A stretch of DNA of 52,644 bases, taken from NCBI GenBank assembly GCA_964435455.1, contig CAYSYH010000001.1, positions 1 through 52,644 on the forward strand, read 5' to 3'. Source of the DNA: an uncultured Candidatus Saccharibacteria bacterium (GTDB lineage: Bacteria > Patescibacteriota > WWE3 > 2-01-FULL-39-13 > JAACPI01). Both the position numbers and the translations under genes were made by a program. This document shows, in pieces, positions 1-52,644 of the stretch; within the stretch, counting starts at the first letter, position 1; every line of letters begins with the position of its first letter. Under the pieces are notes generated by a model. The model worked only from the letters and a program-made list of their open reading frames with translations. It ran no database searches and was not told the origin of the DNA.

Positions 1-1551
1 ACTGATTATAATTGTGATACTTCTCTACCGCAAAACTGTCCTTTAAGTTCAAATACTATTTCTAATTATACAGCTGTTTATAGCAATTCTAGTCTTGTAA
101 GTTCTGATATAGTTGGTTTTGATATTTATAATTCTCAAAATACAAAGTTGGCTTCTTGTTCTACAAATATTTCTTTGGGTAATAATCAACCATCCGCCTC
201 TATAGATTTAAATTTTGATAAGTCGTCTTATGGCCTTTCTGTTGGTGCTACCAAAAACCCTACACTTTATATAGACCCAAGTAATTTTTCGGGTACTGTA
301 ACTATTGGTTTATCATGCAACCCCTCAAATATAATTGAGTCTTATTTTAATTCTAACAATTCTTCTACACTTCAGTTAAACCTTACTGATGGTGTTAAAG
401 AAAGCAGAGATATAAGTATACAAGGTTTAAATTCGGGGAATTGCAACTTATCTGCTACAGTGGTTAGCAATGTAAATGCCACCGTTAAACCCGCAGAAGC
501 TGCCGTTGATGTGTTAGGAGCCTCTTTTATTGATTTTAAGTATGTAGAATACAAAGGTACAGGCCAAAAAAGTAATCAATTTTATTGCGATGAATACGCT
601 AGCAATCCAAATAATTTTATACAAATTACATCATCTTTTAATATGGAAATTAGCTCTGATATATCTAATAATTCTATAACTTTATCTAGCTCAAAACTTA
701 CCCCTTATACTACAGCTCCTAATACTAATTACACATTTACTCCTTTGTTTGTCAATAATCCCTATTTTAACAATAAGTCTGTACGTTGTTGGAAAACTTA
801 TAACGGAGATAAGCCAAATTCCACTTTAAGTATACAGTCTCCTAATGCTGGTAACAGAAAAAGTGTTGTAATGATACTAGCCCCAGAAAAAACAAATAGC
901 TGGTTTAATGCTGTTGGGGGTAATTTACATGCTAGCTCTTCCATATTTTCTGATGTATATGATGGTAATGTATTTTTAAGTTCAAGTTCTTTTGTTAAAG
1001 CTGGAGTTTTATCAAATAAAAATAATGTACATAAGCCTACTGAAGAAGATAAATTAAGTTCTTCAAAAGTATATATTAATAATCAAAATTTAAAATTACT
1101 TTCACAAATTTTAGACAATTCTAATGTAATTTCACAATTAACTGTAATAAATTCTTTAAATGATATCAATTCCTCTAATTCCGGGGTTTACTTAGTAAAT
1201 GGCAATTTATCTATAAATTCTGATTTTACTAAAACTTATATTCCAATAATACTTGTTATGGGATCTGTAGATATATCAAGTGATGTTGAGAATATTAAAG
1301 CTGTAATACTTTCTAAGGGTAACATAAATATCAAAAGTTCTAGCAATTTAGATAACGATAAAACTTTAAATGTTGTTGGGGGCCTTTATTCCTTAAATTC
1401 TATACTTTTTGGGAGAGTACGTTTTGATAATAATGAAACTCCTATAGAACAAGTTAAGTTTAGTCCATCCGTTTACTTTATAGATAATTTTTTTAACCCA
1501 AGTATATATAAGATTAGCAAATATTCATTAAGTACCTTAAGTATTGATTAG
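1..1551 (+). CDS. Large Asn/Ser-rich surface protein, 5' partial (frame is open from base 1, so the TTG at 148 is not the true start)
   Basis: Frame 1 has no stop from position 1 to the TAG at 1549-1551. Composition is typical of an extracellular protein. Its C-terminal ~100 aa resemble the C-terminus of the ORF ending at 3835. Confidence 0.6.
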   Translation, partial: TDYNCDTSLPQNCPLSSNTISNYTAVYSNSSLVSSDIVGFDIYNSQNTKLASCSTNISLGNNQPSASIDLNFDKSSYGLSVGATKNPTLYIDPSNFSGTVTIGLSCNPSNIIESYFNSNNSSTLQLNLTDGVKESRDISIQGLNSGNCNLSATVVSNVNATVKPAEAAVDVLGASFIDFKYVEYKGTGQKSNQFYCDEYASNPNNFIQITSSFNMEISSDISNNSITLSSSKLTPYTTAPNTNYTFTPLFVNNPYFNNKSVRCWKTYNGDKPNSTLSIQSPNAGNRKSVVMILAPEKTNSWFNAVGGNLHASSSIFSDVYDGNVFLSSSSFVKAGVLSNKNNVHKPTEEDKLSSSKVYINNQNLKLLSQILDNSNVISQLTVINSLNDINSSNSGVYLVNGNLSINSDFTKTYIPIILVMGSVDISSDVENIKAVILSKGNINIKSSSNLDNDKTLNVVGGLYSLNSILFGRVRFDNNETPIEQVKFSPSVYFIDNFFNPSIYKISKYSLSTLSID

Positions 1552-1569
1552 TGCTACCCTGCCCTACTA

Positions 1570-2010
1570 ATGGTAAAAAAAAGTTATACTAAAAAAAAAG
1601 TATTAAATTTTTTAGCTCCACCTTTTATAGGTTTTTTTTTATTTATTTTTCTCGCCTATCCTTTTTTTAAAGATTATCAAAGGCCTGTATCTATTTTTGT
1701 GCAAGATACTTTTAAAGGTGTTACATACGAAGATTTAAATAAATCTAATGGTCAAGTTTATACAGTTACTCTAAATACAAAAAATATAATACCTAAAAAA
1801 ATTTATATAAAAGAAGGAGATATACTAAGGTTTGTAAATAAAGGAGCTTATTCCTTATATCTTAAAATTCCTGATTTAAATTCTAATTACCTTTTGTACT
1901 CTAATGAAGATTTCTTTAGACTTTTTGAAAAAAAAGGGCAGTATGATTACACTATATCTTATAAATCAGTCTCAGTTGTTTTAAGTGGCACTGTTTATGT
2001 TGAAAAATAA
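1570..2010 (+). CDS. Small N-terminally anchored protein, possibly cupredoxin-like fold without copper ligands
   Basis: Lys-rich N-terminus followed by a hydrophobic helix (FLAPPFIGFFLFIFLAY). The C-terminal pattern EGDILRFVNKG ... KGQYDYTISYKSVSVVLSGTVYV resembles a plastocyanin-type sandwich but lacks the Cys/His/Met ligands. Confidence 0.5.
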   Translation: MVKKSYTKKKVLNFLAPPFIGFFLFIFLAYPFFKDYQRPVSIFVQDTFKGVTYEDLNKSNGQVYTVTLNTKNIIPKKIYIKEGDILRFVNKGAYSLYLKIPDLNSNYLLYSNEDFFRLFEKKGQYDYTISYKSVSVVLSGTVYVEK

Positions 2011-3835
2011 ATTTTATTTATTTTTAATTTTATTATTTTATTTTAGTTTTACCGCTATGGTCCTAGCGGCAGACACAACTCCTCCAATATCTACTTTAAC
2101 TACAAATCCCTCATTTCCAAATGGAGCTAATAGTTGGTTTATCTCTTATCCGGAGGTTACTATTTCTTCACAAGATAGTGAGAGCGGAATATCTAATATT
2201 TATTGGAGGATAAATGGAGGAACCTGGAATAATTTATCTTTTAATAATGGGTTAAATCTTATACAAAATCCTTCTTTTGAAAATGGATACATATCCAATT
2301 GGTCCTTCGTGGCTCCATCATTTTCCGTAGGTTATAAATCTTCTCTTTTTAAAAGGACTGGATTATATGGTGCAGGAATAATAAGTTTAAGTTGGTGGGG
2401 TGATGCCTATTGGCAAAATACCGCTTATTTAGAGGCTGTTCCTTTAAAAACATATACATACCGATTTTATATTAGATCTGTTACCTCTTGGTTAGATAAT
2501 GGTTTTTATGAAATAGTTAGTGTGAAAAATGGGGTAGAAACGGTATTAGTACATGTAGAAGATATAGATTTAAAATTTAATTATAAAGAAATAAGTGGTA
2601 CTTTTGTAAGTACTTCTGATTCGGGGGCTTATCTTTATATGCGTATGGGAATTAAAGGTATAGGACATTTAAGTATTGATGATGCTTATATTTCTATGGC
2701 TGGAGAAAACACTCAAGCGCAATTTAATTTAAATCAGGAGGGTATAAATACCGTGGATTTTTATGCAGTAGATGGGGCTGGTAATGTTGAAACTACAAAG
2801 CAAAGTATTATAAAAGTGGATACTATAGAACCTTCCTTTTCGGATTTTGAAACTTTTAATGAAGTAAGTACCCAAAAATTTGCTAGTAGAATAAATGTTT
2901 CTGATTCCACAAGTAAACTAGAAGCCGTGCCTCAGCCTATTTTTAACTATGCAGTTGATGGTTTTACAAATGGGTATTATGACGATTATGCAAATTGTGC
3001 TGGGAATTTTAATTCTGGTTCCTACTTAAACTTAAATATAAATTATTCAGATGGTGCTACTTCTGGCCAAGTTTCTACTCCTGTAATAGATTATTGTGAT
3101 ACTAACTGGATAAATTGTAAACGTATAAATTTTTATGTACGTGACCAAGCAGGAAATATAGGCACCCATGAAATATGTATAAATGGTCCTTATATAGTAA
3201 CCAAAAATGGAGATGTTTATGCTCGTTTAGATATAATTAATATGGGAATAGGTACAGAAGATAGTGTTTGGGGGGCTTCTGTTTCGGGTTCTAATATTAA
3301 TGATATAAGCTCTACATCTAACATTTTTGTAGAATCTTATACAGCTCCATATTTAAATGATTTATATGCCAGATTTTTTAAAATATACGAAAATACTGCT
3401 ACTACAATAACTTCTTTAAATAATCAAAATGGAGTATTTATTTTAGATTCTAACTATTCATTAAACTCTGAGCTTTCTTACAATAGTACAGAACAACTAG
3501 TTTTTATAGATGGAGATTTAGATATAAATAAAAATATAACCTCTACAGACTCTTTTGTAACTTATTTAGTAAACGGAAATATTTATATTGCAAATGATGT
3601 TACTAATGTAGATGTAACTTTAATTTCTACAAATGAAATATATACTGCCCAAAATGCAAACTTAGCTTCGGCATTAACTATAAATGGTTCTTTAATAGGA
3701 CAAAATTTAAATTTTACCAGAAATACCGATAGAACTTTAGGATCTTCTGAAATTATTCAGGTAAACCCCTCTTCGTTTTTTAAAGCAACTTATTTAGTGG
3801 ATAAAAATTTGTATTGGGAGCAAGTAGTTGATTAA
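1997..3835 (+). CDS. Secreted surface protein with CBM4_9-like carbohydrate-binding jelly-roll and Ig-like repeats
   Basis: The ATG at 1997 gives a signal peptide (MLKNKFYLFLILLFYFSFTAMVLA/AD). NPSFENGYISNWSF ... HLSIDDAYIS is the typical start and end of CBM4_9-type modules. DTTPP and DTIEPS segments with SGISNIYWRINGGTW and AVDGAGNVE look like Ig-like surface repeats. Confidence 0.65.
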   Translation: MLKNKFYLFLILLFYFSFTAMVLAADTTPPISTLTTNPSFPNGANSWFISYPEVTISSQDSESGISNIYWRINGGTWNNLSFNNGLNLIQNPSFENGYISNWSFVAPSFSVGYKSSLFKRTGLYGAGIISLSWWGDAYWQNTAYLEAVPLKTYTYRFYIRSVTSWLDNGFYEIVSVKNGVETVLVHVEDIDLKFNYKEISGTFVSTSDSGAYLYMRMGIKGIGHLSIDDAYISMAGENTQAQFNLNQEGINTVDFYAVDGAGNVETTKQSIIKVDTIEPSFSDFETFNEVSTQKFASRINVSDSTSKLEAVPQPIFNYAVDGFTNGYYDDYANCAGNFNSGSYLNLNINYSDGATSGQVSTPVIDYCDTNWINCKRINFYVRDQAGNIGTHEICINGPYIVTKNGDVYARLDIINMGIGTEDSVWGASVSGSNINDISSTSNIFVESYTAPYLNDLYARFFKIYENTATTITSLNNQNGVFILDSNYSLNSELSYNSTEQLVFIDGDLDINKNITSTDSFVTYLVNGNIYIANDVTNVDVTLISTNEIYTAQNANLASALTINGSLIGQNLNFTRNTDRTLGSSEIIQVNPSSFFKATYLVDKNLYWEQVVD

Positions 3836-3883
3836 TTCACCTACTCAACTGTATAATAGTAGCGTGTTAATAATACCCTGCCT

Positions 3884-4909
3884 ATGAATATATTAGGATT
3901 AGATTTTGGAACAAGTTTAATAAAAGCAGTAGAATTAAAATCTGATAAAAGTAAATCCGAACTTATTTCTATAGCTAAAGCAAGTTCTAAAGATATAAAA
4001 TTAATGTCCTCTTCAAAAGAAGATATGGAGAGATCTATTAACTTTTTAACTGATTTTGTTATGCAAAATAATTTTTTAGGCAAATCTGTCAATATTAGTG
4101 TTCCTCAAACGTTAATCTATACTACAATTTTAAAGTTTCCTTCTTTAAAAGACAAAGAGTTAGAAAACGCTATAAAGCTTCAAATGGAGGGTCTTTCTCC
4201 CATCCCCCTTGAAGAAGCAAGCCAAACGTATCAAATATTACCTAAATATAATGAAGTGGAGGGTACTAGTGTTTTGGTTGTAGTGGCTCCAAAATCCCTA
4301 ACAAAAAAAATACTAGATATAGCTACCGAATCTGGATTAAGGGTTAATGCTTTAGAACCGGAAGCTTTAGCTGTTTCCCGTTCTTTGCTATCAGAAGATT
4401 CTGAAGAACCTACAACTTTAATTGTAGATATAGGCCACAAATCTACAAATATTTCTATTTATTCCGATTTTTCTATAAGATTTATTCGCACACTCTCAAC
4501 AGGTTTTAGTGCTTTTGTAAAATCTGCATCTCAAGAATTATCCTTAGAATCTGTTCAAGCAGAAGAATATGTTAAAACTTATGGGTTTTTATCCGATAAA
4601 TTAGAAGGTAAACTGAAAAATGCTACAATGCCTATCCTTTCAATTATATTAGATGAGGTAAAAAGAGCTATTGCCTATTATGAAAAAGAAAATCCAAATT
4701 CTTTGGTAAGACGTATTATTTTAACTGGTGGCGGTGCTTTAGTGCCAGGAATAATTGTAAATGCTGCAAATTTTTTAAGTGTAGAAGTACAAATAGCAAA
4801 TCCTTGGAACACTATTACATCTTTAGGTAAGTATAAAGATAGAATGTCCGAATTAGAATCCTTTGCTCCTCTTTATTCTGTAGCTTTAGGTTTAGCTTTA
4901 AAAAAATAA
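3884..4909 (+). CDS. pilM: Type IV pilus assembly protein PilM (actin-like ATPase fold)
   Basis: N-terminal LGLDFGTSLIKAVEL phosphate-1 motif, LTGGGALVPG near the C-terminus, ~340 aa, followed by pilN/pilO-like genes. Confidence 0.85.
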   Translation: MNILGLDFGTSLIKAVELKSDKSKSELISIAKASSKDIKLMSSSKEDMERSINFLTDFVMQNNFLGKSVNISVPQTLIYTTILKFPSLKDKELENAIKLQMEGLSPIPLEEASQTYQILPKYNEVEGTSVLVVVAPKSLTKKILDIATESGLRVNALEPEALAVSRSLLSEDSEEPTTLIVDIGHKSTNISIYSDFSIRFIRTLSTGFSAFVKSASQELSLESVQAEEYVKTYGFLSDKLEGKLKNATMPILSIILDEVKRAIAYYEKENPNSLVRRIILTGGGALVPGIIVNAANFLSVEVQIANPWNTITSLGKYKDRMSELESFAPLYSVALGLALKK

Positions 4910-4952
4910 TTAATTATTGCAAAAGTAGATTTTTAATTTTAAAATAAACGTA

Positions 4953-5528
4953 ATGCCTGATTCAAATAAAATAAACCTTATTCCTTCGGAGGTATTAAAA
5001 GAAAGGTCATTAAAGAACCAATATAAGAGGTTTTTATATTTTTCTTTTTTTATTCTTATTGTATCCTTTGCCTCATTTGCATTTATAAGTTATATACTTT
5101 CCTCTTCTAACCGTAAGTTAACTTCATTAAAAAGAAATGTTGCAAAAAAACAGGATGAAATAAAACAATTAGAAGATGTTGCAAAAAAAGGAGCTATTCT
5201 TACTTCTAGATTATCTTACATTGATAATATTTTAAAAAATCGTACATATTATTCAAGGATAATGGACGAAATAAAGCTAAGGTCTAAGGCTGGTGTAGTT
5301 GTAACTGGTGTGTCCGTAAAAGAATTTGACGGAAAATTTGATACTTCTATAAGTGGTGTGGCCTCAAGTACAACTGTTTTACAAGATTATATGCTTGGTT
5401 TAGTAGCAAAGCCTGATAATTTGTTTTCTAAACCCAAAATATTGGAGGTAAGTGTTAGAGAGGGAGAATCTACAGCAACATTTAAAATTTCTTTGGACAC
5501 AGATAAAAATTTAATTTTAGGAGAATAA
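4953..5528 (+). CDS. pilN: Type IV pilus assembly protein PilN
   Basis: INLIPSEV N-terminal motif, a single TM helix, then a coiled coil. Position directly after pilM. Confidence 0.7.
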   Translation: MPDSNKINLIPSEVLKERSLKNQYKRFLYFSFFILIVSFASFAFISYILSSSNRKLTSLKRNVAKKQDEIKQLEDVAKKGAILTSRLSYIDNILKNRTYYSRIMDEIKLRSKAGVVVTGVSVKEFDGKFDTSISGVASSTTVLQDYMLGLVAKPDNLFSKPKILEVSVREGESTATFKISLDTDKNLILGE

Positions 5529-5530
5529 TT

Positions 5531-6625
5531 ATGGAAATTAATCAGCCTAAAGAAAAAACAGTTGATTCAAATAAAGGTAACCATAAAAAAGCACCAGTTG
5601 CTATTTCTAAATTATCTTCTTACGCTACATTGTTAATTGGTTTTGGGATTATTTTAGGCTCTTTGGTGTTTTCTTATTTTACAACCTATGCTTTTTATAA
5701 AAAACATCAAAAAAACCTCGAACTTATTAAGGTAGAAAATTTAAAGATGCAACGTTTAAATAAAAAAATATCCCAATTGCAAAAAGCAAAAAGCTTGGCA
5801 GGTAGTATACAAGAGAATAATTCATTAACTTTAGAGGCTGTTCCTGCTGAAGATGATATACCTATTGTAATGTCTATGATTCAAAAAATGGCAAAAAACA
5901 GTGCAGTTAAAATTTCTACCCTAAGTTATGCTGGTTTAGAATATAGTGATTATGCCAAATCTTTAGATAAAACTGCAAATTCTAAAAATATGGCTAATTC
6001 TAATACAAAATCCACTACCAAATCTAAAAGTAAAAAAAGCACTTTAGAAGATGACGAGCAATATGACTCCTTTAAGGTAAATGTAATTGTATCAGGAAGA
6101 TTTGAAGATGCTTTAAAATTTATTAAGTCTTTAGAGAATTCTCGCAGGCTAATTGATGTATTAAGCTTTAATTATAATCTTAAAAAAGATAACAATCTCA
6201 AAAAAGCTAAGACTAATAGGGATATTTTAAGTGTAAAGGTATTAGCACGCTCTTATTACAAAGATTTTTCTAAAACAAATTCACAAGATATAGAGTTAGA
6301 TAAATATTTACCTATTATAAGTAAATTAGAAAATATGGAATATATAGATATAGATACTAGCAATGTTGTTATAGGTAAAAACAATCCCTTTTTACAAGGT
6401 TCTGATAATAATACCTCAAACTCTAAAACTGACTCTTCTAAATCTGGCGAATCAAATTTTTTTGAAATAAATAGCTTAGAGACAGGTGTAGAAACAAAAG
6501 ATTTAGGAGTTACTAATGGGGGTTCTAGTTCTAATTCTTCTCAAAATGAACAAGATGTAGAGGCTGAAAAGGGAGATACTACGCAAGTACTTTTAGACTT
6601 GTTAAAACAAGAAGGACTACAATAA
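5531..6625 (+). CDS. PilO-like pilus assembly protein with long Ser/Asn/Lys-rich extensions
   Basis: GGAG 7 nt upstream of the ATG. One TM helix followed by a coiled coil (LKMQRLNKKISQLQKAK). Third position of a pilMNO block. At 364 aa it is much longer than a typical PilO. Confidence 0.5.
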   Translation: MEINQPKEKTVDSNKGNHKKAPVAISKLSSYATLLIGFGIILGSLVFSYFTTYAFYKKHQKNLELIKVENLKMQRLNKKISQLQKAKSLAGSIQENNSLTLEAVPAEDDIPIVMSMIQKMAKNSAVKISTLSYAGLEYSDYAKSLDKTANSKNMANSNTKSTTKSKSKKSTLEDDEQYDSFKVNVIVSGRFEDALKFIKSLENSRRLIDVLSFNYNLKKDNNLKKAKTNRDILSVKVLARSYYKDFSKTNSQDIELDKYLPIISKLENMEYIDIDTSNVVIGKNNPFLQGSDNNTSNSKTDSSKSGESNFFEINSLETGVETKDLGVTNGGSSSNSSQNEQDVEAEKGDTTQVLLDLLKQEGLQ

Positions 6626-6631
6626 ATACTT

Positions 6632-7345
6632 TTAATTAATCTTTTTTTTGTGTCTATTTCTCCATTCTTTAATTTTTTTATGGTTTCCGGATAATAATAT
6701 TTTAGGGACTTTTTTACCTTTATAATTATATGGTTTTGTATATAAAGGATATTCTAAATATCCTTCATCTGTAAAAGATTCCTCTTTAATAGATTCAATA
6801 TTGCCTAGTACTCCTTGAATAAGTCTAGATACGCTTTCTATAATTACCATAGCAGGTATTTCCCCTCCCATTGTAATATAAGGGCCTATTGTTATAACTT
6901 TATCCATTTCTTTTAACGTTCTTGTATCAAAACCTTCGTACCTACCACAAATTAAGGTTATATTTTTTCTACTAGTTAATTCTTTAGCTGTTTTTTGTGT
7001 GTATTGTTCTCCTTTTGGAGATAGTGCTATTTTATAGCTGTTTGTGACTTTCCTAATTGCCCTATTTATAACATCTGGCCTTAAAAGCATTCCTGCTCCT
7101 CCACCATATATTGTATCATCTATTTTTTTATGCTTTCCTATTCCATATTCTCTTAAATTTATTATATTTATTTTAAGGATTTTCTTTTCCATTGCTTTTT
7201 TTATTAAAGATTCTTTAATAAAGCAATCAAATAAGTTGGGAAACGCTGTAACTATATTAAAAGTTATATTTTTTTTAGATCTTAAAGATATTTTTTGTTT
7301 ATTCCTCTTTTTGGGTATTTTCTTTATCTTTTCTACTTTCTTCAT
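6632..7345 (-). CDS. trmD: tRNA (guanine37-N1)-methyltransferase TrmD with Lys-rich N-terminal extension
   Basis: FNIVTAFPNLF, GGGAGMLLRPDV and LICGRYEGFDTR motifs. The only canonical start is the ATG at 7345. Confidence 0.9.
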   Translation of the reverse strand: MKKVEKIKKIPKKRNKQKISLRSKKNITFNIVTAFPNLFDCFIKESLIKKAMEKKILKINIINLREYGIGKHKKIDDTIYGGGAGMLLRPDVINRAIRKVTNSYKIALSPKGEQYTQKTAKELTSRKNITLICGRYEGFDTRTLKEMDKVITIGPYITMGGEIPAMVIIESVSRLIQGVLGNIESIKEESFTDEGYLEYPLYTKPYNYKGKKVPKILLSGNHKKIKEWRNRHKKKIN

Positions 7346-7580
7346 CTACATAAATATTTATTTTTACTCCGTCTTTAACTGCTTTTACAGTTAATATATT
7401 TTTAATATTTTTAATTCTTTGTCCACCTTTTCCTATAATAATTCCGTAATCTTCCTTATTAGCTTTTACATATAAGTTTACTACTGTATTATCTTCTTCT
7501 TGGGTTACTTCTAAATCTTCTGGGTGATTAACTAAAAGCTTTAAAATATATTCTAAAGGTTCTTTGTAATTGTATTGCAT
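7299..7580 (-). CDS. KH-domain RNA-binding protein (YlqC/UPF0109 type)
   Basis: IIGKGGQRIKNIK GXXG loop. Conserved position between rpsP and trmD. Confidence 0.8.
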   Translation of the reverse strand: MQYNYKEPLEYILKLLVNHPEDLEVTQEEDNTVVNLYVKANKEDYGIIIGKGGQRIKNIKNILTVKAVKDGVKINIYVDEESRKDKENTQKEE

Positions 7581-7602
7581 TTTTTTATATTAACTTACTA
7601 CT

Positions 7603-7977
7603 TTATTTTTTTGGTTCTTCTTCATTTTTAGGTTGTTCTTCTTTATTATTTTCTTTAGATTGTTCATTATTTTCTTTTTCCCCCTCTTCTTTAGATTGGT
7701 TTTCTTGCTCTTCGTTTTTATCTTTAGGTTCATATTTTTTAAATTCATATTTTCCTGCAATTAAGTCCTTTACTGCTTGTGTTGGTTGTGCTCCTTTTGA
7801 TACCCAATATTTGTACTTTTTTTCATCATATTTAAATAAAACCGGGTTATATGAAGGATTATAAAAACCTATTGCTTCTATATGCTTTCCATCTCTTGGT
7901 TTAGATGATTCAGCTACTACTATTCTATAAGAGGGTGCATTTTTTCTTCCTTTTTTTAGTAATCTTATTTTTAACAT
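7603..7977 (-). CDS. rpsP: 30S ribosomal protein S16 with Lys/Glu-rich C-terminal tail
   Basis: MLKIRLLKKGRKNAPSYRIVVAES..RDGKHIEAIGFYNP is a canonical S16 N-terminus. Confidence 0.95.
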   Translation of the reverse strand: MLKIRLLKKGRKNAPSYRIVVAESSKPRDGKHIEAIGFYNPSYNPVLFKYDEKKYKYWVSKGAQPTQAVKDLIAGKYEFKKYEPKDKNEEQENQSKEEGEKENNEQSKENNKEEQPKNEEEPKK

Positions 7978-8027
7978 ATCAATTTTAATAATAATTTAAA
8001 AGCGGTTTAAAGTATACCGTTATAGAG

Positions 8028-8738
8028 CTATGTTTTCAATGCTTTATTTTGTTTTAAATAAACTTTTAATGCATTTTCTGCCGCATTTATTTCTGCCTTT
8101 TGTTTTGAGCTACCTTTGCCTTTGGCTACTTGTTTTTTACCTATAAATACGGCTACTTCAAATTGTTTATTGTGATCTGGTCCCCACTCACGTAATACTT
8201 TATAGTTTGGGGTTATACCCTCTCTTTCTTGCACCGTTTCTTGAAACATAGATTTTTTATCTTTATATGATTTTTCTTTAATTATTTTATCTATCTTGTA
8301 TAAAAGATTTTGATTTAAAAATTCTTTTGTTTTTTTTAAGCCTTGATCCAAGTACAATGCGCCTAGTACAGCTTCAAAAGTATTTGCTAAAATATAAGTA
8401 TTATCCCTACCCTTGTTTAGCTCTTCTCCTTTAGATAGTCTTAAAAATTCACCAAAACCTAATCTTTTAGATTCTTCTGCTAAAGATTGAGTATTTACTA
8501 ATGCTGATCTATAAGCTGTTAAAACCCCCTCTTTAAGGTATTTAAACTTATTGTATAAAAATTCTGTAGATATAAACTGTAAAACAGCATCTCCTAAAAA
8601 TTCTAATCTTTCATTAGATTCAATATTTTTTTGATCTGATTCGTTTAAGTATGACCTATGTGTAAATGCTGTTATAAAGAGGTTTATGTTATTTATTCTT
8701 TTTATATTTAAAGAATTTTTGAGCTTTTTTTTATCCAT
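8028..8738 (-). CDS. rnc: Ribonuclease III
   Basis: ERLEFLGDAVL catalytic signature and a C-terminal dsRBD (GPDHNKQFEV...GSSKQKAEINAAENAL). Confidence 0.9.
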   Translation of the reverse strand: MDKKKLKNSLNIKRINNINLFITAFTHRSYLNESDQKNIESNERLEFLGDAVLQFISTEFLYNKFKYLKEGVLTAYRSALVNTQSLAEESKRLGFGEFLRLSKGEELNKGRDNTYILANTFEAVLGALYLDQGLKKTKEFLNQNLLYKIDKIIKEKSYKDKKSMFQETVQEREGITPNYKVLREWGPDHNKQFEVAVFIGKKQVAKGKGSSKQKAEINAAENALKVYLKQNKALKT

Positions 8739-9156
8739 TTTGTTTAATTATTTTTTCTTTAATAAGGTTCGCTAGTACTCCATTTACAAACTTGCCCGAT
8801 TTTTCGGTGCTAAATTCTTTTGCTAGTTCTACAGCTTCGTCAACACATACTTTATATGGAGCTTTTTTTAAAAGAATAGATTCTAATATTGCTAAATTTA
8901 TTATAATTACATCTATTTCTAATAATTGATCTTTAGGCCAAGTATTAAGGTATCTTTTAGACAATTTTTCTAGCTTATCTTTATGTTTTATATAGTTTGT
9001 GCTTAATAAATTAAATATATCTTTATCATATTTATCTATTTTTAAAATTTTTTTTAGTTCTTTTTTTTCTTGAGGTTTTTTGCTAATTAAATAGCCATAT
9101 AAGTATGCTAACGCTAATCTTCTGGCTTGATGCCTAGGATCGGTAATTTTTTTCAT
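8731..9156 (-). CDS. nusB: Transcription antitermination factor NusB
   Basis: ARRLALAYLY start, ~140 aa helical protein with FVNGVL near the C-terminus. Overlaps rnc by 8 nt. Confidence 0.8.
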   Translation of the reverse strand: MKKITDPRHQARRLALAYLYGYLISKKPQEKKELKKILKIDKYDKDIFNLLSTNYIKHKDKLEKLSKRYLNTWPKDQLLEIDVIIINLAILESILLKKAPYKVCVDEAVELAKEFSTEKSGKFVNGVLANLIKEKIIKQNG

Positions 9157-9312
9157 TTACTTATTATATGTTCCGCAAGATTTACAAACAGTATGTGGTT
9201 TTACTGCATTACCACATTTAGAACATTTCTTAAGTTGTATAGCCTTTACTTTATGGTGTTGTCTTCTAAATCCTTTTCTTCTTTTACTTGTTTTCTTTTT
9301 TGGTTCTGCCAT
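9157..9312 (-). CDS. rpmF: 50S ribosomal protein L32 (51 aa, absent from the ORF track)
   Basis: My own translation of the minus strand gives MAEPKKKTSKRRKGFRRQHHKVKAIQLKKCSKCGNAVKPHTVCKSCGTYNK. This has an L32-like basic N-terminus and a CxxC...CxxC zinc ribbon. The stop abuts the nusB ATG. Confidence 0.85.
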   Translation of the reverse strand: MAEPKKKTSKRRKGFRRQHHKVKAIQLKKCSKCGNAVKPHTVCKSCGTYNK

Positions 9313-9337
9313 ATTTAATTATTAATTTAACAGCATA

Positions 9338-9366
9338 AGTATACTAAATAGGGTTTTTAATAGCAA
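9338..9366 (-). promoter_or_regulatory. Candidate sigma70-type promoter for rpmF-nusB-rnc
   Basis: The minus strand reads TTGCTA, a 17-nt spacer, then TATACT, about 25 nt upstream of the rpmF ATG. AT-rich background makes chance matches likely. Confidence 0.3.
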
Positions 9367-9382
9367 CGATTTTATAAATTGA

Positions 9383-9916
9383 TTAAATATTTTCTTTTAA
9401 AAAAATAGTATAGCAAGTTTTACCAAAGCATTTATTTTTAACTTTTTTAAATTCTGGTACTTCTATATTTTTTTCTTTTCTGCTATGAAATAAAACAAAA
9501 ATACCTTTTGGATTTGTTGCTAGATGTACTGTTTTTAAAAAATGTTTTATAGGTAAATCATAAGGAGGGTCTGCAAAAACAATATCATATATAGCGCTAG
9601 TTTCACCTAAGAATTTTAAAACATCTTTTGGTTCTATTTCGGCTCTTTCGTCCAAATTTAAATTTATTAGATTTTCTTTTATAGTGTTAACCGCATCGTA
9701 GTCTTGCTCAACAAATACAGCAAAATCAGCCCCTCTGCTAAGTGCTTCTATTCCTAAAGCACCGCTTCCCGCAAACAAATCCAGTACTTTTGCACCTTTT
9801 AAATATTCTTGTAATACACTAAATACAGATTGTTTAACTATGTTTTTAACTGGCTTAGCGCTGGATGAAACTTTTAAATTAGACCTTTTAAATTTGCCTG
9901 CTGTAATTTTTAACAT
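9383..9916 (-). CDS. rsmD: 16S rRNA (guanine966-N2)-methyltransferase RsmD
   Basis: DLFAGSGALGIEALSRGA SAM-binding motif and FADPPY catalytic motif. Confidence 0.85.
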   Translation of the reverse strand: MLKITAGKFKRSNLKVSSSAKPVKNIVKQSVFSVLQEYLKGAKVLDLFAGSGALGIEALSRGADFAVFVEQDYDAVNTIKENLINLNLDERAEIEPKDVLKFLGETSAIYDIVFADPPYDLPIKHFLKTVHLATNPKGIFVLFHSRKEKNIEVPEFKKVKNKCFGKTCYTIFLKENI

Positions 9917-9923
9917 TTTTTAT

Positions 9924-11915
9924 TTAATTATCTTTAATATTAAAAAAATCTCTAGTAAAATAATTTTGGCTATATTTTTTTAATTTTTCTTTATCATTAT
10001 ATATTGTATTGGCAATTTTAGCAGCTGTCTTTATTAGTTTTTTGTTTGAGAAACTTACAAATTTTAAATCAATCTCTCCCGATTGGCGTATTCCAAAAAA
10101 TTCTCCTCCTCCTCTTTCTTCTAAATCCAACAAAGCTAATTTAAATCCATCATTTTCTTTTTCCATGTGTTTTAATCTTTTAACATTTAAAAAGTTATTG
10201 GTAGAAGGTATTAAAAAACAAAAACTTTTTAATTTGCTTCTCCCTACTCTGCCCCTTAATTGATGTAAGCTAGCTAGGCCAAATCTCTCAGCACTTTCTA
10301 TGGCAATAATAGTTGCATCTTTTATATCTATACCAACTTCCACCACTTGTGTAGAAAGTAAAACACCTGATTTTTTACTTTTAAAGTTTTCCAAAATCTT
10401 ATTTTTTTCTTCATCCTTCATCTTTCCGTGTAGCACTGTAATAAAGTTTTCTCCCAACTTTTTTTTAAGTATTGGTTCCATTTCTTCAATTGATTTAACA
10501 TTTTCAAAATTAGGTATTAAACTCTTTTTTATAAAAGGAACTATGTAATATGCTTTTACACCCTTTTTCAATTCTTCCTTTAGCCATTGTAAAAAATCGT
10601 CTTTTCTTTTTTTGCTTAAAACTTTTGTAATTATTTTTTTTCTTCCTTTTGGTTTTGTTTTAATTTGGCATAATTCTAATTCATCAAAATAAGTAAGGGC
10701 TAAGGAACGTGGTATAGGTGTAGCTGTCATAGTTAATACGTGTGGTGGATTTTTTGCTTCTATAATTTTTGCTCTCTGTTTTACTCCAAATTTATGTTGC
10801 TCATCTATAATCACAAAATTAATTTTTTCAGATATATTTGGAATATTAAACAATGCATGTGTTCCTATTAATATATCCCATTTATTGGTTTTTGGCTTTT
10901 CAAAGGCTGTGGCTATTTCTATGTTTATAGTTTTTCCTAAATATTTTTTAAATTCTTTGTATATTTGTTTTGCTAATACTACTGTTGGTGCTAAGTATAA
11001 TACTTTCCCTTTATTTTTAACTACTGTGTGGCTTGCCGATATTGCTACAATAGTTTTTCCACTTCCCACATCTCCACTTAGTAGTATATTCATAGGAACA
11101 TTTGTTTTTAACTGCTTTACTATGGTATTAATGGATTTTTTTTGGTCTTTGGTGAGTTTAAAGGGTATTTTGTTTTCAAATATTTTATGGAAGTCCTTAC
11201 TAATTTTAAAATTAGTAGATAGTTCCTGTTGTAGCTTTTTTTGTTTTATTGAATGTAATTTTATATGTATAACCTCATTTAAAGCAATTCTATCTCTAGC
11301 CTTTTCTACTTGTTCTATATTTTCGGGGAAGTGTAAGCATTTATAAGCCTCTTTTAAACTTAAATAATTATTTAATTCATTGTTTTCTAAAAAATCCTCA
11401 ATTTCTATATTTTCTAAAGCCTCTAACATTAATTTTCGTAAGGTTTTCATTGATAAAAAATTTATATTAAAGTACACTGGAACAATTCTTCCTGAATGTA
11501 TGGTAGTTTCTCCAGATACCTCAATTTGAGGGTTAACTATATTTAACTTACTCCCAAATCTAGTAACTTTACCTGTTAGCATATAATCTTTATTATCTTT
11601 TATTTGGTTTAAAATATATGTAGTGTTAAACCAAAGTATTTCTATGCTTCCTTCATTATCGGTAAATATGGCGCGTACCATTTGTTTCCCATACTTGGTC
11701 CTAAATAGTTTTATTTTTTTAAACCTTCCTTTTAATACTACCTTAATATTTTCTTCTATATTGGAGGTGTTTGTTATTTTACTTAAATCCTCGTATCTAA
11801 AGGGAAAATAATTTATCAGATCACCTATAGTTTTAATATTCTCACGTTTTAAGTTTTTTTCTATTCTCTCCCCTACTCCTTTTAAAATATTTATTGGATC
11901 TGTAGGGTAATACAT
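9924..11915 (-). CDS. recG: ATP-dependent DNA helicase RecG
   Basis: Walker A GDVGSGKT, DEQHKFG (DEQH box), MTATPIPR, QLRGRVGR, plus an N-terminal wedge/OB region. Start placed at the ATG at 11915 because the longer ORF runs into the tRNA. Confidence 0.9.
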   Translation of the reverse strand: MYYPTDPINILKGVGERIEKNLKRENIKTIGDLINYFPFRYEDLSKITNTSNIEENIKVVLKGRFKKIKLFRTKYGKQMVRAIFTDNEGSIEILWFNTTYILNQIKDNKDYMLTGKVTRFGSKLNIVNPQIEVSGETTIHSGRIVPVYFNINFLSMKTLRKLMLEALENIEIEDFLENNELNNYLSLKEAYKCLHFPENIEQVEKARDRIALNEVIHIKLHSIKQKKLQQELSTNFKISKDFHKIFENKIPFKLTKDQKKSINTIVKQLKTNVPMNILLSGDVGSGKTIVAISASHTVVKNKGKVLYLAPTVVLAKQIYKEFKKYLGKTINIEIATAFEKPKTNKWDILIGTHALFNIPNISEKINFVIIDEQHKFGVKQRAKIIEAKNPPHVLTMTATPIPRSLALTYFDELELCQIKTKPKGRKKIITKVLSKKRKDDFLQWLKEELKKGVKAYYIVPFIKKSLIPNFENVKSIEEMEPILKKKLGENFITVLHGKMKDEEKNKILENFKSKKSGVLLSTQVVEVGIDIKDATIIAIESAERFGLASLHQLRGRVGRSKLKSFCFLIPSTNNFLNVKRLKHMEKENDGFKLALLDLEERGGGEFFGIRQSGEIDLKFVSFSNKKLIKTAAKIANTIYNDKEKLKKYSQNYFTRDFFNIKDN

Positions 11916-11927
11916 ATGTTTAAAAAA

Positions 11928-12003
11928 TGGTCCTGGGGGCCGGACTCGAACCAGCAACCAATGGTTTTACAGACCACTGCTCTACCAATTGAGCTACCCC
12001 AGG
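11928..12003 (-). tRNA. tRNA-Tyr (anticodon GUA), class I with 5-nt variable loop, C1:G72, A73, encoded CCA
   Basis: Hand fold of the minus strand: CCTGGGG TA GCTC AATTGGTA GAGC A GTGGT CTGTAAA ACCAT TGGTT GCTGG TTCGAGT CCGGC CCCCAGG A CCA. All four stems pair. Confidence 0.9.
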
Positions 12004-12047
12004 TTTTAATAACTTAAATTATATAAGGTTATTATAATAAATTCCAG

Positions 12048-12149
12048 CTATAAAATATAAGGAAGTATTGACAATGCTATCATTGCCAAAGACCCTAGTG
12101 ATAATACTATAATTGTAAGTTTTCTGTGTTTTCTAAAAAAAGTTAACAT
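12048..12149 (-). CDS. Possible 33-aa single-TM micro-protein between tyrS and tRNA-Tyr
   Basis: My translation gives MLTFFRKHRKLTIIVLSLGSLAMIALSILPYIL. The ATG lies 3 nt after the tyrS stop. No homology evidence. Confidence 0.25.
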   Translation of the reverse strand: MLTFFRKHRKLTIIVLSLGSLAMIALSILPYIL

Positions 12150-12152
12150 ATA

Positions 12153-13289
12153 TTACCGTGTAATTTTTAACTTATCCATAGCTTCTTTTATCTTTTTTGG
12201 TTCTTTTTTGCTAAAGTGCTCTCTAACTGGTTCTAGCAATTTTATTACTTCTTGTGCTACAGCATTTTTTAAATCCATAGGGTGTAATTTTTTGTTTTCA
12301 AAGTCTTTTTTAAGTGTATCAAAGTTTTCATAAACTACATTTCCTCCATATATATCTTTTCTTTTTATTTTTAATTTGAAATTTTTAATTTGTTTAAAAA
12401 ACAAATGGTTTACCCAATCTATTATTGGATTAAACTCTATTTCTCCCTCGGGGCAAAAAGCTTTTTTTATCTTATCTTTTATTTCCTCTGGTGTATCTGT
12501 TACAAATATTGCACTACCTGGTTTAGATTTGCTCATTTTTAAACTAGCCCATAATTCTCTAATGCTTGTCTTTTTGTCTATTGGCCATTTTGGAGGAGGT
12601 GTTAACCCTAAAAGCAAGTGATGGTGTAAAGCTATTGGTTTTAGTTTTTTATTATTTAAAATTAAAGGATTTACCTTAATTTTTAAAGCTGTATCTCTAG
12701 CTATAACGTGTGCTTTACGTTGGTCCATTCCTGCATGGGCAAAATGAGCATTTAAAGCAAATATATCATCCACTTGCATTATAGGATAAATTAGCTTTGC
12801 AAAATCAATACTTTCTCCCTCGCTTCTTCCTAGTATATCTATGCTTCTTTTTACTCTTGAAAGATTTACATTTTTAGCTATGTCTATTAAGTTTTCCCAA
12901 AAAGTGTCATTATTGTGGTATAACTGAGAGCCTGTTACAAATTTTGTTTGAGATGGGTTGGCACCCACAGCTTTTAATACTGCTTTAAAAGCTTCTATAA
13001 AGTAAGGAATTCCTATATCTCTTATGTTAGTCTTATTTCCTCCCAATTTATCGTTAATAATAGTATGCCAATCTGCTAAAAAAATTGTTGTATTAATACC
13101 TGCTTTTTGCAAATCTCTAATTTTATATGCTGTCATAAAACCGCTCCCTATGTGTAGCTTTCCTGATATTTCAAAACCTATATAATGATTTATAGATGTA
13201 TTCGATTTTAATATTTCTTTAATTTCTTCTTTGCCAATTACTTCATCTAAATTTTGTGTAATTATCTTTACTTTTTCTTCAATATTCAT
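12153..13289 (-). CDS. tyrS: Tyrosyl-tRNA synthetase, archaeal/eukaryal type
   Basis: IGFEISGKLHIGS (HIGH region), IYPIMQVDDI, KMSKS, AFCPEGEIEFNPI and LHPMDLKNAVAQEVIKLLEPVR closely track archaeal TyrRS as I recall it from M. jannaschii. The ATG at 13289 is preferred over the TTG at 13298. Confidence 0.85.
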   Translation of the reverse strand: MNIEEKVKIITQNLDEVIGKEEIKEILKSNTSINHYIGFEISGKLHIGSGFMTAYKIRDLQKAGINTTIFLADWHTIINDKLGGNKTNIRDIGIPYFIEAFKAVLKAVGANPSQTKFVTGSQLYHNNDTFWENLIDIAKNVNLSRVKRSIDILGRSEGESIDFAKLIYPIMQVDDIFALNAHFAHAGMDQRKAHVIARDTALKIKVNPLILNNKKLKPIALHHHLLLGLTPPPKWPIDKKTSIRELWASLKMSKSKPGSAIFVTDTPEEIKDKIKKAFCPEGEIEFNPIIDWVNHLFFKQIKNFKLKIKRKDIYGGNVVYENFDTLKKDFENKKLHPMDLKNAVAQEVIKLLEPVREHFSKKEPKKIKEAMDKLKITR

Positions 13290-13314
13290 AATGTACAAAT
13301 TTTATCATTTAAAC

Positions 13315-13593
13315 TTAGTTTTGGGTATACCTTGCTAATTGCCTGCCAAAAAAGATTCCCAAGCCAATTAAAAAGCATAATAAGACTGGTAACCGATCTG
13401 TATTAATAACGGATTCTAATAAAAATAAACTTGTGTACAAAGTATCTGTTTTATTCTCTACTTCTTCTTTTTCTTCTTTGCTTTTTAGTAATGAACCAGT
13501 ATAGCCAAAAGCAATTGAGCATACAGTTAATAGTGTTAATAGTATAACAAATTCCCCTTGGCTAGTTACAACTTCAACCAGCTCGTTATTCAT
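13315..13593 (-). CDS. Small membrane protein (family with 34683-34979 and 35059-35337)
   Basis: Two or three hydrophobic helices. N-terminal TSQGEFVILL and C-terminal LIGLGIFFGRQLAR resemble the 35059-35337 product. Confidence 0.5.
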   Translation of the reverse strand: MNNELVEVVTSQGEFVILLTLLTVCSIAFGYTGSLLKSKEEKEEVENKTDTLYTSLFLLESVINTDRLPVLLCFLIGLGIFFGRQLARYTQN

Positions 13594-13606
13594 AATTAAA
13601 TTTTAA

Positions 13607-14971
13607 TTAACCATCAATTCCTGGTATATATTTTTTACCATTAATATTAATAGGCTTTAGCCTTTTATATGGTATTTTTATTGGTTTTGGTTTTACCGGT
13701 ATTGGCTTACCTATAAATTTGCCCGTAACTCTAAGTTTTAAAAACTTTATATCTACTCCCCCTTTAGAATCAGTTACTACTACCTTTAATGTGTATAGAG
13801 CATTAAGTTTTGAGTTTTTTACTGCTCCCTTAATTGTTGTTGTGGCTCTTCCTTTGTAATTAGATGTTTTTGTAGCGTATAATCCTTTTGGTAATCCATG
13901 TACTTTTATATTCATCATGTCTCCATCTTTATCTCTTGCTTCTATAACTTCTTTATATGGTGCATATAGTACTGCATCCTTTAATCTACTTGTAATTATA
14001 ATAGGTTTTTTGTTAATTTGCTTTTTAGTTGGTACTATCATTGGGCTGTGGCTAAAAAAACCATATTGTAAATAATTATACTTTTTGGTGGTAAAAGAAC
14101 ATTCTTTTGGATTTTTGGTTGAGTATGCTATAAAAGAACCGCCATTTGGCAATACTGAATTAAAAGTTCTATGTAAATATGGCTTAAATCTAAAATCTTG
14201 CTTTTCACCACAAACTACTTTTAGTAATTCTTTATTTTGATTATGCCCTCTAACCCATTTAATTTTATAGCTTACATTCTTAAAATCTCTCAAGCTAGAT
14301 GTTCTCCAGTCGTTTGTTATGTAATGTACTCTAGTTAATTTATAAACCCCCCAGTTTTTTGGTACACCACCTTTAAACAATGGTGTTGCTAATAGAATAA
14401 CTGTGTTTTTATTACCAGTATAATCAAATCTTATTTCTAGGTTATTTCCTGGTGCACTCAGTATTAAATTTTTACCTTTTACAATTATATTTTCTTTGTA
14501 ACAGCTTGTACCTACCAAAATAGGTTTGGGATTATTTTTCATTTTCTTATATATAGTAAAGCACCCTGTGGGATCTAATTTTATTTCTTTATCTGCTTTG
14601 TAGTAACCAAAACTACTTGTTTTTATTAGTTTTGCATGAAAATATTTAGGAGGTATATTAGGGTTTGGTTTAGCTTCTCCAACAGGGGAATAAAATACGC
14701 CAAAATACTGGGGTTTAATATTATTTTGTTTATCAACTATTCTTAAATCAGCATATACTATTTTAGTTTTAGTATCCAGCCTTATGTAATATAAAAAATC
14801 ATAAGTATAAATTTCTCCAGTTATCCAATCAGGAGAATTTGAATAATCATAATTTTTAACAAGCTTTTGGTAATAGTTACTAGCTTGTATTTTAGCTGTA
14901 TTAAAAAAAACTGTAGTCAAAAAAATTAATAAGGTTGAAGTAGTTATTTTTAAAAGTTTTTTAGCTTTCAT
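13607..14971 (-). CDS. Secreted protein with C-terminal cadherin-like/putative Ig domain
   Basis: Signal peptide MKAKKLLKITTSTLLIFLTTVFFNTAKIQA. The C-terminal segment APYKEVIEARDKDGDMMNIKVHGLPKGL...YTLKVVVTDSKGG looks like a dystroglycan-type cadherin-like domain. Confidence 0.6.
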   Translation of the reverse strand: MKAKKLLKITTSTLLIFLTTVFFNTAKIQASNYYQKLVKNYDYSNSPDWITGEIYTYDFLYYIRLDTKTKIVYADLRIVDKQNNIKPQYFGVFYSPVGEAKPNPNIPPKYFHAKLIKTSSFGYYKADKEIKLDPTGCFTIYKKMKNNPKPILVGTSCYKENIIVKGKNLILSAPGNNLEIRFDYTGNKNTVILLATPLFKGGVPKNWGVYKLTRVHYITNDWRTSSLRDFKNVSYKIKWVRGHNQNKELLKVVCGEKQDFRFKPYLHRTFNSVLPNGGSFIAYSTKNPKECSFTTKKYNYLQYGFFSHSPMIVPTKKQINKKPIIITSRLKDAVLYAPYKEVIEARDKDGDMMNIKVHGLPKGLYATKTSNYKGRATTTIKGAVKNSKLNALYTLKVVVTDSKGGVDIKFLKLRVTGKFIGKPIPVKPKPIKIPYKRLKPININGKKYIPGIDG

Positions 14972-15113
14972 TTTATATTTTATATATTAAAACTTATACC
15001 CTATAGTTTATTATATATTTATTTTATTGCAAGGGTTAATTTTAAAATCTCTAATATTTATGCTGATTTTTTAAATATTGAATATTAAGATGTGATATAA
15101 TTTAATATGTATT

Positions 15114-17381
15114 ATGCAACGTAAAAAATTACCCAAAAAAATAATATTGTTTAAAATATTGGCTGTTTTTAGCATTATAGGTGTATATTTAGGTATATTA
15201 AGCTCTGTAGCAATTTTAGGAACTTTTGCTTATTTTAGTTATAAAGTACCTTCTCCCGACAAACTTACAAATCGTAAAGTTACTCAAAGTACAAAAATAT
15301 ATGACAGAAATAAAATACTTTTATACGATGTATTTGAAAATGTAGATAGAACATTAGTAACTTTAAATGATGTTTCTCCTTATGTTATATATGCAACTCT
15401 TTCTGCCGAAGATGGAGATTTTTACAAGCATAAAGGTTTTGATCCTTTAGGTATTTTACGTGCTACTATCTATACTTCTTTGGGGTCTGGTTTACAAGGA
15501 GGTAGCACATTAACTCAACAATTAACTAAAAATGCATTACTTTCTAAAGAAAGGACTATAACAAGAAAAATTAAAGAGCTTATACTTTCTATGCAAATAG
15601 AAAATAAATATGATAAAGATGTGATTTTAGAATGGTACTTAAATGAGATACCCTACGGATCCACGGCCTATGGTATTGAAGCCGCATCACAATTTTATTT
15701 TGGTAAATCTGCTTCAGATTTAAATTTAGCAGAATCTGCCTTTTTAGCCGGTTTGCCCCAAAGGCCTACGGCATATTCACCCTTTGGTAAAACTCCAGAT
15801 CTAGGTATACAACGGCAAAAATATGTTTTAAAGCTAATGAAGGAAAATGGGTGGATAAATAAAGAAGGAAAAAGGGAATATATTACACAAGAAGAATACG
15901 ATCAAGCTATTAAATATAAATTACAGTTTAAAGGTTCAAAAACTAATATAAAGGCTCCTCATTTTGTTTTTTATGTTTTAGATAAACTATATGAAAAGTA
16001 TGGTGAAGATTTTATTAAAAATTCAGGATTAGAGGTAATTACAACTTTAGATTTAAAAAAACAAGAAGAAGTTCAAAATATAGTCCAGGAAGAATTAAAA
16101 AAGGCAGAATATCTAAATGTGGGGAATGCTGCGGTTATGGTTATAGATCCAAAAACAAGAGAGATCTTAGTAATGGTTGGATCCCGTGATTATTTTGATT
16201 CTGAAAACGGCGGTCAGTTTAATGTAGCTACTTCTCCTACTAGACAACCAGGTTCTAGCATTAAACCTTTGGTATATGCTACAGGTTTAAAGCAAGGGTA
16301 TACAGCTTCTACAGTTTTTATGGATGTTCCTACTACATTCCCCCCGCCAGATAGCGCAAGTAAACCTTACTCTCCTAAAAATTATGATGGTAAGTTTAGA
16401 GGTCCCGTGCAGTTTAGATATGCTTTAGGTAATTCCATAAATATACCTGCAGTAAAAATGCTAAAACTTGTAGGTATTCCTTCCTTACTTGAAACAGCAC
16501 AAGATTTTGGGATAAAAAGCTTAAACCCCAACAAATTTTATGGTTTGTCTTTAGCACTGGGAGGAGGAGAAATATCTTTGATTGAAATGACAAATGCATA
16601 TGCAGTTTTTGCTAGTAAAGGTTATTATGTAGATCCTATTTATATTAAAGAAATAAAAGATAATAAGGGGAATATTATTGAAGATTCTAAAAATGTGCAG
16701 TCCCCTATTAAAGTTTTGGATGAGGGCATATCTTTTATAATGTCAGACGTATTAAGTGATAATTTTGCTAGGTACTTAGCATTTGGCCCTGGAAATGCTT
16801 TAGAATTTAAAAAACACCAGGTTGCAGTAAAAACTGGTACTACAGACGATATACGAGATAACTGGACAATTGGTTTTACTCCTAATATAGTTGTTGGTGT
16901 ATGGGCTGGTAATAATGATAATTCACCTATGAATCCAAATTTAGCCAGTGGTATTACTGGGGCAGCACCTATTTGGAGAAGATCTATATCTTTATTTTTA
17001 GATGACGAAAAAGTTAGCAAGTTTGAAAAGCCCAAAAATGTAGTGCGTGTAGAAGTGGGTACTATAACTGGAGGAAAGCCTGCTGAAGGTTTAGAGGATA
17101 AGCGTTGGGAATATTTTATTAAAGGTACCGAGCCTGTGGTACGTAGCCCTATGGTAGTAGAATTAGAAATTTGCAAAAAAGATGGAAAATTAGCAAATAA
17201 AAAATGTAAAGAAGATAAAAAAACAAAAAAGAAAGAATACATAAAGCTAACAGCACTTTTACCAGAATGGCAAGAAGCTGTAGATAAATGGGTAAAAGAA
17301 AACTACCCAAAAGACAAAGATGAATTTAAAAAGTTTTACCCACCTACTAAAAAAAGTGATTATGGAGAGGATGACGACTAA
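15114..17381 (+). CDS. Class A penicillin-binding protein (PBP1A-type glycosyltransferase/transpeptidase)
   Basis: GT51 motifs EDGDFYKHKGFD, GGSTLTQQL and RKIKE. Transpeptidase motifs SSIKP (SxxK), SIN and KTGTT. N-terminal TM anchor. Confidence 0.9.
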   Translation: MQRKKLPKKIILFKILAVFSIIGVYLGILSSVAILGTFAYFSYKVPSPDKLTNRKVTQSTKIYDRNKILLYDVFENVDRTLVTLNDVSPYVIYATLSAEDGDFYKHKGFDPLGILRATIYTSLGSGLQGGSTLTQQLTKNALLSKERTITRKIKELILSMQIENKYDKDVILEWYLNEIPYGSTAYGIEAASQFYFGKSASDLNLAESAFLAGLPQRPTAYSPFGKTPDLGIQRQKYVLKLMKENGWINKEGKREYITQEEYDQAIKYKLQFKGSKTNIKAPHFVFYVLDKLYEKYGEDFIKNSGLEVITTLDLKKQEEVQNIVQEELKKAEYLNVGNAAVMVIDPKTREILVMVGSRDYFDSENGGQFNVATSPTRQPGSSIKPLVYATGLKQGYTASTVFMDVPTTFPPPDSASKPYSPKNYDGKFRGPVQFRYALGNSINIPAVKMLKLVGIPSLLETAQDFGIKSLNPNKFYGLSLALGGGEISLIEMTNAYAVFASKGYYVDPIYIKEIKDNKGNIIEDSKNVQSPIKVLDEGISFIMSDVLSDNFARYLAFGPGNALEFKKHQVAVKTGTTDDIRDNWTIGFTPNIVVGVWAGNNDNSPMNPNLASGITGAAPIWRRSISLFLDDEKVSKFEKPKNVVRVEVGTITGGKPAEGLEDKRWEYFIKGTEPVVRSPMVVELEICKKDGKLANKKCKEDKKTKKKEYIKLTALLPEWQEAVDKWVKENYPKDKDEFKKFYPPTKKSDYGEDDD

Positions 17382-17383
17382 AA

Positions 17384-19345
17384 TTATTTATTAGGTCTAT
17401 CTACAGGTTTTTTTAATACTGATTCTATATAGTTAATTACACTATTTCTTATCTCTGTCATTTCATTGGCTGTTAAGTTTCTTTTTGGGTTTTGGTAATA
17501 AATTGTTATTGTTAAAGCTCTATTTTTACCTTTGTTATAATCATCTTTTATTTCCACTTTAGTTATATATTTATTTGCTCTACTAATTTTATTTATAATA
17601 TCTCCAGCTAAGTCATCTAAATTTATATGTATTGTTAAATCTTCTTTAATTATTGCATATGGAGGGTTAAACCTTATAGTAGGATAGCTTTTGTATGCTT
17701 TAACTAAGTGCTTGTACCTAATTTGGGCATATGTGTATTTAGGCTTAACTGTTATAAATCCACATTTTTTATTATTAATGTATATATTTATTTGTCTTTT
17801 GTTAGGGTATTTAAAGGTGTAGTTGTCTATATTTAATACTTTAAATAAGTTTTTAAGTATATCTTTAATTTTATATATTCCTTCATTTCCCGAACTAAGT
17901 AATGCGAGGTATTCCTTTTCGGTAGGAAGCTTTTTGTTGTTCTTTAAATATATTTTTCCTACTTCATAAATATTTATTTCTTTATATTTTTTATTTAACT
18001 CTAGCGTTTGGTTTAAACTTGGTTCCAAACTTGTGCGTATATAAGACATCTCTTTACCTAAAGGATTAATTATTTTAACTGCCTTTTTTAAGTCAACATA
18101 TTTTTTTGGTACCATTGTATAAGTTATAACTTCATTAAAACCAGCATTACTTAGGTACATTTTTGTAAGCCTTTCTACTGTAGGTTTTTTGCTAAACTGT
18201 TCTTTTTTATAAAAATTAGGAGGTAATTTTAAATCAATTTTTTCGTACCCATAAATTCTAATTACCTCTTCTATTAAGTCTTCTTCTATAGATACATCTT
18301 GTTCTCTAAAACTAGGAACTTTTACCGTTATAAAATTTTTACCTTGTTTTATAATCTCAAATTGTAAAGCTTTTAATATGTTTTTAACTATTTGCTTTTC
18401 TATTTTCTGATTGGCATATAAGTAAAGTTTTTGGTAGGTTAACGTTACTAAACTGTTTTTAGGTTTTATAGTATTTATATCATACAGCTTGCTAGCTATT
18501 TTAAAATTAGTTTGTTGTTTCAATAATTTTAAAGATCTTAGTAATGCTTTTGGTGGTAACTCTCTGTCTATGGATTTTTCAAACCTTAAAGCAGCTTCTG
18601 TCCTATGATTTAATTTTAAGCTTGTTTTTCTTATTTTTTTAGGATCATATATTTGCGTAAATAAAACTACTCTTTTGGTGTCCGGTTTTATCTGTGAATT
18701 AGCTCCTCCCATAATTCCACATAAATCTATAATTTTTTCACTATCTTCTATAACTATAGAACCTTTGGGTAATACTCTTTTTGCTCCATCTAATGTAATA
18801 ATACTTTCTCCTTCTTTAGATTCTCTTACTTTCATTACAGAACCTTTTATACTATCGTAGTCAAACGCATGCATAGGTTGTCCTGTTTCTATCATTATGT
18901 AATTTGTTAAATCCACTATATTATTTATAGGCCTTATTCCTACTTGCTTTAACCTTTGTTTAATAATTTGGGGAGATTCTTTAATAGTTATGTTTTCTAT
19001 TACACATGCTGTGAAACGTGGTGACAGTTTAGGATTCTCAATTTGTACCTTTAATAAATCTTTATTTGCAAAGTTTTCTGTATATACATCTTTTAATGGG
19101 TTATTAAAAATTACCTTTTGCTTTTCAGCCTTTAAAATAGCTGTTAATTCTCTTGCTATTCCTAAAATAGACAAATTGTCTCCCCTATTTGGTGTTATCT
19201 CTATATCTAACACAAAATCACCCTCTATATTTTTTATATACTCTACGCTGGAACTTCGCAATGTAAGTAAGTTGGCAATATCGCTGATATTTTTATTTGT
19301 TTTTACTATTTCTTTTAACCAATTTTGAGGTACTAGTATATTCAT
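17384..19345 (-). CDS. pheT: Phenylalanyl-tRNA synthetase beta subunit
   Basis: MNILVPQNWLKE start, B3/4 and B5 regions, a C-terminal anticodon-binding-like domain. Directly downstream of pheS. Confidence 0.9.
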   Translation of the reverse strand: MNILVPQNWLKEIVKTNKNISDIANLLTLRSSSVEYIKNIEGDFVLDIEITPNRGDNLSILGIARELTAILKAEKQKVIFNNPLKDVYTENFANKDLLKVQIENPKLSPRFTACVIENITIKESPQIIKQRLKQVGIRPINNIVDLTNYIMIETGQPMHAFDYDSIKGSVMKVRESKEGESIITLDGAKRVLPKGSIVIEDSEKIIDLCGIMGGANSQIKPDTKRVVLFTQIYDPKKIRKTSLKLNHRTEAALRFEKSIDRELPPKALLRSLKLLKQQTNFKIASKLYDINTIKPKNSLVTLTYQKLYLYANQKIEKQIVKNILKALQFEIIKQGKNFITVKVPSFREQDVSIEEDLIEEVIRIYGYEKIDLKLPPNFYKKEQFSKKPTVERLTKMYLSNAGFNEVITYTMVPKKYVDLKKAVKIINPLGKEMSYIRTSLEPSLNQTLELNKKYKEINIYEVGKIYLKNNKKLPTEKEYLALLSSGNEGIYKIKDILKNLFKVLNIDNYTFKYPNKRQINIYINNKKCGFITVKPKYTYAQIRYKHLVKAYKSYPTIRFNPPYAIIKEDLTIHINLDDLAGDIINKISRANKYITKVEIKDDYNKGKNRALTITIYYQNPKRNLTANEMTEIRNSVINYIESVLKKPVDRPNK

Positions 19346-19347
19346 AT

Positions 19348-20346
19348 TTAAAATTTATTTAAAAAGTCTAAATTAGGTGTATAAAACATTCTAATATCGG
19401 GTATATTAATATCTCCCTTCATCATATAAGGCCTTTCTACACCAAAGCCAAATGCAAATCCATTATATACTTTTGTATCTATGCCTACATTCCTTAATAC
19501 ATTAGGGTGTACCATCCCTGCTCCTCCTATTTCTAACCAACCTGCCTTACATAACTTGCATCCTTTCCCCTTACATTTATTGCACGAAACATCTACCTCA
19601 AAACTAGGTTCTGTAAATCTAAAGTGGTAAGGCCTTATTCGGGTAGTTCTATTTATACCTAAAAATCCTTTAATAAAGTAATCTAATGTTCCTTTTAAAT
19701 GAGCTATAGTAACGCTTTTATCTATATATAAACCTTCAAATTGATAAAACATTGGAGAGTGTTTAGGACTTGCTTGCCTTCTATAACATTTGGCTATGTT
19801 AAGCATTTTTATAGGAGGTTTATTTTTTTCCATTTCTCTAATTTGTCCACTTGAGGTATGGGGGGTTAAAATATATCCTCCCTCTATAAAAAATGTTTCC
19901 CATTCATCTCTTGCTGGATGGTCTTTAGGCATATTTAAGGCTTCAAAAGGGTGCCAATCATCTTCTGTCTCTCTGTAAGTTTTTCTTACAAATCCTATTT
20001 TTCTTAATATATCTTCTATTTGAAATATAGAGTGTGTTGTTGGATGCAAGGAACCTTTTTTAAAAAACTTTTTTTCTAAGGATATATCTAGTGGAGTCTC
20101 CTTTTTATTAATTTTTTGTTCAGCCAAATTTAAAAGTTCTGTTACTCTGCTTTTTAGTTCATTCAACTCTTTACCAAACTTAGGGCGGTCCTTGGGATTA
20201 ATGTTTTTTATTTCTTGGGCTATTTTATTAATTATTCCAGACTTTCCCAAATATTTTAATCTTATGGTTTTTAACCTTTTAACTTGCCCAACTTGTATAT
20301 CTTTTAATTCCTTTTTTAAATTAATAATAACCTCTTTTTTATTCAT
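19348..20346 (-). CDS. pheS: Phenylalanyl-tRNA synthetase alpha subunit
   Basis: HPARDEWETFF, FRFTEPSFEVDVSCNKCKGKGCKLCK and GGAGMVHPNVL class II motifs. Confidence 0.95.
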   Translation of the reverse strand: MNKKEVIINLKKELKDIQVGQVKRLKTIRLKYLGKSGIINKIAQEIKNINPKDRPKFGKELNELKSRVTELLNLAEQKINKKETPLDISLEKKFFKKGSLHPTTHSIFQIEDILRKIGFVRKTYRETEDDWHPFEALNMPKDHPARDEWETFFIEGGYILTPHTSSGQIREMEKNKPPIKMLNIAKCYRRQASPKHSPMFYQFEGLYIDKSVTIAHLKGTLDYFIKGFLGINRTTRIRPYHFRFTEPSFEVDVSCNKCKGKGCKLCKAGWLEIGGAGMVHPNVLRNVGIDTKVYNGFAFGFGVERPYMMKGDINIPDIRMFYTPNLDFLNKF

Positions 20347-20380
20347 TAATCTTATTATAACTTATACACTTATAAATTAA

Positions 20381-20407
20381 AAAAGGCAGCTTTTAAAGCT
20401 GCCTTTT
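20381..20407 (-). terminator. Rho-independent terminator after rplT (perfect 13-nt arms, bidirectional shape)
   Basis: AAAAGGCAGCTTT T AAAGCTGCCTTTT. The GGCAGC/GCTGCC core is followed by a T run on the minus strand, 23 nt after the rplT stop. Confidence 0.55.
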
Positions 20408-20429
20408 AGGTGGTTAAAAAAATGTTTAT

Positions 20430-20777
20430 TTACTTAATCACCTTTTTAACCACCTGTTTAAATGTTTCAAAATCGTTAAAGGCTAATTCAGCTAAACTTT
20501 TTCTGTTTAGTTGTATTTTTGATTTATTAAGGTTTTGTATAAATTTATTGTATTTTACCTCTAAATTGTTTAAACCTGCATTTATTCTTACAATCCAAAG
20601 CCTTCTCATTTGCCTTTTTCTTTCTTTTCTACCTCTAAATGCATGCTCACCTGATCTTATAAAGGCTTCGTGTGCTATACGATATAGCTTTCCTCTAGCT
20701 CCCCAAAAACCTTTATTGGCTTTTAAGATTTTTTTATGTCTTTTTCTCCTTGTAAAACCTGTTTTTACTCTTGGCAT
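20430..20777 (-). CDS. rplT: 50S ribosomal protein L20
   Basis: MPRVKTGFTRRKRHKKILK...GFWGARGKLYR is a canonical L20. Confidence 0.95.
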   Translation of the reverse strand: MPRVKTGFTRRKRHKKILKANKGFWGARGKLYRIAHEAFIRSGEHAFRGRKERKRQMRRLWIVRINAGLNNLEVKYNKFIQNLNKSKIQLNRKSLAELAFNDFETFKQVVKKVIK

Positions 20778-20778
20778 A

Positions 20779-20973
20779 TTACATTCCCAATAATTTTTTT
20801 ATTTTTTTAATATATCCTTTAGTATTTATTTGTGTAAATCTTTTTTGTTTAAATTTTTTAGATACATCTACTTTTGCCTTTAAATGACTAGCATTTACCT
20901 TCCCTTTTAAAAGTTTTCCTTTTTTAGATTTTTTTATTCTTTTTGCTGTTCCTTTATGTGTTTTCATTTTCAT
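20779..20973 (-). CDS. rpmI: 50S ribosomal protein L35
   Basis: MKMKTHKGTAKRIK, 64 aa. Stop lies 1 nt before the rplT ATG. Confidence 0.9.
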   Translation of the reverse strand: MKMKTHKGTAKRIKKSKKGKLLKGKVNASHLKAKVDVSKKFKQKRFTQINTKGYIKKIKKLLGM

Positions 20974-21064
20974 ACATTAATATTTTACTTATATTAATTA
21001 CTTTGTAAAGCAATAGATATTTATAATTATGGATTAATTTGTTTTTTAATTTTTCTAATCAATA

Positions 21065-21325
21065 TTATTTAGTTTTTATATATTCTCCTAATAGTTTTCC
21101 TATTCCTATACCTAGTAACATAGCTACTATGCCTGTTATTAATAATCCTTCTGGTGAATTAGATAAAACCTCTACAGCTTTTTGGGCCACCTGTGGAAGC
21201 GGCTCCTGTAAAGGGTTTTTATTGAAAAAATCAACCATCCCCTCCCCTATTTGTGTGGCAAATTCTATTACTCTATTTAGTATTCCAGGGCCGTTTTGAT
21301 TTAATGACTCTAATGTTAAAAACAT
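21065..21325 (-). CDS. 86-aa protein with C-terminal glycine-zipper TM helix, inserted between infC and rpmI
   Basis: Same strand as the operon with an ATG start. C-terminal GLLITGIVAMLLGIGIGKLLG helix. The antisense ORF 21039-21299 looks non-protein-like. Confidence 0.5.
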   Translation of the reverse strand: MFLTLESLNQNGPGILNRVIEFATQIGEGMVDFFNKNPLQEPLPQVAQKAVEVLSNSPEGLLITGIVAMLLGIGIGKLLGEYIKTK

Positions 21326-21382
21326 ATTTAAATTTTAAAATCCCCTTTATAAATTGTCAATAGCTATATATTATAGGTTACC

Positions 21383-21919
21383 CTATTTAGGTATAAGTGT
21401 TACCACTAAACTACGCCCTTGTTTTTTAATGCTATCTTCTGCTTTTGCTATATCCTCTAATTCTTTTAATATTTGGTTTAGCCTATCGTACCCCAGTTCT
21501 GGATGCACTATTTCTCTACCTTTAAAACGTAATGTAAACCTAACTTTGTCTTTATTCTCTAAAAATTGTCTAGCTCTTTTTAAACGTATATCTAAGTCGT
21601 GAGGGCTTATATTAACGCTAACTCTAAACTCTTTGAGTTTTTGTTTTTTAGATTTAACTTTAGCTTTGTGTTCTTTTTGTTGTTCCTGATATTTAAACTT
21701 GTTCAGCTCAATTATTTTACATACTGGTGGGGTTGCTTTTTCTGCAATTAGTATCAAATCTTTTTCTTGTTCTTTGGCAATTTTTAAAGCTTGTGTTGTA
21801 TCCATTATCCCCAGGTTGCCTTGCTCCGAAACCACTCTAACTTTAGGGAATTTTATATATTCATTATATACATATCTTTTTTGTTTAAACTTCTTTTTTT
21901 TGTTTTTATAGTGAGCCAT
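21383..21919 (-). CDS. infC: Translation initiation factor IF-3
   Basis: NEYIKFPKVRVV..G..LGIM...AL..A......LILIAEKATPPVCKI plus a C-domain. ATG start with a basic N-terminal extension. Confidence 0.9.
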   Translation of the reverse strand: MAHYKNKKKKFKQKRYVYNEYIKFPKVRVVSEQGNLGIMDTTQALKIAKEQEKDLILIAEKATPPVCKIIELNKFKYQEQQKEHKAKVKSKKQKLKEFRVSVNISPHDLDIRLKRARQFLENKDKVRFTLRFKGREIVHPELGYDRLNQILKELEDIAKAEDSIKKQGRSLVVTLIPK

Positions 21920-21945
21920 AAATTTATTATTTTTAATTTATTACT

Positions 21946-23715
21946 TTATAGTTCCATGGATTTTTTATCTATAAGCGGGGTAATCTTATTAATAAACTCA
22001 TTAATTCTTATGTTATTTATTTGGTTTCCTTGCCTTGTTCTTACACTTACAGTTTTTTCCTGTTCTTCTTTTTCACCTACTATTAACATATAGGGTACTT
22101 TTTGTTCTTGAGCTCTTTTAATCTTTTTACTTACTGTTTCGTTTTTATCATCAAGTTCTATTCTAAAATCTTTTTCTATTAGTTCCTTATAAATACTTTT
22201 TGCATAATTTAAGCTTTTATCTGAAACAGGTATTACTATAACTTGTATTGGGGAAAGCCATACAGGAAAGTTCCCCTCTAAATGCTCAATTAATATGCCT
22301 AAAAATCTCTCAATTGATCCCATAATTGCAGCATGTAACATTACAACTTCTTCCTTTTCCCCCTTTTCATTTATACAATATAACCCAAATCTATTTGGCA
22401 TGTTTCTATCTAATTGAATAGTAGCTACTTGCCATTCTCTCCCTAAAGAATCTGTTGCTATAAAATCCAATTTTGGTCCATAAAAAGCTGCCTCTCCCGG
22501 TGCTTCATAGTATTCTATACCTTTTTCTTTTGCTATTAATCTTATTTCTTGCTCGGTTTTTTTCCAAAGATAAGCATCTCCTAAATATTCTTGTGGCTTT
22601 TTTGGATCGTGAAAACTAAGCCTAACTTTTATTGGTAAATTAAAAGGTTTGTAAAAGTTTTGTATAATATCCCAAATTATTTCAATTTCTTGTTTTACTT
22701 GATTGTTCCTACAAAACACGTGGGCATCATCTTGAGTTATACTTATGACCCTACTTAAACCCGATAGCTCTCCTGTTTGCTCGTCTCTATAAACCATAGT
22801 AGTGTTGGCATATCTTTGGGGCATTTCTCTATAGCTATGTTCTTTGCGCGCAAATATTTGTGTGTGGTGTGGGCAATTCATGGGCTTTAAAACAAAAGTT
22901 TTACCCTCTCTTGTTTTTATTTTAAATAATTCATCTGCAAATTTTTTCCAATGCCCGCTGGTTTTGTATAAATTTTTTTTTTTTATATGAGGTATTTCTA
23001 CTCTCTTATATCCTTTTTGTTTTCTTAAATCCCATACAAAATTGTCCAACAAAATCCTTACCATTGCTCCTTTTGGAGGCCATAATGGTATCCCTGGTCC
23101 AACTTTTTCTGAAAAAGTAAATAAATCTAATTGTTTCCCTAATTTTTTGTGGTCTCTTCTTTTTGCTTCTTCTAATAATTCTAAATATTTTTTTAAGTCC
23201 TCTTTATTTTTAAATGCTGTTCCATAAATTCTTGTAAGCATTTTGTTTTTTTCATCCCCCTTCCAATAAGCTCCAGCTATTTTTAATAGTTTAAACGCTC
23301 CAATTTTACCCAGTTCTTTTACGTGTGGGCCTTTACAAAGGTCTATAAATTCTCCAACTGTGTATAAACTTACTTGATTTTTCTTTCCAAAATCATCTCT
23401 TTTGCCTTGTTTTATTTCATCAATAATTTCTAATTTATATGGCTCTTCTTTAAATATTTTTTTTGCTTCTTCTACTGTTACCCAACTTTGTTTAAATTTT
23501 ATATTCTCCTTTTTAATTTTTTGCATTTGTTCTTCTATATTTTTTAAATCTTTTTCCCCAATAGTCTGGGTTCCAAAATCAAAATCATAATAAAAGCCAT
23601 TATCTATTACCGGACCTATAGCTATTTTAACTTTTGGATATAATTTTTTAACAGCGTATGCTAATAAATGTGCTGTAGAATGTCTGATTTTAAATAATTC
23701 CTTATCTTGTTCCAT
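21946..23715 (-). CDS. thrS: Threonyl-tRNA synthetase lacking the N-terminal TGS domain
   Basis: Begins at the editing-domain HSTAH motif (IRHSTAHLLAYAV...GPVIDNGFYYDFD). Class II core with HRA-type motifs and an anticodon-binding C-terminus. Confidence 0.9.
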   Translation of the reverse strand: MEQDKELFKIRHSTAHLLAYAVKKLYPKVKIAIGPVIDNGFYYDFDFGTQTIGEKDLKNIEEQMQKIKKENIKFKQSWVTVEEAKKIFKEEPYKLEIIDEIKQGKRDDFGKKNQVSLYTVGEFIDLCKGPHVKELGKIGAFKLLKIAGAYWKGDEKNKMLTRIYGTAFKNKEDLKKYLELLEEAKRRDHKKLGKQLDLFTFSEKVGPGIPLWPPKGAMVRILLDNFVWDLRKQKGYKRVEIPHIKKKNLYKTSGHWKKFADELFKIKTREGKTFVLKPMNCPHHTQIFARKEHSYREMPQRYANTTMVYRDEQTGELSGLSRVISITQDDAHVFCRNNQVKQEIEIIWDIIQNFYKPFNLPIKVRLSFHDPKKPQEYLGDAYLWKKTEQEIRLIAKEKGIEYYEAPGEAAFYGPKLDFIATDSLGREWQVATIQLDRNMPNRFGLYCINEKGEKEEVVMLHAAIMGSIERFLGILIEHLEGNFPVWLSPIQVIVIPVSDKSLNYAKSIYKELIEKDFRIELDDKNETVSKKIKRAQEQKVPYMLIVGEKEEQEKTVSVRTRQGNQINNIRINEFINKITPLIDKKSMEL

Positions 23716-23951
23716 AATATATAATTAAATTTGGCAACTTTAAGTGTTTATGTGGAAAATACCTAATATATAAGTTACTCATTAATACATCTACCCCGCA
23801 AGGGGGTTGTAGTTTGTGTGTTTAAAATGATGTGCAAAATATTTAGTTTAATCACTAAATAAAATATAACACCTTTAATCCTTTTGGGCAAGTAAATTTA
23901 TAATAGTATATCGTTAACCTATAATGTTTTTTGGTATATACTTTATTTACT

Positions 23952-24551
23952 ATGACTAAAAATCAAACTAAATCCTTAGTAAATTTTTTTTACGAATTGG
24001 GCACATTGCGCAAAGTAGCCAGATCCCACCGACAAAACTTATTAACTAATGATTTGTCTGACAATATAGCTTCACATACATTTAGGGTTAGTATTATAGG
24101 CTATTTTTTAGCTGAATTAGAAAAAGCCAATATACAAAAGGTTTTGCTAATGTGTTTATTTCACGATGTGCCTGAATCCAGAAGTGGAGATCAAAACTGG
24201 GTACATAAAAGGTATGTAAAAGTTTTTGAAAAACAAATATTACATGATCAGTTAAGCCCTTTGCCTTTCTTTAGGAATATATTTAATTTTATTACCGAAT
24301 ATGTTAAAAGGGAAACAAAGGAATCTCTTATAGCAAAAGACGCCGATTTATTAGACCAAATACTTTTATTAAAAGAATATGCCTTACAAGGTAACAAAGA
24401 AGCCCAAGTTTGGTTAAAAGGCAAGGATACAAATAAAAATGCTCAATATTTAATGTTAAAAACAAAGAGTGCCAAAAAACTAGGTAAATTACTACTTAAT
24501 TCTAACCCAAGTGACTGGTGGAATAATCTTAGTACAAGCGTTCGTAATTAA
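23952..24551 (+). CDS. HD-domain phosphohydrolase (YfbR-like)
   Basis: HTFRV ... LFHDVPESRSGD ... DADLLD metal-binding pattern. The ATG at 23952 is preferred over the TTG at 23931. Confidence 0.75.
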   Translation: MTKNQTKSLVNFFYELGTLRKVARSHRQNLLTNDLSDNIASHTFRVSIIGYFLAELEKANIQKVLLMCLFHDVPESRSGDQNWVHKRYVKVFEKQILHDQLSPLPFFRNIFNFITEYVKRETKESLIAKDADLLDQILLLKEYALQGNKEAQVWLKGKDTNKNAQYLMLKTKSAKKLGKLLLNSNPSDWWNNLSTSVRN

Positions 24552-26328
24552 ATTTTATCAAAACCTTTTTTTTGTAGTAAAAAGGCTTCTTTGTATATGC
24601 CATTTAGCTTTATTAATTGTTTGTGAGTACCTTGTTCTACAATCTCTCCATTTTTTAATACATAAATTCTTTGTGTATTACGTACCGTACTAAATCTATG
24701 ACTAATAACTAAAACTGTTTTGTTTTTAGTATGTTTAAATAAATTGTTAAATATTAAATATTCGCTTTTTGGATCTATAGCGCTTGTTGGCTCATCTAAT
24801 ATAACAATCTGTGCATTCCTATAAAAAGCCCTTGCTAAGGCAATTTTTTGCCATTGTCCCATACTTAAATCTGTGCCTTTTTTAAATTGGGTATCTAATA
24901 TCTAATTATATTTGTTTGGTAATCTTTGTATAAAATCATCTGCTTGAGCTTGTTTTGCAGCTTTAATTATTTCTTTTTTGTTGCTTTTTGTTATGCGTCC
25001 CATTTTTATATTTTTTTCTACTGTAAAATGGTATCTGTTATAGTTTTGGGTTAATAATGCAATGTTTTCCCATAGGCCGTTATAATCTATTTCCTTAATA
25101 TCTATTCCATTTAATAATATTTTACCTTTTGTTGGGTTATAAATTCTCATTAGTAGTTTTATTAATGTTGTTTTTCCTGCCCCATTTTCTCCTATAAAGG
25201 CAACTTTTTCTTTTGGTCTAATAACTAGATTTATATTTTTTAAAGTGTATTTTTTGTTTGCAGGATATCTAAACCAAACATTTTTAAATTCTATTATTAG
25301 TGGTTTATTGTATTTTAATTTAACTGTACCATTTTTAATTTTGGGCTTTAAATCTAATAATTCTTTAAATTTTCTTGTGTAAATTAAATTGTCTTTATAT
25401 GTTGAATATTTTAGTGAAAAATTATATAAGTTTTCAGATAATATTGTTATTTGCCTAAAATAAAAATTAAATGTACCTATATTTTTACCTAGTTTTAATG
25501 TTTGCTTAACAATTAATATTATACTTATACCGTTTCCTAAAGTATATATAATTGATGAGAGCAAATTCATGTTTGTTTTTTCCTTATCTCTTTTTAATAT
25601 GTTTTTTAAAAACATTCTATAAGTTTTAGACAAGTGTTTTATTAAATAGTTTTGTAATTTATAGATTTTCACTTTATATAAAAAATATTTGTCTGTTAAA
25701 TAATTTCTAGTTGTGTAAAAATCTCTTTTTTAAAAACTTTTAGCACTCCAGATTCTCCAAATATCTTTATTATATTTAGAATTTATATACATTTGGGGAA
25801 TAAATGTAATTAGCATTATTAAAAAAATATATATATTAAACTTTAGTATGAGTATAGCAGCAGTTATTATGGTTAATCTTGTAAAAAAAGTTTGTGCAAA
25901 ACTTTCTATATAAGAGTATACTTTATGTAAATTTTCTCCAGTTATGGTTATTAAGTCCTGGTATTTTGGTGATTCCAAATAAGCAATATCTAAAGTTGCA
26001 ATTTTCTTTATTCTTAGCAAATTTGTACTTAACGTAATATACATATACATTTTTTTTGATAAATACATAAATAGATTTGATAATGTCCCTAAAAAAACAT
26101 AACTAATAACCACATACCTAAATTGTTTAAGGGCCATTTTTTATAAGGGTTATTAAATATATAAATTACATCGTTTAAAAATTGTGACGAATAGTAAACT
26201 GCTACAAAATGAACAGCGTACCTTAGGGATGCTATTAAAAAATAAGTTATAACTAAAAATCTTTGCCCTTTTGATAATATATTAATATAACTAAGGGATT
26301 CTTTTATAGAACTAATAAAATTAGTCAT
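24548..26328 (-). pseudogene. Decayed ABC exporter (fused TMD-NBD, MsbA/MdlB type): one frameshift and two in-frame stops
   Basis: Four ORF fragments line up colinearly with one ABC exporter. They carry TMD helices, Walker A GENGAGKTT, the signature LSMGQWQKIALARA and Walker B ILDEPTSAID. There is an in-frame TAG at 24902-24904 and an in-frame TAA at 25730-25732. The frame changes at an A6 run near 26135. Confidence 0.8.
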
Positions 26329-26388
26329 TTAGGTATATAGTTTATTGAGTACTTACCTAATAATAGCAAAAAAGTGGTTTATACATTA

Positions 26389-28401
26389 TTATATTTTTAA
26401 GTTTATTTTTTTTAGTGTTAGGGCGTTAGCTACTACTATAACTGTAGAAAGGCTCATTACTAAAGCTCCTATTTCGGGTCTTAAAAAGATTCCAAATGGT
26501 GCAAAAGCCCCAGCAGCTGCTGGAATTGCTATAATGTTATACCCCAAAGCCCAAATAAGATTTTGTATCATTTTTTTATAAACTTTTTTAGACAAAATTA
26601 TTAATTTAACAACATCTAAAGGATTACTTTGTGTTAAAACAATGTCTCCCGCTTCAACTGCTACATCTGTTCCAGCTCCTATGGCTACTCCCACATTAGC
26701 CTGGGTTAATGCAGGTGCATCATTTACTCCATCTCCTACCATTAAAACAACATAGCCTTTGCTTTGTAGTTTTTTTATGTATTTATATTTATCTTTAGGC
26801 AAAACATTTGCAAAGTATGTGTCTATATTTAGCTCTTTTGCAACCAATTGCGCTACTTCTTTGTTATCTCCTGTAAGCATAGCTGTTTTAATTCCCAAAC
26901 TATGCAATTTTTGTATAGCCTTTTTTGCTTCTTTTTTTATTTTATCTGATAATGCTATAACTCCTAATAGCTGATCTTTATTTGCAACAAACACCAAAGT
27001 TTTTCCTTTAAATTTATTTTCAATATTTTGTGTACTTATTCCTAACTCTTTTAGTAAAGCTTTGTTGCCTATAAAATATTCTTTTCCTTGTATTGTTGCG
27101 GTTACTCCTTTACCTTCAATGTTTTTAAAGTTTTTTATTCTAGGTATTTTTAAATTTTTATTTTTTGCGTATTTTAATATAGACATTGCTATAATATGTG
27201 CTGAATGCTGCTCTAATGCAGCTGCTATTTTTAAAATTTCTTCTTTCTTTAACTTTTTATTAACCGATATTATATCTGTTATGCCAAATTCACCTTTAGT
27301 TAATGTCCCTGTTTTATCAAAAACTACCATATTAACTTTCTTTAGAACTTCTATTTTTTCTAAATTTTTGATAAACAAACCATTTTTTACTGCCAAAGAT
27401 GTAGTTATGGTTGTAACTGTAGGTATTGCTAAACCTAATGCGTGAGGGCATGCAATTACTAAAACTGTAATTGCTAAAGTTATAGCAAACACAAAAGGTT
27501 TACCTATAATTAGTGTCCAAATTAACAATGTTACTAATGCGGTAGTAGCTGCACTAAAAGTTAAAATTGATGCAGCCTTGTCTGCAATTTTTTGTGATTT
27601 AGGTTTTGTTGATTGGGCTTTTTCAATTAATTTTTTAATTTGCCCAATTGTAGAATTTTCTCCTACTTTTGTTAATTTTATAGTTATAGAAGAATCTAAA
27701 ACAATAGATCCCGCATTGATAGTATTATCTTTACCTTTTTTAACTGGTTTAGATTCTCCTGTTATGTGTGATTCATTCAAATTTGCTGTTCCCTCTATAA
27801 TTACACCATCTGCTGGAACTTTTTCTTCGGGTTTTACTAATACTATATCTCCAATTTTTAAATTGCTTATGTTGGTATCTTCAATTTTACCTTTGTTTAT
27901 TATTTTATGAGCTTTTTTAGGTAATAGCTTTTCTACTTCCATAAGAGCGTTTCCTGCTGCCGAACCTGATTTTGCTTCTAAATAATGCCCAAACAGTAAA
28001 ACCCATATTAATGTTGATATTTCTAAATAAAAGTTTGTATTTATGGATGGTATAAAGGTGGCTGCCACCGAAAAGAGGTACCCTGCCCCTACAGCTATAG
28101 ACACCAATGTCATCATTCCATATGTTTTAGATTTTATTTCCATCCAAGCATGTTGAAAAAAGACCCATCCTATTACAAAAATAAGGGTAGCAATACTAAA
28201 AGCCACATATTTACTTGATATAACAGGGGGTAAGCTTAATATACTTGCTATTTTTTGATTGGTAAAAAGCAATGGTATTAGTAAAAAAGTTACAACCCAA
28301 AATCGCTTTAAAAATTCTTGGGGAGTACCATGCATACCATGTCCGCTAGTGTGGGTATGAGGGTTATCATTACAGCATACTTGTTTATTGTGGTTATGCA
28401 T
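26389..28401 (-). CDS. copB: Copper-exporting P1B-type ATPase, CopB-like (CPH motif, His-rich N-terminus)
   Basis: DKTGTLT phosphorylation site, TGES, a TM6 CPH motif (VIACPHALGLA), GDGVNDAP, and the N-terminal MHNHNKQVCCNDNPHTHTSGHGMHG. Confidence 0.9.
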   Translation of the reverse strand: MHNHNKQVCCNDNPHTHTSGHGMHGTPQEFLKRFWVVTFLLIPLLFTNQKIASILSLPPVISSKYVAFSIATLIFVIGWVFFQHAWMEIKSKTYGMMTLVSIAVGAGYLFSVAATFIPSINTNFYLEISTLIWVLLFGHYLEAKSGSAAGNALMEVEKLLPKKAHKIINKGKIEDTNISNLKIGDIVLVKPEEKVPADGVIIEGTANLNESHITGESKPVKKGKDNTINAGSIVLDSSITIKLTKVGENSTIGQIKKLIEKAQSTKPKSQKIADKAASILTFSAATTALVTLLIWTLIIGKPFVFAITLAITVLVIACPHALGLAIPTVTTITTSLAVKNGLFIKNLEKIEVLKKVNMVVFDKTGTLTKGEFGITDIISVNKKLKKEEILKIAAALEQHSAHIIAMSILKYAKNKNLKIPRIKNFKNIEGKGVTATIQGKEYFIGNKALLKELGISTQNIENKFKGKTLVFVANKDQLLGVIALSDKIKKEAKKAIQKLHSLGIKTAMLTGDNKEVAQLVAKELNIDTYFANVLPKDKYKYIKKLQSKGYVVLMVGDGVNDAPALTQANVGVAIGAGTDVAVEAGDIVLTQSNPLDVVKLIILSKKVYKKMIQNLIWALGYNIIAIPAAAGAFAPFGIFLRPEIGALVMSLSTVIVVANALTLKKINLKI

Positions 28402-28402
28402 A

Positions 28403-28672
28403 TTATTTATTTTTAGCTAATTTATAAAGTTCTAATATTTCCTTTAAAGTTGTTGGGTTGTTTTGACCTCTTACATTTTTAATGACACATGTTGATAAAT
28501 GATCCTCTAATAAAATATCCTCTACGCTAGATAATGCTTTTTTAACTGCAAGTGTTTGGTTAATAATATCTACGCAATATGTATCTTTGTTAATCATTTT
28601 TTGCAAACCTCTAATTTGTCCTTCAATTATTTTTAATCTTTTTATAGCTTTTAGTTTAGTTTTTTTAGTCAT
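28403..28672 (-). CDS. csoR: Copper-sensing repressor CsoR (DUF156 family)
   Basis: 89 aa. The C-H-C ligand set is present (C33 in DTYCVD, H58 and C62 in EDHLSTC). The stop lies 1 nt before the copB ATG. Confidence 0.85.
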   Translation of the reverse strand: MTKKTKLKAIKRLKIIEGQIRGLQKMINKDTYCVDIINQTLAVKKALSSVEDILLEDHLSTCVIKNVRGQNNPTTLKEILELYKLAKNK

Positions 28673-28678
28673 AAATTA

Positions 28679-28708
28679 ATGATACCATACGGGGGAGGGG
28701 TACGTCAA
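28679..28708 (-). promoter_or_regulatory. csoR-copB promoter with CsoR-type operator in the spacer; probably a leaderless transcript
   Basis: The minus strand reads TTGACG, then the 18-nt spacer TACCCCTCCCCCGTATGG, then TATCAT, then 6 nt, then ATG. The G/C-tract pseudopalindrome TACC-N12-GGTA (28683-28702) is the only G+C-rich element in this intergenic region. Confidence 0.55.
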
Positions 28709-28805
28709 CTAAATTATTGCCCGACCTTTCTTATATTTACTTGCTTTTGCTATGGTAATTTGTTTTTAGGTGCAGATATAATGTATTATTTTAACAGGCA
28801 TTAAA

Positions 28806-28891
28806 TGGTGCCGGGAGTGGGAGTCGAACCCACACGTCCAAAGGACACCGGTTTTTGAGACCGGCCTGTCTACCAGTTTCAGCATCCCGGC
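28806..28891 (-). tRNA. tRNA-Leu (anticodon CAA), class II, encoded CCA
   Basis: Hand fold: acceptor GCCGGGA/TCCCGGC, anticodon arm CCGGT CTCAAAA ACCGG, long variable arm GTCC TTT GGAC, T arm GTGGG TTCGACT CCCAC. Confidence 0.9.
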
Positions 28892-28960
28892 TTAAACTTG
28901 TATAATTATAATGTAATAATTATATTTGTACAAAATTATAAAAAATCCTTAAAAAATATA

Positions 28961-29037
28961 TGGTGGACCGTGGGGGATTTGAACCCCCGACCTCTACAAT
29001 GCGAATGTAGCGCTCTATCCAGCTGAGCTAACGGCCC
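28961..29037 (-). tRNA. tRNA-Ala (anticodon CGC), G3:U70, encoded CCA
   Basis: GGGCCGT TA GCTC AGCTGGATA GAGC G CTACA TTCGCAT TGTAG AGGTC GGGGG TTCAAAT CCCCC ACGGTCC A CCA. Confidence 0.9.
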
Positions 29038-29101
29038 TTTATATTATTATAGTTTAAATAAAGATGTTTTACACTAAAAATTATTATATACTTTACAATA
29101 T

Positions 29102-29851
29102 ATGCCAGTAATAAGACCTTGTGTTTTAAACGTTAATAAACCTTTAAATTGGACAAGTAGAGATGTACTAAATAAATTGCAAAAAATATATAAATTTAAA
29201 AAATTTGGGCATGCAGGCACCTTAGACCCTTTAGCAACAGGGGTCTTATTGGTTTTAGTTGGATCTCACACAAAAAAGCAAAGTTATTATATGGGTTTGC
29301 CCAAAGAATATAAGGTTAGAATTTTTTTTGGGTTGTACTCCCCTACCTTAGACTTAGAAGGACCTTTAAAATATGTACCACTAAAAAAACCTATATCAAC
29401 AAACAATATTAAAAGATATTTAGATTCTAAACTAGGTGAACATCCCCAAAAAGTGCCATTTTATTCCGCAGTAAAAGTTAAAGGGGATCCTTTATATAAG
29501 ATTGCACGTAAGAATAAAACTACAAAAATTCCTAGTAAAAAGGTAATATTATACAACTACAAAATACTGGACTTTAAAAATCAAAATCCTAAAAAAGACT
29601 ATTTACAAGATATTAATGGTTTAGATTACAAAAAAAAACTTTATATTTTAAGAAACTCTTTGCCCTACGTAGATTTATGGCTTAAAACAGGAAAGGGCTA
29701 TTACGTCAGATCTTTAGCAAGGGATTTAGGTGAATTTCTCAAAACTTCTGCGGTTGTAGGAAGTTTACAAAGAGTCGCTGTAGGCGATTTTAATGTTAAA
29801 GATTCGTTATCTTTGAAATACTTTGAGTCTCAACCAGATTTGATTTACTAG
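29102..29851 (+). CDS. truB: tRNA pseudouridine55 synthase TruB
   Basis: GHAGTLDPLATGVLLVLVG catalytic Asp motif, 249 aa. Confidence 0.85.
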   Translation: MPVIRPCVLNVNKPLNWTSRDVLNKLQKIYKFKKFGHAGTLDPLATGVLLVLVGSHTKKQSYYMGLPKEYKVRIFFGLYSPTLDLEGPLKYVPLKKPISTNNIKRYLDSKLGEHPQKVPFYSAVKVKGDPLYKIARKNKTTKIPSKKVILYNYKILDFKNQNPKKDYLQDINGLDYKKKLYILRNSLPYVDLWLKTGKGYYVRSLARDLGEFLKTSAVVGSLQRVAVGDFNVKDSLSLKYFESQPDLIY

Positions 29852-30800
29852 TATTTTCCGAATGATTAAAAGAGTATCTTATAACGCTTTTATTTTGTTT
29901 TTCTTTATAAATAAAGCCTGTAGATATAAGTAAATTAAAGAACAAATAATTTATTAAGGTAGTTGCTGATGACACGAGTTTAAGACCAAAGCTAAGATAT
30001 CCAAATATTGTAATTGCTAAAAATATTTTAATAGGTATCTTAAAACTCTCAATATATAGGTAAATTTCTTCCCTCATGCTTTTTTTAGTATTTTCTAATG
30101 CTTTTTCTTTTAGTTTATTTAACGTAGGAGTTTTAGAAGTGTTTAACAATGCAATAGCTGGATTACTCTGAAAGTTAATTCCATATTTTTTTACTAAATC
30201 CTTTAAAATTTTTTTGTCGCTATAGGGATCTAAATCTACCTGATTAATATTAACATCTGATTTATCAGTTATTTTTAAAGCTTTATCCCCTGCTATATCT
30301 ATTATTTTATTTACGTACTTTTTTACAGTTTTATTATTAGGTGTTAAATCTATTTGAGTATAAAAAGTTAAAGATATAATAGCGGATATTGATAAGGCTA
30401 ATAAAGTATTTATACTAATAAAAAAACTAAATAGGGGTATTTTTAAATAAGTTTCTTCTGTTTTTAGCATTTTTGCATAGCTGGCTATAAAGGGAATTAT
30501 AAGAAATAAAAAAAATAAAAATTTTAAAGACCAAAAAGATATATCTGTAAATAAAGTAACTGAAAATAAAAAAAAGAATATAGGCAAAATATAAAAAAGA
30601 TTTAAAAAGTCTCCATCTAAATTAATTAGTGAAAATACACCTAAGCTTAAAGATAAAAAAACAAAAAATATGCTAATTTTTATATAAGTTTTTATTTCTA
30701 GTAAGTTATCTAAATTTATATATTGTATGTTTTGCAAAGCACCTATCAAGAATATTAGACTAACTAAAAGTAAAGATGCTTTTTTTACGCTAAAATTCAT
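29796..30800 (-). CDS. Polytopic membrane protein of unknown function
   Basis: Several hydrophobic helices at both ends around a ~110-aa soluble loop. ATG start. The 3' end overlaps truB convergently. Confidence 0.55.
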   Translation of the reverse strand: MNFSVKKASLLLVSLIFLIGALQNIQYINLDNLLEIKTYIKISIFFVFLSLSLGVFSLINLDGDFLNLFYILPIFFFLFSVTLFTDISFWSLKFLFFLFLIIPFIASYAKMLKTEETYLKIPLFSFFISINTLLALSISAIISLTFYTQIDLTPNNKTVKKYVNKIIDIAGDKALKITDKSDVNINQVDLDPYSDKKILKDLVKKYGINFQSNPAIALLNTSKTPTLNKLKEKALENTKKSMREEIYLYIESFKIPIKIFLAITIFGYLSFGLKLVSSATTLINYLFFNLLISTGFIYKEKQNKSVIRYSFNHSENTSKSNLVETQSISKITNL

Positions 30801-30897
30801 TCTATAGTTCTATTTAAAAAAGGCAGTTGCTTTTTAATTGTAATTAAAAAATTAAATATACTCAAGTTTAGAATAAGCGTAATTAATTTTTGTTTTG

Positions 30898-32637
30898 CTA
30901 TTTGGATTTCCAGTTTTTTAAAAAAGATGTTAAATCATTTAAATTTATTATTTTTTCTTCTTCTTTAGTTTTTAAATTTCTAAATTTAACCTCTACCCCA
31001 CCCTTTTGTAAGCTCCTCTTGCTTAAAACTATTCTTACAGGAAGCCCTAGAATATCTGCATTTTTTAATTTTTCACCGGCGCTTGCAGTTTTTCTATCAT
31101 CCCAAAGCACGTCTAACCCTGCCCTTTCTAACTTGTATATTATATTTTTAGCTTGTTCTTTAAAATCTTGTTCCAGAGTAATAAAATAAATGTCATAAGG
31201 AGCTATTTTTTTAGGCCATACAAGCCCTTTTTCATCATTAAAAATTTCTGCAATTATTCCCATAAGCCTTGTTATCCCTATGCCGTAACTTCCCATATAA
31301 ACTAACTTTTGGTTGCCATGTTTATCGCTGTAATAATAATTTAAAGCTTTAGAAAATTTAGTTTCTAGCGGAAATATATTACCTGCTTCGCTAGCTTTAA
31401 ATACTTGATAAGGTTCTCTAGTTTTGGGATATAAATCACCTTTTTTTGCAATTTTAATATCGTAAAAATCTTTGGGTTTTGGTAAATCTACTCCCCAGTT
31501 TACATTTATATAGTGATATCCTTGTTTATTTGCCCCTAGTTCAAAATTTACAAGTTCCTTTGTAGATTCATCTACAATAATTTTAATTTCTTTTGGTAGG
31601 TTTATTAACCCTGCGTATCCTATTTTTGATCCTGTTAGTTTTTTTACTTCTTTTTCTGTAGCCAGCCTAATAATTTTTACCTTTAATATCTTCTTTAATT
31701 TTAGTTCATTCACCTCGTAGTCTCCTCTAACAGCTGCTGCTACAAAGCCTCTATCGGTATAATAAATTAAGGTTTTTATTGTATTATTTATAGGAATATT
31801 TAAGAATTTTGCTAAATCTTTAACCGTTGTTATATTAGGGGTTTTAACTAGTCTTTTTGCTTTTTTAATTTTATCTGTTTTTACGTTTAAAGATTTTGAG
31901 GGCGCAATCTCTTTATTAAAAGCTTCATTAGTACTTTTAGCATAAAAAATTGTATCTTCGCCATTTTTGCATTTTACCTGAAATTCATGCGAGTAATTAT
32001 CTGTAAAATCTCCTCCGCTTGCTGCTGTTATATATGTTAAATTTTTTAATCCTAATTTGCTATATATGTTCCAATAAGCTTTTTTAGCCTTTTCATAATA
32101 TTTCATTAAATCTTTTTTGCTTGTATGAAAGCTATATAAATCTTTCATTATAAATTCTCTTGTTCTTAACATTCCTGATTTAGCTCTTGGTTCGTTCCTA
32201 AATTTAGTTTGTATTTGATAAACTGCAAAAGGAAGCTCTTTATAGCTTACAACATATTTTTTAGCCAAATCTGTTAATAAGTCTTCATGTGTAGGGTTTA
32301 AAACATATTCTAAGTTGTGCTTTATTTCCGATTCCTTATTTGCAGGAACTACTTTAAATAGAACATCTAAAGTTTCATACCTTCCTGTTTTTTGCCAAGT
32401 TTCCTTTGGGGCTAAGGAGGTTAATAAGAGTTCTTGTCCTATTTTATCCATTTCTTCCCTTACAATATTTTCTATTTTTTTTACTACTTTAAGGCCTAAC
32501 GGTAGTAAAGCATATACTCCAGACATAACTTGGTAAACATAACCAGCTTGAATCAATAATGATGCATTTTTACTTGAGAATTTTTTAGAACTTTGCGTTT
32601 TTACCGACTTTCCAAAAAGTTTTGAATATCTTTGCAT
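30898..32637 (-). CDS. proS: Prolyl-tRNA synthetase, bacterial type with insertion (editing) domain
   Basis: Class II motifs (FRNEPRAKSGMLRTREFIMKD, GSYGIGITR), a central insertion domain and an anticodon-binding C-terminus. The ATG at 32637 is preferred over the GTG at 32652. Confidence 0.9.
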   Translation of the reverse strand: MQRYSKLFGKSVKTQSSKKFSSKNASLLIQAGYVYQVMSGVYALLPLGLKVVKKIENIVREEMDKIGQELLLTSLAPKETWQKTGRYETLDVLFKVVPANKESEIKHNLEYVLNPTHEDLLTDLAKKYVVSYKELPFAVYQIQTKFRNEPRAKSGMLRTREFIMKDLYSFHTSKKDLMKYYEKAKKAYWNIYSKLGLKNLTYITAASGGDFTDNYSHEFQVKCKNGEDTIFYAKSTNEAFNKEIAPSKSLNVKTDKIKKAKRLVKTPNITTVKDLAKFLNIPINNTIKTLIYYTDRGFVAAAVRGDYEVNELKLKKILKVKIIRLATEKEVKKLTGSKIGYAGLINLPKEIKIIVDESTKELVNFELGANKQGYHYINVNWGVDLPKPKDFYDIKIAKKGDLYPKTREPYQVFKASEAGNIFPLETKFSKALNYYYSDKHGNQKLVYMGSYGIGITRLMGIIAEIFNDEKGLVWPKKIAPYDIYFITLEQDFKEQAKNIIYKLERAGLDVLWDDRKTASAGEKLKNADILGLPVRIVLSKRSLQKGGVEVKFRNLKTKEEEKIINLNDLTSFLKNWKSK

Positions 32638-32659
32638 AATATAGTTATACACTTATTTT

Positions 32660-33118
32660 TTACTTTATAAAAGGGGTTATGTTGATATAATTTTTTATTA
32701 AATTCTCATTTTTAAAAAAAGGTTTACTATTTTTTTTGCAATCGTTTGGTTTTATGGGGTTACTAAAACCCAATAAGGATATTACTTTATTTTGGTTTTT
32801 TAAATTTACATCAATTTTTAAACCTAGTTTGTCTTTATTATTTTTTATATATAATGTTTTTTTAAAATATAATATCTTTATTTTATTATTTATAAATTGT
32901 AAACCGTTGTTATGCCCCACAACTTGTATTGTTGTATTATTTTTTGGCATTTTAATAACACATTTTTTATTTTGTATTTTTTTACTTAATAAATCAAAAG
33001 TTGTTTTAGGTAGAGTTTTTGTTGTTTTATTTTGTGGTATAAGTATATAAATTAAACCTATTATTACAAATATAGATAGTATTATTTCTGTACCCCATTC
33101 CTTAAATTTTTTCTGCAT
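32660..33118 (-). CDS. N-terminally anchored hypothetical protein
   Basis: One TM helix (GTEIILSIFVIIGLIYILI) followed by a Lys/Asn-rich domain. Same strand and tight spacing with proS. Confidence 0.45.
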   Translation of the reverse strand: MQKKFKEWGTEIILSIFVIIGLIYILIPQNKTTKTLPKTTFDLLSKKIQNKKCVIKMPKNNTTIQVVGHNNGLQFINNKIKILYFKKTLYIKNNKDKLGLKIDVNLKNQNKVISLLGFSNPIKPNDCKKNSKPFFKNENLIKNYINITPFIK

Positions 33119-33788
33119 ATAGCTTTAATAATTTATTATTTAATTCTTTTTTAGCTTGTTTGTAATAAGGGCAGTACGTCGCCACTAGTTCCCAAAATTC
33201 TTTTTTATGGTTTTTATGTTTTATATGAGCAAGTTCATGAATTATAACATAATCAATTACTTCTTTTTTATAAACCAAAAGTCTTAAGTTTAAGTTAATG
33301 TTATTTTTTGCAGAGCAACTACCCCATAAAGATTTTTGGCTTTTAATAAAAACCTTATTGGGTTTTAGGCCCATAACTTTAGAATAAATGCTTATTTTTT
33401 GCATAAAATAGCTTTGTGCTATTTTTTTATACTCTTTTTTTATACTCTTTTTTATATTTTGGTTAGTTATGTTTTTGTTATAATATAAATTAACAATGTT
33501 GTTGTCATAATCTACAATAACATATGTTCTTTTTTTGCTATATTTTTTAGTTTTAAGCTTATAGGGATTCCCAAAAATATAATAGATATTTTTTTTATAT
33601 TCTTTATATATTTTCTTATTTTTGTTAGATTGTTTTTGTATCCAAGTATAATGTTTTTCAATTAATCTATTTATATACTTTTTATTTATATTTATAGGTG
33701 TTTTTACTATTAAGATTCCGGCAGGACTAATTGTTAAGGTTACTTTTTTTATTCTTTTTTTGGTTGATATAATTTTGTATTTTATCAT
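33102..33788 (-). CDS. YgjP/DUF45-type zinc metallohydrolase
   Basis: WGSCS ... VIIHELAHIKHKNHKKEFWELV (HExxH followed by the H..FW motif). Confidence 0.75.
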   Translation of the reverse strand: MIKYKIISTKKRIKKVTLTISPAGILIVKTPININKKYINRLIEKHYTWIQKQSNKNKKIYKEYKKNIYYIFGNPYKLKTKKYSKKRTYVIVDYDNNIVNLYYNKNITNQNIKKSIKKEYKKIAQSYFMQKISIYSKVMGLKPNKVFIKSQKSLWGSCSAKNNINLNLRLLVYKKEVIDYVIIHELAHIKHKNHKKEFWELVATYCPYYKQAKKELNNKLLKLYAEKI

Positions 33789-33791
33789 TTG

Positions 33792-34472
33792 TTATATTAG
33801 CCCTTCCTCTTTAAAGCTAAAATAGTTTGTTTTTCCAACTATTATATGATCAATAAGTTTAATACCTAGTATTTTGCCAGCTTTTTGTAGTTTTTTAGTT
33901 ACATTTATATCTTCATAAGATGGTTTTACTATTCCCGAAGGATGATTATGTGCTATTATAATTTTACAAGCTAAATATTTAATTGCAGGCTCAAAAACCT
34001 CACGTGGGTGTACTAATGACTGTGTTAAAGTACCTATACTAATTGTTTCCATTGCTAATTCATTGTTTTTTACATCTAGATAAAAAACTATAAAATGTTC
34101 CTTTTTGCTATTTTTAATGTGTGTTAATCTATTATAAATATCTCTTGGAGTGTGAAAATTTTGTAACTCTTCTTGTTTATTAATTAATCTTTTTGCTAAT
34201 TCTAAAGAGGCTATTATCTTTCCTGCTTTAACCTCTCCTACCCCTTTTATACCTTTAAATAATTCCATATTTAGTGGTTTATTTAAATCAGATTTTTTTA
34301 GTTTTTTTAAAACTTTTTGGGCTACATGGAGCACGTTATTATTTTTAGTTCCACTGCTTAATATTAGTGCTAATAGTTCCTTATTGTTAAGTTTTTGTAT
34401 TCCATATTTTTGCAGCTTTTCCCTTGGTCTTAATATTTTTGGTAATTCTTTTATAGTTTTTTTAGTACTCAT
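33792..34472 (-). CDS. radC: RadC-like JAB-domain protein
   Basis: N-terminal HhH region (GIKGVGEVKAGKI) and the JAMM motif IIAHNHPSG. Confidence 0.85.
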   Translation of the reverse strand: MSTKKTIKELPKILRPREKLQKYGIQKLNNKELLALILSSGTKNNNVLHVAQKVLKKLKKSDLNKPLNMELFKGIKGVGEVKAGKIIASLELAKRLINKQEELQNFHTPRDIYNRLTHIKNSKKEHFIVFYLDVKNNELAMETISIGTLTQSLVHPREVFEPAIKYLACKIIIAHNHPSGIVKPSYEDINVTKKLQKAGKILGIKLIDHIIVGKTNYFSFKEEGLI

Positions 34473-34682
34473 TAGTTAGTATGCTGTGTTTATTAAAATA
34501 AATACTTAAAACCTAAACACTCTAATTCTAGTCTAAATTAATATAATATTAAAATAAAGTTTTATTTATAAATTAAATTTATACCTAAAATGCAGGTATT
34601 TGATATTTATAATTTTTACTTTTGTTGAGATTTTTATTATTAAGATTATTTTTAGTGAAGCTTTTTATTGTGCATTACCTTC

Positions 34683-34979
34683 CTAATAGTCTTTGCTTTC
34701 TTTTGGTGTTCTTAGCCCCCAAAACCCTAGCCCTACACCGGCAGAAACAGCCATAATGTTTATTTCAGACATATTTTGCGGTAGTTTATCTACCATCCCT
34801 AAAACTAAAATAATAGGGGGTATAAAAAAGAAACAAACTCTACGTCCTATATTGCGCGCTGTTTCTAAATTTTTAGGATCAACTCCAAAAACTCCTTCAG
34901 CAAGAGCTGCAGCTGCGCCGTTTATCCCTGCCGATATTAAAAACCCTAAAAAAGGGTAAGCAGCTGTTTCTGGACTCAT
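34683..34979 (-). CDS. Small 3-TM glycine-rich membrane protein (paralog of 35059-35337)
   Basis: Hydrophobic helices, C-terminal AVSAGVGLGFWGLR. Colinear similarity to the neighbouring gene. Higher G+C than the flanks. Confidence 0.55.
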   Translation of the reverse strand: MSPETAAYPFLGFLISAGINGAAAALAEGVFGVDPKNLETARNIGRRVCFFFIPPIILVLGMVDKLPQNMSEINIMAVSAGVGLGFWGLRTPKESKDY

Positions 34980-35058
34980 AGTATTTTAAAATATACTATA
35001 CAATGCTATTTATGTCAAAATTTATAAGGAAGTATTATTTTTACTAAACTTACCTTAT

Positions 35059-35337
35059 TTATTCGTTAACGTGTCGCCTGTAAGATTCCAAAAAACCTAA
35101 AGACATTCCTACAGCCAAAGGTATTAAGGCTTCGCTATCTTGTATAGGCATGCCTAGTTCGCTCAACCCCAAGGCTACCATAACTCCTACAAAAGGTAGC
35201 CATGCAAACTTACCTACCTCCTCGTAGTTTTTTATTTTTAATAAAAGATTCAATGCTTCTACTGGACCAAATGTACTAATTAACCCTAGCATAAAAAAGA
35301 GCACATTACCTTGGGTGTATTCACCAATTTCAATCAT
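35059..35337 (-). CDS. Small 3-TM glycine-rich membrane protein (paralog of 34683-34979 and 13315-13593)
   Basis: YTQGNVLFFMLGLISTFG ... ALGLSELGMPIQDSEALIPLAVGMSLGFLESYR. Confidence 0.55.
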   Translation of the reverse strand: MIEIGEYTQGNVLFFMLGLISTFGPVEALNLLLKIKNYEEVGKFAWLPFVGVMVALGLSELGMPIQDSEALIPLAVGMSLGFLESYRRHVNE

Positions 35338-35504
35338 ATTATACTACTTTTTACTATAATTGTTATTTATGTCAATATTTTATTTATTTAACGTTTCTGT
35401 TGTTGCTAATTTAAAAATTATTTAGTTATTCTATAACTATTATTAAAATATTTAACTATACAAACCCTCGCATTAAAAAACATGATGCTAATTAATGTTT
35501 TTTA

Positions 35505-35581
35505 TGGTGAGTCCGAGAGGATTTGAACCTCTGGCCTCCGCAATGTCACTGCGGCGCTCTAACCAACTGAGCTACGGACTC
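35505..35581 (-). tRNA. tRNA-Val (anticodon GAC), encoded CCA
   Basis: GAGTCCG TA GCTC AGTTGGTTA GAGC G CCGCA GTGACAT TGCGG AGGCC AGAGG TTCAAAT CCTCT CGGACTC A CCA. Confidence 0.9.
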
Positions 35582-35662
35582 TTAGAATATATTTACACAA
35601 AACATTATATCATTTACTTTTTTATTTCAAGTATGTTTTTAGTTTGATATTATGTAATATAA

Positions 35663-36781
35663 ATGAAAAAAATAATTATTTTGACTGCCAAAACAGGTGG
35701 TGGGCATTTGTCGTTAACTCAATCTGTAATTAATTCCTTAAACAAGTACTTTCCTAATAAATATAAAATAATAACACATTTTCCTAATCCCTTAAATTTT
35801 GCTTATATTCACAATAATATTTTTACAGGTAATTTACCCATAATTTGGAACATTATTTGGGTTTTGACCAATAACTCTTTAGGTTATTACTTAATTTCTA
35901 TATTTTACCCTAGTAAAAAACTAAAAAGATTTTTAAAAACTCAAAATCCGTATTTAGTTATTAGCAATAACCCTATTGTTATAGGATCACTAGTAAGAAT
36001 CAAAAAAAAGTTAAATCTGAAGTTTAAAATAGTTGTCCACATAGCTGACCCTTTTGCTATACATAAAGCCTGGTATGGAGCAAAAAATAATGTTTATTAT
36101 TTGTGCCCTACAAATACCGCAAAAAAAATTTTAATAAAAAATGGTATAAATAAAAAAAATATATTTTTTACTGGTTGGTCTATAAGAGAACCTTTTTTTA
36201 AAGATGCTGCAAATTTTAAAAACATTAAAAAATTGCATCATATAAAAAACAAAAGTTTTTTAATTTTTTTAAGTGCTTCTTCTGGTAAAAAAAGTGTTTA
36301 TTTAAATTTTATAAATAATTTTATAAAACATAAATTATATAAAAAAAGCCATTTAATTATAAATTGTGGAAATAACTTCAATTATATTAAAGCTATAAAA
36401 AATAAGATTAAACAGTATAAAAATAGAATCATTTTAATACCTTACATAAAAAATATGGAAGATTATATATATAATTCAAATTTAATAATAGGAAAGGCGG
36501 GTCCTAACTTTTTGTTTGAGGTTCTTTATTTAAATAAGCCTTTAATTTTAATAAGTTATGTTCCTGGTCAAGAAAAGGCAAATGTAGATTTTGCTATAAA
36601 AAATAAATTTGCTTGGTATGCACCTAAACCCAAGCAATATTTACCCATAATAAAAAGTTTAATTAATAATAAAAAAACCTTTTATTTAAATTTTAGAAAG
36701 TTAGAAAAATTTACAATTAAGCACAAAAGTACTAACAAAAAAGTGGCTTGTGCTATAAATAAAATTGTTGGTACAATTTAA
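35663..36781 (+). CDS. GT28-family glycosyltransferase (MGDG synthase/UgtP-like)
   Basis: N-terminal [20 protein letters not shown] is typical of the MGDG-synthase/MurG-like fold. C-terminal [10 protein letters not shown] nucleotide-sugar region. Confidence 0.65.
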
Positions 36782-37401
36782 CTAATTATAGAATCTACTA
36801 TTCCGTAGTTTACAGCCTCTTTTCCGTGTAACCAAAAATCTCTATCTATATCCTTTCTTATTTTCGCCTCTTTTTGTTTTGTGTTTTTAACCAAAATATT
36901 TACAAGCATATCTCTTGATCTTACAAGTTCTCTGGTAGTTATTTCTAAATCGGTAGCTTGCGTTCTTGGCAGACCACTTATTAATGGTTGATGTAACATT
37001 ACTTCCGAATGCTCTAATATGTGCCTTTTGCCTTTTGCGCCGCCCGAAAGTAATATTGCCCCCATACTAGCTGCTACACCTACACAAATTGTAGATACGT
37101 CTGGCTTTATAAGTTGCATAGTATCGTAAATGGCCATTCCTGCACTTATAGATCCACCGGGGCTGTTTATATATAAGCTAATATCTTTTTTGCTATCTTC
37201 ACTTTGTAAAAACAACAATTGAGCTACTATAGTATTTGCTGTTGGTGCATCTATAGCTCCGGTTAAAAATATAATCCTATCTTTTAATAATCTGCTATAA
37301 ATGTCGTAACTTCTCTCTCCCCTGTCTGTTTTTTCTATAACATAAGGGATTAATTGGTTGCTTTTATTGTTATTAAATTTATTTTTATTTTTTGTATTCA
37401 T
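36778..37401 (-). CDS. clpP: ATP-dependent Clp protease proteolytic subunit
   Basis: Ser-His-Asp triad context ([19 protein letters not shown]) and [18 protein letters not shown]. The ATG at 37401 (1 nt after the tig stop) is preferred over the GTG at 37416. Confidence 0.9.
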
Positions 37402-37402
37402 A

Positions 37403-38356
37403 TTATTTTTTAACACTTTTTTTTGTATTTTGTTTATTAAACCCGCTATAGTCTAAAAGTTTGTTTGCCACTTTATTTTTTAGTAAGGTACTTTCAATAT
37501 AATACTTTTGTTCTGGTTTTTGCAAGTGTTTTTTATAGTTTTCATCAGGTACCGCTTTTATTACATCTTGTATTTCTTTGTCAGTAACTTTTAATTTTTC
37601 TTTTTTACTTATTTCACTAAGTATAAACTCTAACTTTAAATTTTTAATTGCCTGTTGTTTATAATCTTCCTGTACTTTTTGTATAGTTGTTTTAGTGTGC
37701 GCTAAAAAATCTTCTAGCTTAATATTCATTTTAGCCAGTTGTGTTAAAAAACCTTGTAAAAGTCGGTTAGTTTCCTCATTTACCATAATATCTGGTAATT
37801 CTATTTTAGATTCTTTTATAATTGCGTCGTAAATGTTTGCAAGTAGCCTTTGGTCTTTTGGCTGATGCTGGTTTAAATCTTTAGGGTTTTCTTTTGCTTT
37901 TTGTTCTGCCTCTTTTATATTTTTTGCTGTAATAATTGATTTTGCTTTTTCATCTTTTTCAAAATTTTTATAAGATTTTTTTGCTATTTTTTTATAATCA
38001 GGTAATTTTACATTTGGTCTTTCTACAAAAATAAAAGTAATTTTTAGCCCCTTTTCTTCTGAAATATAGTCTATTTTTAATTTTGGCTGCATTACAGGGA
38101 CAATTTTAAATTCTTTTATAATTTGTTGTACTAAATCTGGATATAAATGGTTTAAAACTACGTTATCTAGCTTTTTTTTATCTACCTTAGTTTTTAATAC
38201 CTCTTTAGGAACTTTACCCTTTCTAAATCCTGGTACATCAACACTGTCCTTAAAGTGTTCTAAAGCATGGTCATACAATGGCTTTAATTTGGTTGAGTCC
38301 ATTGTTACTATAACATGTTTTTCTTTTTTTGGCTTTTTAATTAGTTCTTTTTTCAT
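37403..38356 (-). CDS. tig: Trigger factor lacking the FKBP/PPIase domain
   Basis: N-domain with the ribosome-docking signature PGFRKGKVP and a C-terminal arm domain. At 317 aa, a Lys-rich linker sits where the PPIase domain normally is. Confidence 0.8.
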
Positions 38357-38434
38357 TTTAGTTTAAAATTTAATGCAGTAATTATACCATAGCTTAAAAA
38401 AACTCTTGAAATGTTACTTATATTTGCTTAAATA

Positions 38435-38776
38435 TTGATATATATTAAAGTACTAATTTACTTTAGTTACTTATGGAATCAATTAATTCTAAATTATGCA
38501 GCAGAAAGGATTATTTCAGATTTATTAAAGTTTAGTTTATTTATAGCTTTAGCTTTTGGATTAGGTGGGTGTAATGGGGTTAATTTAGGTGACATCCCCA
38601 AAGGTTATAGGTATAGGGTGGAGGAGTGTTATAATGGAATCTCCCCTAATGGTAGAGATGCATTGGTTGCTGCATTAGTTGTTGCTCAAGGTGAAGATAC
38701 CCCAGGAGGGGAAGAAATTACTCCAATTGAGGCGAAAAATGCAATGCTAGCCGTTGGTTGTGAAAGAAATTATTGA
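38435..38776 (+). CDS. Small putative lipoprotein (start uncertain)
   Basis: Lipobox-like FGLGGC after a hydrophobic stretch (FSLFIALAFGLGGC). The mature part is ~67 aa with two further Cys. The only in-frame canonical start is a distant TTG at 38435. Stop is TGA. Confidence 0.45.
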   Translation: MIYIKVLIYFSYLWNQLILNYAAERIISDLLKFSLFIALAFGLGGCNGVNLGDIPKGYRYRVEECYNGISPNGRDALVAALVVAQGEDTPGGEEITPIEAKNAMLAVGCERNY

Positions 38777-38878
38777 CATAATTCAAAATAAATGATACTT
38801 TTAATTGGTTTTGTAAGCTACAAATAACGTAGTTTATAGCTTAAGAACCCCTAAAATTTACACAAAATATATTAAGTA

Positions 38879-39730
38879 ATGGAAAACTTACATTCTAAAA
38901 TTAATAAAACATTTATATCTATAGTGGATAAAAATTATATATATATTTATGTAAGCCCTACGTACATAACCGAAAAAGGCTACAAAACCGAAGAAATTAT
39001 TGGTTCTAGTTTAAAAGATAACTGGAGTTTAAAAACCTTTTCTACAAAAATTAAACCCAATATAGATGCTGCTTTTAAGGGGGTGCCCCAAGAATTTAAA
39101 GGCTGGTTTGATTTTAGTACAGTAAATAAAAAATATTATAGAGTACGGTACATACCTTTATTAAATAAAAAAGGAGTTACTGATAAAGTTATCATAATTA
39201 CTACCGACTTAACCCACAGCAAAGAAATTCAAAGTTCCTTATATGATGAATTGCATAAAGATTTTTTAACCGGGTGTTTTAACAAAAAAACATTTGAGAG
39301 AGACGTTAAAGATATAGTTCAAAAAAAGGAACCGTTTCAAATAGTTTACCTAGATTTAGATAACTTTAAAAAAATAAATGATACTTTTGGGCACGATGCA
39401 GGGGACGTAGTTTTACAAAATATAGTAGAGCTAATAAAAAAACATATACGTTCTAGAGACCGCCTTTACCGTATAGGCGGAGATGAGTTTGCCTTAATAG
39501 TAGGAAATAGCTTAAAAGAGAACATATTAAAAAGGAGAATGCAAGATATATTAGATGACTTAAAAAGCGCACCTTTTAATAGAGGGTATAAAGTAGGCCT
39601 TTCTATAGGTATTGTAGATATCTCTAAAAAATTAAATATTGATTTGCTTACTTTAAAAGATATTGCCGATAAGCTTTTATATAGTTCTAAAAAATCGGGT
39701 AAAAATTGCTACACATATAAAAAGATTTAA
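38879..39730 (+). CDS. PAS-GGDEF diguanylate cyclase
   Basis: N-terminal PAS-like ~110 aa. GGDEF domain with LDLDNFKKINDTFGHDAGD, an active site RIGGDEF, and an RSRD I-site 5 residues upstream. Confidence 0.85.
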   Translation: MENLHSKINKTFISIVDKNYIYIYVSPTYITEKGYKTEEIIGSSLKDNWSLKTFSTKIKPNIDAAFKGVPQEFKGWFDFSTVNKKYYRVRYIPLLNKKGVTDKVIIITTDLTHSKEIQSSLYDELHKDFLTGCFNKKTFERDVKDIVQKKEPFQIVYLDLDNFKKINDTFGHDAGDVVLQNIVELIKKHIRSRDRLYRIGGDEFALIVGNSLKENILKRRMQDILDDLKSAPFNRGYKVGLSIGIVDISKKLNIDLLTLKDIADKLLYSSKKSGKNCYTYKKI

Positions 39731-39734
39731 TTAA

Positions 39735-40916
39735 TTATTCGTACCTTAGCGCCTCTATTGGGTCTTTTTTTGCTGCTTTTAAAGCTGGTGCAGTACCAAA
39801 AACAATACCCACTAAAATGGAAAACCCCAAAGCTAAAATAATTGCCCACCATGGAACTTGCGTATGTATATATGCTCTAGGTATTAATGATGCTGCCCAA
39901 CCTAAAAATAAACCTATTAACCCACCTAAAGAGCTAATAAGTATAGATTCTGTTAAAAATTGCAAAGCAATATCTAAAGGTGTAGCCCCTACTGCTTTGC
40001 GCAGCCCTATCTCGCGGGTTCGTTCTGTAACCGATACATACATAATATTCATTATTCCAATTCCGCCTACTAACAATGATATCCCTGCAATAGCACCCAA
40101 AGTTATAGTTAATATTTTAAGTATATTCTGTATCTTTTTTAAAATATCACTCTGCGATAAAACAGTAAATTCATCTTTTTTTAACTCCCTTTGTAATGCT
40201 TTAGCTATAACTTTTTGTGCAACTAAAAAATCTACATTTTTTTTAACTTTAATTGTAATACCTGATATATTTTTTAAGTCAAATACATCTAAAGCCGTGG
40301 AATAAGGTATTAATACACTATTATCATAATTTTGCCCTTTTTCCTCAAATACTCCTATTACTGTAAATTTTTTACCTCCTAAAATTACTTTTTTACCTAT
40401 GGGTGTAGTATTATAAAAAAGTTCTTGTGTGGCTTTAGGCCCTAATATTATTACCCTACGCCTATTTTTTACCTCATTTTTTGTAAATGCCCTACCCTTT
40501 TTAATATTGTAGTTAAATATTTGTATACCATCAGAGTTTAGCCCGTTAATACTGGCATAATAAGTTTTATTTTTATACCTTAAATTTTCACCCAAGCTAA
40601 CCCACGGTGTTATTGTTGCAACATAATCTTTTGCATATGTTTGGATAGTTTTTATGTGCTTTGCTTTTAACTTATTTTTAGTATATGTTTCTGCGGGGTC
40701 CCTTCCAAAACTTACCTTTCCCGGGCTTACAAATACTAAATTGCTCCCTAATTGCTCAAATTGTTCTTGTATATAATTTTGTAAACCTTTACCTAATGCC
40801 ACAAGTGTAATTACAGCAAAAACCCCAATAATAACCCCCAAAGTAGTCAAAAAGAGTCTTAGTTTGTTACGCATTAAAGATTTTATAGATACTTCAAATA
40901 AAATAGTTTTATTCAT
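39735..40916 (-). CDS. MacB/FtsX-family ABC transporter permease
   Basis: N-terminal TM, a large extracytoplasmic domain, and a C-terminal FtsX 3-TM bundle (REIGLRKAVGATP). Confidence 0.85.
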   Translation of the reverse strand: MNKTILFEVSIKSLMRNKLRLFLTTLGVIIGVFAVITLVALGKGLQNYIQEQFEQLGSNLVFVSPGKVSFGRDPAETYTKNKLKAKHIKTIQTYAKDYVATITPWVSLGENLRYKNKTYYASINGLNSDGIQIFNYNIKKGRAFTKNEVKNRRRVIILGPKATQELFYNTTPIGKKVILGGKKFTVIGVFEEKGQNYDNSVLIPYSTALDVFDLKNISGITIKVKKNVDFLVAQKVIAKALQRELKKDEFTVLSQSDILKKIQNILKILTITLGAIAGISLLVGGIGIMNIMYVSVTERTREIGLRKAVGATPLDIALQFLTESILISSLGGLIGLFLGWAASLIPRAYIHTQVPWWAIILALGFSILVGIVFGTAPALKAAKKDPIEALRYE

Positions 40917-41592
40917 TTATAATTTTTCCATCTAAAATTGTTATTTTTCTTTTTGCAATATTTGCTAAATCGTTATCGTGTGTGACCAAAATAATTGTTT
41001 TTCCCATTTTATGTAAGTTTTTAAACAACTTTATAATTTGCTTACCTGTTTTGGTGTCTAAGTTTCCTGTAGGTTCGTCTGCAAGTATTATACTAGGGTT
41101 ATTAACCAAAGCTCTTGCTATAGCCACCCTTTGTTTTTGTCCACCTGATAATTCATTAGATTTATTGTTTATTCTAGATTCTAACCCAACAATTTTTAGC
41201 TTTTCTAAAGCCCTAAGCTTCCAATCTTTTTTTGGTATATCCGAATACATTAAAGGTAATATTACATTTTCTAAGGCTGTTGCCCTTTCTAAAAGGTTAA
41301 AAGACTGAAATACAAAACCTACCTCCTTATTACGTATTTTAGCCAATTTAGATTCTGTAAAATAGCTAATATCTTTACCTTTTAAATAAATTTTCCCTTT
41401 TGTTGGCGTATCTAAAAATCCAAGTAAATGCATTAATGTAGACTTTCCTGAACCAGATTTACCTACGATAGAAACAAACTCTCCTTGATAAATTTTTATG
41501 GATACACCTTTTAAAGCTTTAATAGTTAGCTTTTCTGCAAGGTTATATATTTTATAAATATTTTTTGCGTAAATTAGGGGCTTTTTATTCAT
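40909..41592 (-). CDS. ABC transporter ATP-binding protein (MacB/LolD type)
   Basis: Walker A GKSGSGKST, signature LSGGQKQRVAIARAL, Walker B ILADEPTGNLD. Confidence 0.9.
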   Translation of the reverse strand: MNKKPLIYAKNIYKIYNLAEKLTIKALKGVSIKIYQGEFVSIVGKSGSGKSTLMHLLGFLDTPTKGKIYLKGKDISYFTESKLAKIRNKEVGFVFQSFNLLERATALENVILPLMYSDIPKKDWKLRALEKLKIVGLESRINNKSNELSGGQKQRVAIARALVNNPSIILADEPTGNLDTKTGKQIIKLFKNLHKMGKTIILVTHDNDLANIAKRKITILDGKIINE

Positions 41593-42634
41593 TATTAACT
41601 ATCTTAACCCTTAAACCTTCTTTTAAGGTTTTTTTTGTATCTAAAGGTTCCACAATTTTTAAACCTTTTAAATCTTGCTTAAGGGCTACATATAAATTTC
41701 CCTCATAAACTATGTCCACTGGGAATTTTTTTACTTTTTGATTTTGTACTATCCAAATATATGAATTTCCTGCTTCATCGGTAAAAACTTGATCAAACCT
41801 TAAAGCATTTTTTGCTTTAAACTGGTCAACTTTAATTTCAGCTTCTCCAGACATTCCATAAAGTAACTCATTGTGATTTTTATTAAATTGCAAATGGACT
41901 TCTGCAGTTTTAGAATCTTTATTTATAAAATTTGATATATAAAAAACCTTTGCATTGTAATTTTTATTAGGTACTGCATCTAAAGTAATTAATGCGTCAT
42001 CCTGCATTTTTAAATATCCTAGGTCTTCTTCGTCAATTAAGGCATTAAAAAATAAGTCCCCCGACCCCTGTAAAAGTAAAATAGGCTCCCCTGTGTTTAT
42101 AGATTCCCCTTGTTTTTTATAAACTTTTAAAATCGTCCCGCTATTAGGTGCAAAAATAGAATAATTGTTTAAATCAGCGGAGCTTGCTAAGTAATCTAGT
42201 TTGGCTTTTTCTATTTTTTTGTCGTATTCTTTTAAGTTAAGTTCGTACCTTTCCCTTCCGCCTGCTCCTTCTAAATTATTTTGATATGTTTCTATATATA
42301 TTTTTTTTTGTAATGCTATTTGATCGATGGTTTTTTTTAAAGCTTGTATTTTGTTGTATAACGAATAAGAATTTAAATAAGCAAGTGGTTGTCCTTTTTT
42401 TACTTTATCTCCCTCTTTAACTAATATATTTTTTAAAGTCCCCGAGGTTGTAAACGATAATTTTAATGTATTGTTTTTATCTAAAAAACCGGTGGCGTTT
42501 ATTGTTTTTTCTAGCGTTTTTTCTTTAGGGTTAATTAACTTTACCTTAACGCTTTTGCGGTATCCTTTGGTAAAAAACAAAACTGTAGCAATACTTACAG
42601 TTAATCCTAAAACAATAAATATTTTTTTCTTCAT
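41585..42634 (-). CDS. HlyD/MacA-family efflux adaptor protein
   Basis: N-terminal anchor, lipoyl-like half motifs (VKEGDKVKKGQPLA ... APNSGTI), a coiled-coil hairpin and a beta-barrel C-terminus. Confidence 0.75.
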   Translation of the reverse strand: MKKKIFIVLGLTVSIATVLFFTKGYRKSVKVKLINPKEKTLEKTINATGFLDKNNTLKLSFTTSGTLKNILVKEGDKVKKGQPLAYLNSYSLYNKIQALKKTIDQIALQKKIYIETYQNNLEGAGGRERYELNLKEYDKKIEKAKLDYLASSADLNNYSIFAPNSGTILKVYKKQGESINTGEPILLLQGSGDLFFNALIDEEDLGYLKMQDDALITLDAVPNKNYNAKVFYISNFINKDSKTAEVHLQFNKNHNELLYGMSGEAEIKVDQFKAKNALRFDQVFTDEAGNSYIWIVQNQKVKKFPVDIVYEGNLYVALKQDLKGLKIVEPLDTKKTLKEGLRVKIVNNE

Positions 42635-42667
42635 ATGGGGTTATTTTACTACTTTTTTAAACTTTAA

Positions 42668-43708
42668 TTAAGACATTAAAGCTCCTATTTGTAGTATATG
42701 TTTTAATAACATGTTTACATATCCCCATTCGTTATCGTACCAAACAAGTAGTTTACATAAGGTATTATTAATAACCTTAGTCATACTTAAATCTACAACG
42801 GCTCCATTTGGGTTTTTTAATATATCTGTGGATACTATAGGGTCTTGCGTTACACCTAAAATACCCTTCCACTCTTTTTTTTGGCTATATTCTTTAAAAA
42901 TGTTATTTAGTTCTTCTTTAGATGTAGGCTTTTTAGATACAAAAGTATAATCTAAAATACTCCCCGATACTACAGGAACCCTAATAGCCATAGCGTCCAT
43001 ATTGCCTGCTAAACTTGGAAAAACTTTAGTTACAGATATAGCCGCGCCACTTGTTGTTGGTATTAAATTTTGAGCTGCTGCTCTGCCTCTTCTAAAATCT
43101 TTTGTATTAGGCTTATCTACTAAAGATTGTGTGGAGGTATACCCATGAACAGTATTTAATAAGGCACATTTAACTCCAACTGTAAGCTCTAAAACAGATG
43201 TAACTGGTGTAGCTGCATTAGTTGTGCAGGAACCATTGCTAGTTATTTTAGAATCAGCTACATGGCTTATTTTGTTATTTGGTGTTGCTGTAGGTGTTTG
43301 TTCATCTTTAGCGGGCGCGCTAATTACTACTCTTTTTGCCCCCGCTTGCAAGTGCGCCGAAGCTTTTTTGTAAGTAGTAAAAAAACCTGTAGATTCTACT
43401 ACTACATCAATATTTAAGTCCTTCCATGGTAAATCTTGTGGTTTAGGATTGCTATAAAATTTTACTTTAGTGCCATCTATTAAAAAATTCTCATCTTTAA
43501 CTTTTACTTGTTTTTTATATCTACCATAAACAGTATCATATTTTAAAAGGTATGCTAAAGCATTTATATCTTGCAAATCGTTGATAGCTATAATTTGTAT
43601 ATTAGGGTTATCAAAAGCAACTTTAAAAAATTGCCTGCCTATTCTACCAAAACCATTAATAGCAATTTTTAAAGGAGTTGATTGTGACAAAGACGTTATA
43701 GAACTCAT
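42668..43708 (-). CDS. gap: Glyceraldehyde-3-phosphate dehydrogenase
   Basis: INGFGRIGR NAD motif, active site SNGSCTTNA, WYDNEWGY near the C-terminus. The ATG at 43708 is preferred over the TTG at 43714. Confidence 0.9.
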   Translation of the reverse strand: MSSITSLSQSTPLKIAINGFGRIGRQFFKVAFDNPNIQIIAINDLQDINALAYLLKYDTVYGRYKKQVKVKDENFLIDGTKVKFYSNPKPQDLPWKDLNIDVVVESTGFFTTYKKASAHLQAGAKRVVISAPAKDEQTPTATPNNKISHVADSKITSNGSCTTNAATPVTSVLELTVGVKCALLNTVHGYTSTQSLVDKPNTKDFRRGRAAAQNLIPTTSGAAISVTKVFPSLAGNMDAMAIRVPVVSGSILDYTFVSKKPTSKEELNNIFKEYSQKKEWKGILGVTQDPIVSTDILKNPNGAVVDLSMTKVINNTLCKLLVWYDNEWGYVNMLLKHILQIGALMS

Positions 43709-43839
43709 GGGCAAGTTAGGATTAATTAAATACTAAAAGTATTATAATAAAAATATACCTAAAATCATAGCTTTTTGTTAAATGAATAATTGACATAACT
43801 ATATATGTGTGTTACCCTTTTAAGGTTTTTTTAAATTTT

Positions 43840-44298
43840 ATGGGAAAAAAATTACATTACAACAAATTATTAGAACTAGTTAAAAGCTTAGGTATGCCCA
43901 AAGACGATTTTGCTGTATTTGGAAGTGGCCCAATGTTTCCACATGGCTTAAAGCAAATAGATAGAGATATAGATATAATTGCAAGAGGAAAAGCTTGGTA
44001 TATTGCCGCTAAGTTTAAAAGACCTGTACCAGATAATCATAATATGTATTTAAAAGTTTCTTACTTTCAAGAGCATGTTGAAATATTTAGTGGTTGGGCC
44101 CCAGGGCTTTGGCATACCGATAGTTTAATTGATTCTGCGGAAGTGTATGATGGAATACGTTTTGTTCGCTTAGAAAAGGTTTTACTATATAAAAAAATGC
44201 TAAATAGAAAAAAAGACTTGGTCCATATTGCGTTAATAGAAAAATATTTAGGTCCTCCATTTATAACTTATAACAGTAAGGGTTTTTCCTTTAGTTAA
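43840..44298 (+). CDS. Polymerase-beta-superfamily nucleotidyltransferase-fold protein (paralog of 45541-46050)
   Basis: FGSGPM-x13-DIDII (a G-S ... D-x-D pattern) followed by VEIF. The ATG at 43840 is preferred over the GTG at 43807. Confidence 0.55.
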   Translation: MGKKLHYNKLLELVKSLGMPKDDFAVFGSGPMFPHGLKQIDRDIDIIARGKAWYIAAKFKRPVPDNHNMYLKVSYFQEHVEIFSGWAPGLWHTDSLIDSAEVYDGIRFVRLEKVLLYKKMLNRKKDLVHIALIEKYLGPPFITYNSKGFSFS

Positions 44299-44510
44299 AG
44301 CTCTTTTGTAATTATTGGGTTTATTGTTTCTTTGCTTTTTTTACTTTTTTTTACTTCTTTTATTTCTATATAATTTTTATAGTATTTTATCCAAGAATTA
44401 ATCAGTATAGAAAAAATAAGATTTTTGTTAAAAAATTCAAATATTTTTGGCAATCTCCTTTTTATAAAATAAAATAACTTACCTAAATAATAACTTTTAC
44501 TTTTGCTCAT
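44295..44510 (-). CDS. Hypothetical Lys-rich 71-aa ORF downstream of dus
   Basis: The ATG overlaps the dus 3' end by 14 nt. Low-complexity sequence, and coding status is uncertain. Confidence 0.25.
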   Translation of the reverse strand: MSKSKSYYLGKLFYFIKRRLPKIFEFFNKNLIFSILINSWIKYYKNYIEIKEVKKSKKSKETINPIITKEL

Positions 44511-45474
44511 ATTGTTTTTTTAATATTCTTATTTTATTGTGTAATTTATTATAATCGTTAATTTGCATTAAATTCTGCCTAATAGAGCTTGCTTGTTTAA
44601 ACCCTTTTATATAAATTTTAAAATATTTTCTTATTGGGTAAATGGGCGCTTTGTTTCCTTTATATTTTAAATATAATTTTAAATGATACTCTAAAAATTC
44701 TAACTTTTCATAAATATTTAAATCATCAAAATTTTTGTTTTTATTAAAAATAAATAAATTTTTAAATATACCTCGGCCTACCATTATTCCCTCACATTTA
44801 TATTTTTTTGCATAAGTTTTAATTTTTTCAGTACTATCAATGTCCCCGTTACCAATTATTACAGTTTTTACTTTTAAGCTGTTGCGTATTTCAACCGCTT
44901 TTTTAATTGATTCCCATTTAGCCGGAACTTTAGATAACTCTTTAACGGTTCTTGCATGCAATGTTAATGCGCTTATGTTGTGCTTTAACAAAAATGGAAC
45001 CCATTCAACAGTTTGATCTTTATTAAAGCCTATTCTAGTTTTTACACTCACACTTATTTTATTTTTGCTAGCATCCTTAACTGCTTTTATTATTTGGCTA
45101 GCTAATTTATGGTTATTTATTAATGCCGAACAAGCGCCCTTTTTAATTACACTCTTAATGGGACACCCCATATTTATATCTACGCCATCAAAACCCCTTT
45201 TAATTATATCTTTTGTAGCTTCGTAATAGTTTTGAGGTGTTAAGCCCCATATTTGTGCTATTATAGGCTTTTCTTTTTTTTCAAACTTTAGCCTTTTTGA
45301 TACAGCTTTATACCCATTTTTAGATTTTAAGCCCTCTACATTTGTAAATTCGGTAAAAAATACATCGGGTCTGCCTGCCTTATATACAACCTGCCTAAAT
45401 GCAATATCTGTAACATCCTCCATAGGTGCTAAAACACTAAAGGGTTTTTTAAGATTAAACCAAAAATCTTTCAT
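44497..45474 (-). CDS. dus: tRNA-dihydrouridine synthase
   Basis: LAPMEDVTDIAFR, DINMGCP (catalytic Cys) and LHARTV TIM-barrel motifs. Confidence 0.9.
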   Translation of the reverse strand: MKDFWFNLKKPFSVLAPMEDVTDIAFRQVVYKAGRPDVFFTEFTNVEGLKSKNGYKAVSKRLKFEKKEKPIIAQIWGLTPQNYYEATKDIIKRGFDGVDINMGCPIKSVIKKGACSALINNHKLASQIIKAVKDASKNKISVSVKTRIGFNKDQTVEWVPFLLKHNISALTLHARTVKELSKVPAKWESIKKAVEIRNSLKVKTVIIGNGDIDSTEKIKTYAKKYKCEGIMVGRGIFKNLFIFNKNKNFDDLNIYEKLEFLEYHLKLYLKYKGNKAPIYPIRKYFKIYIKGFKQASSIRQNLMQINDYNKLHNKIRILKKQYEQK

Positions 45475-45540
45475 AAAAAAATTATAGCATAATTATCTAT
45501 TGCCAAATTTACTGGTACAAATATAATGTAATTATAGGTT

Positions 45541-46050
45541 ATGCCCAATTTAAAACCTTTTGATTATTTTTTACAAAAAATAAAACTTTTAGGTATACCT
45601 AAAAACAGTTTTACTATTTTTGGGAGCTTTCCTATGTATCCTTTGGGACTTAAATATTTTTTTAGAGATATGGATATTGTGGTTAGGCTTAAATATTGGT
45701 ATAAGCTAGCTAAATTAAATAATCCAACTTTTAAAAAAAAGGTAATTTCTAATACAGGTTTAAGCTTTTTTGAAGGTAAAATAGAGGTTTTTTATGTTTG
45801 GAAGCCCGGAGGATTAGAAGATAAAACTTTATGGGATACCGAAACATTAATAAATACTTCATTTAAATTTAAAGGTTATAATTTTGTTAGTTTAGAAAAA
45901 GTATTACTCTATAAAAAACTATTAAAAAGAGAAAAGGACAAAGCCGATATAAAAGTAATACAAGATTATTTAAATAATTTAGTGTCAAATAATATTTATT
46001 ACGAAACCATGTCTGTATCTTTACCGCTCATTGCAGGAGATAATTTTTAA
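45541..46050 (+). CDS. Polymerase-beta-superfamily nucleotidyltransferase-fold protein (paralog of 43840-44298)
   Basis: FGSFPM-x13-DMDIV, IEVF and FVSLEKVLLYKKLLKREKD are colinear with the other copy. Confidence 0.55.
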   Translation: MPNLKPFDYFLQKIKLLGIPKNSFTIFGSFPMYPLGLKYFFRDMDIVVRLKYWYKLAKLNNPTFKKKVISNTGLSFFEGKIEVFYVWKPGGLEDKTLWDTETLINTSFKFKGYNFVSLEKVLLYKKLLKREKDKADIKVIQDYLNNLVSNNIYYETMSVSLPLIAGDNF

Positions 46051-46100
46051 CTAGAAACTATTTTAAAATTTGTTAAACTTAATATATATAGTATATATAC

Positions 46101-46175
46101 GCGGGTATCGTATAATGGCTATTATATCGCCCTTCCAAGGCGAAGATGCGGGTTCAATTCCCGCTACCCGCTCCA
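46101..46175 (+). tRNA. tRNA-Gly (anticodon UCC), encoded CCA
   Basis: Anticodon arm TCGCC CTTCCAA GGCGA, T arm GCGGG TTCAATT CCCGC, acceptor GCGGGTA/TACCCGC. Confidence 0.9.
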
Positions 46176-46194
46176 TTTTATAACTCCTATTAAA

Positions 46195-46270
46195 GCGCCC
46201 GTGGCTCAACGGCTAGAGCACCTGGCTTCGGACCAGGGGGTTGTGGGTTCGAATCCTACCGGGCGCGCCA
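46195..46270 (+). tRNA. tRNA-Arg (anticodon UCG), encoded CCA
   Basis: GCGCCCG TG GCTC AACGGCTA GAGC A CCTGG CTTCGGA CCAGG GGGTT GTGGG TTCGAAT CCTAC CGGGCGC G CCA. Confidence 0.9.
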
Positions 46271-46285
46271 TGGTTATGGCTGTTA

Positions 46286-46411
46286 TTATAAATATCTAAT
46301 TAATGTTTGGAGTAAAGCTATAATACCTGCAATAAAAATTAAACCCGCACTTACAAGCATTAACCCATAAATTAAACCTACTTTTTTTAAAATATCTTTA
46401 AAATAATCCAT
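46286..46411 (-). CDS. Possible 41-aa single-TM micro-protein, translationally coupled (TAATG) to the upstream gene
   Basis: My translation gives MDYFKDILKKVGLIYGLMLVSAGLIFIAGIIALLQTLIRYL. Its ATG shares one base with the stop of 46411-47187. Confidence 0.4.
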   Translation of the reverse strand: MDYFKDILKKVGLIYGLMLVSAGLIFIAGIIALLQTLIRYL

Positions 46412-47187
46412 TACTCGGGAGTTTGCATATTTTGTATTTCTTTAAGGTAATAGTTTACGCACCTTGCCCAAGAACCGCCATTTTTAACACTTGGAGGAGC
46501 ATATTTAGGCATTATCTTTTCTGGGGTATCTAAGCCTTGATCAATATAATATTTTTTTAGTCCTTTTGTTACTGTTTCTATTGCAGTTTCCCATGATCCA
46601 AGTCTATATTTGCCTGTTTTATTAGCTAAATCATATTCGCTTGCAGCCCACCCCCATGTATTATACGAATCTTTTGGTATTTTTTTACCTCCATTACCTT
46701 CACAATAACCTATTGCCGATACTAATCGCCAATCTATGCCATATTTATCTGCTGTTTGTACAATAAAATCGGCATATTCTTGCAAAGGGGCTCCATATTT
46801 AGAAAAAAACAACCTTACCTTTTCTGCTCTTGCATCGGTAGTTTTTGCTTCTACAGAATAGGTAGAAATATTTTTAGGATTTGCCACATAAACATTATAT
46901 GTTGGTTTTACTTGCTTTTTATTAAAATGATTGTAATTAAGGTAAACATAAGATGTTATACCCATTAACGATACAATAAAGAATAATATTGGTATTATTA
47001 CCAAATAACTAGTTTTAAAAACAAATTTATATTTAAAAAGTAATACTTTATTTACAATTTTTTGTGTTGTTAAACCTACTTCATGTTTCCAACTTTTTTT
47101 TATGTTCATGTATATAGGGGTTTCAGTTAATGAGTTTATAAAGTTTTTGGAGTTTAGCAATGAATTTATTGCTTTTTTATGTTTCAT
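46411..47187 (-). CDS. Membrane-anchored putative peptidoglycan hydrolase (lysozyme-like fold)
   Basis: One TM helix, then YGIDWRLVSAIGYCEGNGG ... NTWGWAA. This resembles lytic transglycosylase/lysozyme-like catalytic regions, but the identification is weak. Confidence 0.4.
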   Translation of the reverse strand: MKHKKAINSLLNSKNFINSLTETPIYMNIKKSWKHEVGLTTQKIVNKVLLFKYKFVFKTSYLVIIPILFFIVSLMGITSYVYLNYNHFNKKQVKPTYNVYVANPKNISTYSVEAKTTDARAEKVRLFFSKYGAPLQEYADFIVQTADKYGIDWRLVSAIGYCEGNGGKKIPKDSYNTWGWAASEYDLANKTGKYRLGSWETAIETVTKGLKKYYIDQGLDTPEKIMPKYAPPSVKNGGSWARCVNYYLKEIQNMQTPE

Positions 47188-47305
47188 AAGTGTATAACAC
47201 TTTATTAATTATACTAAAATTTATGTAAGTTTCAAGAAAGGGTATTTTTAAAGTAGTAGCTTAAAAAACAACTCTTGGAAAAAACCAAAAATCCTATTAA
47301 TATAA

Positions 47306-48077
47306 AGTAATGTAAAAAATTTATCTAAGGTTAAAAATGTTAATCCCTTTTATTTGTTAAGAGTTGGAGATTTACACCCTGCACATACCACTAAATATAA
47401 AGATGTTAAAAATAATAAATTGATATATAAAGACCCTACTTTATGGGAAGATTTAATTATAAAAATATTAATAAGTTTAAATTATTCTTTAAATTACTTT
47501 CCTTTTAAAATTAAGTATAGTAAGTCTTTTAAAGTTAGGGATTATTTACAAGCTAATCAAGAAACAAAAAACAAAAAACCTACCTATTTTAAACGGGAAA
47601 ATTATAAAACCAATAGAATATAAAAAATATTTAATAGCTGGGTTTAAAAAAGGCTCAAAGCATATTTTAAAGCACAAATTAGATTTATTACATATAGTAA
47701 CAAATTATAAAAGTCAGTACAGAGTTATATTAAGACCTACAATTATGTATAGAATTCCTTTTATTAAATATCAATTTCCACAAATATTTAATAAAAATAA
47801 AAATCCACAAAAATTTGTTTATAAAGAGTTAAAAAACTTTAAATTACAGCACAAGCTATCAAATACTAAAGGGTTGATTCAAAATGAATCTAAGTTTGTA
47901 AGCAAAGGAATAATACCTACATATTATGCCAATTTACATACAACAAACATATATACAAGCAATGGAGATATAGTTGCTAATTTAGCCCAAAAGCCCTTAA
48001 AAACCTTTACTAGCCATATTAAAACATTACCTACATTACTAAATAATTCTTTAAAAACATTACAAAGCTACAAGTAA
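47306..48077 (+). pseudogene. Degenerate, frame-shifted ORF pair without ATG start; possible remnant of a recombinase-like gene
   Basis: One frame is open over 47306-47623. A second frame is open over 47493-48077 and overlaps it across poly-A runs (47561-47580). Only a TTG start is available. LLRVGDL and HILKH resemble tyrosine-recombinase box I and II only weakly. Confidence 0.25.
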
Positions 48078-48130
48078 CCTTTTTAAATTTTATATAAACT
48101 AATTACATAGGGGTAATACTAGTATTTATT

Positions 48131-48205
48131 TGGAGCGGGTAAGGGGAGTTGAACCCCTATTTCCGCCATGGCAAGGCGGTGTAATAGCCGTTATACGATA
48201 CCCGC
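48131..48205 (-). tRNA. tRNA-Gly (anticodon GCC), encoded CCA
   Basis: Anticodon arm CCGCC TTGCCAT GGCGG, T arm AGGGG TTCAACT CCCCT, and the same acceptor stem as the UCC isoacceptor. Confidence 0.9.
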
Positions 48206-48281
48206 AAAAGTCTATAAAAGATTTTATTATAGTTTTGTTTAAAAATAAAGTATATTTTGGTAAAATAATCATTGCTAAAGG

Positions 48282-48357
48282 GCGCCCGTAGCTCAGAGGC
48301 TAGAGCAGTTCCCTTCTAAGGAAAAGGTCGTAGGTTCGAATCCTACCGGGCGCGCCA
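48282..48357 (+). tRNA. tRNA-Arg (anticodon UCU), encoded CCA
   Basis: GCGCCCG TA GCTC AGAGGCTA GAGC A GTTCC CTTCTAA GGAAA AGGTC GTAGG TTCGAAT CCTAC CGGGCGC G CCA. Confidence 0.9.
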
Positions 48358-48376
48358 TTAAAATATTTTATTTTAT

Positions 48377-48453
48377 CGGGGTTTGGCGCAGTTGGCTAGC
48401 GCGCTGCGTTTGGGACGCAGAGGTCACAGGTTCAAGTCCTGTAACCCCGACCA
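48377..48453 (+). tRNA. tRNA-Pro (anticodon UGG), encoded CCA
   Basis: CGGGGTT TG GCGC AGTTGGCTA GCGC G CTGCG TTTGGGA CGCAG AGGTC ACAGG TTCAAGT CCTGT AACCCCG A CCA. Confidence 0.9.
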
Positions 48454-48468
48454 TTTGAATAATCTTTT

Positions 48469-49470
48469 TTAATTTACCTTTTTGCTATACCAAATATCTA
48501 ACCCCAAACTTTTGTCGTCTCTTTTAAATAATTGTGCAAATACCATTTCTGTACCATCTGCGGTTATAGATACTTCTGCCACACCTACTGGGTGTGTTAT
48601 AAACTTAACGGGTTTGCTCCATTTTGTACCTTGTTCATTTTGCCTTGTAGTTTTGTAAATTGCCAAAGTCCCCCCACTGCGGTCTGAGGTAAAGTACAAG
48701 GTGTTGCAATCATCGGTAAGAAAGGGCTGAAAATCCGACACAGAATTTTTATTTTTAGCATTTATAGGGTACGGGGCTAGTTCTACCTTGCCCTTAAAAT
48801 TACTTGCTGTTGCGTTTTTCATAACGCATATATTTTGATCATTTGGGCAATCAAACCATGCTTCGTCTCTTTGCTCGCACAGGTGAATGTTTCCCTCGTC
48901 TTTTCCGGTGCCAAAATCAAGCCGTACATTGTTTTTGTACACAGTAACAGGTACATCTTTTTGTTGTACAAAAGATTCTTTTGTAGAGTTATAGTAAAGA
49001 TCCCCTGCAAGGGATATATACGGTGCAGTTTGTGTAGTAGGGTATTTTTTATTTTTAGATATAGGGTGTACACTTTTAGTTTTAAATGGTTTATTGCTGT
49101 AATAAATCTTTCCATCAATACCTTTTTTTATAGCCTCTTGGGGTTTGTATACAACGTAGTTTGTTATTTGCTCTGTAATTTTTGGGTCTAGTAAATTAGG
49201 GTAAGGGTGATAAAAAAATAAAATTTTACTCCCATCTCGGGTAATATAGGGCGAATCCTCCCACCCTGCGTCATTAAACTCAAGCTTAACAGGGGTTTGC
49301 CAGCCTTTTTGGTGTATAGTAGCTGGTATTAGTTTAGTATCATCATCTTTGTATTTAGGTATATCTGCAGGCTTTTGCGGCTCATCAGAACTTAAAACCG
49401 CAATAACTAAAAAAATAACTAAGCCAATTAAAAAAAACTTAAAACTAAAAAATCTTTTAACAAAAACCAT
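48469..49470 (-). CDS. Membrane-anchored PD40 (TolB-like) beta-propeller repeat protein
   Basis: N-terminal TM (FFSFKFFLIGLVIFLVIAVL). Repeats of the PD40 type are present (PYITRDGSKILFFY, PYISLAGDLYYNS, PFLTDDCNTLYFTSDRSGGTLAIY, VSITADGTEMVFA). The ATG at 49470 is preferred over the TTG at 49539. Confidence 0.65.
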   Translation of the reverse strand: MVFVKRFFSFKFFLIGLVIFLVIAVLSSDEPQKPADIPKYKDDDTKLIPATIHQKGWQTPVKLEFNDAGWEDSPYITRDGSKILFFYHPYPNLLDPKITEQITNYVVYKPQEAIKKGIDGKIYYSNKPFKTKSVHPISKNKKYPTTQTAPYISLAGDLYYNSTKESFVQQKDVPVTVYKNNVRLDFGTGKDEGNIHLCEQRDEAWFDCPNDQNICVMKNATASNFKGKVELAPYPINAKNKNSVSDFQPFLTDDCNTLYFTSDRSGGTLAIYKTTRQNEQGTKWSKPVKFITHPVGVAEVSITADGTEMVFAQLFKRDDKSLGLDIWYSKKVN

Positions 49471-49522
49471 TAATTTTTTATAAACCTTATTTAACTTATT
49501 ATAACAAGGTTTTAGTAATATA

Positions 49523-52500
49523 TTAATTTGCAATAACAAAACTATCTGCCAAAAGCTCCCCCTGCTTTAAAACTCGGTCGGCCTCTATCCGCGCCAAGTC
49601 CGGCGGGTAACCATATTTCATCAGAAGTTTTTTGACCGTCACGCGCAACTTGGCACGCACATCAGAGCGCCTTTCCCAGTCCACCGTTGCGTTTCTGCGG
49701 ATTGTCTCCACGATAAGATGAATCAACTCTCGCATCACCTCATCTTGCAAAAAAGTGGTTGATTGATTTTCTTTTAAAATAGTATAAAAAGCATATTCCT
49801 CCTCCGTCAGCCCTAATTCTTTAGCTTTGCCATCTTCCAGCTTCATCTCGCGAGCAATGTTTGACAGTTCCTCAATCACCTGCGCCGTGGTGATTTGGTT
49901 GTTGTGATACTTGCGCACAACTTCCTCCAGCATTTCCGAAAACTTTTTTGACTGTGTCAGATTTTTTCGTTTACGCACTTTCAATTCATCAGAGAGCAAC
50001 TTTCTCAAAAGTTCAAAAGCCAAGTTTTTTTGCTCCATATTTTTCACTTCCAGCAAAAACTCCTCTGACAAAATATCCAAAGAAGGATTATCTACGCCCG
50101 CGGCCTGAAAAATATCAATCACCCCGTCGGCAGACAATGCTTCATCCACAATTTGCCTCACCGCTGTTTGCACCTGCGCATCAGTTCTCATTCCGCCGGT
50201 ACCAAACTTGGCAATCCGCGCTTTAACAGCTTGGAAAAATGCCATTTTTTCACGGATCATCTCCGCTTCAGCGCTTGGAGTTGCCATAGCAAAAAGTTTA
50301 GAGAGCTTGCCTACTTCCGAGACAAAACGCTTTTTCACATCTTCATCGCGCAAAACAAAATCCTCCGCATCCAGCAAAATCTGCAACTTCTCTTTGGTGT
50401 CCACTTGAAAATATTTTTCATAATCAAAGCTGGCAAACATCTGCTCCACCACCTCAAACTTCTCTCGCATGCCGGCAATCACTTCCGCCATATCATTCAC
50501 CGCCTCCCCTTTGCCGCCACTTTCGGTATAAACCGCCATAGCGTTTTTCAAATCCTGCCCAATGCCGATGTAGTCAACAATCAATCCGCCCGGCTTGTCG
50601 CGATACACTCTGTTGACCCGCGCAATCGCCTGCATCAAATTTGCCCCTTGCATCCTCTTGTCAATATACATTGTATGCAGTGGTGGCACGTCAAAACCGG
50701 TCAACCACATGGACTGCACAATCACCAAATCCAACTCATCATTGATATCCTTAAAGCGCGCCGCCAGTTTGGAGCGGTCGCTCTTGTTGGTGTGGTGCGG
50801 TTGAAATTTTGCCGGGTCATCACTACTGCTTGTCATAACCACCTTGATTTTCCCTTTCATCAAGTCATCACTATGCCAAGCTGGACGCAAAGCAACAATC
50901 TGCTGATACAAATCAACCGCAATTTCTCGCGTCATCGCCACAATCATTCCTTTACCGGCAAAAACTTCTTGCCTTGCTTCAAAATGACTGACAATATCCT
51001 GCGCCATTTCTCGCAAACGCTCCGGTGCGCCCACCACTGCCGAAATTTGTGCCACTTTTTTCTTGGCTTTTTCTAATTGCTCCGGCAAGGCATTGGAAAT
51101 TGCAGAAATTTCCTCATCTATTTTCTCTCCTGTCTGCTCATCAAATTTTACTTTGATTAAACGCGCTTCATAGGAAATCGGCACCGTTGCTCCGTCATCC
51201 ACCGCCTGCTTGATATCATAGACATCAATATATTCTCCAAAAACTTTTTTGGTGTTGCGGTCGCCCAACTCAACCGGTGTTCCGGTAAAGCCGATGAAAG
51301 AAGCGTTGGGCAAGGCATCGCGCAAATGCTTGGCGTTGCCGTAGCGAGTTTCCACGCCATCTGCCGTCTCCACCTCTCGCGCCCTAAAACCATACTGACT
51401 GCGGTGCGCCTCATCGGCAATTACCACCACATTTTTCCTCTCGGTCAAAGCATCAAACTGCCCGCCATCTTCCGGATAAAATTTTTGAATGGTGGTAAAA
51501 ATAATGCCTCCACCTGAAACGCGTAGTAATTCTTTCAGCTCTGCCCGACTTTTGGCTTGTTTTGGCTTCTCTCGCAACAGCGAAGTACAGTTTCCAAAAG
51601 TGGCAAAGAGTTGGTCGTCCAAATCATTTCTATCGGTCAAAATCACCAAAGTGGGATTTTTCATTTTTGGATGTACCATCAACTGCCCGGCATAAAAAAC
51701 CATAGACAATGATTTTCCGCTCCCCTGCGTATGCCAAATCACACCCACCTTGTGGTCGCTTTCAATAGCGCGCAAAGTTTCTTTTACTGATTTTTCCACC
51801 GCGTAAAACTGATGATAAGCCGCCACCTTTTTAACAATCACCTGCTTAATAATTCCCGTCTTGTCATCTTTTACCTCCTCACGCTCAAAGACCGTATTAA
51901 AACGAATCAAACGCAAAAGTACATCTTTTTTCATCATCTCCTCCGCCATCACCTGCAACTCCGGCTCTCGTCCTTTTTGCCTTTCCTTTGGTCTTTTCCA
52001 TGCTAAAAATCGCGAAAACGGCGCCGACAAAGACGACACTCGCGCCTCCGCTCCGTCTCCAATCACACATAAGGCGTTGTAGTAAAAAATGCTCGGCACC
52101 GCCTCTTTGTAATTTTGAATTTGAGTGTAAGCTTTTTCCAAAGTGGCATTTTCATCTTCTGGATTTTTCAACTCCACCAAAACCAATGGCAAGCCATTGA
52201 CAAACAGCACCACATCGGGGATTTTATGATTGTTATTTTCTTTTATCTCAAACTGATTTACCACCCAGAAAGAATTGTTTTCTACATTTTCCAAATCAAT
52301 CAATTTCACCAATTCATTTTTTGTCTCTCCGTCTGCAAAATACTCAACCGTGATGCCGTCGGTCAGCATTTTGTGGAATTTTTCATTGTTTGCCATCACG
52401 TCGCTTCCGCCCAAATTCAAAATCTTTACCATCGCCTCAGCGCGTGCCGACTCCGGCACATTGGGATTGATGCGACGCAAAGACTCGCGCAACTCTTTTT

Positions 52501-52642
52501 CCAACACCACCGATGAGAAATTCTCTCTCTGCCCGGCGTCCGTATAGGGCGCAATTTCCGAGCCGTGAAAATACCGATAGCCCTGCTTTTGCAGCATTTC
52601 TATCAAGTATTTTTCTATGTCTTGTTCGTAAAGTTTTGTCAT
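49523..52642 (-). CDS. hsdR: Type I restriction enzyme R subunit (HsdR), complete
   Basis: PD-(D/E)xK nuclease (IPDVVLFVNGLPLVLVELK). SF2 motifs TQGSGKS, VIADEAHRSQ, FTGTP and QAIARVNR, plus a long helical C-terminal domain. 1039 aa. Confidence 0.9.
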   Translation of the reverse strand: MTKLYEQDIEKYLIEMLQKQGYRYFHGSEIAPYTDAGQRENFSSVVLEKELRESLRRINPNVPESARAEAMVKILNLGGSDVMANNEKFHKMLTDGITVEYFADGETKNELVKLIDLENVENNSFWVVNQFEIKENNNHKIPDVVLFVNGLPLVLVELKNPEDENATLEKAYTQIQNYKEAVPSIFYYNALCVIGDGAEARVSSLSAPFSRFLAWKRPKERQKGREPELQVMAEEMMKKDVLLRLIRFNTVFEREEVKDDKTGIIKQVIVKKVAAYHQFYAVEKSVKETLRAIESDHKVGVIWHTQGSGKSLSMVFYAGQLMVHPKMKNPTLVILTDRNDLDDQLFATFGNCTSLLREKPKQAKSRAELKELLRVSGGGIIFTTIQKFYPEDGGQFDALTERKNVVVIADEAHRSQYGFRAREVETADGVETRYGNAKHLRDALPNASFIGFTGTPVELGDRNTKKVFGEYIDVYDIKQAVDDGATVPISYEARLIKVKFDEQTGEKIDEEISAISNALPEQLEKAKKKVAQISAVVGAPERLREMAQDIVSHFEARQEVFAGKGMIVAMTREIAVDLYQQIVALRPAWHSDDLMKGKIKVVMTSSSDDPAKFQPHHTNKSDRSKLAARFKDINDELDLVIVQSMWLTGFDVPPLHTMYIDKRMQGANLMQAIARVNRVYRDKPGGLIVDYIGIGQDLKNAMAVYTESGGKGEAVNDMAEVIAGMREKFEVVEQMFASFDYEKYFQVDTKEKLQILLDAEDFVLRDEDVKKRFVSEVGKLSKLFAMATPSAEAEMIREKMAFFQAVKARIAKFGTGGMRTDAQVQTAVRQIVDEALSADGVIDIFQAAGVDNPSLDILSEEFLLEVKNMEQKNLAFELLRKLLSDELKVRKRKNLTQSKKFSEMLEEVVRKYHNNQITTAQVIEELSNIAREMKLEDGKAKELGLTEEEYAFYTILKENQSTTFLQDEVMRELIHLIVETIRRNATVDWERRSDVRAKLRVTVKKLLMKYGYPPDLARIEADRVLKQGELLADSFVIAN

Positions 52643-52644
52643 GG

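Follow-up and report, generated by a model that had tools for sequence, protein, structure and literature searches.

The window, a 52,644-nucleotide stretch of DNA, carries on its reverse strand the gene order tyrS, a 33-codon micro-open reading frame (micro-ORF), a tRNA-Tyr gene and recG (Table 1). Only 3 nt separate the tyrS stop codon from the ATG of the micro-ORF (12149), 44 nt lie between the micro-ORF stop (12048) and the 5' end of the tRNA gene (12003), and 12 nt between the 3' end of the latter (11928) and the recG ATG (11915); the distance from tyrS to the tRNA-Tyr gene is 149 nt. This order and all three gaps were found exactly as the original prediction had read them from the bare sequence. 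The ATG at 13289 was taken as the real start of tyrS, in agreement with a 378-aa database gene call (P0001, 100% match); the ORF listing runs from 12153 to 13298 on the reverse strand if an upstream TTG is used, with the TAA stop at 12153 to 12155. An extension of the recG ORF by a TTG to 11957, which overlaps the tRNA-Tyr gene, was discarded as an artifact of ORF listing.

TABLE 1 Features of the tyrS-recG region of the window
Feature	Position	Strand	Description
tyrS	12153..13289	(-)	Archaeal-type (Thermococcus/DPANN-like) TyrRS, 378 aa, with HIGS and KMSKS, without S4-like C-terminal domain
micro-ORF	12048..12149	(-)	33 codons, MLTFFRKHRKLTIIVLSLGSLAMIALSILPYIL; basic N terminus, then one hydrophobic helix
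AT-rich spacer before tRNA-Tyr	12004..12047	(-)	44 nt, conserved
tRNA-Tyr(GUA)	11928..12003	(-)	76 nt, class I; ARAGORN tRNA-Tyr(gta) and Rfam
recG	9924..11915	(-)	Bacterial ATP-dependent DNA helicase; Pfam RecG_wedge, DEAD and Helicase_C plus NCBIfam RecG models

The tyrS product is an archaeal/eukaryal-type tyrosyl-tRNA synthetase (TyrRS) and neither a bacterial TyrS/TyrZ nor a TrpRS. It scored 417.7 bits (cutoff, 220) against the model of the archaeal/eukaryal-type family (NCBIfam NF006330/PRK08560) and stayed below the cutoffs of the NCBIfam models for bacterial tyrS (TIGR00234; 110.8 versus 113.8 bits) and for trpS (TIGR00233; 93.4 versus 176.75 bits). The top solved structure was 2cyc (E = 3e-125), with an end-to-end alignment to the 375-aa chain 2cyc_A, whereas the bacterial TyrRS structure 1h3e gave a weaker match (E = 9e-5). 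Pfam detected PF00579 alone (residues 32 to 356 of the 381-residue ORF translation) and did not detect the S4-like C-terminal domain with which bacterial enzymes bind the long variable arm. The blocks YIGFEISGKLHIG, IYPIMQVDDI, KMSKS, KKAFCPEGEIEFNPI and LHPMDLKNAVAQEVIKLLEPVR are present in the translation, both class I signatures are intact (HIGS in SGKLHIGSG and KMSKS in LKMSKSKPG), and all 90+ alignment columns that are invariant among 32 homologues are kept. The closest non-self relatives, at 54 to 57% identity, were from Nanoarchaeota, Woesearchaeota and Pacearchaeota. In the TyrRS tree the window enzyme and those of two related contigs (L001 and L003) formed their own long-branched clade (100% bootstrap) among archaeal sequences; at least six separate bacterial clades lay within the archaeal part. 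The trees were computed by neighbor joining (NJ) only and do not settle the deep TyrRS branching or the exact sister group of the window clade. Model scores, structures, sequence blocks and phylogeny thus all bore out the original prediction of an archaeal-type enzyme.

Bacterial tRNA-Tyr is a class II tRNA with a long variable arm and a G1:C72 pair; archaeal and eukaryal tRNA-Tyr is of class I, and archaeal TyrRS reads C1:G72 together with A73. For tyrosine, as for tryptophan, it is a textbook fact that bacterial synthetases do not charge archaeal/eukaryal tRNAs, nor the reverse, and this incompatibility is the reason why the Methanocaldococcus jannaschii pair became a workhorse of genetic code expansion. 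The tRNA-Tyr of the window bears the archaeal identity set: class I, C1:G72, A73 and anticodon GUA. Read directly from the sequence, the acceptor stem is CCUGGGG/CCCCAGG, which places C1 opposite G72, and is followed by A73 and an encoded CCA. The molecule has a 4-bp D stem, a 5-nt variable loop (UGGUU) and the anticodon from position 34, and further marks are A37, the pair A15:U48 and the T arm GCUGG-UUCGAGU-CCGGC. The Rfam tRNA model matched a full cloverleaf at all of its 71 positions (71.3 bits, E = 1e-13); a single-strand minimum-free-energy fold, which gave a non-cloverleaf minimum, was set aside in favor of this covariance-model match. ARAGORN, Rfam and the sequence agree with the original description of this tRNA in class, anticodon, variable loop, first pair, discriminator base and length.

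The micro-ORF had no match in Pfam or NCBIfam. It also occurs in L001 and L003, and between the window and L001 it differs by nine synonymous and five conservative nonsynonymous codons. Judged from its sequence, it probably encodes a small membrane peptide and is predicted to share one transcript with tyrS. The spacer that follows is near-identical in L001 and L003 until ∼10 nt from the tRNA-Tyr gene. It holds the hexamers TGGAAT (12046 to 12041) and, after a 17-nt gap, TATAAT (12023 to 12018), the latter ending 14 nt ahead of the tRNA 5' end; the two possibly form a candidate promoter dedicated to tRNA-Tyr. In DNA so rich in AT, an automatic promoter scan found no more sites than expected by chance (8 versus 10.5), and a terminator scan found none. 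With its start 12 nt beyond the CCA, recG is probably cotranscribed with the tRNA gene. The helicase gene is the anchor of a conserved bacterial gene order, recG-rsmD-nusB-rnc-rpsP-KH-trmD, which was also seen on the related contigs L208 to L211.

The linked pair lies in a bacterial housekeeping context, as was originally claimed. Its neighbors in the window encode PBP1A, PilM, bacterial-type PheRS alpha and beta subunits, ThrRS and RecG, and, among named taxa, ThrRS and RecG had their closest relatives in the Patescibacteria group, WWE3, Wolfebacteria and Parcubacteria. The host is a Patescibacteria (CPR) bacterium. Synteny anchored on ThrRS was also tried as a route to tyrS and was abandoned because gene order was not conserved on the contigs with the closest ThrRS (L204 to L207). 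Within the 52.6-kb window there is one tRNA-Tyr gene and no second class Ic synthetase.

L001 and L003, which stem from independent metagenome assemblies, contain, in the same order as in the window, genes for a He_PIG protein, a small ORF, tyrS, the micro-ORF, the tRNA and recG, and the linkage of tyrS and tRNA-Tyr is thus kept among close relatives. The relatives derive from metagenomes of hydrothermal vents and others. Their TyrRS is 78% identical to that of the window at the protein level and 76% at the nucleotide level, and the tRNA-Tyr is identical at 76 of 76 positions. Since the same arrangement recurs with a TyrRS that is only 78% identical, it is not an assembly artifact. The interval containing tyrS (12001 to 14000) has a GC content of 0.289, and most of the window, except its last ∼4 kb, ranges from 0.24 to 0.31; the similar GC content and the order kept at 78% identity indicated vertical inheritance within the lineage. 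In tyrS, codon differences numbered 112 synonymous and 85 nonsynonymous, in line with purifying selection on the pair.

Our survey covered 70 tyrS loci from archaea, of which 42 spanned 8 kb or more, and intron-aware ARAGORN searches of the fetched flanks found no tRNA-Tyr within ∼4 kb of tyrS (0/70). At loci labeled bacterial, in contrast, tRNA-Tyr adjoined an archaeal-type tyrS in 8 of 10, directly upstream (Fisher P = 1.6e-9); the domain labels are taken from record titles, and three "Gammaproteobacteria" titles are probably wrong at the phylum level. Four of the eight linked bacterial tRNAs retain a long variable arm (L018, L066, L042 and L080) and the other four a class II-type 3-bp D stem (L049, L065, L070 and L076), and they are therefore clearly of bacterial descent. 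The idea that tyrS had been inserted into a classical bacterial tRNA cluster before secE-nusG was dropped, since Pfam found neither secE nor nusG in the flanks of L018, L049, L070, L042, L080 and L076; what it found there were RNR, CobA, QueH, prenyl synthases and GATase. The counts make linkage look like a recurrent bacterial feature rather than an archaeal import. From the proximity of two archaeal-type parts, the original prediction had suggested joint inheritance or joint transfer; that both halves are of the archaeal kind and linked stands, but joint transfer from archaea is at most partly supported, given archaeal loci devoid of linkage and bacterial linked tRNAs of bacterial derivation.

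Sister contigs provided a second view of the same neighborhood. In L208 to L211, RecG is 55 to 64% identical to that of the window and the neighborhood from PBP1A to recG is shared, and the TyrRS (362 to 365 aa, encoded on the opposite strand) has only 38 to 41% identity to that of the window. It is of a protist-like subtype, with 5usf, 3p0h and 3vgj as its top matches in PDB, and in the RecG tree this subtype appears on both sub-branches. A 78-nt class I tRNA-Tyr with C1:G72 is present as well in L209 and L210, and L210 contains a decayed tyrS remnant (residues 1 to 93 plus 329 to 362). Orientation and order of the tyrS/tRNA pair differ between the window lineage and L208 to L211. A basal family member (L212) and the outgroup (L213) have neither tyrS nor the tRNA beside recG, and the association with this neighborhood is therefore limited to a sub-clade. 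Because the sister lineages combine another TyrRS subtype with a class I, C1:G72 tRNA-Tyr, an archaeal-type tyrosine system is apparently older here than the present tyrS; this also speaks against reading the linkage as a sign of joint transfer from archaea. In the window lineage an archaeal/eukaryal-type tyrS of earlier date, perhaps together with its tRNA, has probably been replaced, although the RecG tree has weakly supported internal nodes (35 to 56% bootstrap), so that it is not certain which subtype replaced the other.

The tRNAs of the two lineages are near-invariant within each lineage (76/76 between the window and L001; four differences between L209 and L210) and identical at only 58 of 73 positions between them, differing in the Levitt pair, the variable loop and the whole T stem. 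The combination of A15:U48, variable loop and T arm is common to the window tRNA-Tyr and those of L132 and L157, contigs whose flanking genes (two TFB genes and TYW1, respectively) point to archaea. In the sampled loci the T-arm motif occurred in 22 of 95 tRNAs called Tyr, in a further four that ARAGORN called Asn, and in none of ∼414 other tRNAs. This signature emerged from a pattern search of metagenomes for class I tRNA-Tyr sharing the D arm of the window tRNA, the hits of which were mostly eukaryotic intron-bearing genes, tRNA arrays and haloarchaeal genes, with few from DPANN. Being unlike the sister tRNA and like the tRNA-Tyr of archaeal contigs, the window tRNA may have come with the present tyrS instead of predating it. 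Among the sampled tRNA-Tyr, however, all sharers of the A15:U48/T-arm signature except L195 have G37, including L132 and L157, and the window tRNA has A37. Overall identity to archaeal tRNA-Tyr was 56 to 59 of 73 positions, and the best matches of any kind reached only 56 to 60. One bacterial-type tRNA-Asn (L162; U1:A72, G73, group I intron) is the same in the T arm and nearly so in the D arm; overall it matched at 55 of 73 positions, with G15:C48 in place of A15:U48.

Archaeal/eukaryal-type TyrRS and C1-G72 tRNA-Tyr have been described in CPR phyla by Mukai, Reynolds, Crnkovic and Soll (2017, Life 7:8; PMC5370408). The phenomenon is thus already published for CPR, and the window is a further example of a tyrosine system that follows the archaeal rule. 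It resembles the cases of Mukai et al. in its CPR host, in an archaeal-type TyrRS thought to be DPANN derived and in the C1:G72 tRNA-Tyr. The tRNA-Tyr of "Candidatus Roizmanbacteria" GW2011_GWC2_34_23 likewise lacks a variable arm (PMC5370408), and the multiple independent acquisitions proposed there agree with our NJ tree. The searched text of that paper makes no mention of a physical tyrS-tRNA-Tyr linkage, which here is conserved and recurs across bacterial clades; the two TyrRS subtypes in the same neighborhood of one family also go beyond what they describe. Within the literature library searched, no work on tyrS-tRNA-Tyr linkage in CPR later than the 2017 paper was found.

A further natural parallel is the TrpRS-A/tRNA-Trp(A73) operon of Microgenomates (PMC5370408), in which an archaeal-type class Ic synthetase and a tRNA of archaeal identity also occur together in CPR, with a small or unknown ORF between them. 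That operon differs in its amino acid, in its order (tRNA, ORF1, synthetase) and in ORF1, which is large and class I aaRS-like, whereas the intervening ORF of the window is predicted to encode a 33-aa membrane peptide; the TrpRS-A pair, moreover, coexists with a canonical bacterial TrpRS. Engineered archaeal tyrosine pairs, such as that of M. jannaschii, offer a laboratory counterpart: an archaeal-type TyrRS that reads C1:G72 needs its own tRNA in bacteria and can take over from the native pair, as in Escherichia coli, where the Tyr pair was functionally replaced by an archaeal one (Iraha et al. 2010; PMC2887954). In the window, by comparison, the replacement is natural and long established. 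The window TyrRS also belongs to a longer (∼375-aa), 2cyc-like subtype, the M. jannaschii form having 306 aa.

The directly observed family assignment, tRNA features, spacing, conservation, synteny, linkage statistics and two TyrRS subtypes are probably best explained by a CPR tyrosine-charging system on archaeal rules that was kept vertically, whose linkage is bacterial and whose TyrRS subtype was replaced. The TyrRS, Thermococcus/DPANN-like and devoid of the S4-like arm-binding domain, would charge the short-loop tRNA-Tyr(GUA), as expected from its family membership, presumably recognizing C1:G72, A73 and the anticodon. Linkage would arise and persist in bacteria because it holds together parts that depend on each other and are incompatible with the host, and would not reflect archaeal gene order. 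The interval between PBP1A and recG would earlier have held an archaeal/eukaryal-type tyrS and a class I, C1:G72 tRNA-Tyr; in the window lineage the protist-like TyrRS subtype would later have been swapped for the present DPANN-like one, which has since been passed down vertically.

Other histories of the pair have to be weighed against this one. The bacterial lineage could have received tyrS and tRNA-Tyr from a DPANN-like archaeon as a single linked cassette. Both parts are archaeal in kind and 149 nt apart, the 4-bp D stem sets the tRNA apart from the arm-deleted bacterial class II tRNAs of L049, L065, L070 and L076, A15:U48 and the 3' half GGUUGCUGGUUCGAGUCCGGC match the tRNA-Tyr of archaeal-flanked L132 and L157, and the T-arm motif is, within the sample, confined to archaeal/eukaryal-type tRNA-Tyr. 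We nevertheless consider such a transfer unlikely, given the absence of any nearby tRNA-Tyr at the archaeal loci, the lack of a close archaeal donor (top TyrRS identity 57%, with a long-branched window clade), the A37 and encoded CCA of the tRNA, and the class I, C1:G72 tRNA-Tyr that accompanies a different TyrRS in the sister lineages. The same A37 and CCA are bacterial-like, and together with the resemblance to the L162 tRNA-Asn they would suit a tRNA made at home, in which a resident bacterial class I tRNA, e.g., tRNA-Asn(GUU), was remolded by one anticodon change and changes at the acceptor end, the enzyme alone being foreign. That tRNA-Asn belongs to another lineage and has G15:C48, however, and archaeal tRNA-Tyr match at least equally well, which leaves this origin quite improbable.

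It is unlikely, though conceivable, that a unit of tyrS, micro-ORF and tRNA-Tyr domesticated in another bacterium ousted an older protist-like tyrS and tRNA from the PBP1A-recG interval. Bacteria of several phyla commonly have tyrS and tRNA-Tyr of archaeal type in linkage. Between the two lineages the tRNAs diverge in the Levitt pair, the variable loop and throughout the T arm while hardly varying within each, the pair is arranged in another order and orientation, and the L210 remnant attests to tyrS turnover in the family. On the other hand, no bacterial donor was found with a close TyrRS or with the tRNA downstream of tyrS, as all other bacterial loci have it upstream, and 58/73 identity is also within reach of divergence in fast-evolving CPR genomes. 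An accessory second pair beside a normal bacterial TyrRS and tRNA-Tyr, or a chimera of archaeal DNA on a bacterial contig, is highly improbable. The TrpRS-A pairs do coexist with canonical TrpRS (PMC5370408), and the part of the genome examined is 52.6 kb; but the junctions are common to three independent assemblies, no GC shift marks the tyrS region, recG begins 12 nt from the tRNA gene, all invariant TyrRS residues are kept in a pair under purifying selection, and CPR genomes with C1-G72 tRNA-Tyr are described by Mukai et al.

Bacteria that decode tyrosine in the archaeal manner demonstrate that a domain is not bound to one identity set, a point already made in 2017. To this the present analysis makes modest additions. 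The incompatible parts usually lie side by side in bacteria and not in archaea; stages of tRNA adaptation coexist, from a flipped first pair with the arm kept, through loss of the arm with the class II D arm kept, to fully class I; and, after a change of the tRNA rule, one archaeal/eukaryal-type TyrRS appears exchangeable for another. Natural pairs of this kind are candidate orthogonal pairs that, if active as expected, are already at work in a bacterial cytoplasm. A more far-reaching and tentative reading, which we hold to be possible but doubtful, is that bacterial archaeal-type TyrRS and C1:G72 tRNA-Tyr form a linked, self-sufficient "natural orthogonal pair" module that arises repeatedly, spreads between phyla (CPR, Omnitrophota, Dormibacterota and Chloroflexota-like bins) and is displaced by other such modules, so that here an older, protist-like pair of tyrS and tRNA would have given way, in the PBP1A-recG interval, to a unit made up of a DPANN-like tyrS, the micro-ORF and the tRNA gene. 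If this were true, an essential decoding system would have undergone serial whole-pair replacement within a CPR family.

The tyrS product scored 417.7 bits against the archaeal-type tyrosyl-tRNA synthetase (TyrRS) model NF006330 (cut-off, 220), remained below the cut-off of the bacterial tyrS model (110.8 versus 113.8), and also failed the trpS model, in line with the original prediction of an archaeal-type rather than a bacterial enzyme. Its closest solved structures were 2cyc (E value of 3e-125, end-to-end alignment), 7fg6, and 2cya, whereas the bacterial enzyme 1h3e was matched with an E value of only 9e-5. Translation most likely begins at the ATG at 13289, in agreement with database gene call P0001 (378 aa; 100% match to the product). 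Pfam revealed the catalytic W/Y domain only and no S4-like C-terminal domain, consistent with a tRNA lacking a long arm. Judged by its family membership, the enzyme would activate tyrosine and charge a class I tRNA via C1:G72, A73, and the anticodon; work by Kobayashi et al. in 2003 is said to have established recognition of these elements by archaeal TyrRS.

A tRNA-Tyr gene is located 149 nt downstream of tyrS. ARAGORN and Rfam detected the predicted 76-nt tRNA with a GUA anticodon, and reading of the sequence gave the predicted 5-nt variable loop, C1:G72, and A73; CCA is encoded, and the D stem has 4 bp. The proposed order of tyrS, a 33-codon micro-ORF, tRNA-Tyr, and recG, with gaps of 3, 44, and 12 nt, was likewise exact on re-reading. 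Given the 3-nt spacing, tyrS and the micro-ORF would share one transcript. The micro-ORF encodes a conserved single-helix peptide without a family match; 9 synonymous and 5 nonsynonymous codon differences, all 5 conservative, separated the window from its relative L001. An ORF of this kind would escape most gene callers. The conserved 44-nt spacer contained TGGAAT-17-TATAAT, ending 14 nt 5' of the tRNA, for which promoter scan statistics gave no support. The conserved recG start is the ATG at 11915 (MYYPTD..., common to L001), not the TTG at 11957, and since it lies 12 nt past the tRNA CCA, recG is probably transcribed through tRNA-Tyr.

Coordinates of features in the window and in related loci
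Feature	Location	Strand	Remarks
tRNA-Tyr(GUA), 76 nt	window 11928-12003	-	ARAGORN; Rfam tRNA model, 71.3 bits
Micro-ORF, 33 aa	window 12048-12149	-	same ORF: L001 3466-3567; L003 3371-3472
tyrS ORF	window 12153-13298	-	ORF listing
recG, mechanical ORF	window 9924-11957	-	TTG start at 11957 overlaps tRNA gene
PheRS beta, PheRS alpha, ThrRS genes	window 17384-23715	-	all bacterial type
HsdR (type I restriction enzyme R subunit), 1039 aa	window 49523-52642, to contig end	-	HSDR_N, SWI2_SNF2, T1RH-like_C
tyrS within tRNA cluster, one Patescibacteria clade	L018 3900-6574; L049 3910-5935; L065; L070 759-2432
tyrS remnant, protist-like subtype	L210 1359-1841	-	residues 1-93 and 329-362 only detectable
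Intein or LAGLIDADG insertion in SufB	L204 1552-5157		related Patescibacteria contig
Intein or LAGLIDADG insertion in ribonucleotide reductase	L049 25-1743		related Patescibacteria contig

The window is AT-rich (GC, ∼0.28), and GC did not shift around tyrS in the composition profile. Neighboring genes are bacterial (class A penicillin-binding protein, PilM, bacterial-type PheRS alpha and beta, ThrRS, and RecG), recG is followed by rsmD-nusB-rnc-rpsP-KH-trmD, an order confirmed in relatives, and the nearest named relatives of ThrRS and RecG were Patescibacteria/CPR. The PheRS and ThrRS genes lie less than 10 kb from tyrS, and Tyr is the sole system of switched type in this region. L001, which comes from a hydrothermal-vent assembly, and L003 served as independent metagenome contigs for comparison. 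Both showed the same order of He_PIG protein, small ORF, tyrS, micro-ORF, tRNA-Tyr, and recG, with TyrRS 78% identical to that of the window and tRNA-Tyr identical at 76/76 positions; codon differences in tyrS between the window and a relative were 112 synonymous versus 85 nonsynonymous. These results indicated a genuine locus that is passed on vertically in the lineage and kept under purifying selection, and an assembly chimera was rejected on the same grounds. At the far end of the contig, bins over HsdR (48001-52000) had a GC of 0.38-0.46, versus 0.24-0.31 elsewhere; given this raised GC, HsdR was probably gained from a foreign source in the recent past.

We scanned GTDB genomes, one per species, using a 32-sequence TyrRS alignment as the query, and obtained 80 loci, by record title 70 archaeal (DPANN, Asgard, and Thermococci) and 10 bacterial. 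Intron-aware ARAGORN detected tRNA-Tyr in the fetched flanks of 0/70 archaeal tyrS loci (median locus, 8.5 kb), whereas it was present 17-120 nt upstream of tyrS in 8/10 bacterial loci (Fisher p = 1.6e-9, the bacterial loci representing only ∼5 clades). In a neighbor-joining tree, bacterial TyrRS fell into at least 6 separate groups among the archaeal sequences; a clade of the window, L001, and L003, with 100% bootstrap support, stood on a long branch, and no close archaeal donor was found for it (best identity, 57%). Together with the bacterial descent of the linked tRNAs, these observations argue that the adjacency is a recurrent bacterial trait and not archaeal gene order carried across. 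Of the joint transfer considered previously, the archaeal kind and the linkage of the pair were borne out; since archaeal loci were unlinked, however, arrival of the pair from archaea as one linked unit is improbable.

All 8 bacterial tyrS-linked tRNAs possessed C1:G72 and A73, and by their sequences they are clearly of bacterial descent. Four (L018, L066, L042, and L080) retained the long variable arm and class II D arm, and four (L049, L065, L070, and L076) had lost the variable arm and retained a class-II-type 3-bp D stem (GCAGAGCGGUUGAUGC). This series points to graded adaptation of tRNA-Tyr to the archaeal enzyme, from a flip of the first pair alone to C1:G72 to loss of the arm with the 3-bp D stem kept. 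Archaeal-type TyrRS also occurred in bins labeled, by record title, as non-CPR: L080 (Omnitrophota), L042 ("bacterium", 582-kb contig), L083 (Dormibacteraeota, 314-kb contig, GC 0.70), and L076 (Aggregatilineales, 4.2-kb contig). A C1:G72/A73 tRNA-Tyr lay immediately upstream of tyrS in L042, L080, and L076. In the Patescibacteria clade comprising L018, L049, L065, and L070, the cluster order was (Thr)-Tyr-[tyrS]-Ala/Thr-Thr-Trp. In L018 this cluster was followed by the gene for QueH, which acts in the queuosine pathway; this pathway modifies G34 of tRNA-Tyr. "Gammaproteobacteria" appears in the titles of three of these records, which nevertheless grouped with the Patescibacteria record at 100% bootstrap.

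Four sister contigs (L208-L211) with RecG 55-64% identical to that of the window shared the synteny PBP1A…recG-rsmD-nusB-rnc-rpsP-KH-trmD-pilO/pilM. Their TyrRS gene beside recG was on the strand opposite to the window arrangement and encoded another subtype (362-365 aa, motif AYDGFEPSG), sharing only 38-41% identity with the window enzyme, scoring 380-383 bits on NF006330 and best matching 5usf, 3p0h, and 3vgj, not 2cyc. In L209 and L210, a 78-nt class I tRNA-Tyr (C1:G72, A73, CCA, A37) separated the PBP1A gene from tyrS; in L210 the intact tRNA adjoined a decayed tyrS, and a further tyrS is presumably present in another part of this genome (GCA_018001875.1). In the RecG tree, the family was 100% supported, the protist-like TyrRS subtype occurred on both sub-branches, and the window lineage nested weakly with L208 and L211; neither tyrS nor tRNA was found near recG in the basal member L212 or the outgroup L213. 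Most parsimoniously, an archaeal-rule Tyr system at the PBP1A-recG neighborhood would be older than the window lineage, which would later have swapped its protist-like tyrS for a DPANN/Thermococcus-like one.

Since the window tRNA-Tyr differs from that of L209/L210 throughout the T stem as well as in the variable loop and Levitt pair, replacement of the whole pair, enzyme and tRNA, is possible. Archaeal ancestry of the tRNA is possible as well. Its D arm is that of a normal class I tRNA, not a truncated class II one, and in a sample chosen by D arm and anticodon only, its T arm (GCUGG-UUCRANU-CCGGC) occurred in 22/95 "Tyr" calls and 4 "Asn" calls labeled by ARAGORN, versus 0/∼414 other tRNAs. 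The tRNA-Tyr genes of L132 and L157 (a 1.1-Mb contig) also combined A15:U48 with GGUUGCYGGUUCRARUCCGGC; flanking genes, two for TFB in L132 and TYW1 in L157, indicate that both contigs are archaeal. However, the window tRNA has an encoded CCA and A37, while all sampled tRNA-Tyr with A15:U48 and this T arm, including those of L132 and L157, have G37 except L195, and an identical T arm occurs in a bacterial-type tRNA-Asn (L162). Overall identities do not discriminate: 58/73 to the sister-lineage tRNA, 55/73 to this tRNA-Asn, and 56-60/73 to archaeal or unassigned class I tRNA-Tyr. Bacterial-type tRNA-Asn(GUU) genes in L090, L119, L136, and L162, which met the tRNA-Tyr search pattern by chance, contained ∼210- to 550-nt anticodon-loop insertions resembling group I introns, that of L119 with an ORF.

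The archaeal-type Tyr pair in CPR bacteria has been known since 2017 (Mukai, Reynolds, Crnkovic, Soll, Life 2017, 7:8; PMC5370408). In that paper, archaeal/eukaryal-type TyrRS with C1-G72 tRNA-Tyr was reported from CPR only, with several independent acquisitions from archaea; tRNA-Tyr mostly retained the variable arm, an arm-less one occurring in a Roizmanbacteria genome. An operon was described there for TrpRS-A and tRNA-Trp only, and a search of this text returned no statement on tyrS-tRNA-Tyr adjacency; a limited literature search found no later work on the linkage in CPR. Our comparison adds modestly to this picture: the linkage recurs in bacteria, tRNA adaptation is graded, one locus can hold either of two TyrRS subtypes, and there are carriers beyond CPR. 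Selection would hold together two mutually dependent, host-incompatible genes, and their proximity may also make replacement or onward transfer viable.

What the first reader, a model, noticed from the sequence alone, without database searches (positions are those of the whole stretch)
48454..52644. Sharp compositional break at the 3' end of tRNA-Pro: a G+C-rich hsdR and a PD40 protein
Seen in the sequence:
- Everything left of 48453 is strongly AT-rich (15 of 60 G+C in the line at 17401).
- The PD40 gene is intermediate (26 of 60 at 48541).
- hsdR is far richer (33 of 60 at 49561, 35 of 60 at 51301).
- Long spurious opposite-strand ORFs occur only in this segment.
- The break begins 15 nt after tRNA-Pro, and the hsdR stop sits exactly at an AT-rich/GC-rich junction near 49523.

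Established knowledge: tRNA 3' ends are classic integration sites for genomic islands, and type I R-M genes are frequently transferred.

Inference: this is either a very recent horizontal acquisition of a defence island by an AT-rich reduced genome, or a chimeric assembly join. No integrase or att repeat is visible in the window. hsdM and hsdS would lie beyond the right edge.
Basis: partly seen in the sequence, partly recalled or inferred. Interest (0 to 1): 0.6.

Follow-up and report, generated by a model that had tools for sequence, protein, structure and literature searches.

The report
Foreign restriction gene at contig end
The last 3 kb of this contig from a tiny AT-rich (CPR-like) bacterial genome is an intact type I restriction enzyme gene (hsdR) of clearly foreign composition, most likely a recent horizontal acquisition beside a resident gene. 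This kind of event is already described in these bacteria, and it is not a tRNA-targeted island.

Summary
The compositional anomaly is real, but its sharp edge is at the hsdR stop codon (49523), not at tRNA-Pro.

- **hsdR is foreign.** hsdR (49523-52642, minus strand) has 45.4% GC and GC3 0.51. The genome has 28.8% GC and GC3 0.187±0.033. hsdR is rank 1 of 441 ORFs and rank 1 of 388 windows by dinucleotide signature (z 7.9).
- **hsdR is intact.** It has all HsdR motifs and groups with Patescibacteria HsdR proteins (best 78% identity).
- **PD40 looks resident.** The PD40 gene (48469-49470) is only a mild GC3 outlier and has an ordinary dinucleotide signature. A 62%-identical homolog lies in a contig colinear with this genome's contig C7.
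- **The hsdR/PD40 junction is corroborated.** An independent 1370-bp metagenome contig reproduces it at 99.6% identity.
- **The PD40/tRNA-Pro junction is not corroborated.** That contig and a third assembly's protein diverge from the window at about 48477, so this junction rests on this contig alone.
- **Island hallmarks are missing.** There is no att repeat. No integrase, hsdM or hsdS is linked to the segment in the window or the bin. The contig ends 2 nt before the hsdR start codon.

Best reading: recent acquisition of a type I R-M cassette upstream of PD40 (confidence 0.55). A mis-joined contig end remains possible (0.25). Type I R-M islands in Patescibacteria are already published, so interest is low.

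The parts
48377..48453 (+). tRNA-Pro(TGG). It is the only copy of this anticodon in the genome, so it is part of the backbone.
   Evidence: ARAGORN. The whole-genome tRNA set is non-redundant, with 43 different anticodons (only CAT occurs twice). Rfam tRNA match at 67.9 bits.
48454..48479 (.). Breakpoint zone between the backbone and the PD40-hsdR segment. Two other assemblies of the same PD40 gene diverge from the window here, giving C-terminus ...WYSKRGEE* instead of ...WYSKKVN*.
   Evidence: L010 matches the window from 49828 down to 48477 at 99.6% identity, then differs at 15 of its last 18 bases. The ENA protein P0300 has the same KRGEE end. No approximate copy of the L010 tail exists in the bin. 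The 9-mer TGAATAATC just after the tRNA is shared with the same-family genome G001 (weak).
48469..49470 (-). PD40 (WD40-like beta-propeller) protein of 333 aa with an N-terminal hydrophobic anchor or signal. It is probably a resident gene of this lineage and is a mild GC3 outlier.
   Evidence: Pfam PD40, 28.6 bits. GC3 0.296. Dinucleotide signature ordinary. It clusters with P0124 (support 85-89), whose contig L014 is colinear with G000 C7.
49471..49522 (-). AT-rich spacer (13% GC) carrying a promoter-like site for PD40. The -35 hexamer TTAATA overlaps the hsdR stop, followed by a 17-nt spacer and an extended -10 TGnTATAAT.
   Evidence: Promoter scan, 10 of 12 matches with TG before the -10 hexamer. 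Composition.
49523..52642 (-). hsdR, the type I restriction enzyme R subunit. It is intact at 1039 aa, has foreign composition (45.4% GC, GC3 0.51), and is the terminal gene of a presumed hsdM-hsdS-hsdR operon.
   Evidence: Pfam HSDR_N, SWI2_SNF2/ResIII, T1R_D3-like and T1RH-like_C. TIGR00348 611 bits against a cut-off of 284.6. PADLOC REase_I 1183 bits. Motifs D143..E157-x-K159, GSGKS 307, DEAH 410, TGTP 453, QAIARVNR 671. Composition.
52643..52644 (.). Contig end, 2 nt upstream of the hsdR ATG. The window is the whole contig C1, and no other contig of the bin overlaps this end.
   Evidence: One search shows the window is G000:C1:1-52644. The k-mer overlap test from 21 to 127 nt was negative.

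Best explanation
hsdR is the last gene of a type I restriction-modification cassette. The cassette was acquired horizontally and recently by this AT-rich, reduced (CPR/Patescibacteria-like) population. The likely donor is a mid-G+C (about 42-48%) lineage, probably another Patescibacteria bacterium.

The cassette landed immediately upstream of a resident PD40 beta-propeller gene, and its edge lies at the hsdR stop codon. PD40 keeps its own AT-rich promoter. The rest of the cassette (hsdS, hsdM and possibly embedded genes) lies beyond the contig end. It was not assembled or not binned, plausibly because its composition differs or because that part varies between strains.

Once complete, the system would work as any type I enzyme does. 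An M2S1 complex methylates a bipartite target, and HsdR translocates and cuts unmethylated incoming DNA.

tRNA-Pro is not the integration site. The PD40/tRNA-Pro junction is a separate breakpoint that varies between strains.

**Shown:** the foreign composition, the intact HsdR, the hsdR-PD40 adjacency in a second assembly, and the Patescibacteria affinity of the protein.

**Inferred:** the presence of hsdM and hsdS, the donor, the recency, and physical linkage to the backbone.
For: 1. **Extreme and abrupt composition.**
   - GC3 is 0.51 against 0.187±0.033, rank 1 of 441.
   - The dinucleotide distance is rank 1 of 388, z 7.9.
   - The top five 1-kb GC windows of the genome lie here, above the rRNA-bearing contig end at 41.7%.
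   - GC3 stays at 0.40-0.68 along the gene until about the last 8 codons.
2. **An unusual excess for this gene family.** In 44 homologous loci hsdR GC tracks its flanks, mostly within +0.03 to +0.08 and at most +0.12. Here it is +0.17.
3. **An intact, full-length HsdR**.
4. **Phylogeny.** It is sister to P0001 (78% identity, support 100). It sits in a well-supported clade with a Moraniibacteriota sequence whose gene has GC3 0.57 and whose flanks have 45% GC. Named close hits are mostly Patescibacteria.
5. **An independent junction.** JGI contig L010 reproduces the hsdR-spacer-PD40 junction at 99.6% identity, with 5 mismatches over the 1352 aligned bases, so a second haplotype has it.
6. **PD40 looks resident.**
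   - Its dinucleotide signature is ordinary.
   - L014 is colinear with G000 C7:19441-22539 at 73% nucleotide identity, with Xer at 85% aa against 53-58% in GTDB relatives.
   - L014 carries the PD40 homolog two genes after DUF192.
   - C7 ends just after DUF192 and a gene with the second-highest GC3 in the genome.
7. **Operon structure.** Homologous operons place hsdM and hsdS upstream of hsdR on the same strand, with different genes directly before hsdR.
8. **Published precedent.** Type I R-M islands and mostly intra-phylum HGT are reported in Patescibacteria (PMC12455944).
Against:
- **The link to the backbone rests on one contig.** L010 and the ENA protein P0300 both diverge from it at about 48477.
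- **The anomaly sits at a contig end.** HGT screens treat such end matches as unreliable (MetaCHIP 'end match' filter, described in PMC12455944).
- **No hsdS or hsdM-type methylase in a 94.9%-complete bin**.
- **PD40 is itself a GC3 outlier** (rank 4 of 441), so it may not be strictly native.
- **No empty-site relative.** None of the 40 searched relatives has either gene, so there is no clean empty-site comparison.
- **The closest HsdR homologs (75-78%) are AT-rich** (GC3 0.21), so no actual donor is identified.
Confidence: 0.55

Rival explanations
1. Mis-joined contig end. The segment from about 48477 to 52644 (PD40 and hsdR) comes from a different but related strain or species in the same community and was attached to the tRNA-Pro end of C1 by the assembler. 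hsdR would still be a foreign gene next to PD40, but in another genome than the one binned.
For: - Two other assemblies of the same PD40 gene (JGI L010 and ENA P0300) continue differently from about 48477.
- Only the window's contig has the KKVN-type end.
- The segment is at the contig end and nothing in the bin overlaps it.
- PD40 GC3 is rank 4 of 441.
- No hsdM or hsdS is in the bin.
- The KR..E-type C-terminus of L010 and P0300 resembles that of the nearest homolog P0124 (KREL), so the window's end looks derived.
Against: - The two versions share no repeat at the breakpoint. They diverge immediately after ...GCAAAA. A de Bruijn mis-join normally needs a shared k-mer, so junction-spanning reads probably exist (inference).
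- The PD40 dinucleotide signature fits this genome.
- A contig colinear with this genome's C7 carries a PD40 homolog.
- Bin contamination is 0.43%.
Confidence: 0.25
2. PD40 and hsdR (plus hsdS, hsdM and a recombinase beyond the edge) form one mobile block inserted next to the tRNA cluster. L010 and P0300 show the same block in its donor or in another insertion context.
For:
- PD40 GC3 is elevated.
- The neighbourhood holds a gene relic, a LanM-type DUF4135 fragment at 47493-48077, which suggests a zone of turnover.
- Homologous R-M loci in other Patescibacteria lie next to serine recombinases.
Against: - There is no direct repeat of the tRNA 3' end and no att-like repeat.
- The boundary is about 24 nt beyond the tRNA, not in it.
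- No integrase lies in the window. The bin has no serine recombinase and only two Xer-type tyrosine recombinases, both in housekeeping-like contexts.
- PD40 and hsdR differ strongly from each other in composition and are separated by a 13%-GC spacer, so they do not share one history.
- A PD40 homolog sits in a conserved non-tRNA context in the closest relative.
Confidence: 0.12
3. hsdR is an old resident gene whose high G+C reflects protein constraints or codon selection rather than transfer.
For: Conserved genes are somewhat G+C-richer than average in AT-rich genomes. In homologous loci hsdR is usually 3-8 points above its flanks.
Against: - GC3, which is nearly free of protein constraint, is 0.51 against 0.187.
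- Close homologs in AT-rich hosts have GC3 of 0.12-0.29.
- The GC-normalised dinucleotide signature is also the genome's strongest outlier.
- The gene was not found in the 40 relatives searched.
Confidence: 0.02

Closest known systems
[quoted passage not shown]
   Same: Both are horizontally acquired type I R-M genes in an ultra-small Patescibacteria-type genome. That paper reports that most transfers occur within the phylum, which matches the Patescibacteria affinity of this HsdR.
   Different: Only hsdR is visible here and the contig ends at its start. The G+C excess of +17 points is very large. The paper's screen discards transferred genes at contig ends, which is exactly this case.
HGT-acquired type I R-M genes of the CPR bacterium Vampirococcus lugosii (PMC8080830, as cited in PMC12455944)
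   Same: Type I R-M genes gained by HGT in a reduced CPR genome.
   Different: According to PMC12455944, the genes there are not syntenic. Here the operon context is unknown. I did not read that paper itself.
EcoR124I HsdR (type IC; PDB 2W00, 4BEC)
   Same: The domain plan is the same: an N-terminal PD-(D/E)xK nuclease, two RecA-like SF2 motor domains and a helical C-terminal domain. It is the best solved-structure match (E 1e-33 over residues 51-517).
   Different: The relationship is distant. The C-terminal domain here is of the HindI-like T1RH-like_C type (Pfam PF11867). The type I subfamily was not assigned.
Classical tRNA-integrated genomic islands (tyrosine integrase, with attL/attR repeating the tRNA 3' end)
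   Same: Foreign DNA lies near a tRNA gene and carries defence cargo.
   Different: There is no integrase, no repeat of the tRNA 3' end, and the boundary is not in the tRNA. The gene next to the tRNA (PD40) looks resident.
R-M cassettes that move and rearrange genomes without their own mobility genes (Kobayashi and co-workers: Nobusato et al. 2000; Furuta, Abe and Kobayashi 2010; cited from memory and from an earlier scan note, not read here)
   Same: The cassette edge lies exactly at a gene end, no recombinase is visible, and the neighbouring region differs between close relatives (NT5C upstream of PD40 in L014, hsdR here).
   Different: No target duplication or clean empty site could be demonstrated.

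Membership tests
HsdR, type I restriction enzyme R subunit (TIGR00348) | Whole-protein score above the curated family cut-off | tested here: met
   TIGR00348 611.1 bits against a cut-off of 284.55. PADLOC REase_I PDLC03040 1183 bits over residues 3-1033.
HsdR, type I restriction enzyme R subunit (TIGR00348) | N-terminal PD-(D/E)xK nuclease motif | tested here: met
   PDVVLFVNGLPLVLVELK at residues 142-159 (D143, E157, K159) lies within Pfam HSDR_N.
HsdR, type I restriction enzyme R subunit (TIGR00348) | SF2 helicase/translocase motifs (Walker A, DEAH, motifs III and VI) | tested here: met
   GSGKS 307-311, DEAH 410-413, TGTP 453-456, QAIARVNR 671-678. Pfam SWI2_SNF2 and ResIII.
HsdR, type I restriction enzyme R subunit (TIGR00348) | C-terminal helical domain that docks on the methylase complex | tested here: met
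   Pfam T1RH-like_C covers residues 708-1033 and profile positions 1-328 of 329, E 2.6e-116. The C-terminus aligns with homologs to the end.
Complete type I R-M system | hsdM and hsdS encoded with hsdR | tested here: inconclusive
   The contig ends 2 nt before the hsdR ATG. The 94.9%-complete bin has no Methylase_S hit and only a borderline N6_Mtase hit in a 293-aa ORF on C4. Homologous loci have both genes upstream on the same strand.
tRNA-integrated genomic island | Direct repeat of the tRNA 3' end (att) bounding the island | tested here: not met
   No such repeat lies in 46000-52644. The far end of any island is beyond the contig, so only the near side and the available sequence could be tested.
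tRNA-integrated genomic island | Integrase or recombinase gene next to the tRNA or within the island | tested here: not met
   None lies in 48454-52644. The suspected relic at 47306-48077 is a DUF4135 (LanM-type) fragment, not a recombinase. The bin has two Xer-type tyrosine recombinases elsewhere and no serine recombinase.
tRNA-integrated genomic island | Island boundary within or at the tRNA 3' end, with all island genes foreign | tested here: not met
   Divergence from other assemblies starts about 24 nt after the tRNA. PD40 has the host's dinucleotide signature and a homolog in a syntenic relative. The sharp boundary is at 49523.
Horizontally acquired gene (compositional criteria) | Codon-position and oligonucleotide composition outside the genome's range | tested here: met
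   For hsdR, GC3 z is about 9.8 (rank 1 of 441) and the dinucleotide distance z is 7.9 (rank 1 of 388). For PD40 this holds only for GC3 (rank 4 of 441), not for the dinucleotide distance.
Horizontally acquired gene (phylogenetic criteria) | Not found in close relatives, and nested among sequences of other lineages | tested here: met
   No close homolog in the 40 relatives searched; the weak matches in two of them are 28-51% identical. The nearest sequences are at 70-78% identity in other Patescibacteria and unnamed contigs.

The most novel reading that the evidence does not exclude
The PD40-hsdR block may be a unit that sits in different genomic contexts in co-occurring, nearly identical CPR strains. 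That would mean a type I R-M cassette actively moving or rearranging its surroundings in a 0.75-Mb genome without any recombinase of its own. Alternatively, hsdR may be kept as a solitary intact nuclease-translocase without hsdM or hsdS, for example for DNA scavenging, as has been proposed for CPR epibionts.
Probability: 0.08. Interest if true: 0.45.

Novelty: new member of a known kind. Interest (0 to 1): 0.2.

Why it matters
The biology is modest. It is one more case of a defence gene moving between Patescibacteria lineages of very different base composition, and it fits published reports that these reduced genomes rely on R-M systems gained by HGT.

The finding is more useful for genome quality. 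The last 4.2 kb of the largest contig of this MAG rests on a junction that two other assemblies do not share. That junction should be checked before the hsdR is counted in the species' gene content or in HGT statistics.

The case also shows that a compositional step seen next to a tRNA need not mean tRNA-targeted integration.

Tried and rejected
- **Contig overlaps.** I looked for another contig of the bin overlapping either end of C1, with k from 21 to 127. None was found.
- **hsdM, hsdS and recombinases in the bin.** There is no hsdS, no hsdM-type methylase and no serine recombinase. The two tyrosine recombinases are Xer-like. One lies in a FemAB-tRNA-Met-DivIC-Xer-DUF192 block.
- **Metagenome scan for the PD40 3' end.** It returned only the already known 1370-bp contig.
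- **Exact look-up of the window's hsdR.** It is not on record.
- **Near-identical N-terminal hsdR fragments** that could extend the contig. None was found, and the best hit was 66% identical.
- **Viral contigs and plasmids.** No relative turned up in viral contigs. Plasmid hits were only 63-67% identical at the DNA level.
- **Synteny around tRNA-Pro and Xer.** Gene order in the same-family genome G001 and the same-order genome G002 is too rearranged to define an empty site.
It is a DUF4135 fragment, not a recombinase.
- **The divergent L010 tail.** I asked whether it is an assembly artefact or the start of a tRNA. There is no match to any tRNA 5' end or any other sequence in the bin. The ENA protein P0300 shows the same KRGEE end, so the tail is real.

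Full report
**Setting**

The window is the whole of contig C1 (52,644 bp) of a 744.6-kb, 67-contig genome with 28.8% G+C. Completeness is 94.9% and contamination 0.43%.

Several features fit a CPR/Patescibacteria-type reduced genome:
- All 40 relatives searched have genomes of 0.5-1.0 Mb.
- Ribosomal proteins L30 and L9 were not found. From my own knowledge, the absence of L30 and L9 is typical of CPR genomes.
- The tRNA set is non-redundant, with a single tRNA-Pro(TGG).

**Check of the observation**

tRNA-Pro(TGG) is at 48377-48453. A 333-aa PD40-repeat protein is encoded at 48469-49470 on the minus strand, and a complete 1039-aa HsdR at 49523-52642 on the minus strand.

The G+C rise is real and very large for hsdR:
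- The five richest 1-kb windows of the whole genome all fall in 49501-52500, above even the rRNA-bearing contig end.
- hsdR has GC3 of 0.51 against a genome mean of 0.187 (SD 0.033). That is rank 1 of 441 ORFs of at least 200 aa, and the next gene has 0.327.
- Its G+C-normalised dinucleotide distance from the genome is rank 1 of 388 3-kb windows, z 7.9.

The change is abrupt. GC3 stays at 0.40-0.68 along the gene until about the last 8 codons. The 52-nt spacer that follows has 13% G+C.

The step at the tRNA-Pro 3' end is much weaker. PD40 has 35.8% G+C and GC3 of 0.296, rank 4 of 441. Its dinucleotide signature is ordinary (z 0.6, rank 297 of 1382). The step looks larger because the 940 nt to the left of the tRNA cluster have only 22% G+C. 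Shadow ORFs are longest opposite hsdR but also occur elsewhere.

**What the genes are**

hsdR meets every sequence criterion of the family:
- TIGR00348 scores 611 bits against a cut-off of 285.
- PADLOC REase_I matches over the full length.
- The Pfam domains are HSDR_N, SWI2_SNF2/ResIII, T1R_D3-like and T1RH-like_C.
- The nuclease D-ExK, Walker A, DEAH, motif III and motif VI are all intact.
- The nearest solved structure is EcoR124I HsdR.

PD40 has an N-terminal hydrophobic segment and a beta-propeller-type body. Its function is unknown. A promoter-like site (TTAATA, 17 nt, extended -10 TGnTATAAT) fills the spacer, and its -35 hexamer overlaps the hsdR stop. PD40 therefore appears to keep its own AT-rich control region.

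**Where hsdR comes from**

No close homolog was found in the 40 relatives searched; two of them gave only weak matches at 28-51% identity. In a 5.8-billion-protein search the best hit is 78% identical, and the named close hits are mostly Patescibacteria:
- Magasanikbacteria
- Gracilibacteria
- Absconditabacterales
- Paceibacteria
- Moraniibacteriota

Some Zetaproteobacteria, Thiotrichales, Thermotogaceae and others also appear.

In a tree, the window's protein is sister to P0001 (support 100). It lies in a well-supported six-member clade that includes a Moraniibacteriota sequence.

Across 44 homologous loci the G+C of hsdR follows that of its flanks, usually 3-8 points higher and at most 12. 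Here the excess is 17 points. The closest relatives by protein (75-78%) sit in AT-rich contigs with GC3 of 0.21. The Moraniibacteriota gene has GC3 of 0.57 in 45%-G+C flanks.

The window's gene therefore spent its recent past in a mid-G+C host and has not drifted toward its present AT-rich surroundings. Three homologous loci show hsdM...hsdS...hsdR on one strand, with unrelated genes inserted between them and directly upstream of hsdR. Two of these loci lie next to serine recombinases.

**Is the segment really part of this genome?**

Three indirect lines of evidence exist.

1. *An independent junction.* JGI metagenome contig L010 (1370 bp, sample 3300026534) matches the window from 49828 down to 48477 at 99.6%, with 5 mismatches, all lying in PD40. 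The hsdR/spacer/PD40 junction, which is the sharpest compositional break, therefore exists in a second assembly and a second haplotype.

2. *PD40 looks resident.* Its nearest homologs include P0124 (62% aa; moderate support of 85-89 for the clade).
   - P0124's contig L014 (30% G+C) is colinear with this genome's contig C7:19441-22539 at 73% nucleotide identity.
   - The amino-acid identities are FemAB 67%, DivIC 53%, Xer 85% and DUF192 51%.
   - The same Xer is only 53-58% identical in the GTDB relatives, so L014 comes from the closest known relative.
   - In L014, PD40 lies two genes after DUF192.
   - In this genome, C7 ends about 400 nt after DUF192 plus a Kazal-like Cys-rich gene. That gene has the second-highest GC3 in the genome.
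   - The C7 end and the C1 end may therefore be neighbours, with the R-M cassette in the variable slot between DUF192 and PD40. This is an inference, not a demonstration.

3. *The tRNA-Pro junction is uncorroborated.* L010 diverges from the window at about 48477. Fifteen of its last 18 bases differ, which changes the PD40 C-terminus from KKVN* to KRGEE*.
   - A third assembly (ENA, 2693-bp contig) encodes a PD40 identical to the window's except for the same KRGEE end. The alternative end is therefore real.
   - The window's PD40/tRNA-Pro junction is seen only in this contig.
   - The two versions share no repeat at the breakpoint. That argues against a simple graph mis-join and for a real structural difference between strains, but it does not prove it.
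   - The KR..E-type end resembles that of the nearest homolog (KREL), so the window's end looks derived.

**The tRNA-island idea**

- There is no direct repeat of the tRNA 3' end.
- There is no recombinase in 48454-52644.
- The boundary with other assemblies lies about 24 nt past the tRNA.
- A short match to the same-family genome G001 (TGAATAATC) suggests that the tRNA's native flank persists for about 14 nt (weak).
- Synteny with G001 and G002 is too scrambled to give an empty site.

**Conclusion**

The most likely account (0.55) is a recent horizontal acquisition of a type I R-M cassette, probably from another Patescibacteria lineage of about 42-48% G+C. It inserted immediately upstream of a resident PD40 gene, with hsdS and hsdM lying beyond the contig end.

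A mis-joined contig end is the main rival (0.25). Even then, hsdR is foreign to the AT-rich genome that carries PD40, because the hsdR/PD40 junction is reproduced independently. An island that includes PD40 and sits beside the tRNA cluster is less likely (0.12). An old native gene is effectively excluded (0.02).

Genomic islands with full type I R-M systems, and mainly intra-phylum HGT, have already been described in Patescibacteria (PMC12455944). That same paper discards transferred genes at contig ends as unreliable. This is therefore a new member of a known kind, with a quality caveat on the contig end.

Noticed in passing
window 47493-48077 (+), within the 22%-GC gap 47188-48130: A stop-free frame without an ATG matches the C-terminal third of Pfam DUF4135, the dehydratase domain of class II lanthipeptide synthetases (LanM). 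It covers profile positions 249-377 of 378, at E 4.5e-13 and 49.5 bits.
   Followed up: partly
G000 contig C57 (3408 bp; locus L078): A CRISPR-Cas adaptation module is present: Cas2-like (92 aa), Cas1-like (311 aa) and Cas4 (Pfam Cas_Cas4, E 1e-8). Next to it is the C-terminal 424 aa of a large protein with a weak RuvC_1 match and a CxxC...C zinc motif, cut by the contig end. This may be a type V (Cas12-like) effector. Its GC3 of 0.325 is the third-highest in the genome.
   Followed up: partly
G000 contig C7:22939-23544 (locus L077 4440-5045, minus strand): A 201-aa secreted or anchored Cys-rich protein has a weak Kazal-type inhibitor match (22.3 bits). It has 40% GC and the second-highest GC3 in the genome (0.327). 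It lies right after the conserved FemAB-tRNA-Met-DivIC-Xer-DUF192 block, about 400 nt from the contig end.
   Followed up: partly
L032 3309-3384 (G001:C11, same-family genome): ARAGORN calls a tRNA with anticodon CTA ('tRNA-Pyl'). It is 90% identical to the window's tRNA-Arg(TCT) and may be an amber-suppressor-like variant or a miscall.
   Followed up: no
L008, L012, L013 (homologous type I R-M loci): Extra genes are embedded between hsdM, hsdS and hsdR: Bro-N, Fic/RhuM, a 603-aa protein with no Pfam match, HNH, and a Lactamase_B-like protein. Large serine recombinases lie next to two of the operons.
   Followed up: no
L047 (Patescibacteria group bacterium auto_43_30, hsdR at 6001-9108): This is another patescibacterial hsdR of the same family that is much G+C-richer than its flanks (52.8% against 40.5%, GC3 0.675). 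It is a second candidate for recent transfer.
   Followed up: no
G000 contig C21 (10.9 kb, 24.8% GC) and the first 3 kb of C9: After hsdR, these are the strongest dinucleotide-signature outliers of the genome (distance 0.17-0.20 against a mean of 0.066). Their content was not examined.
   Followed up: no
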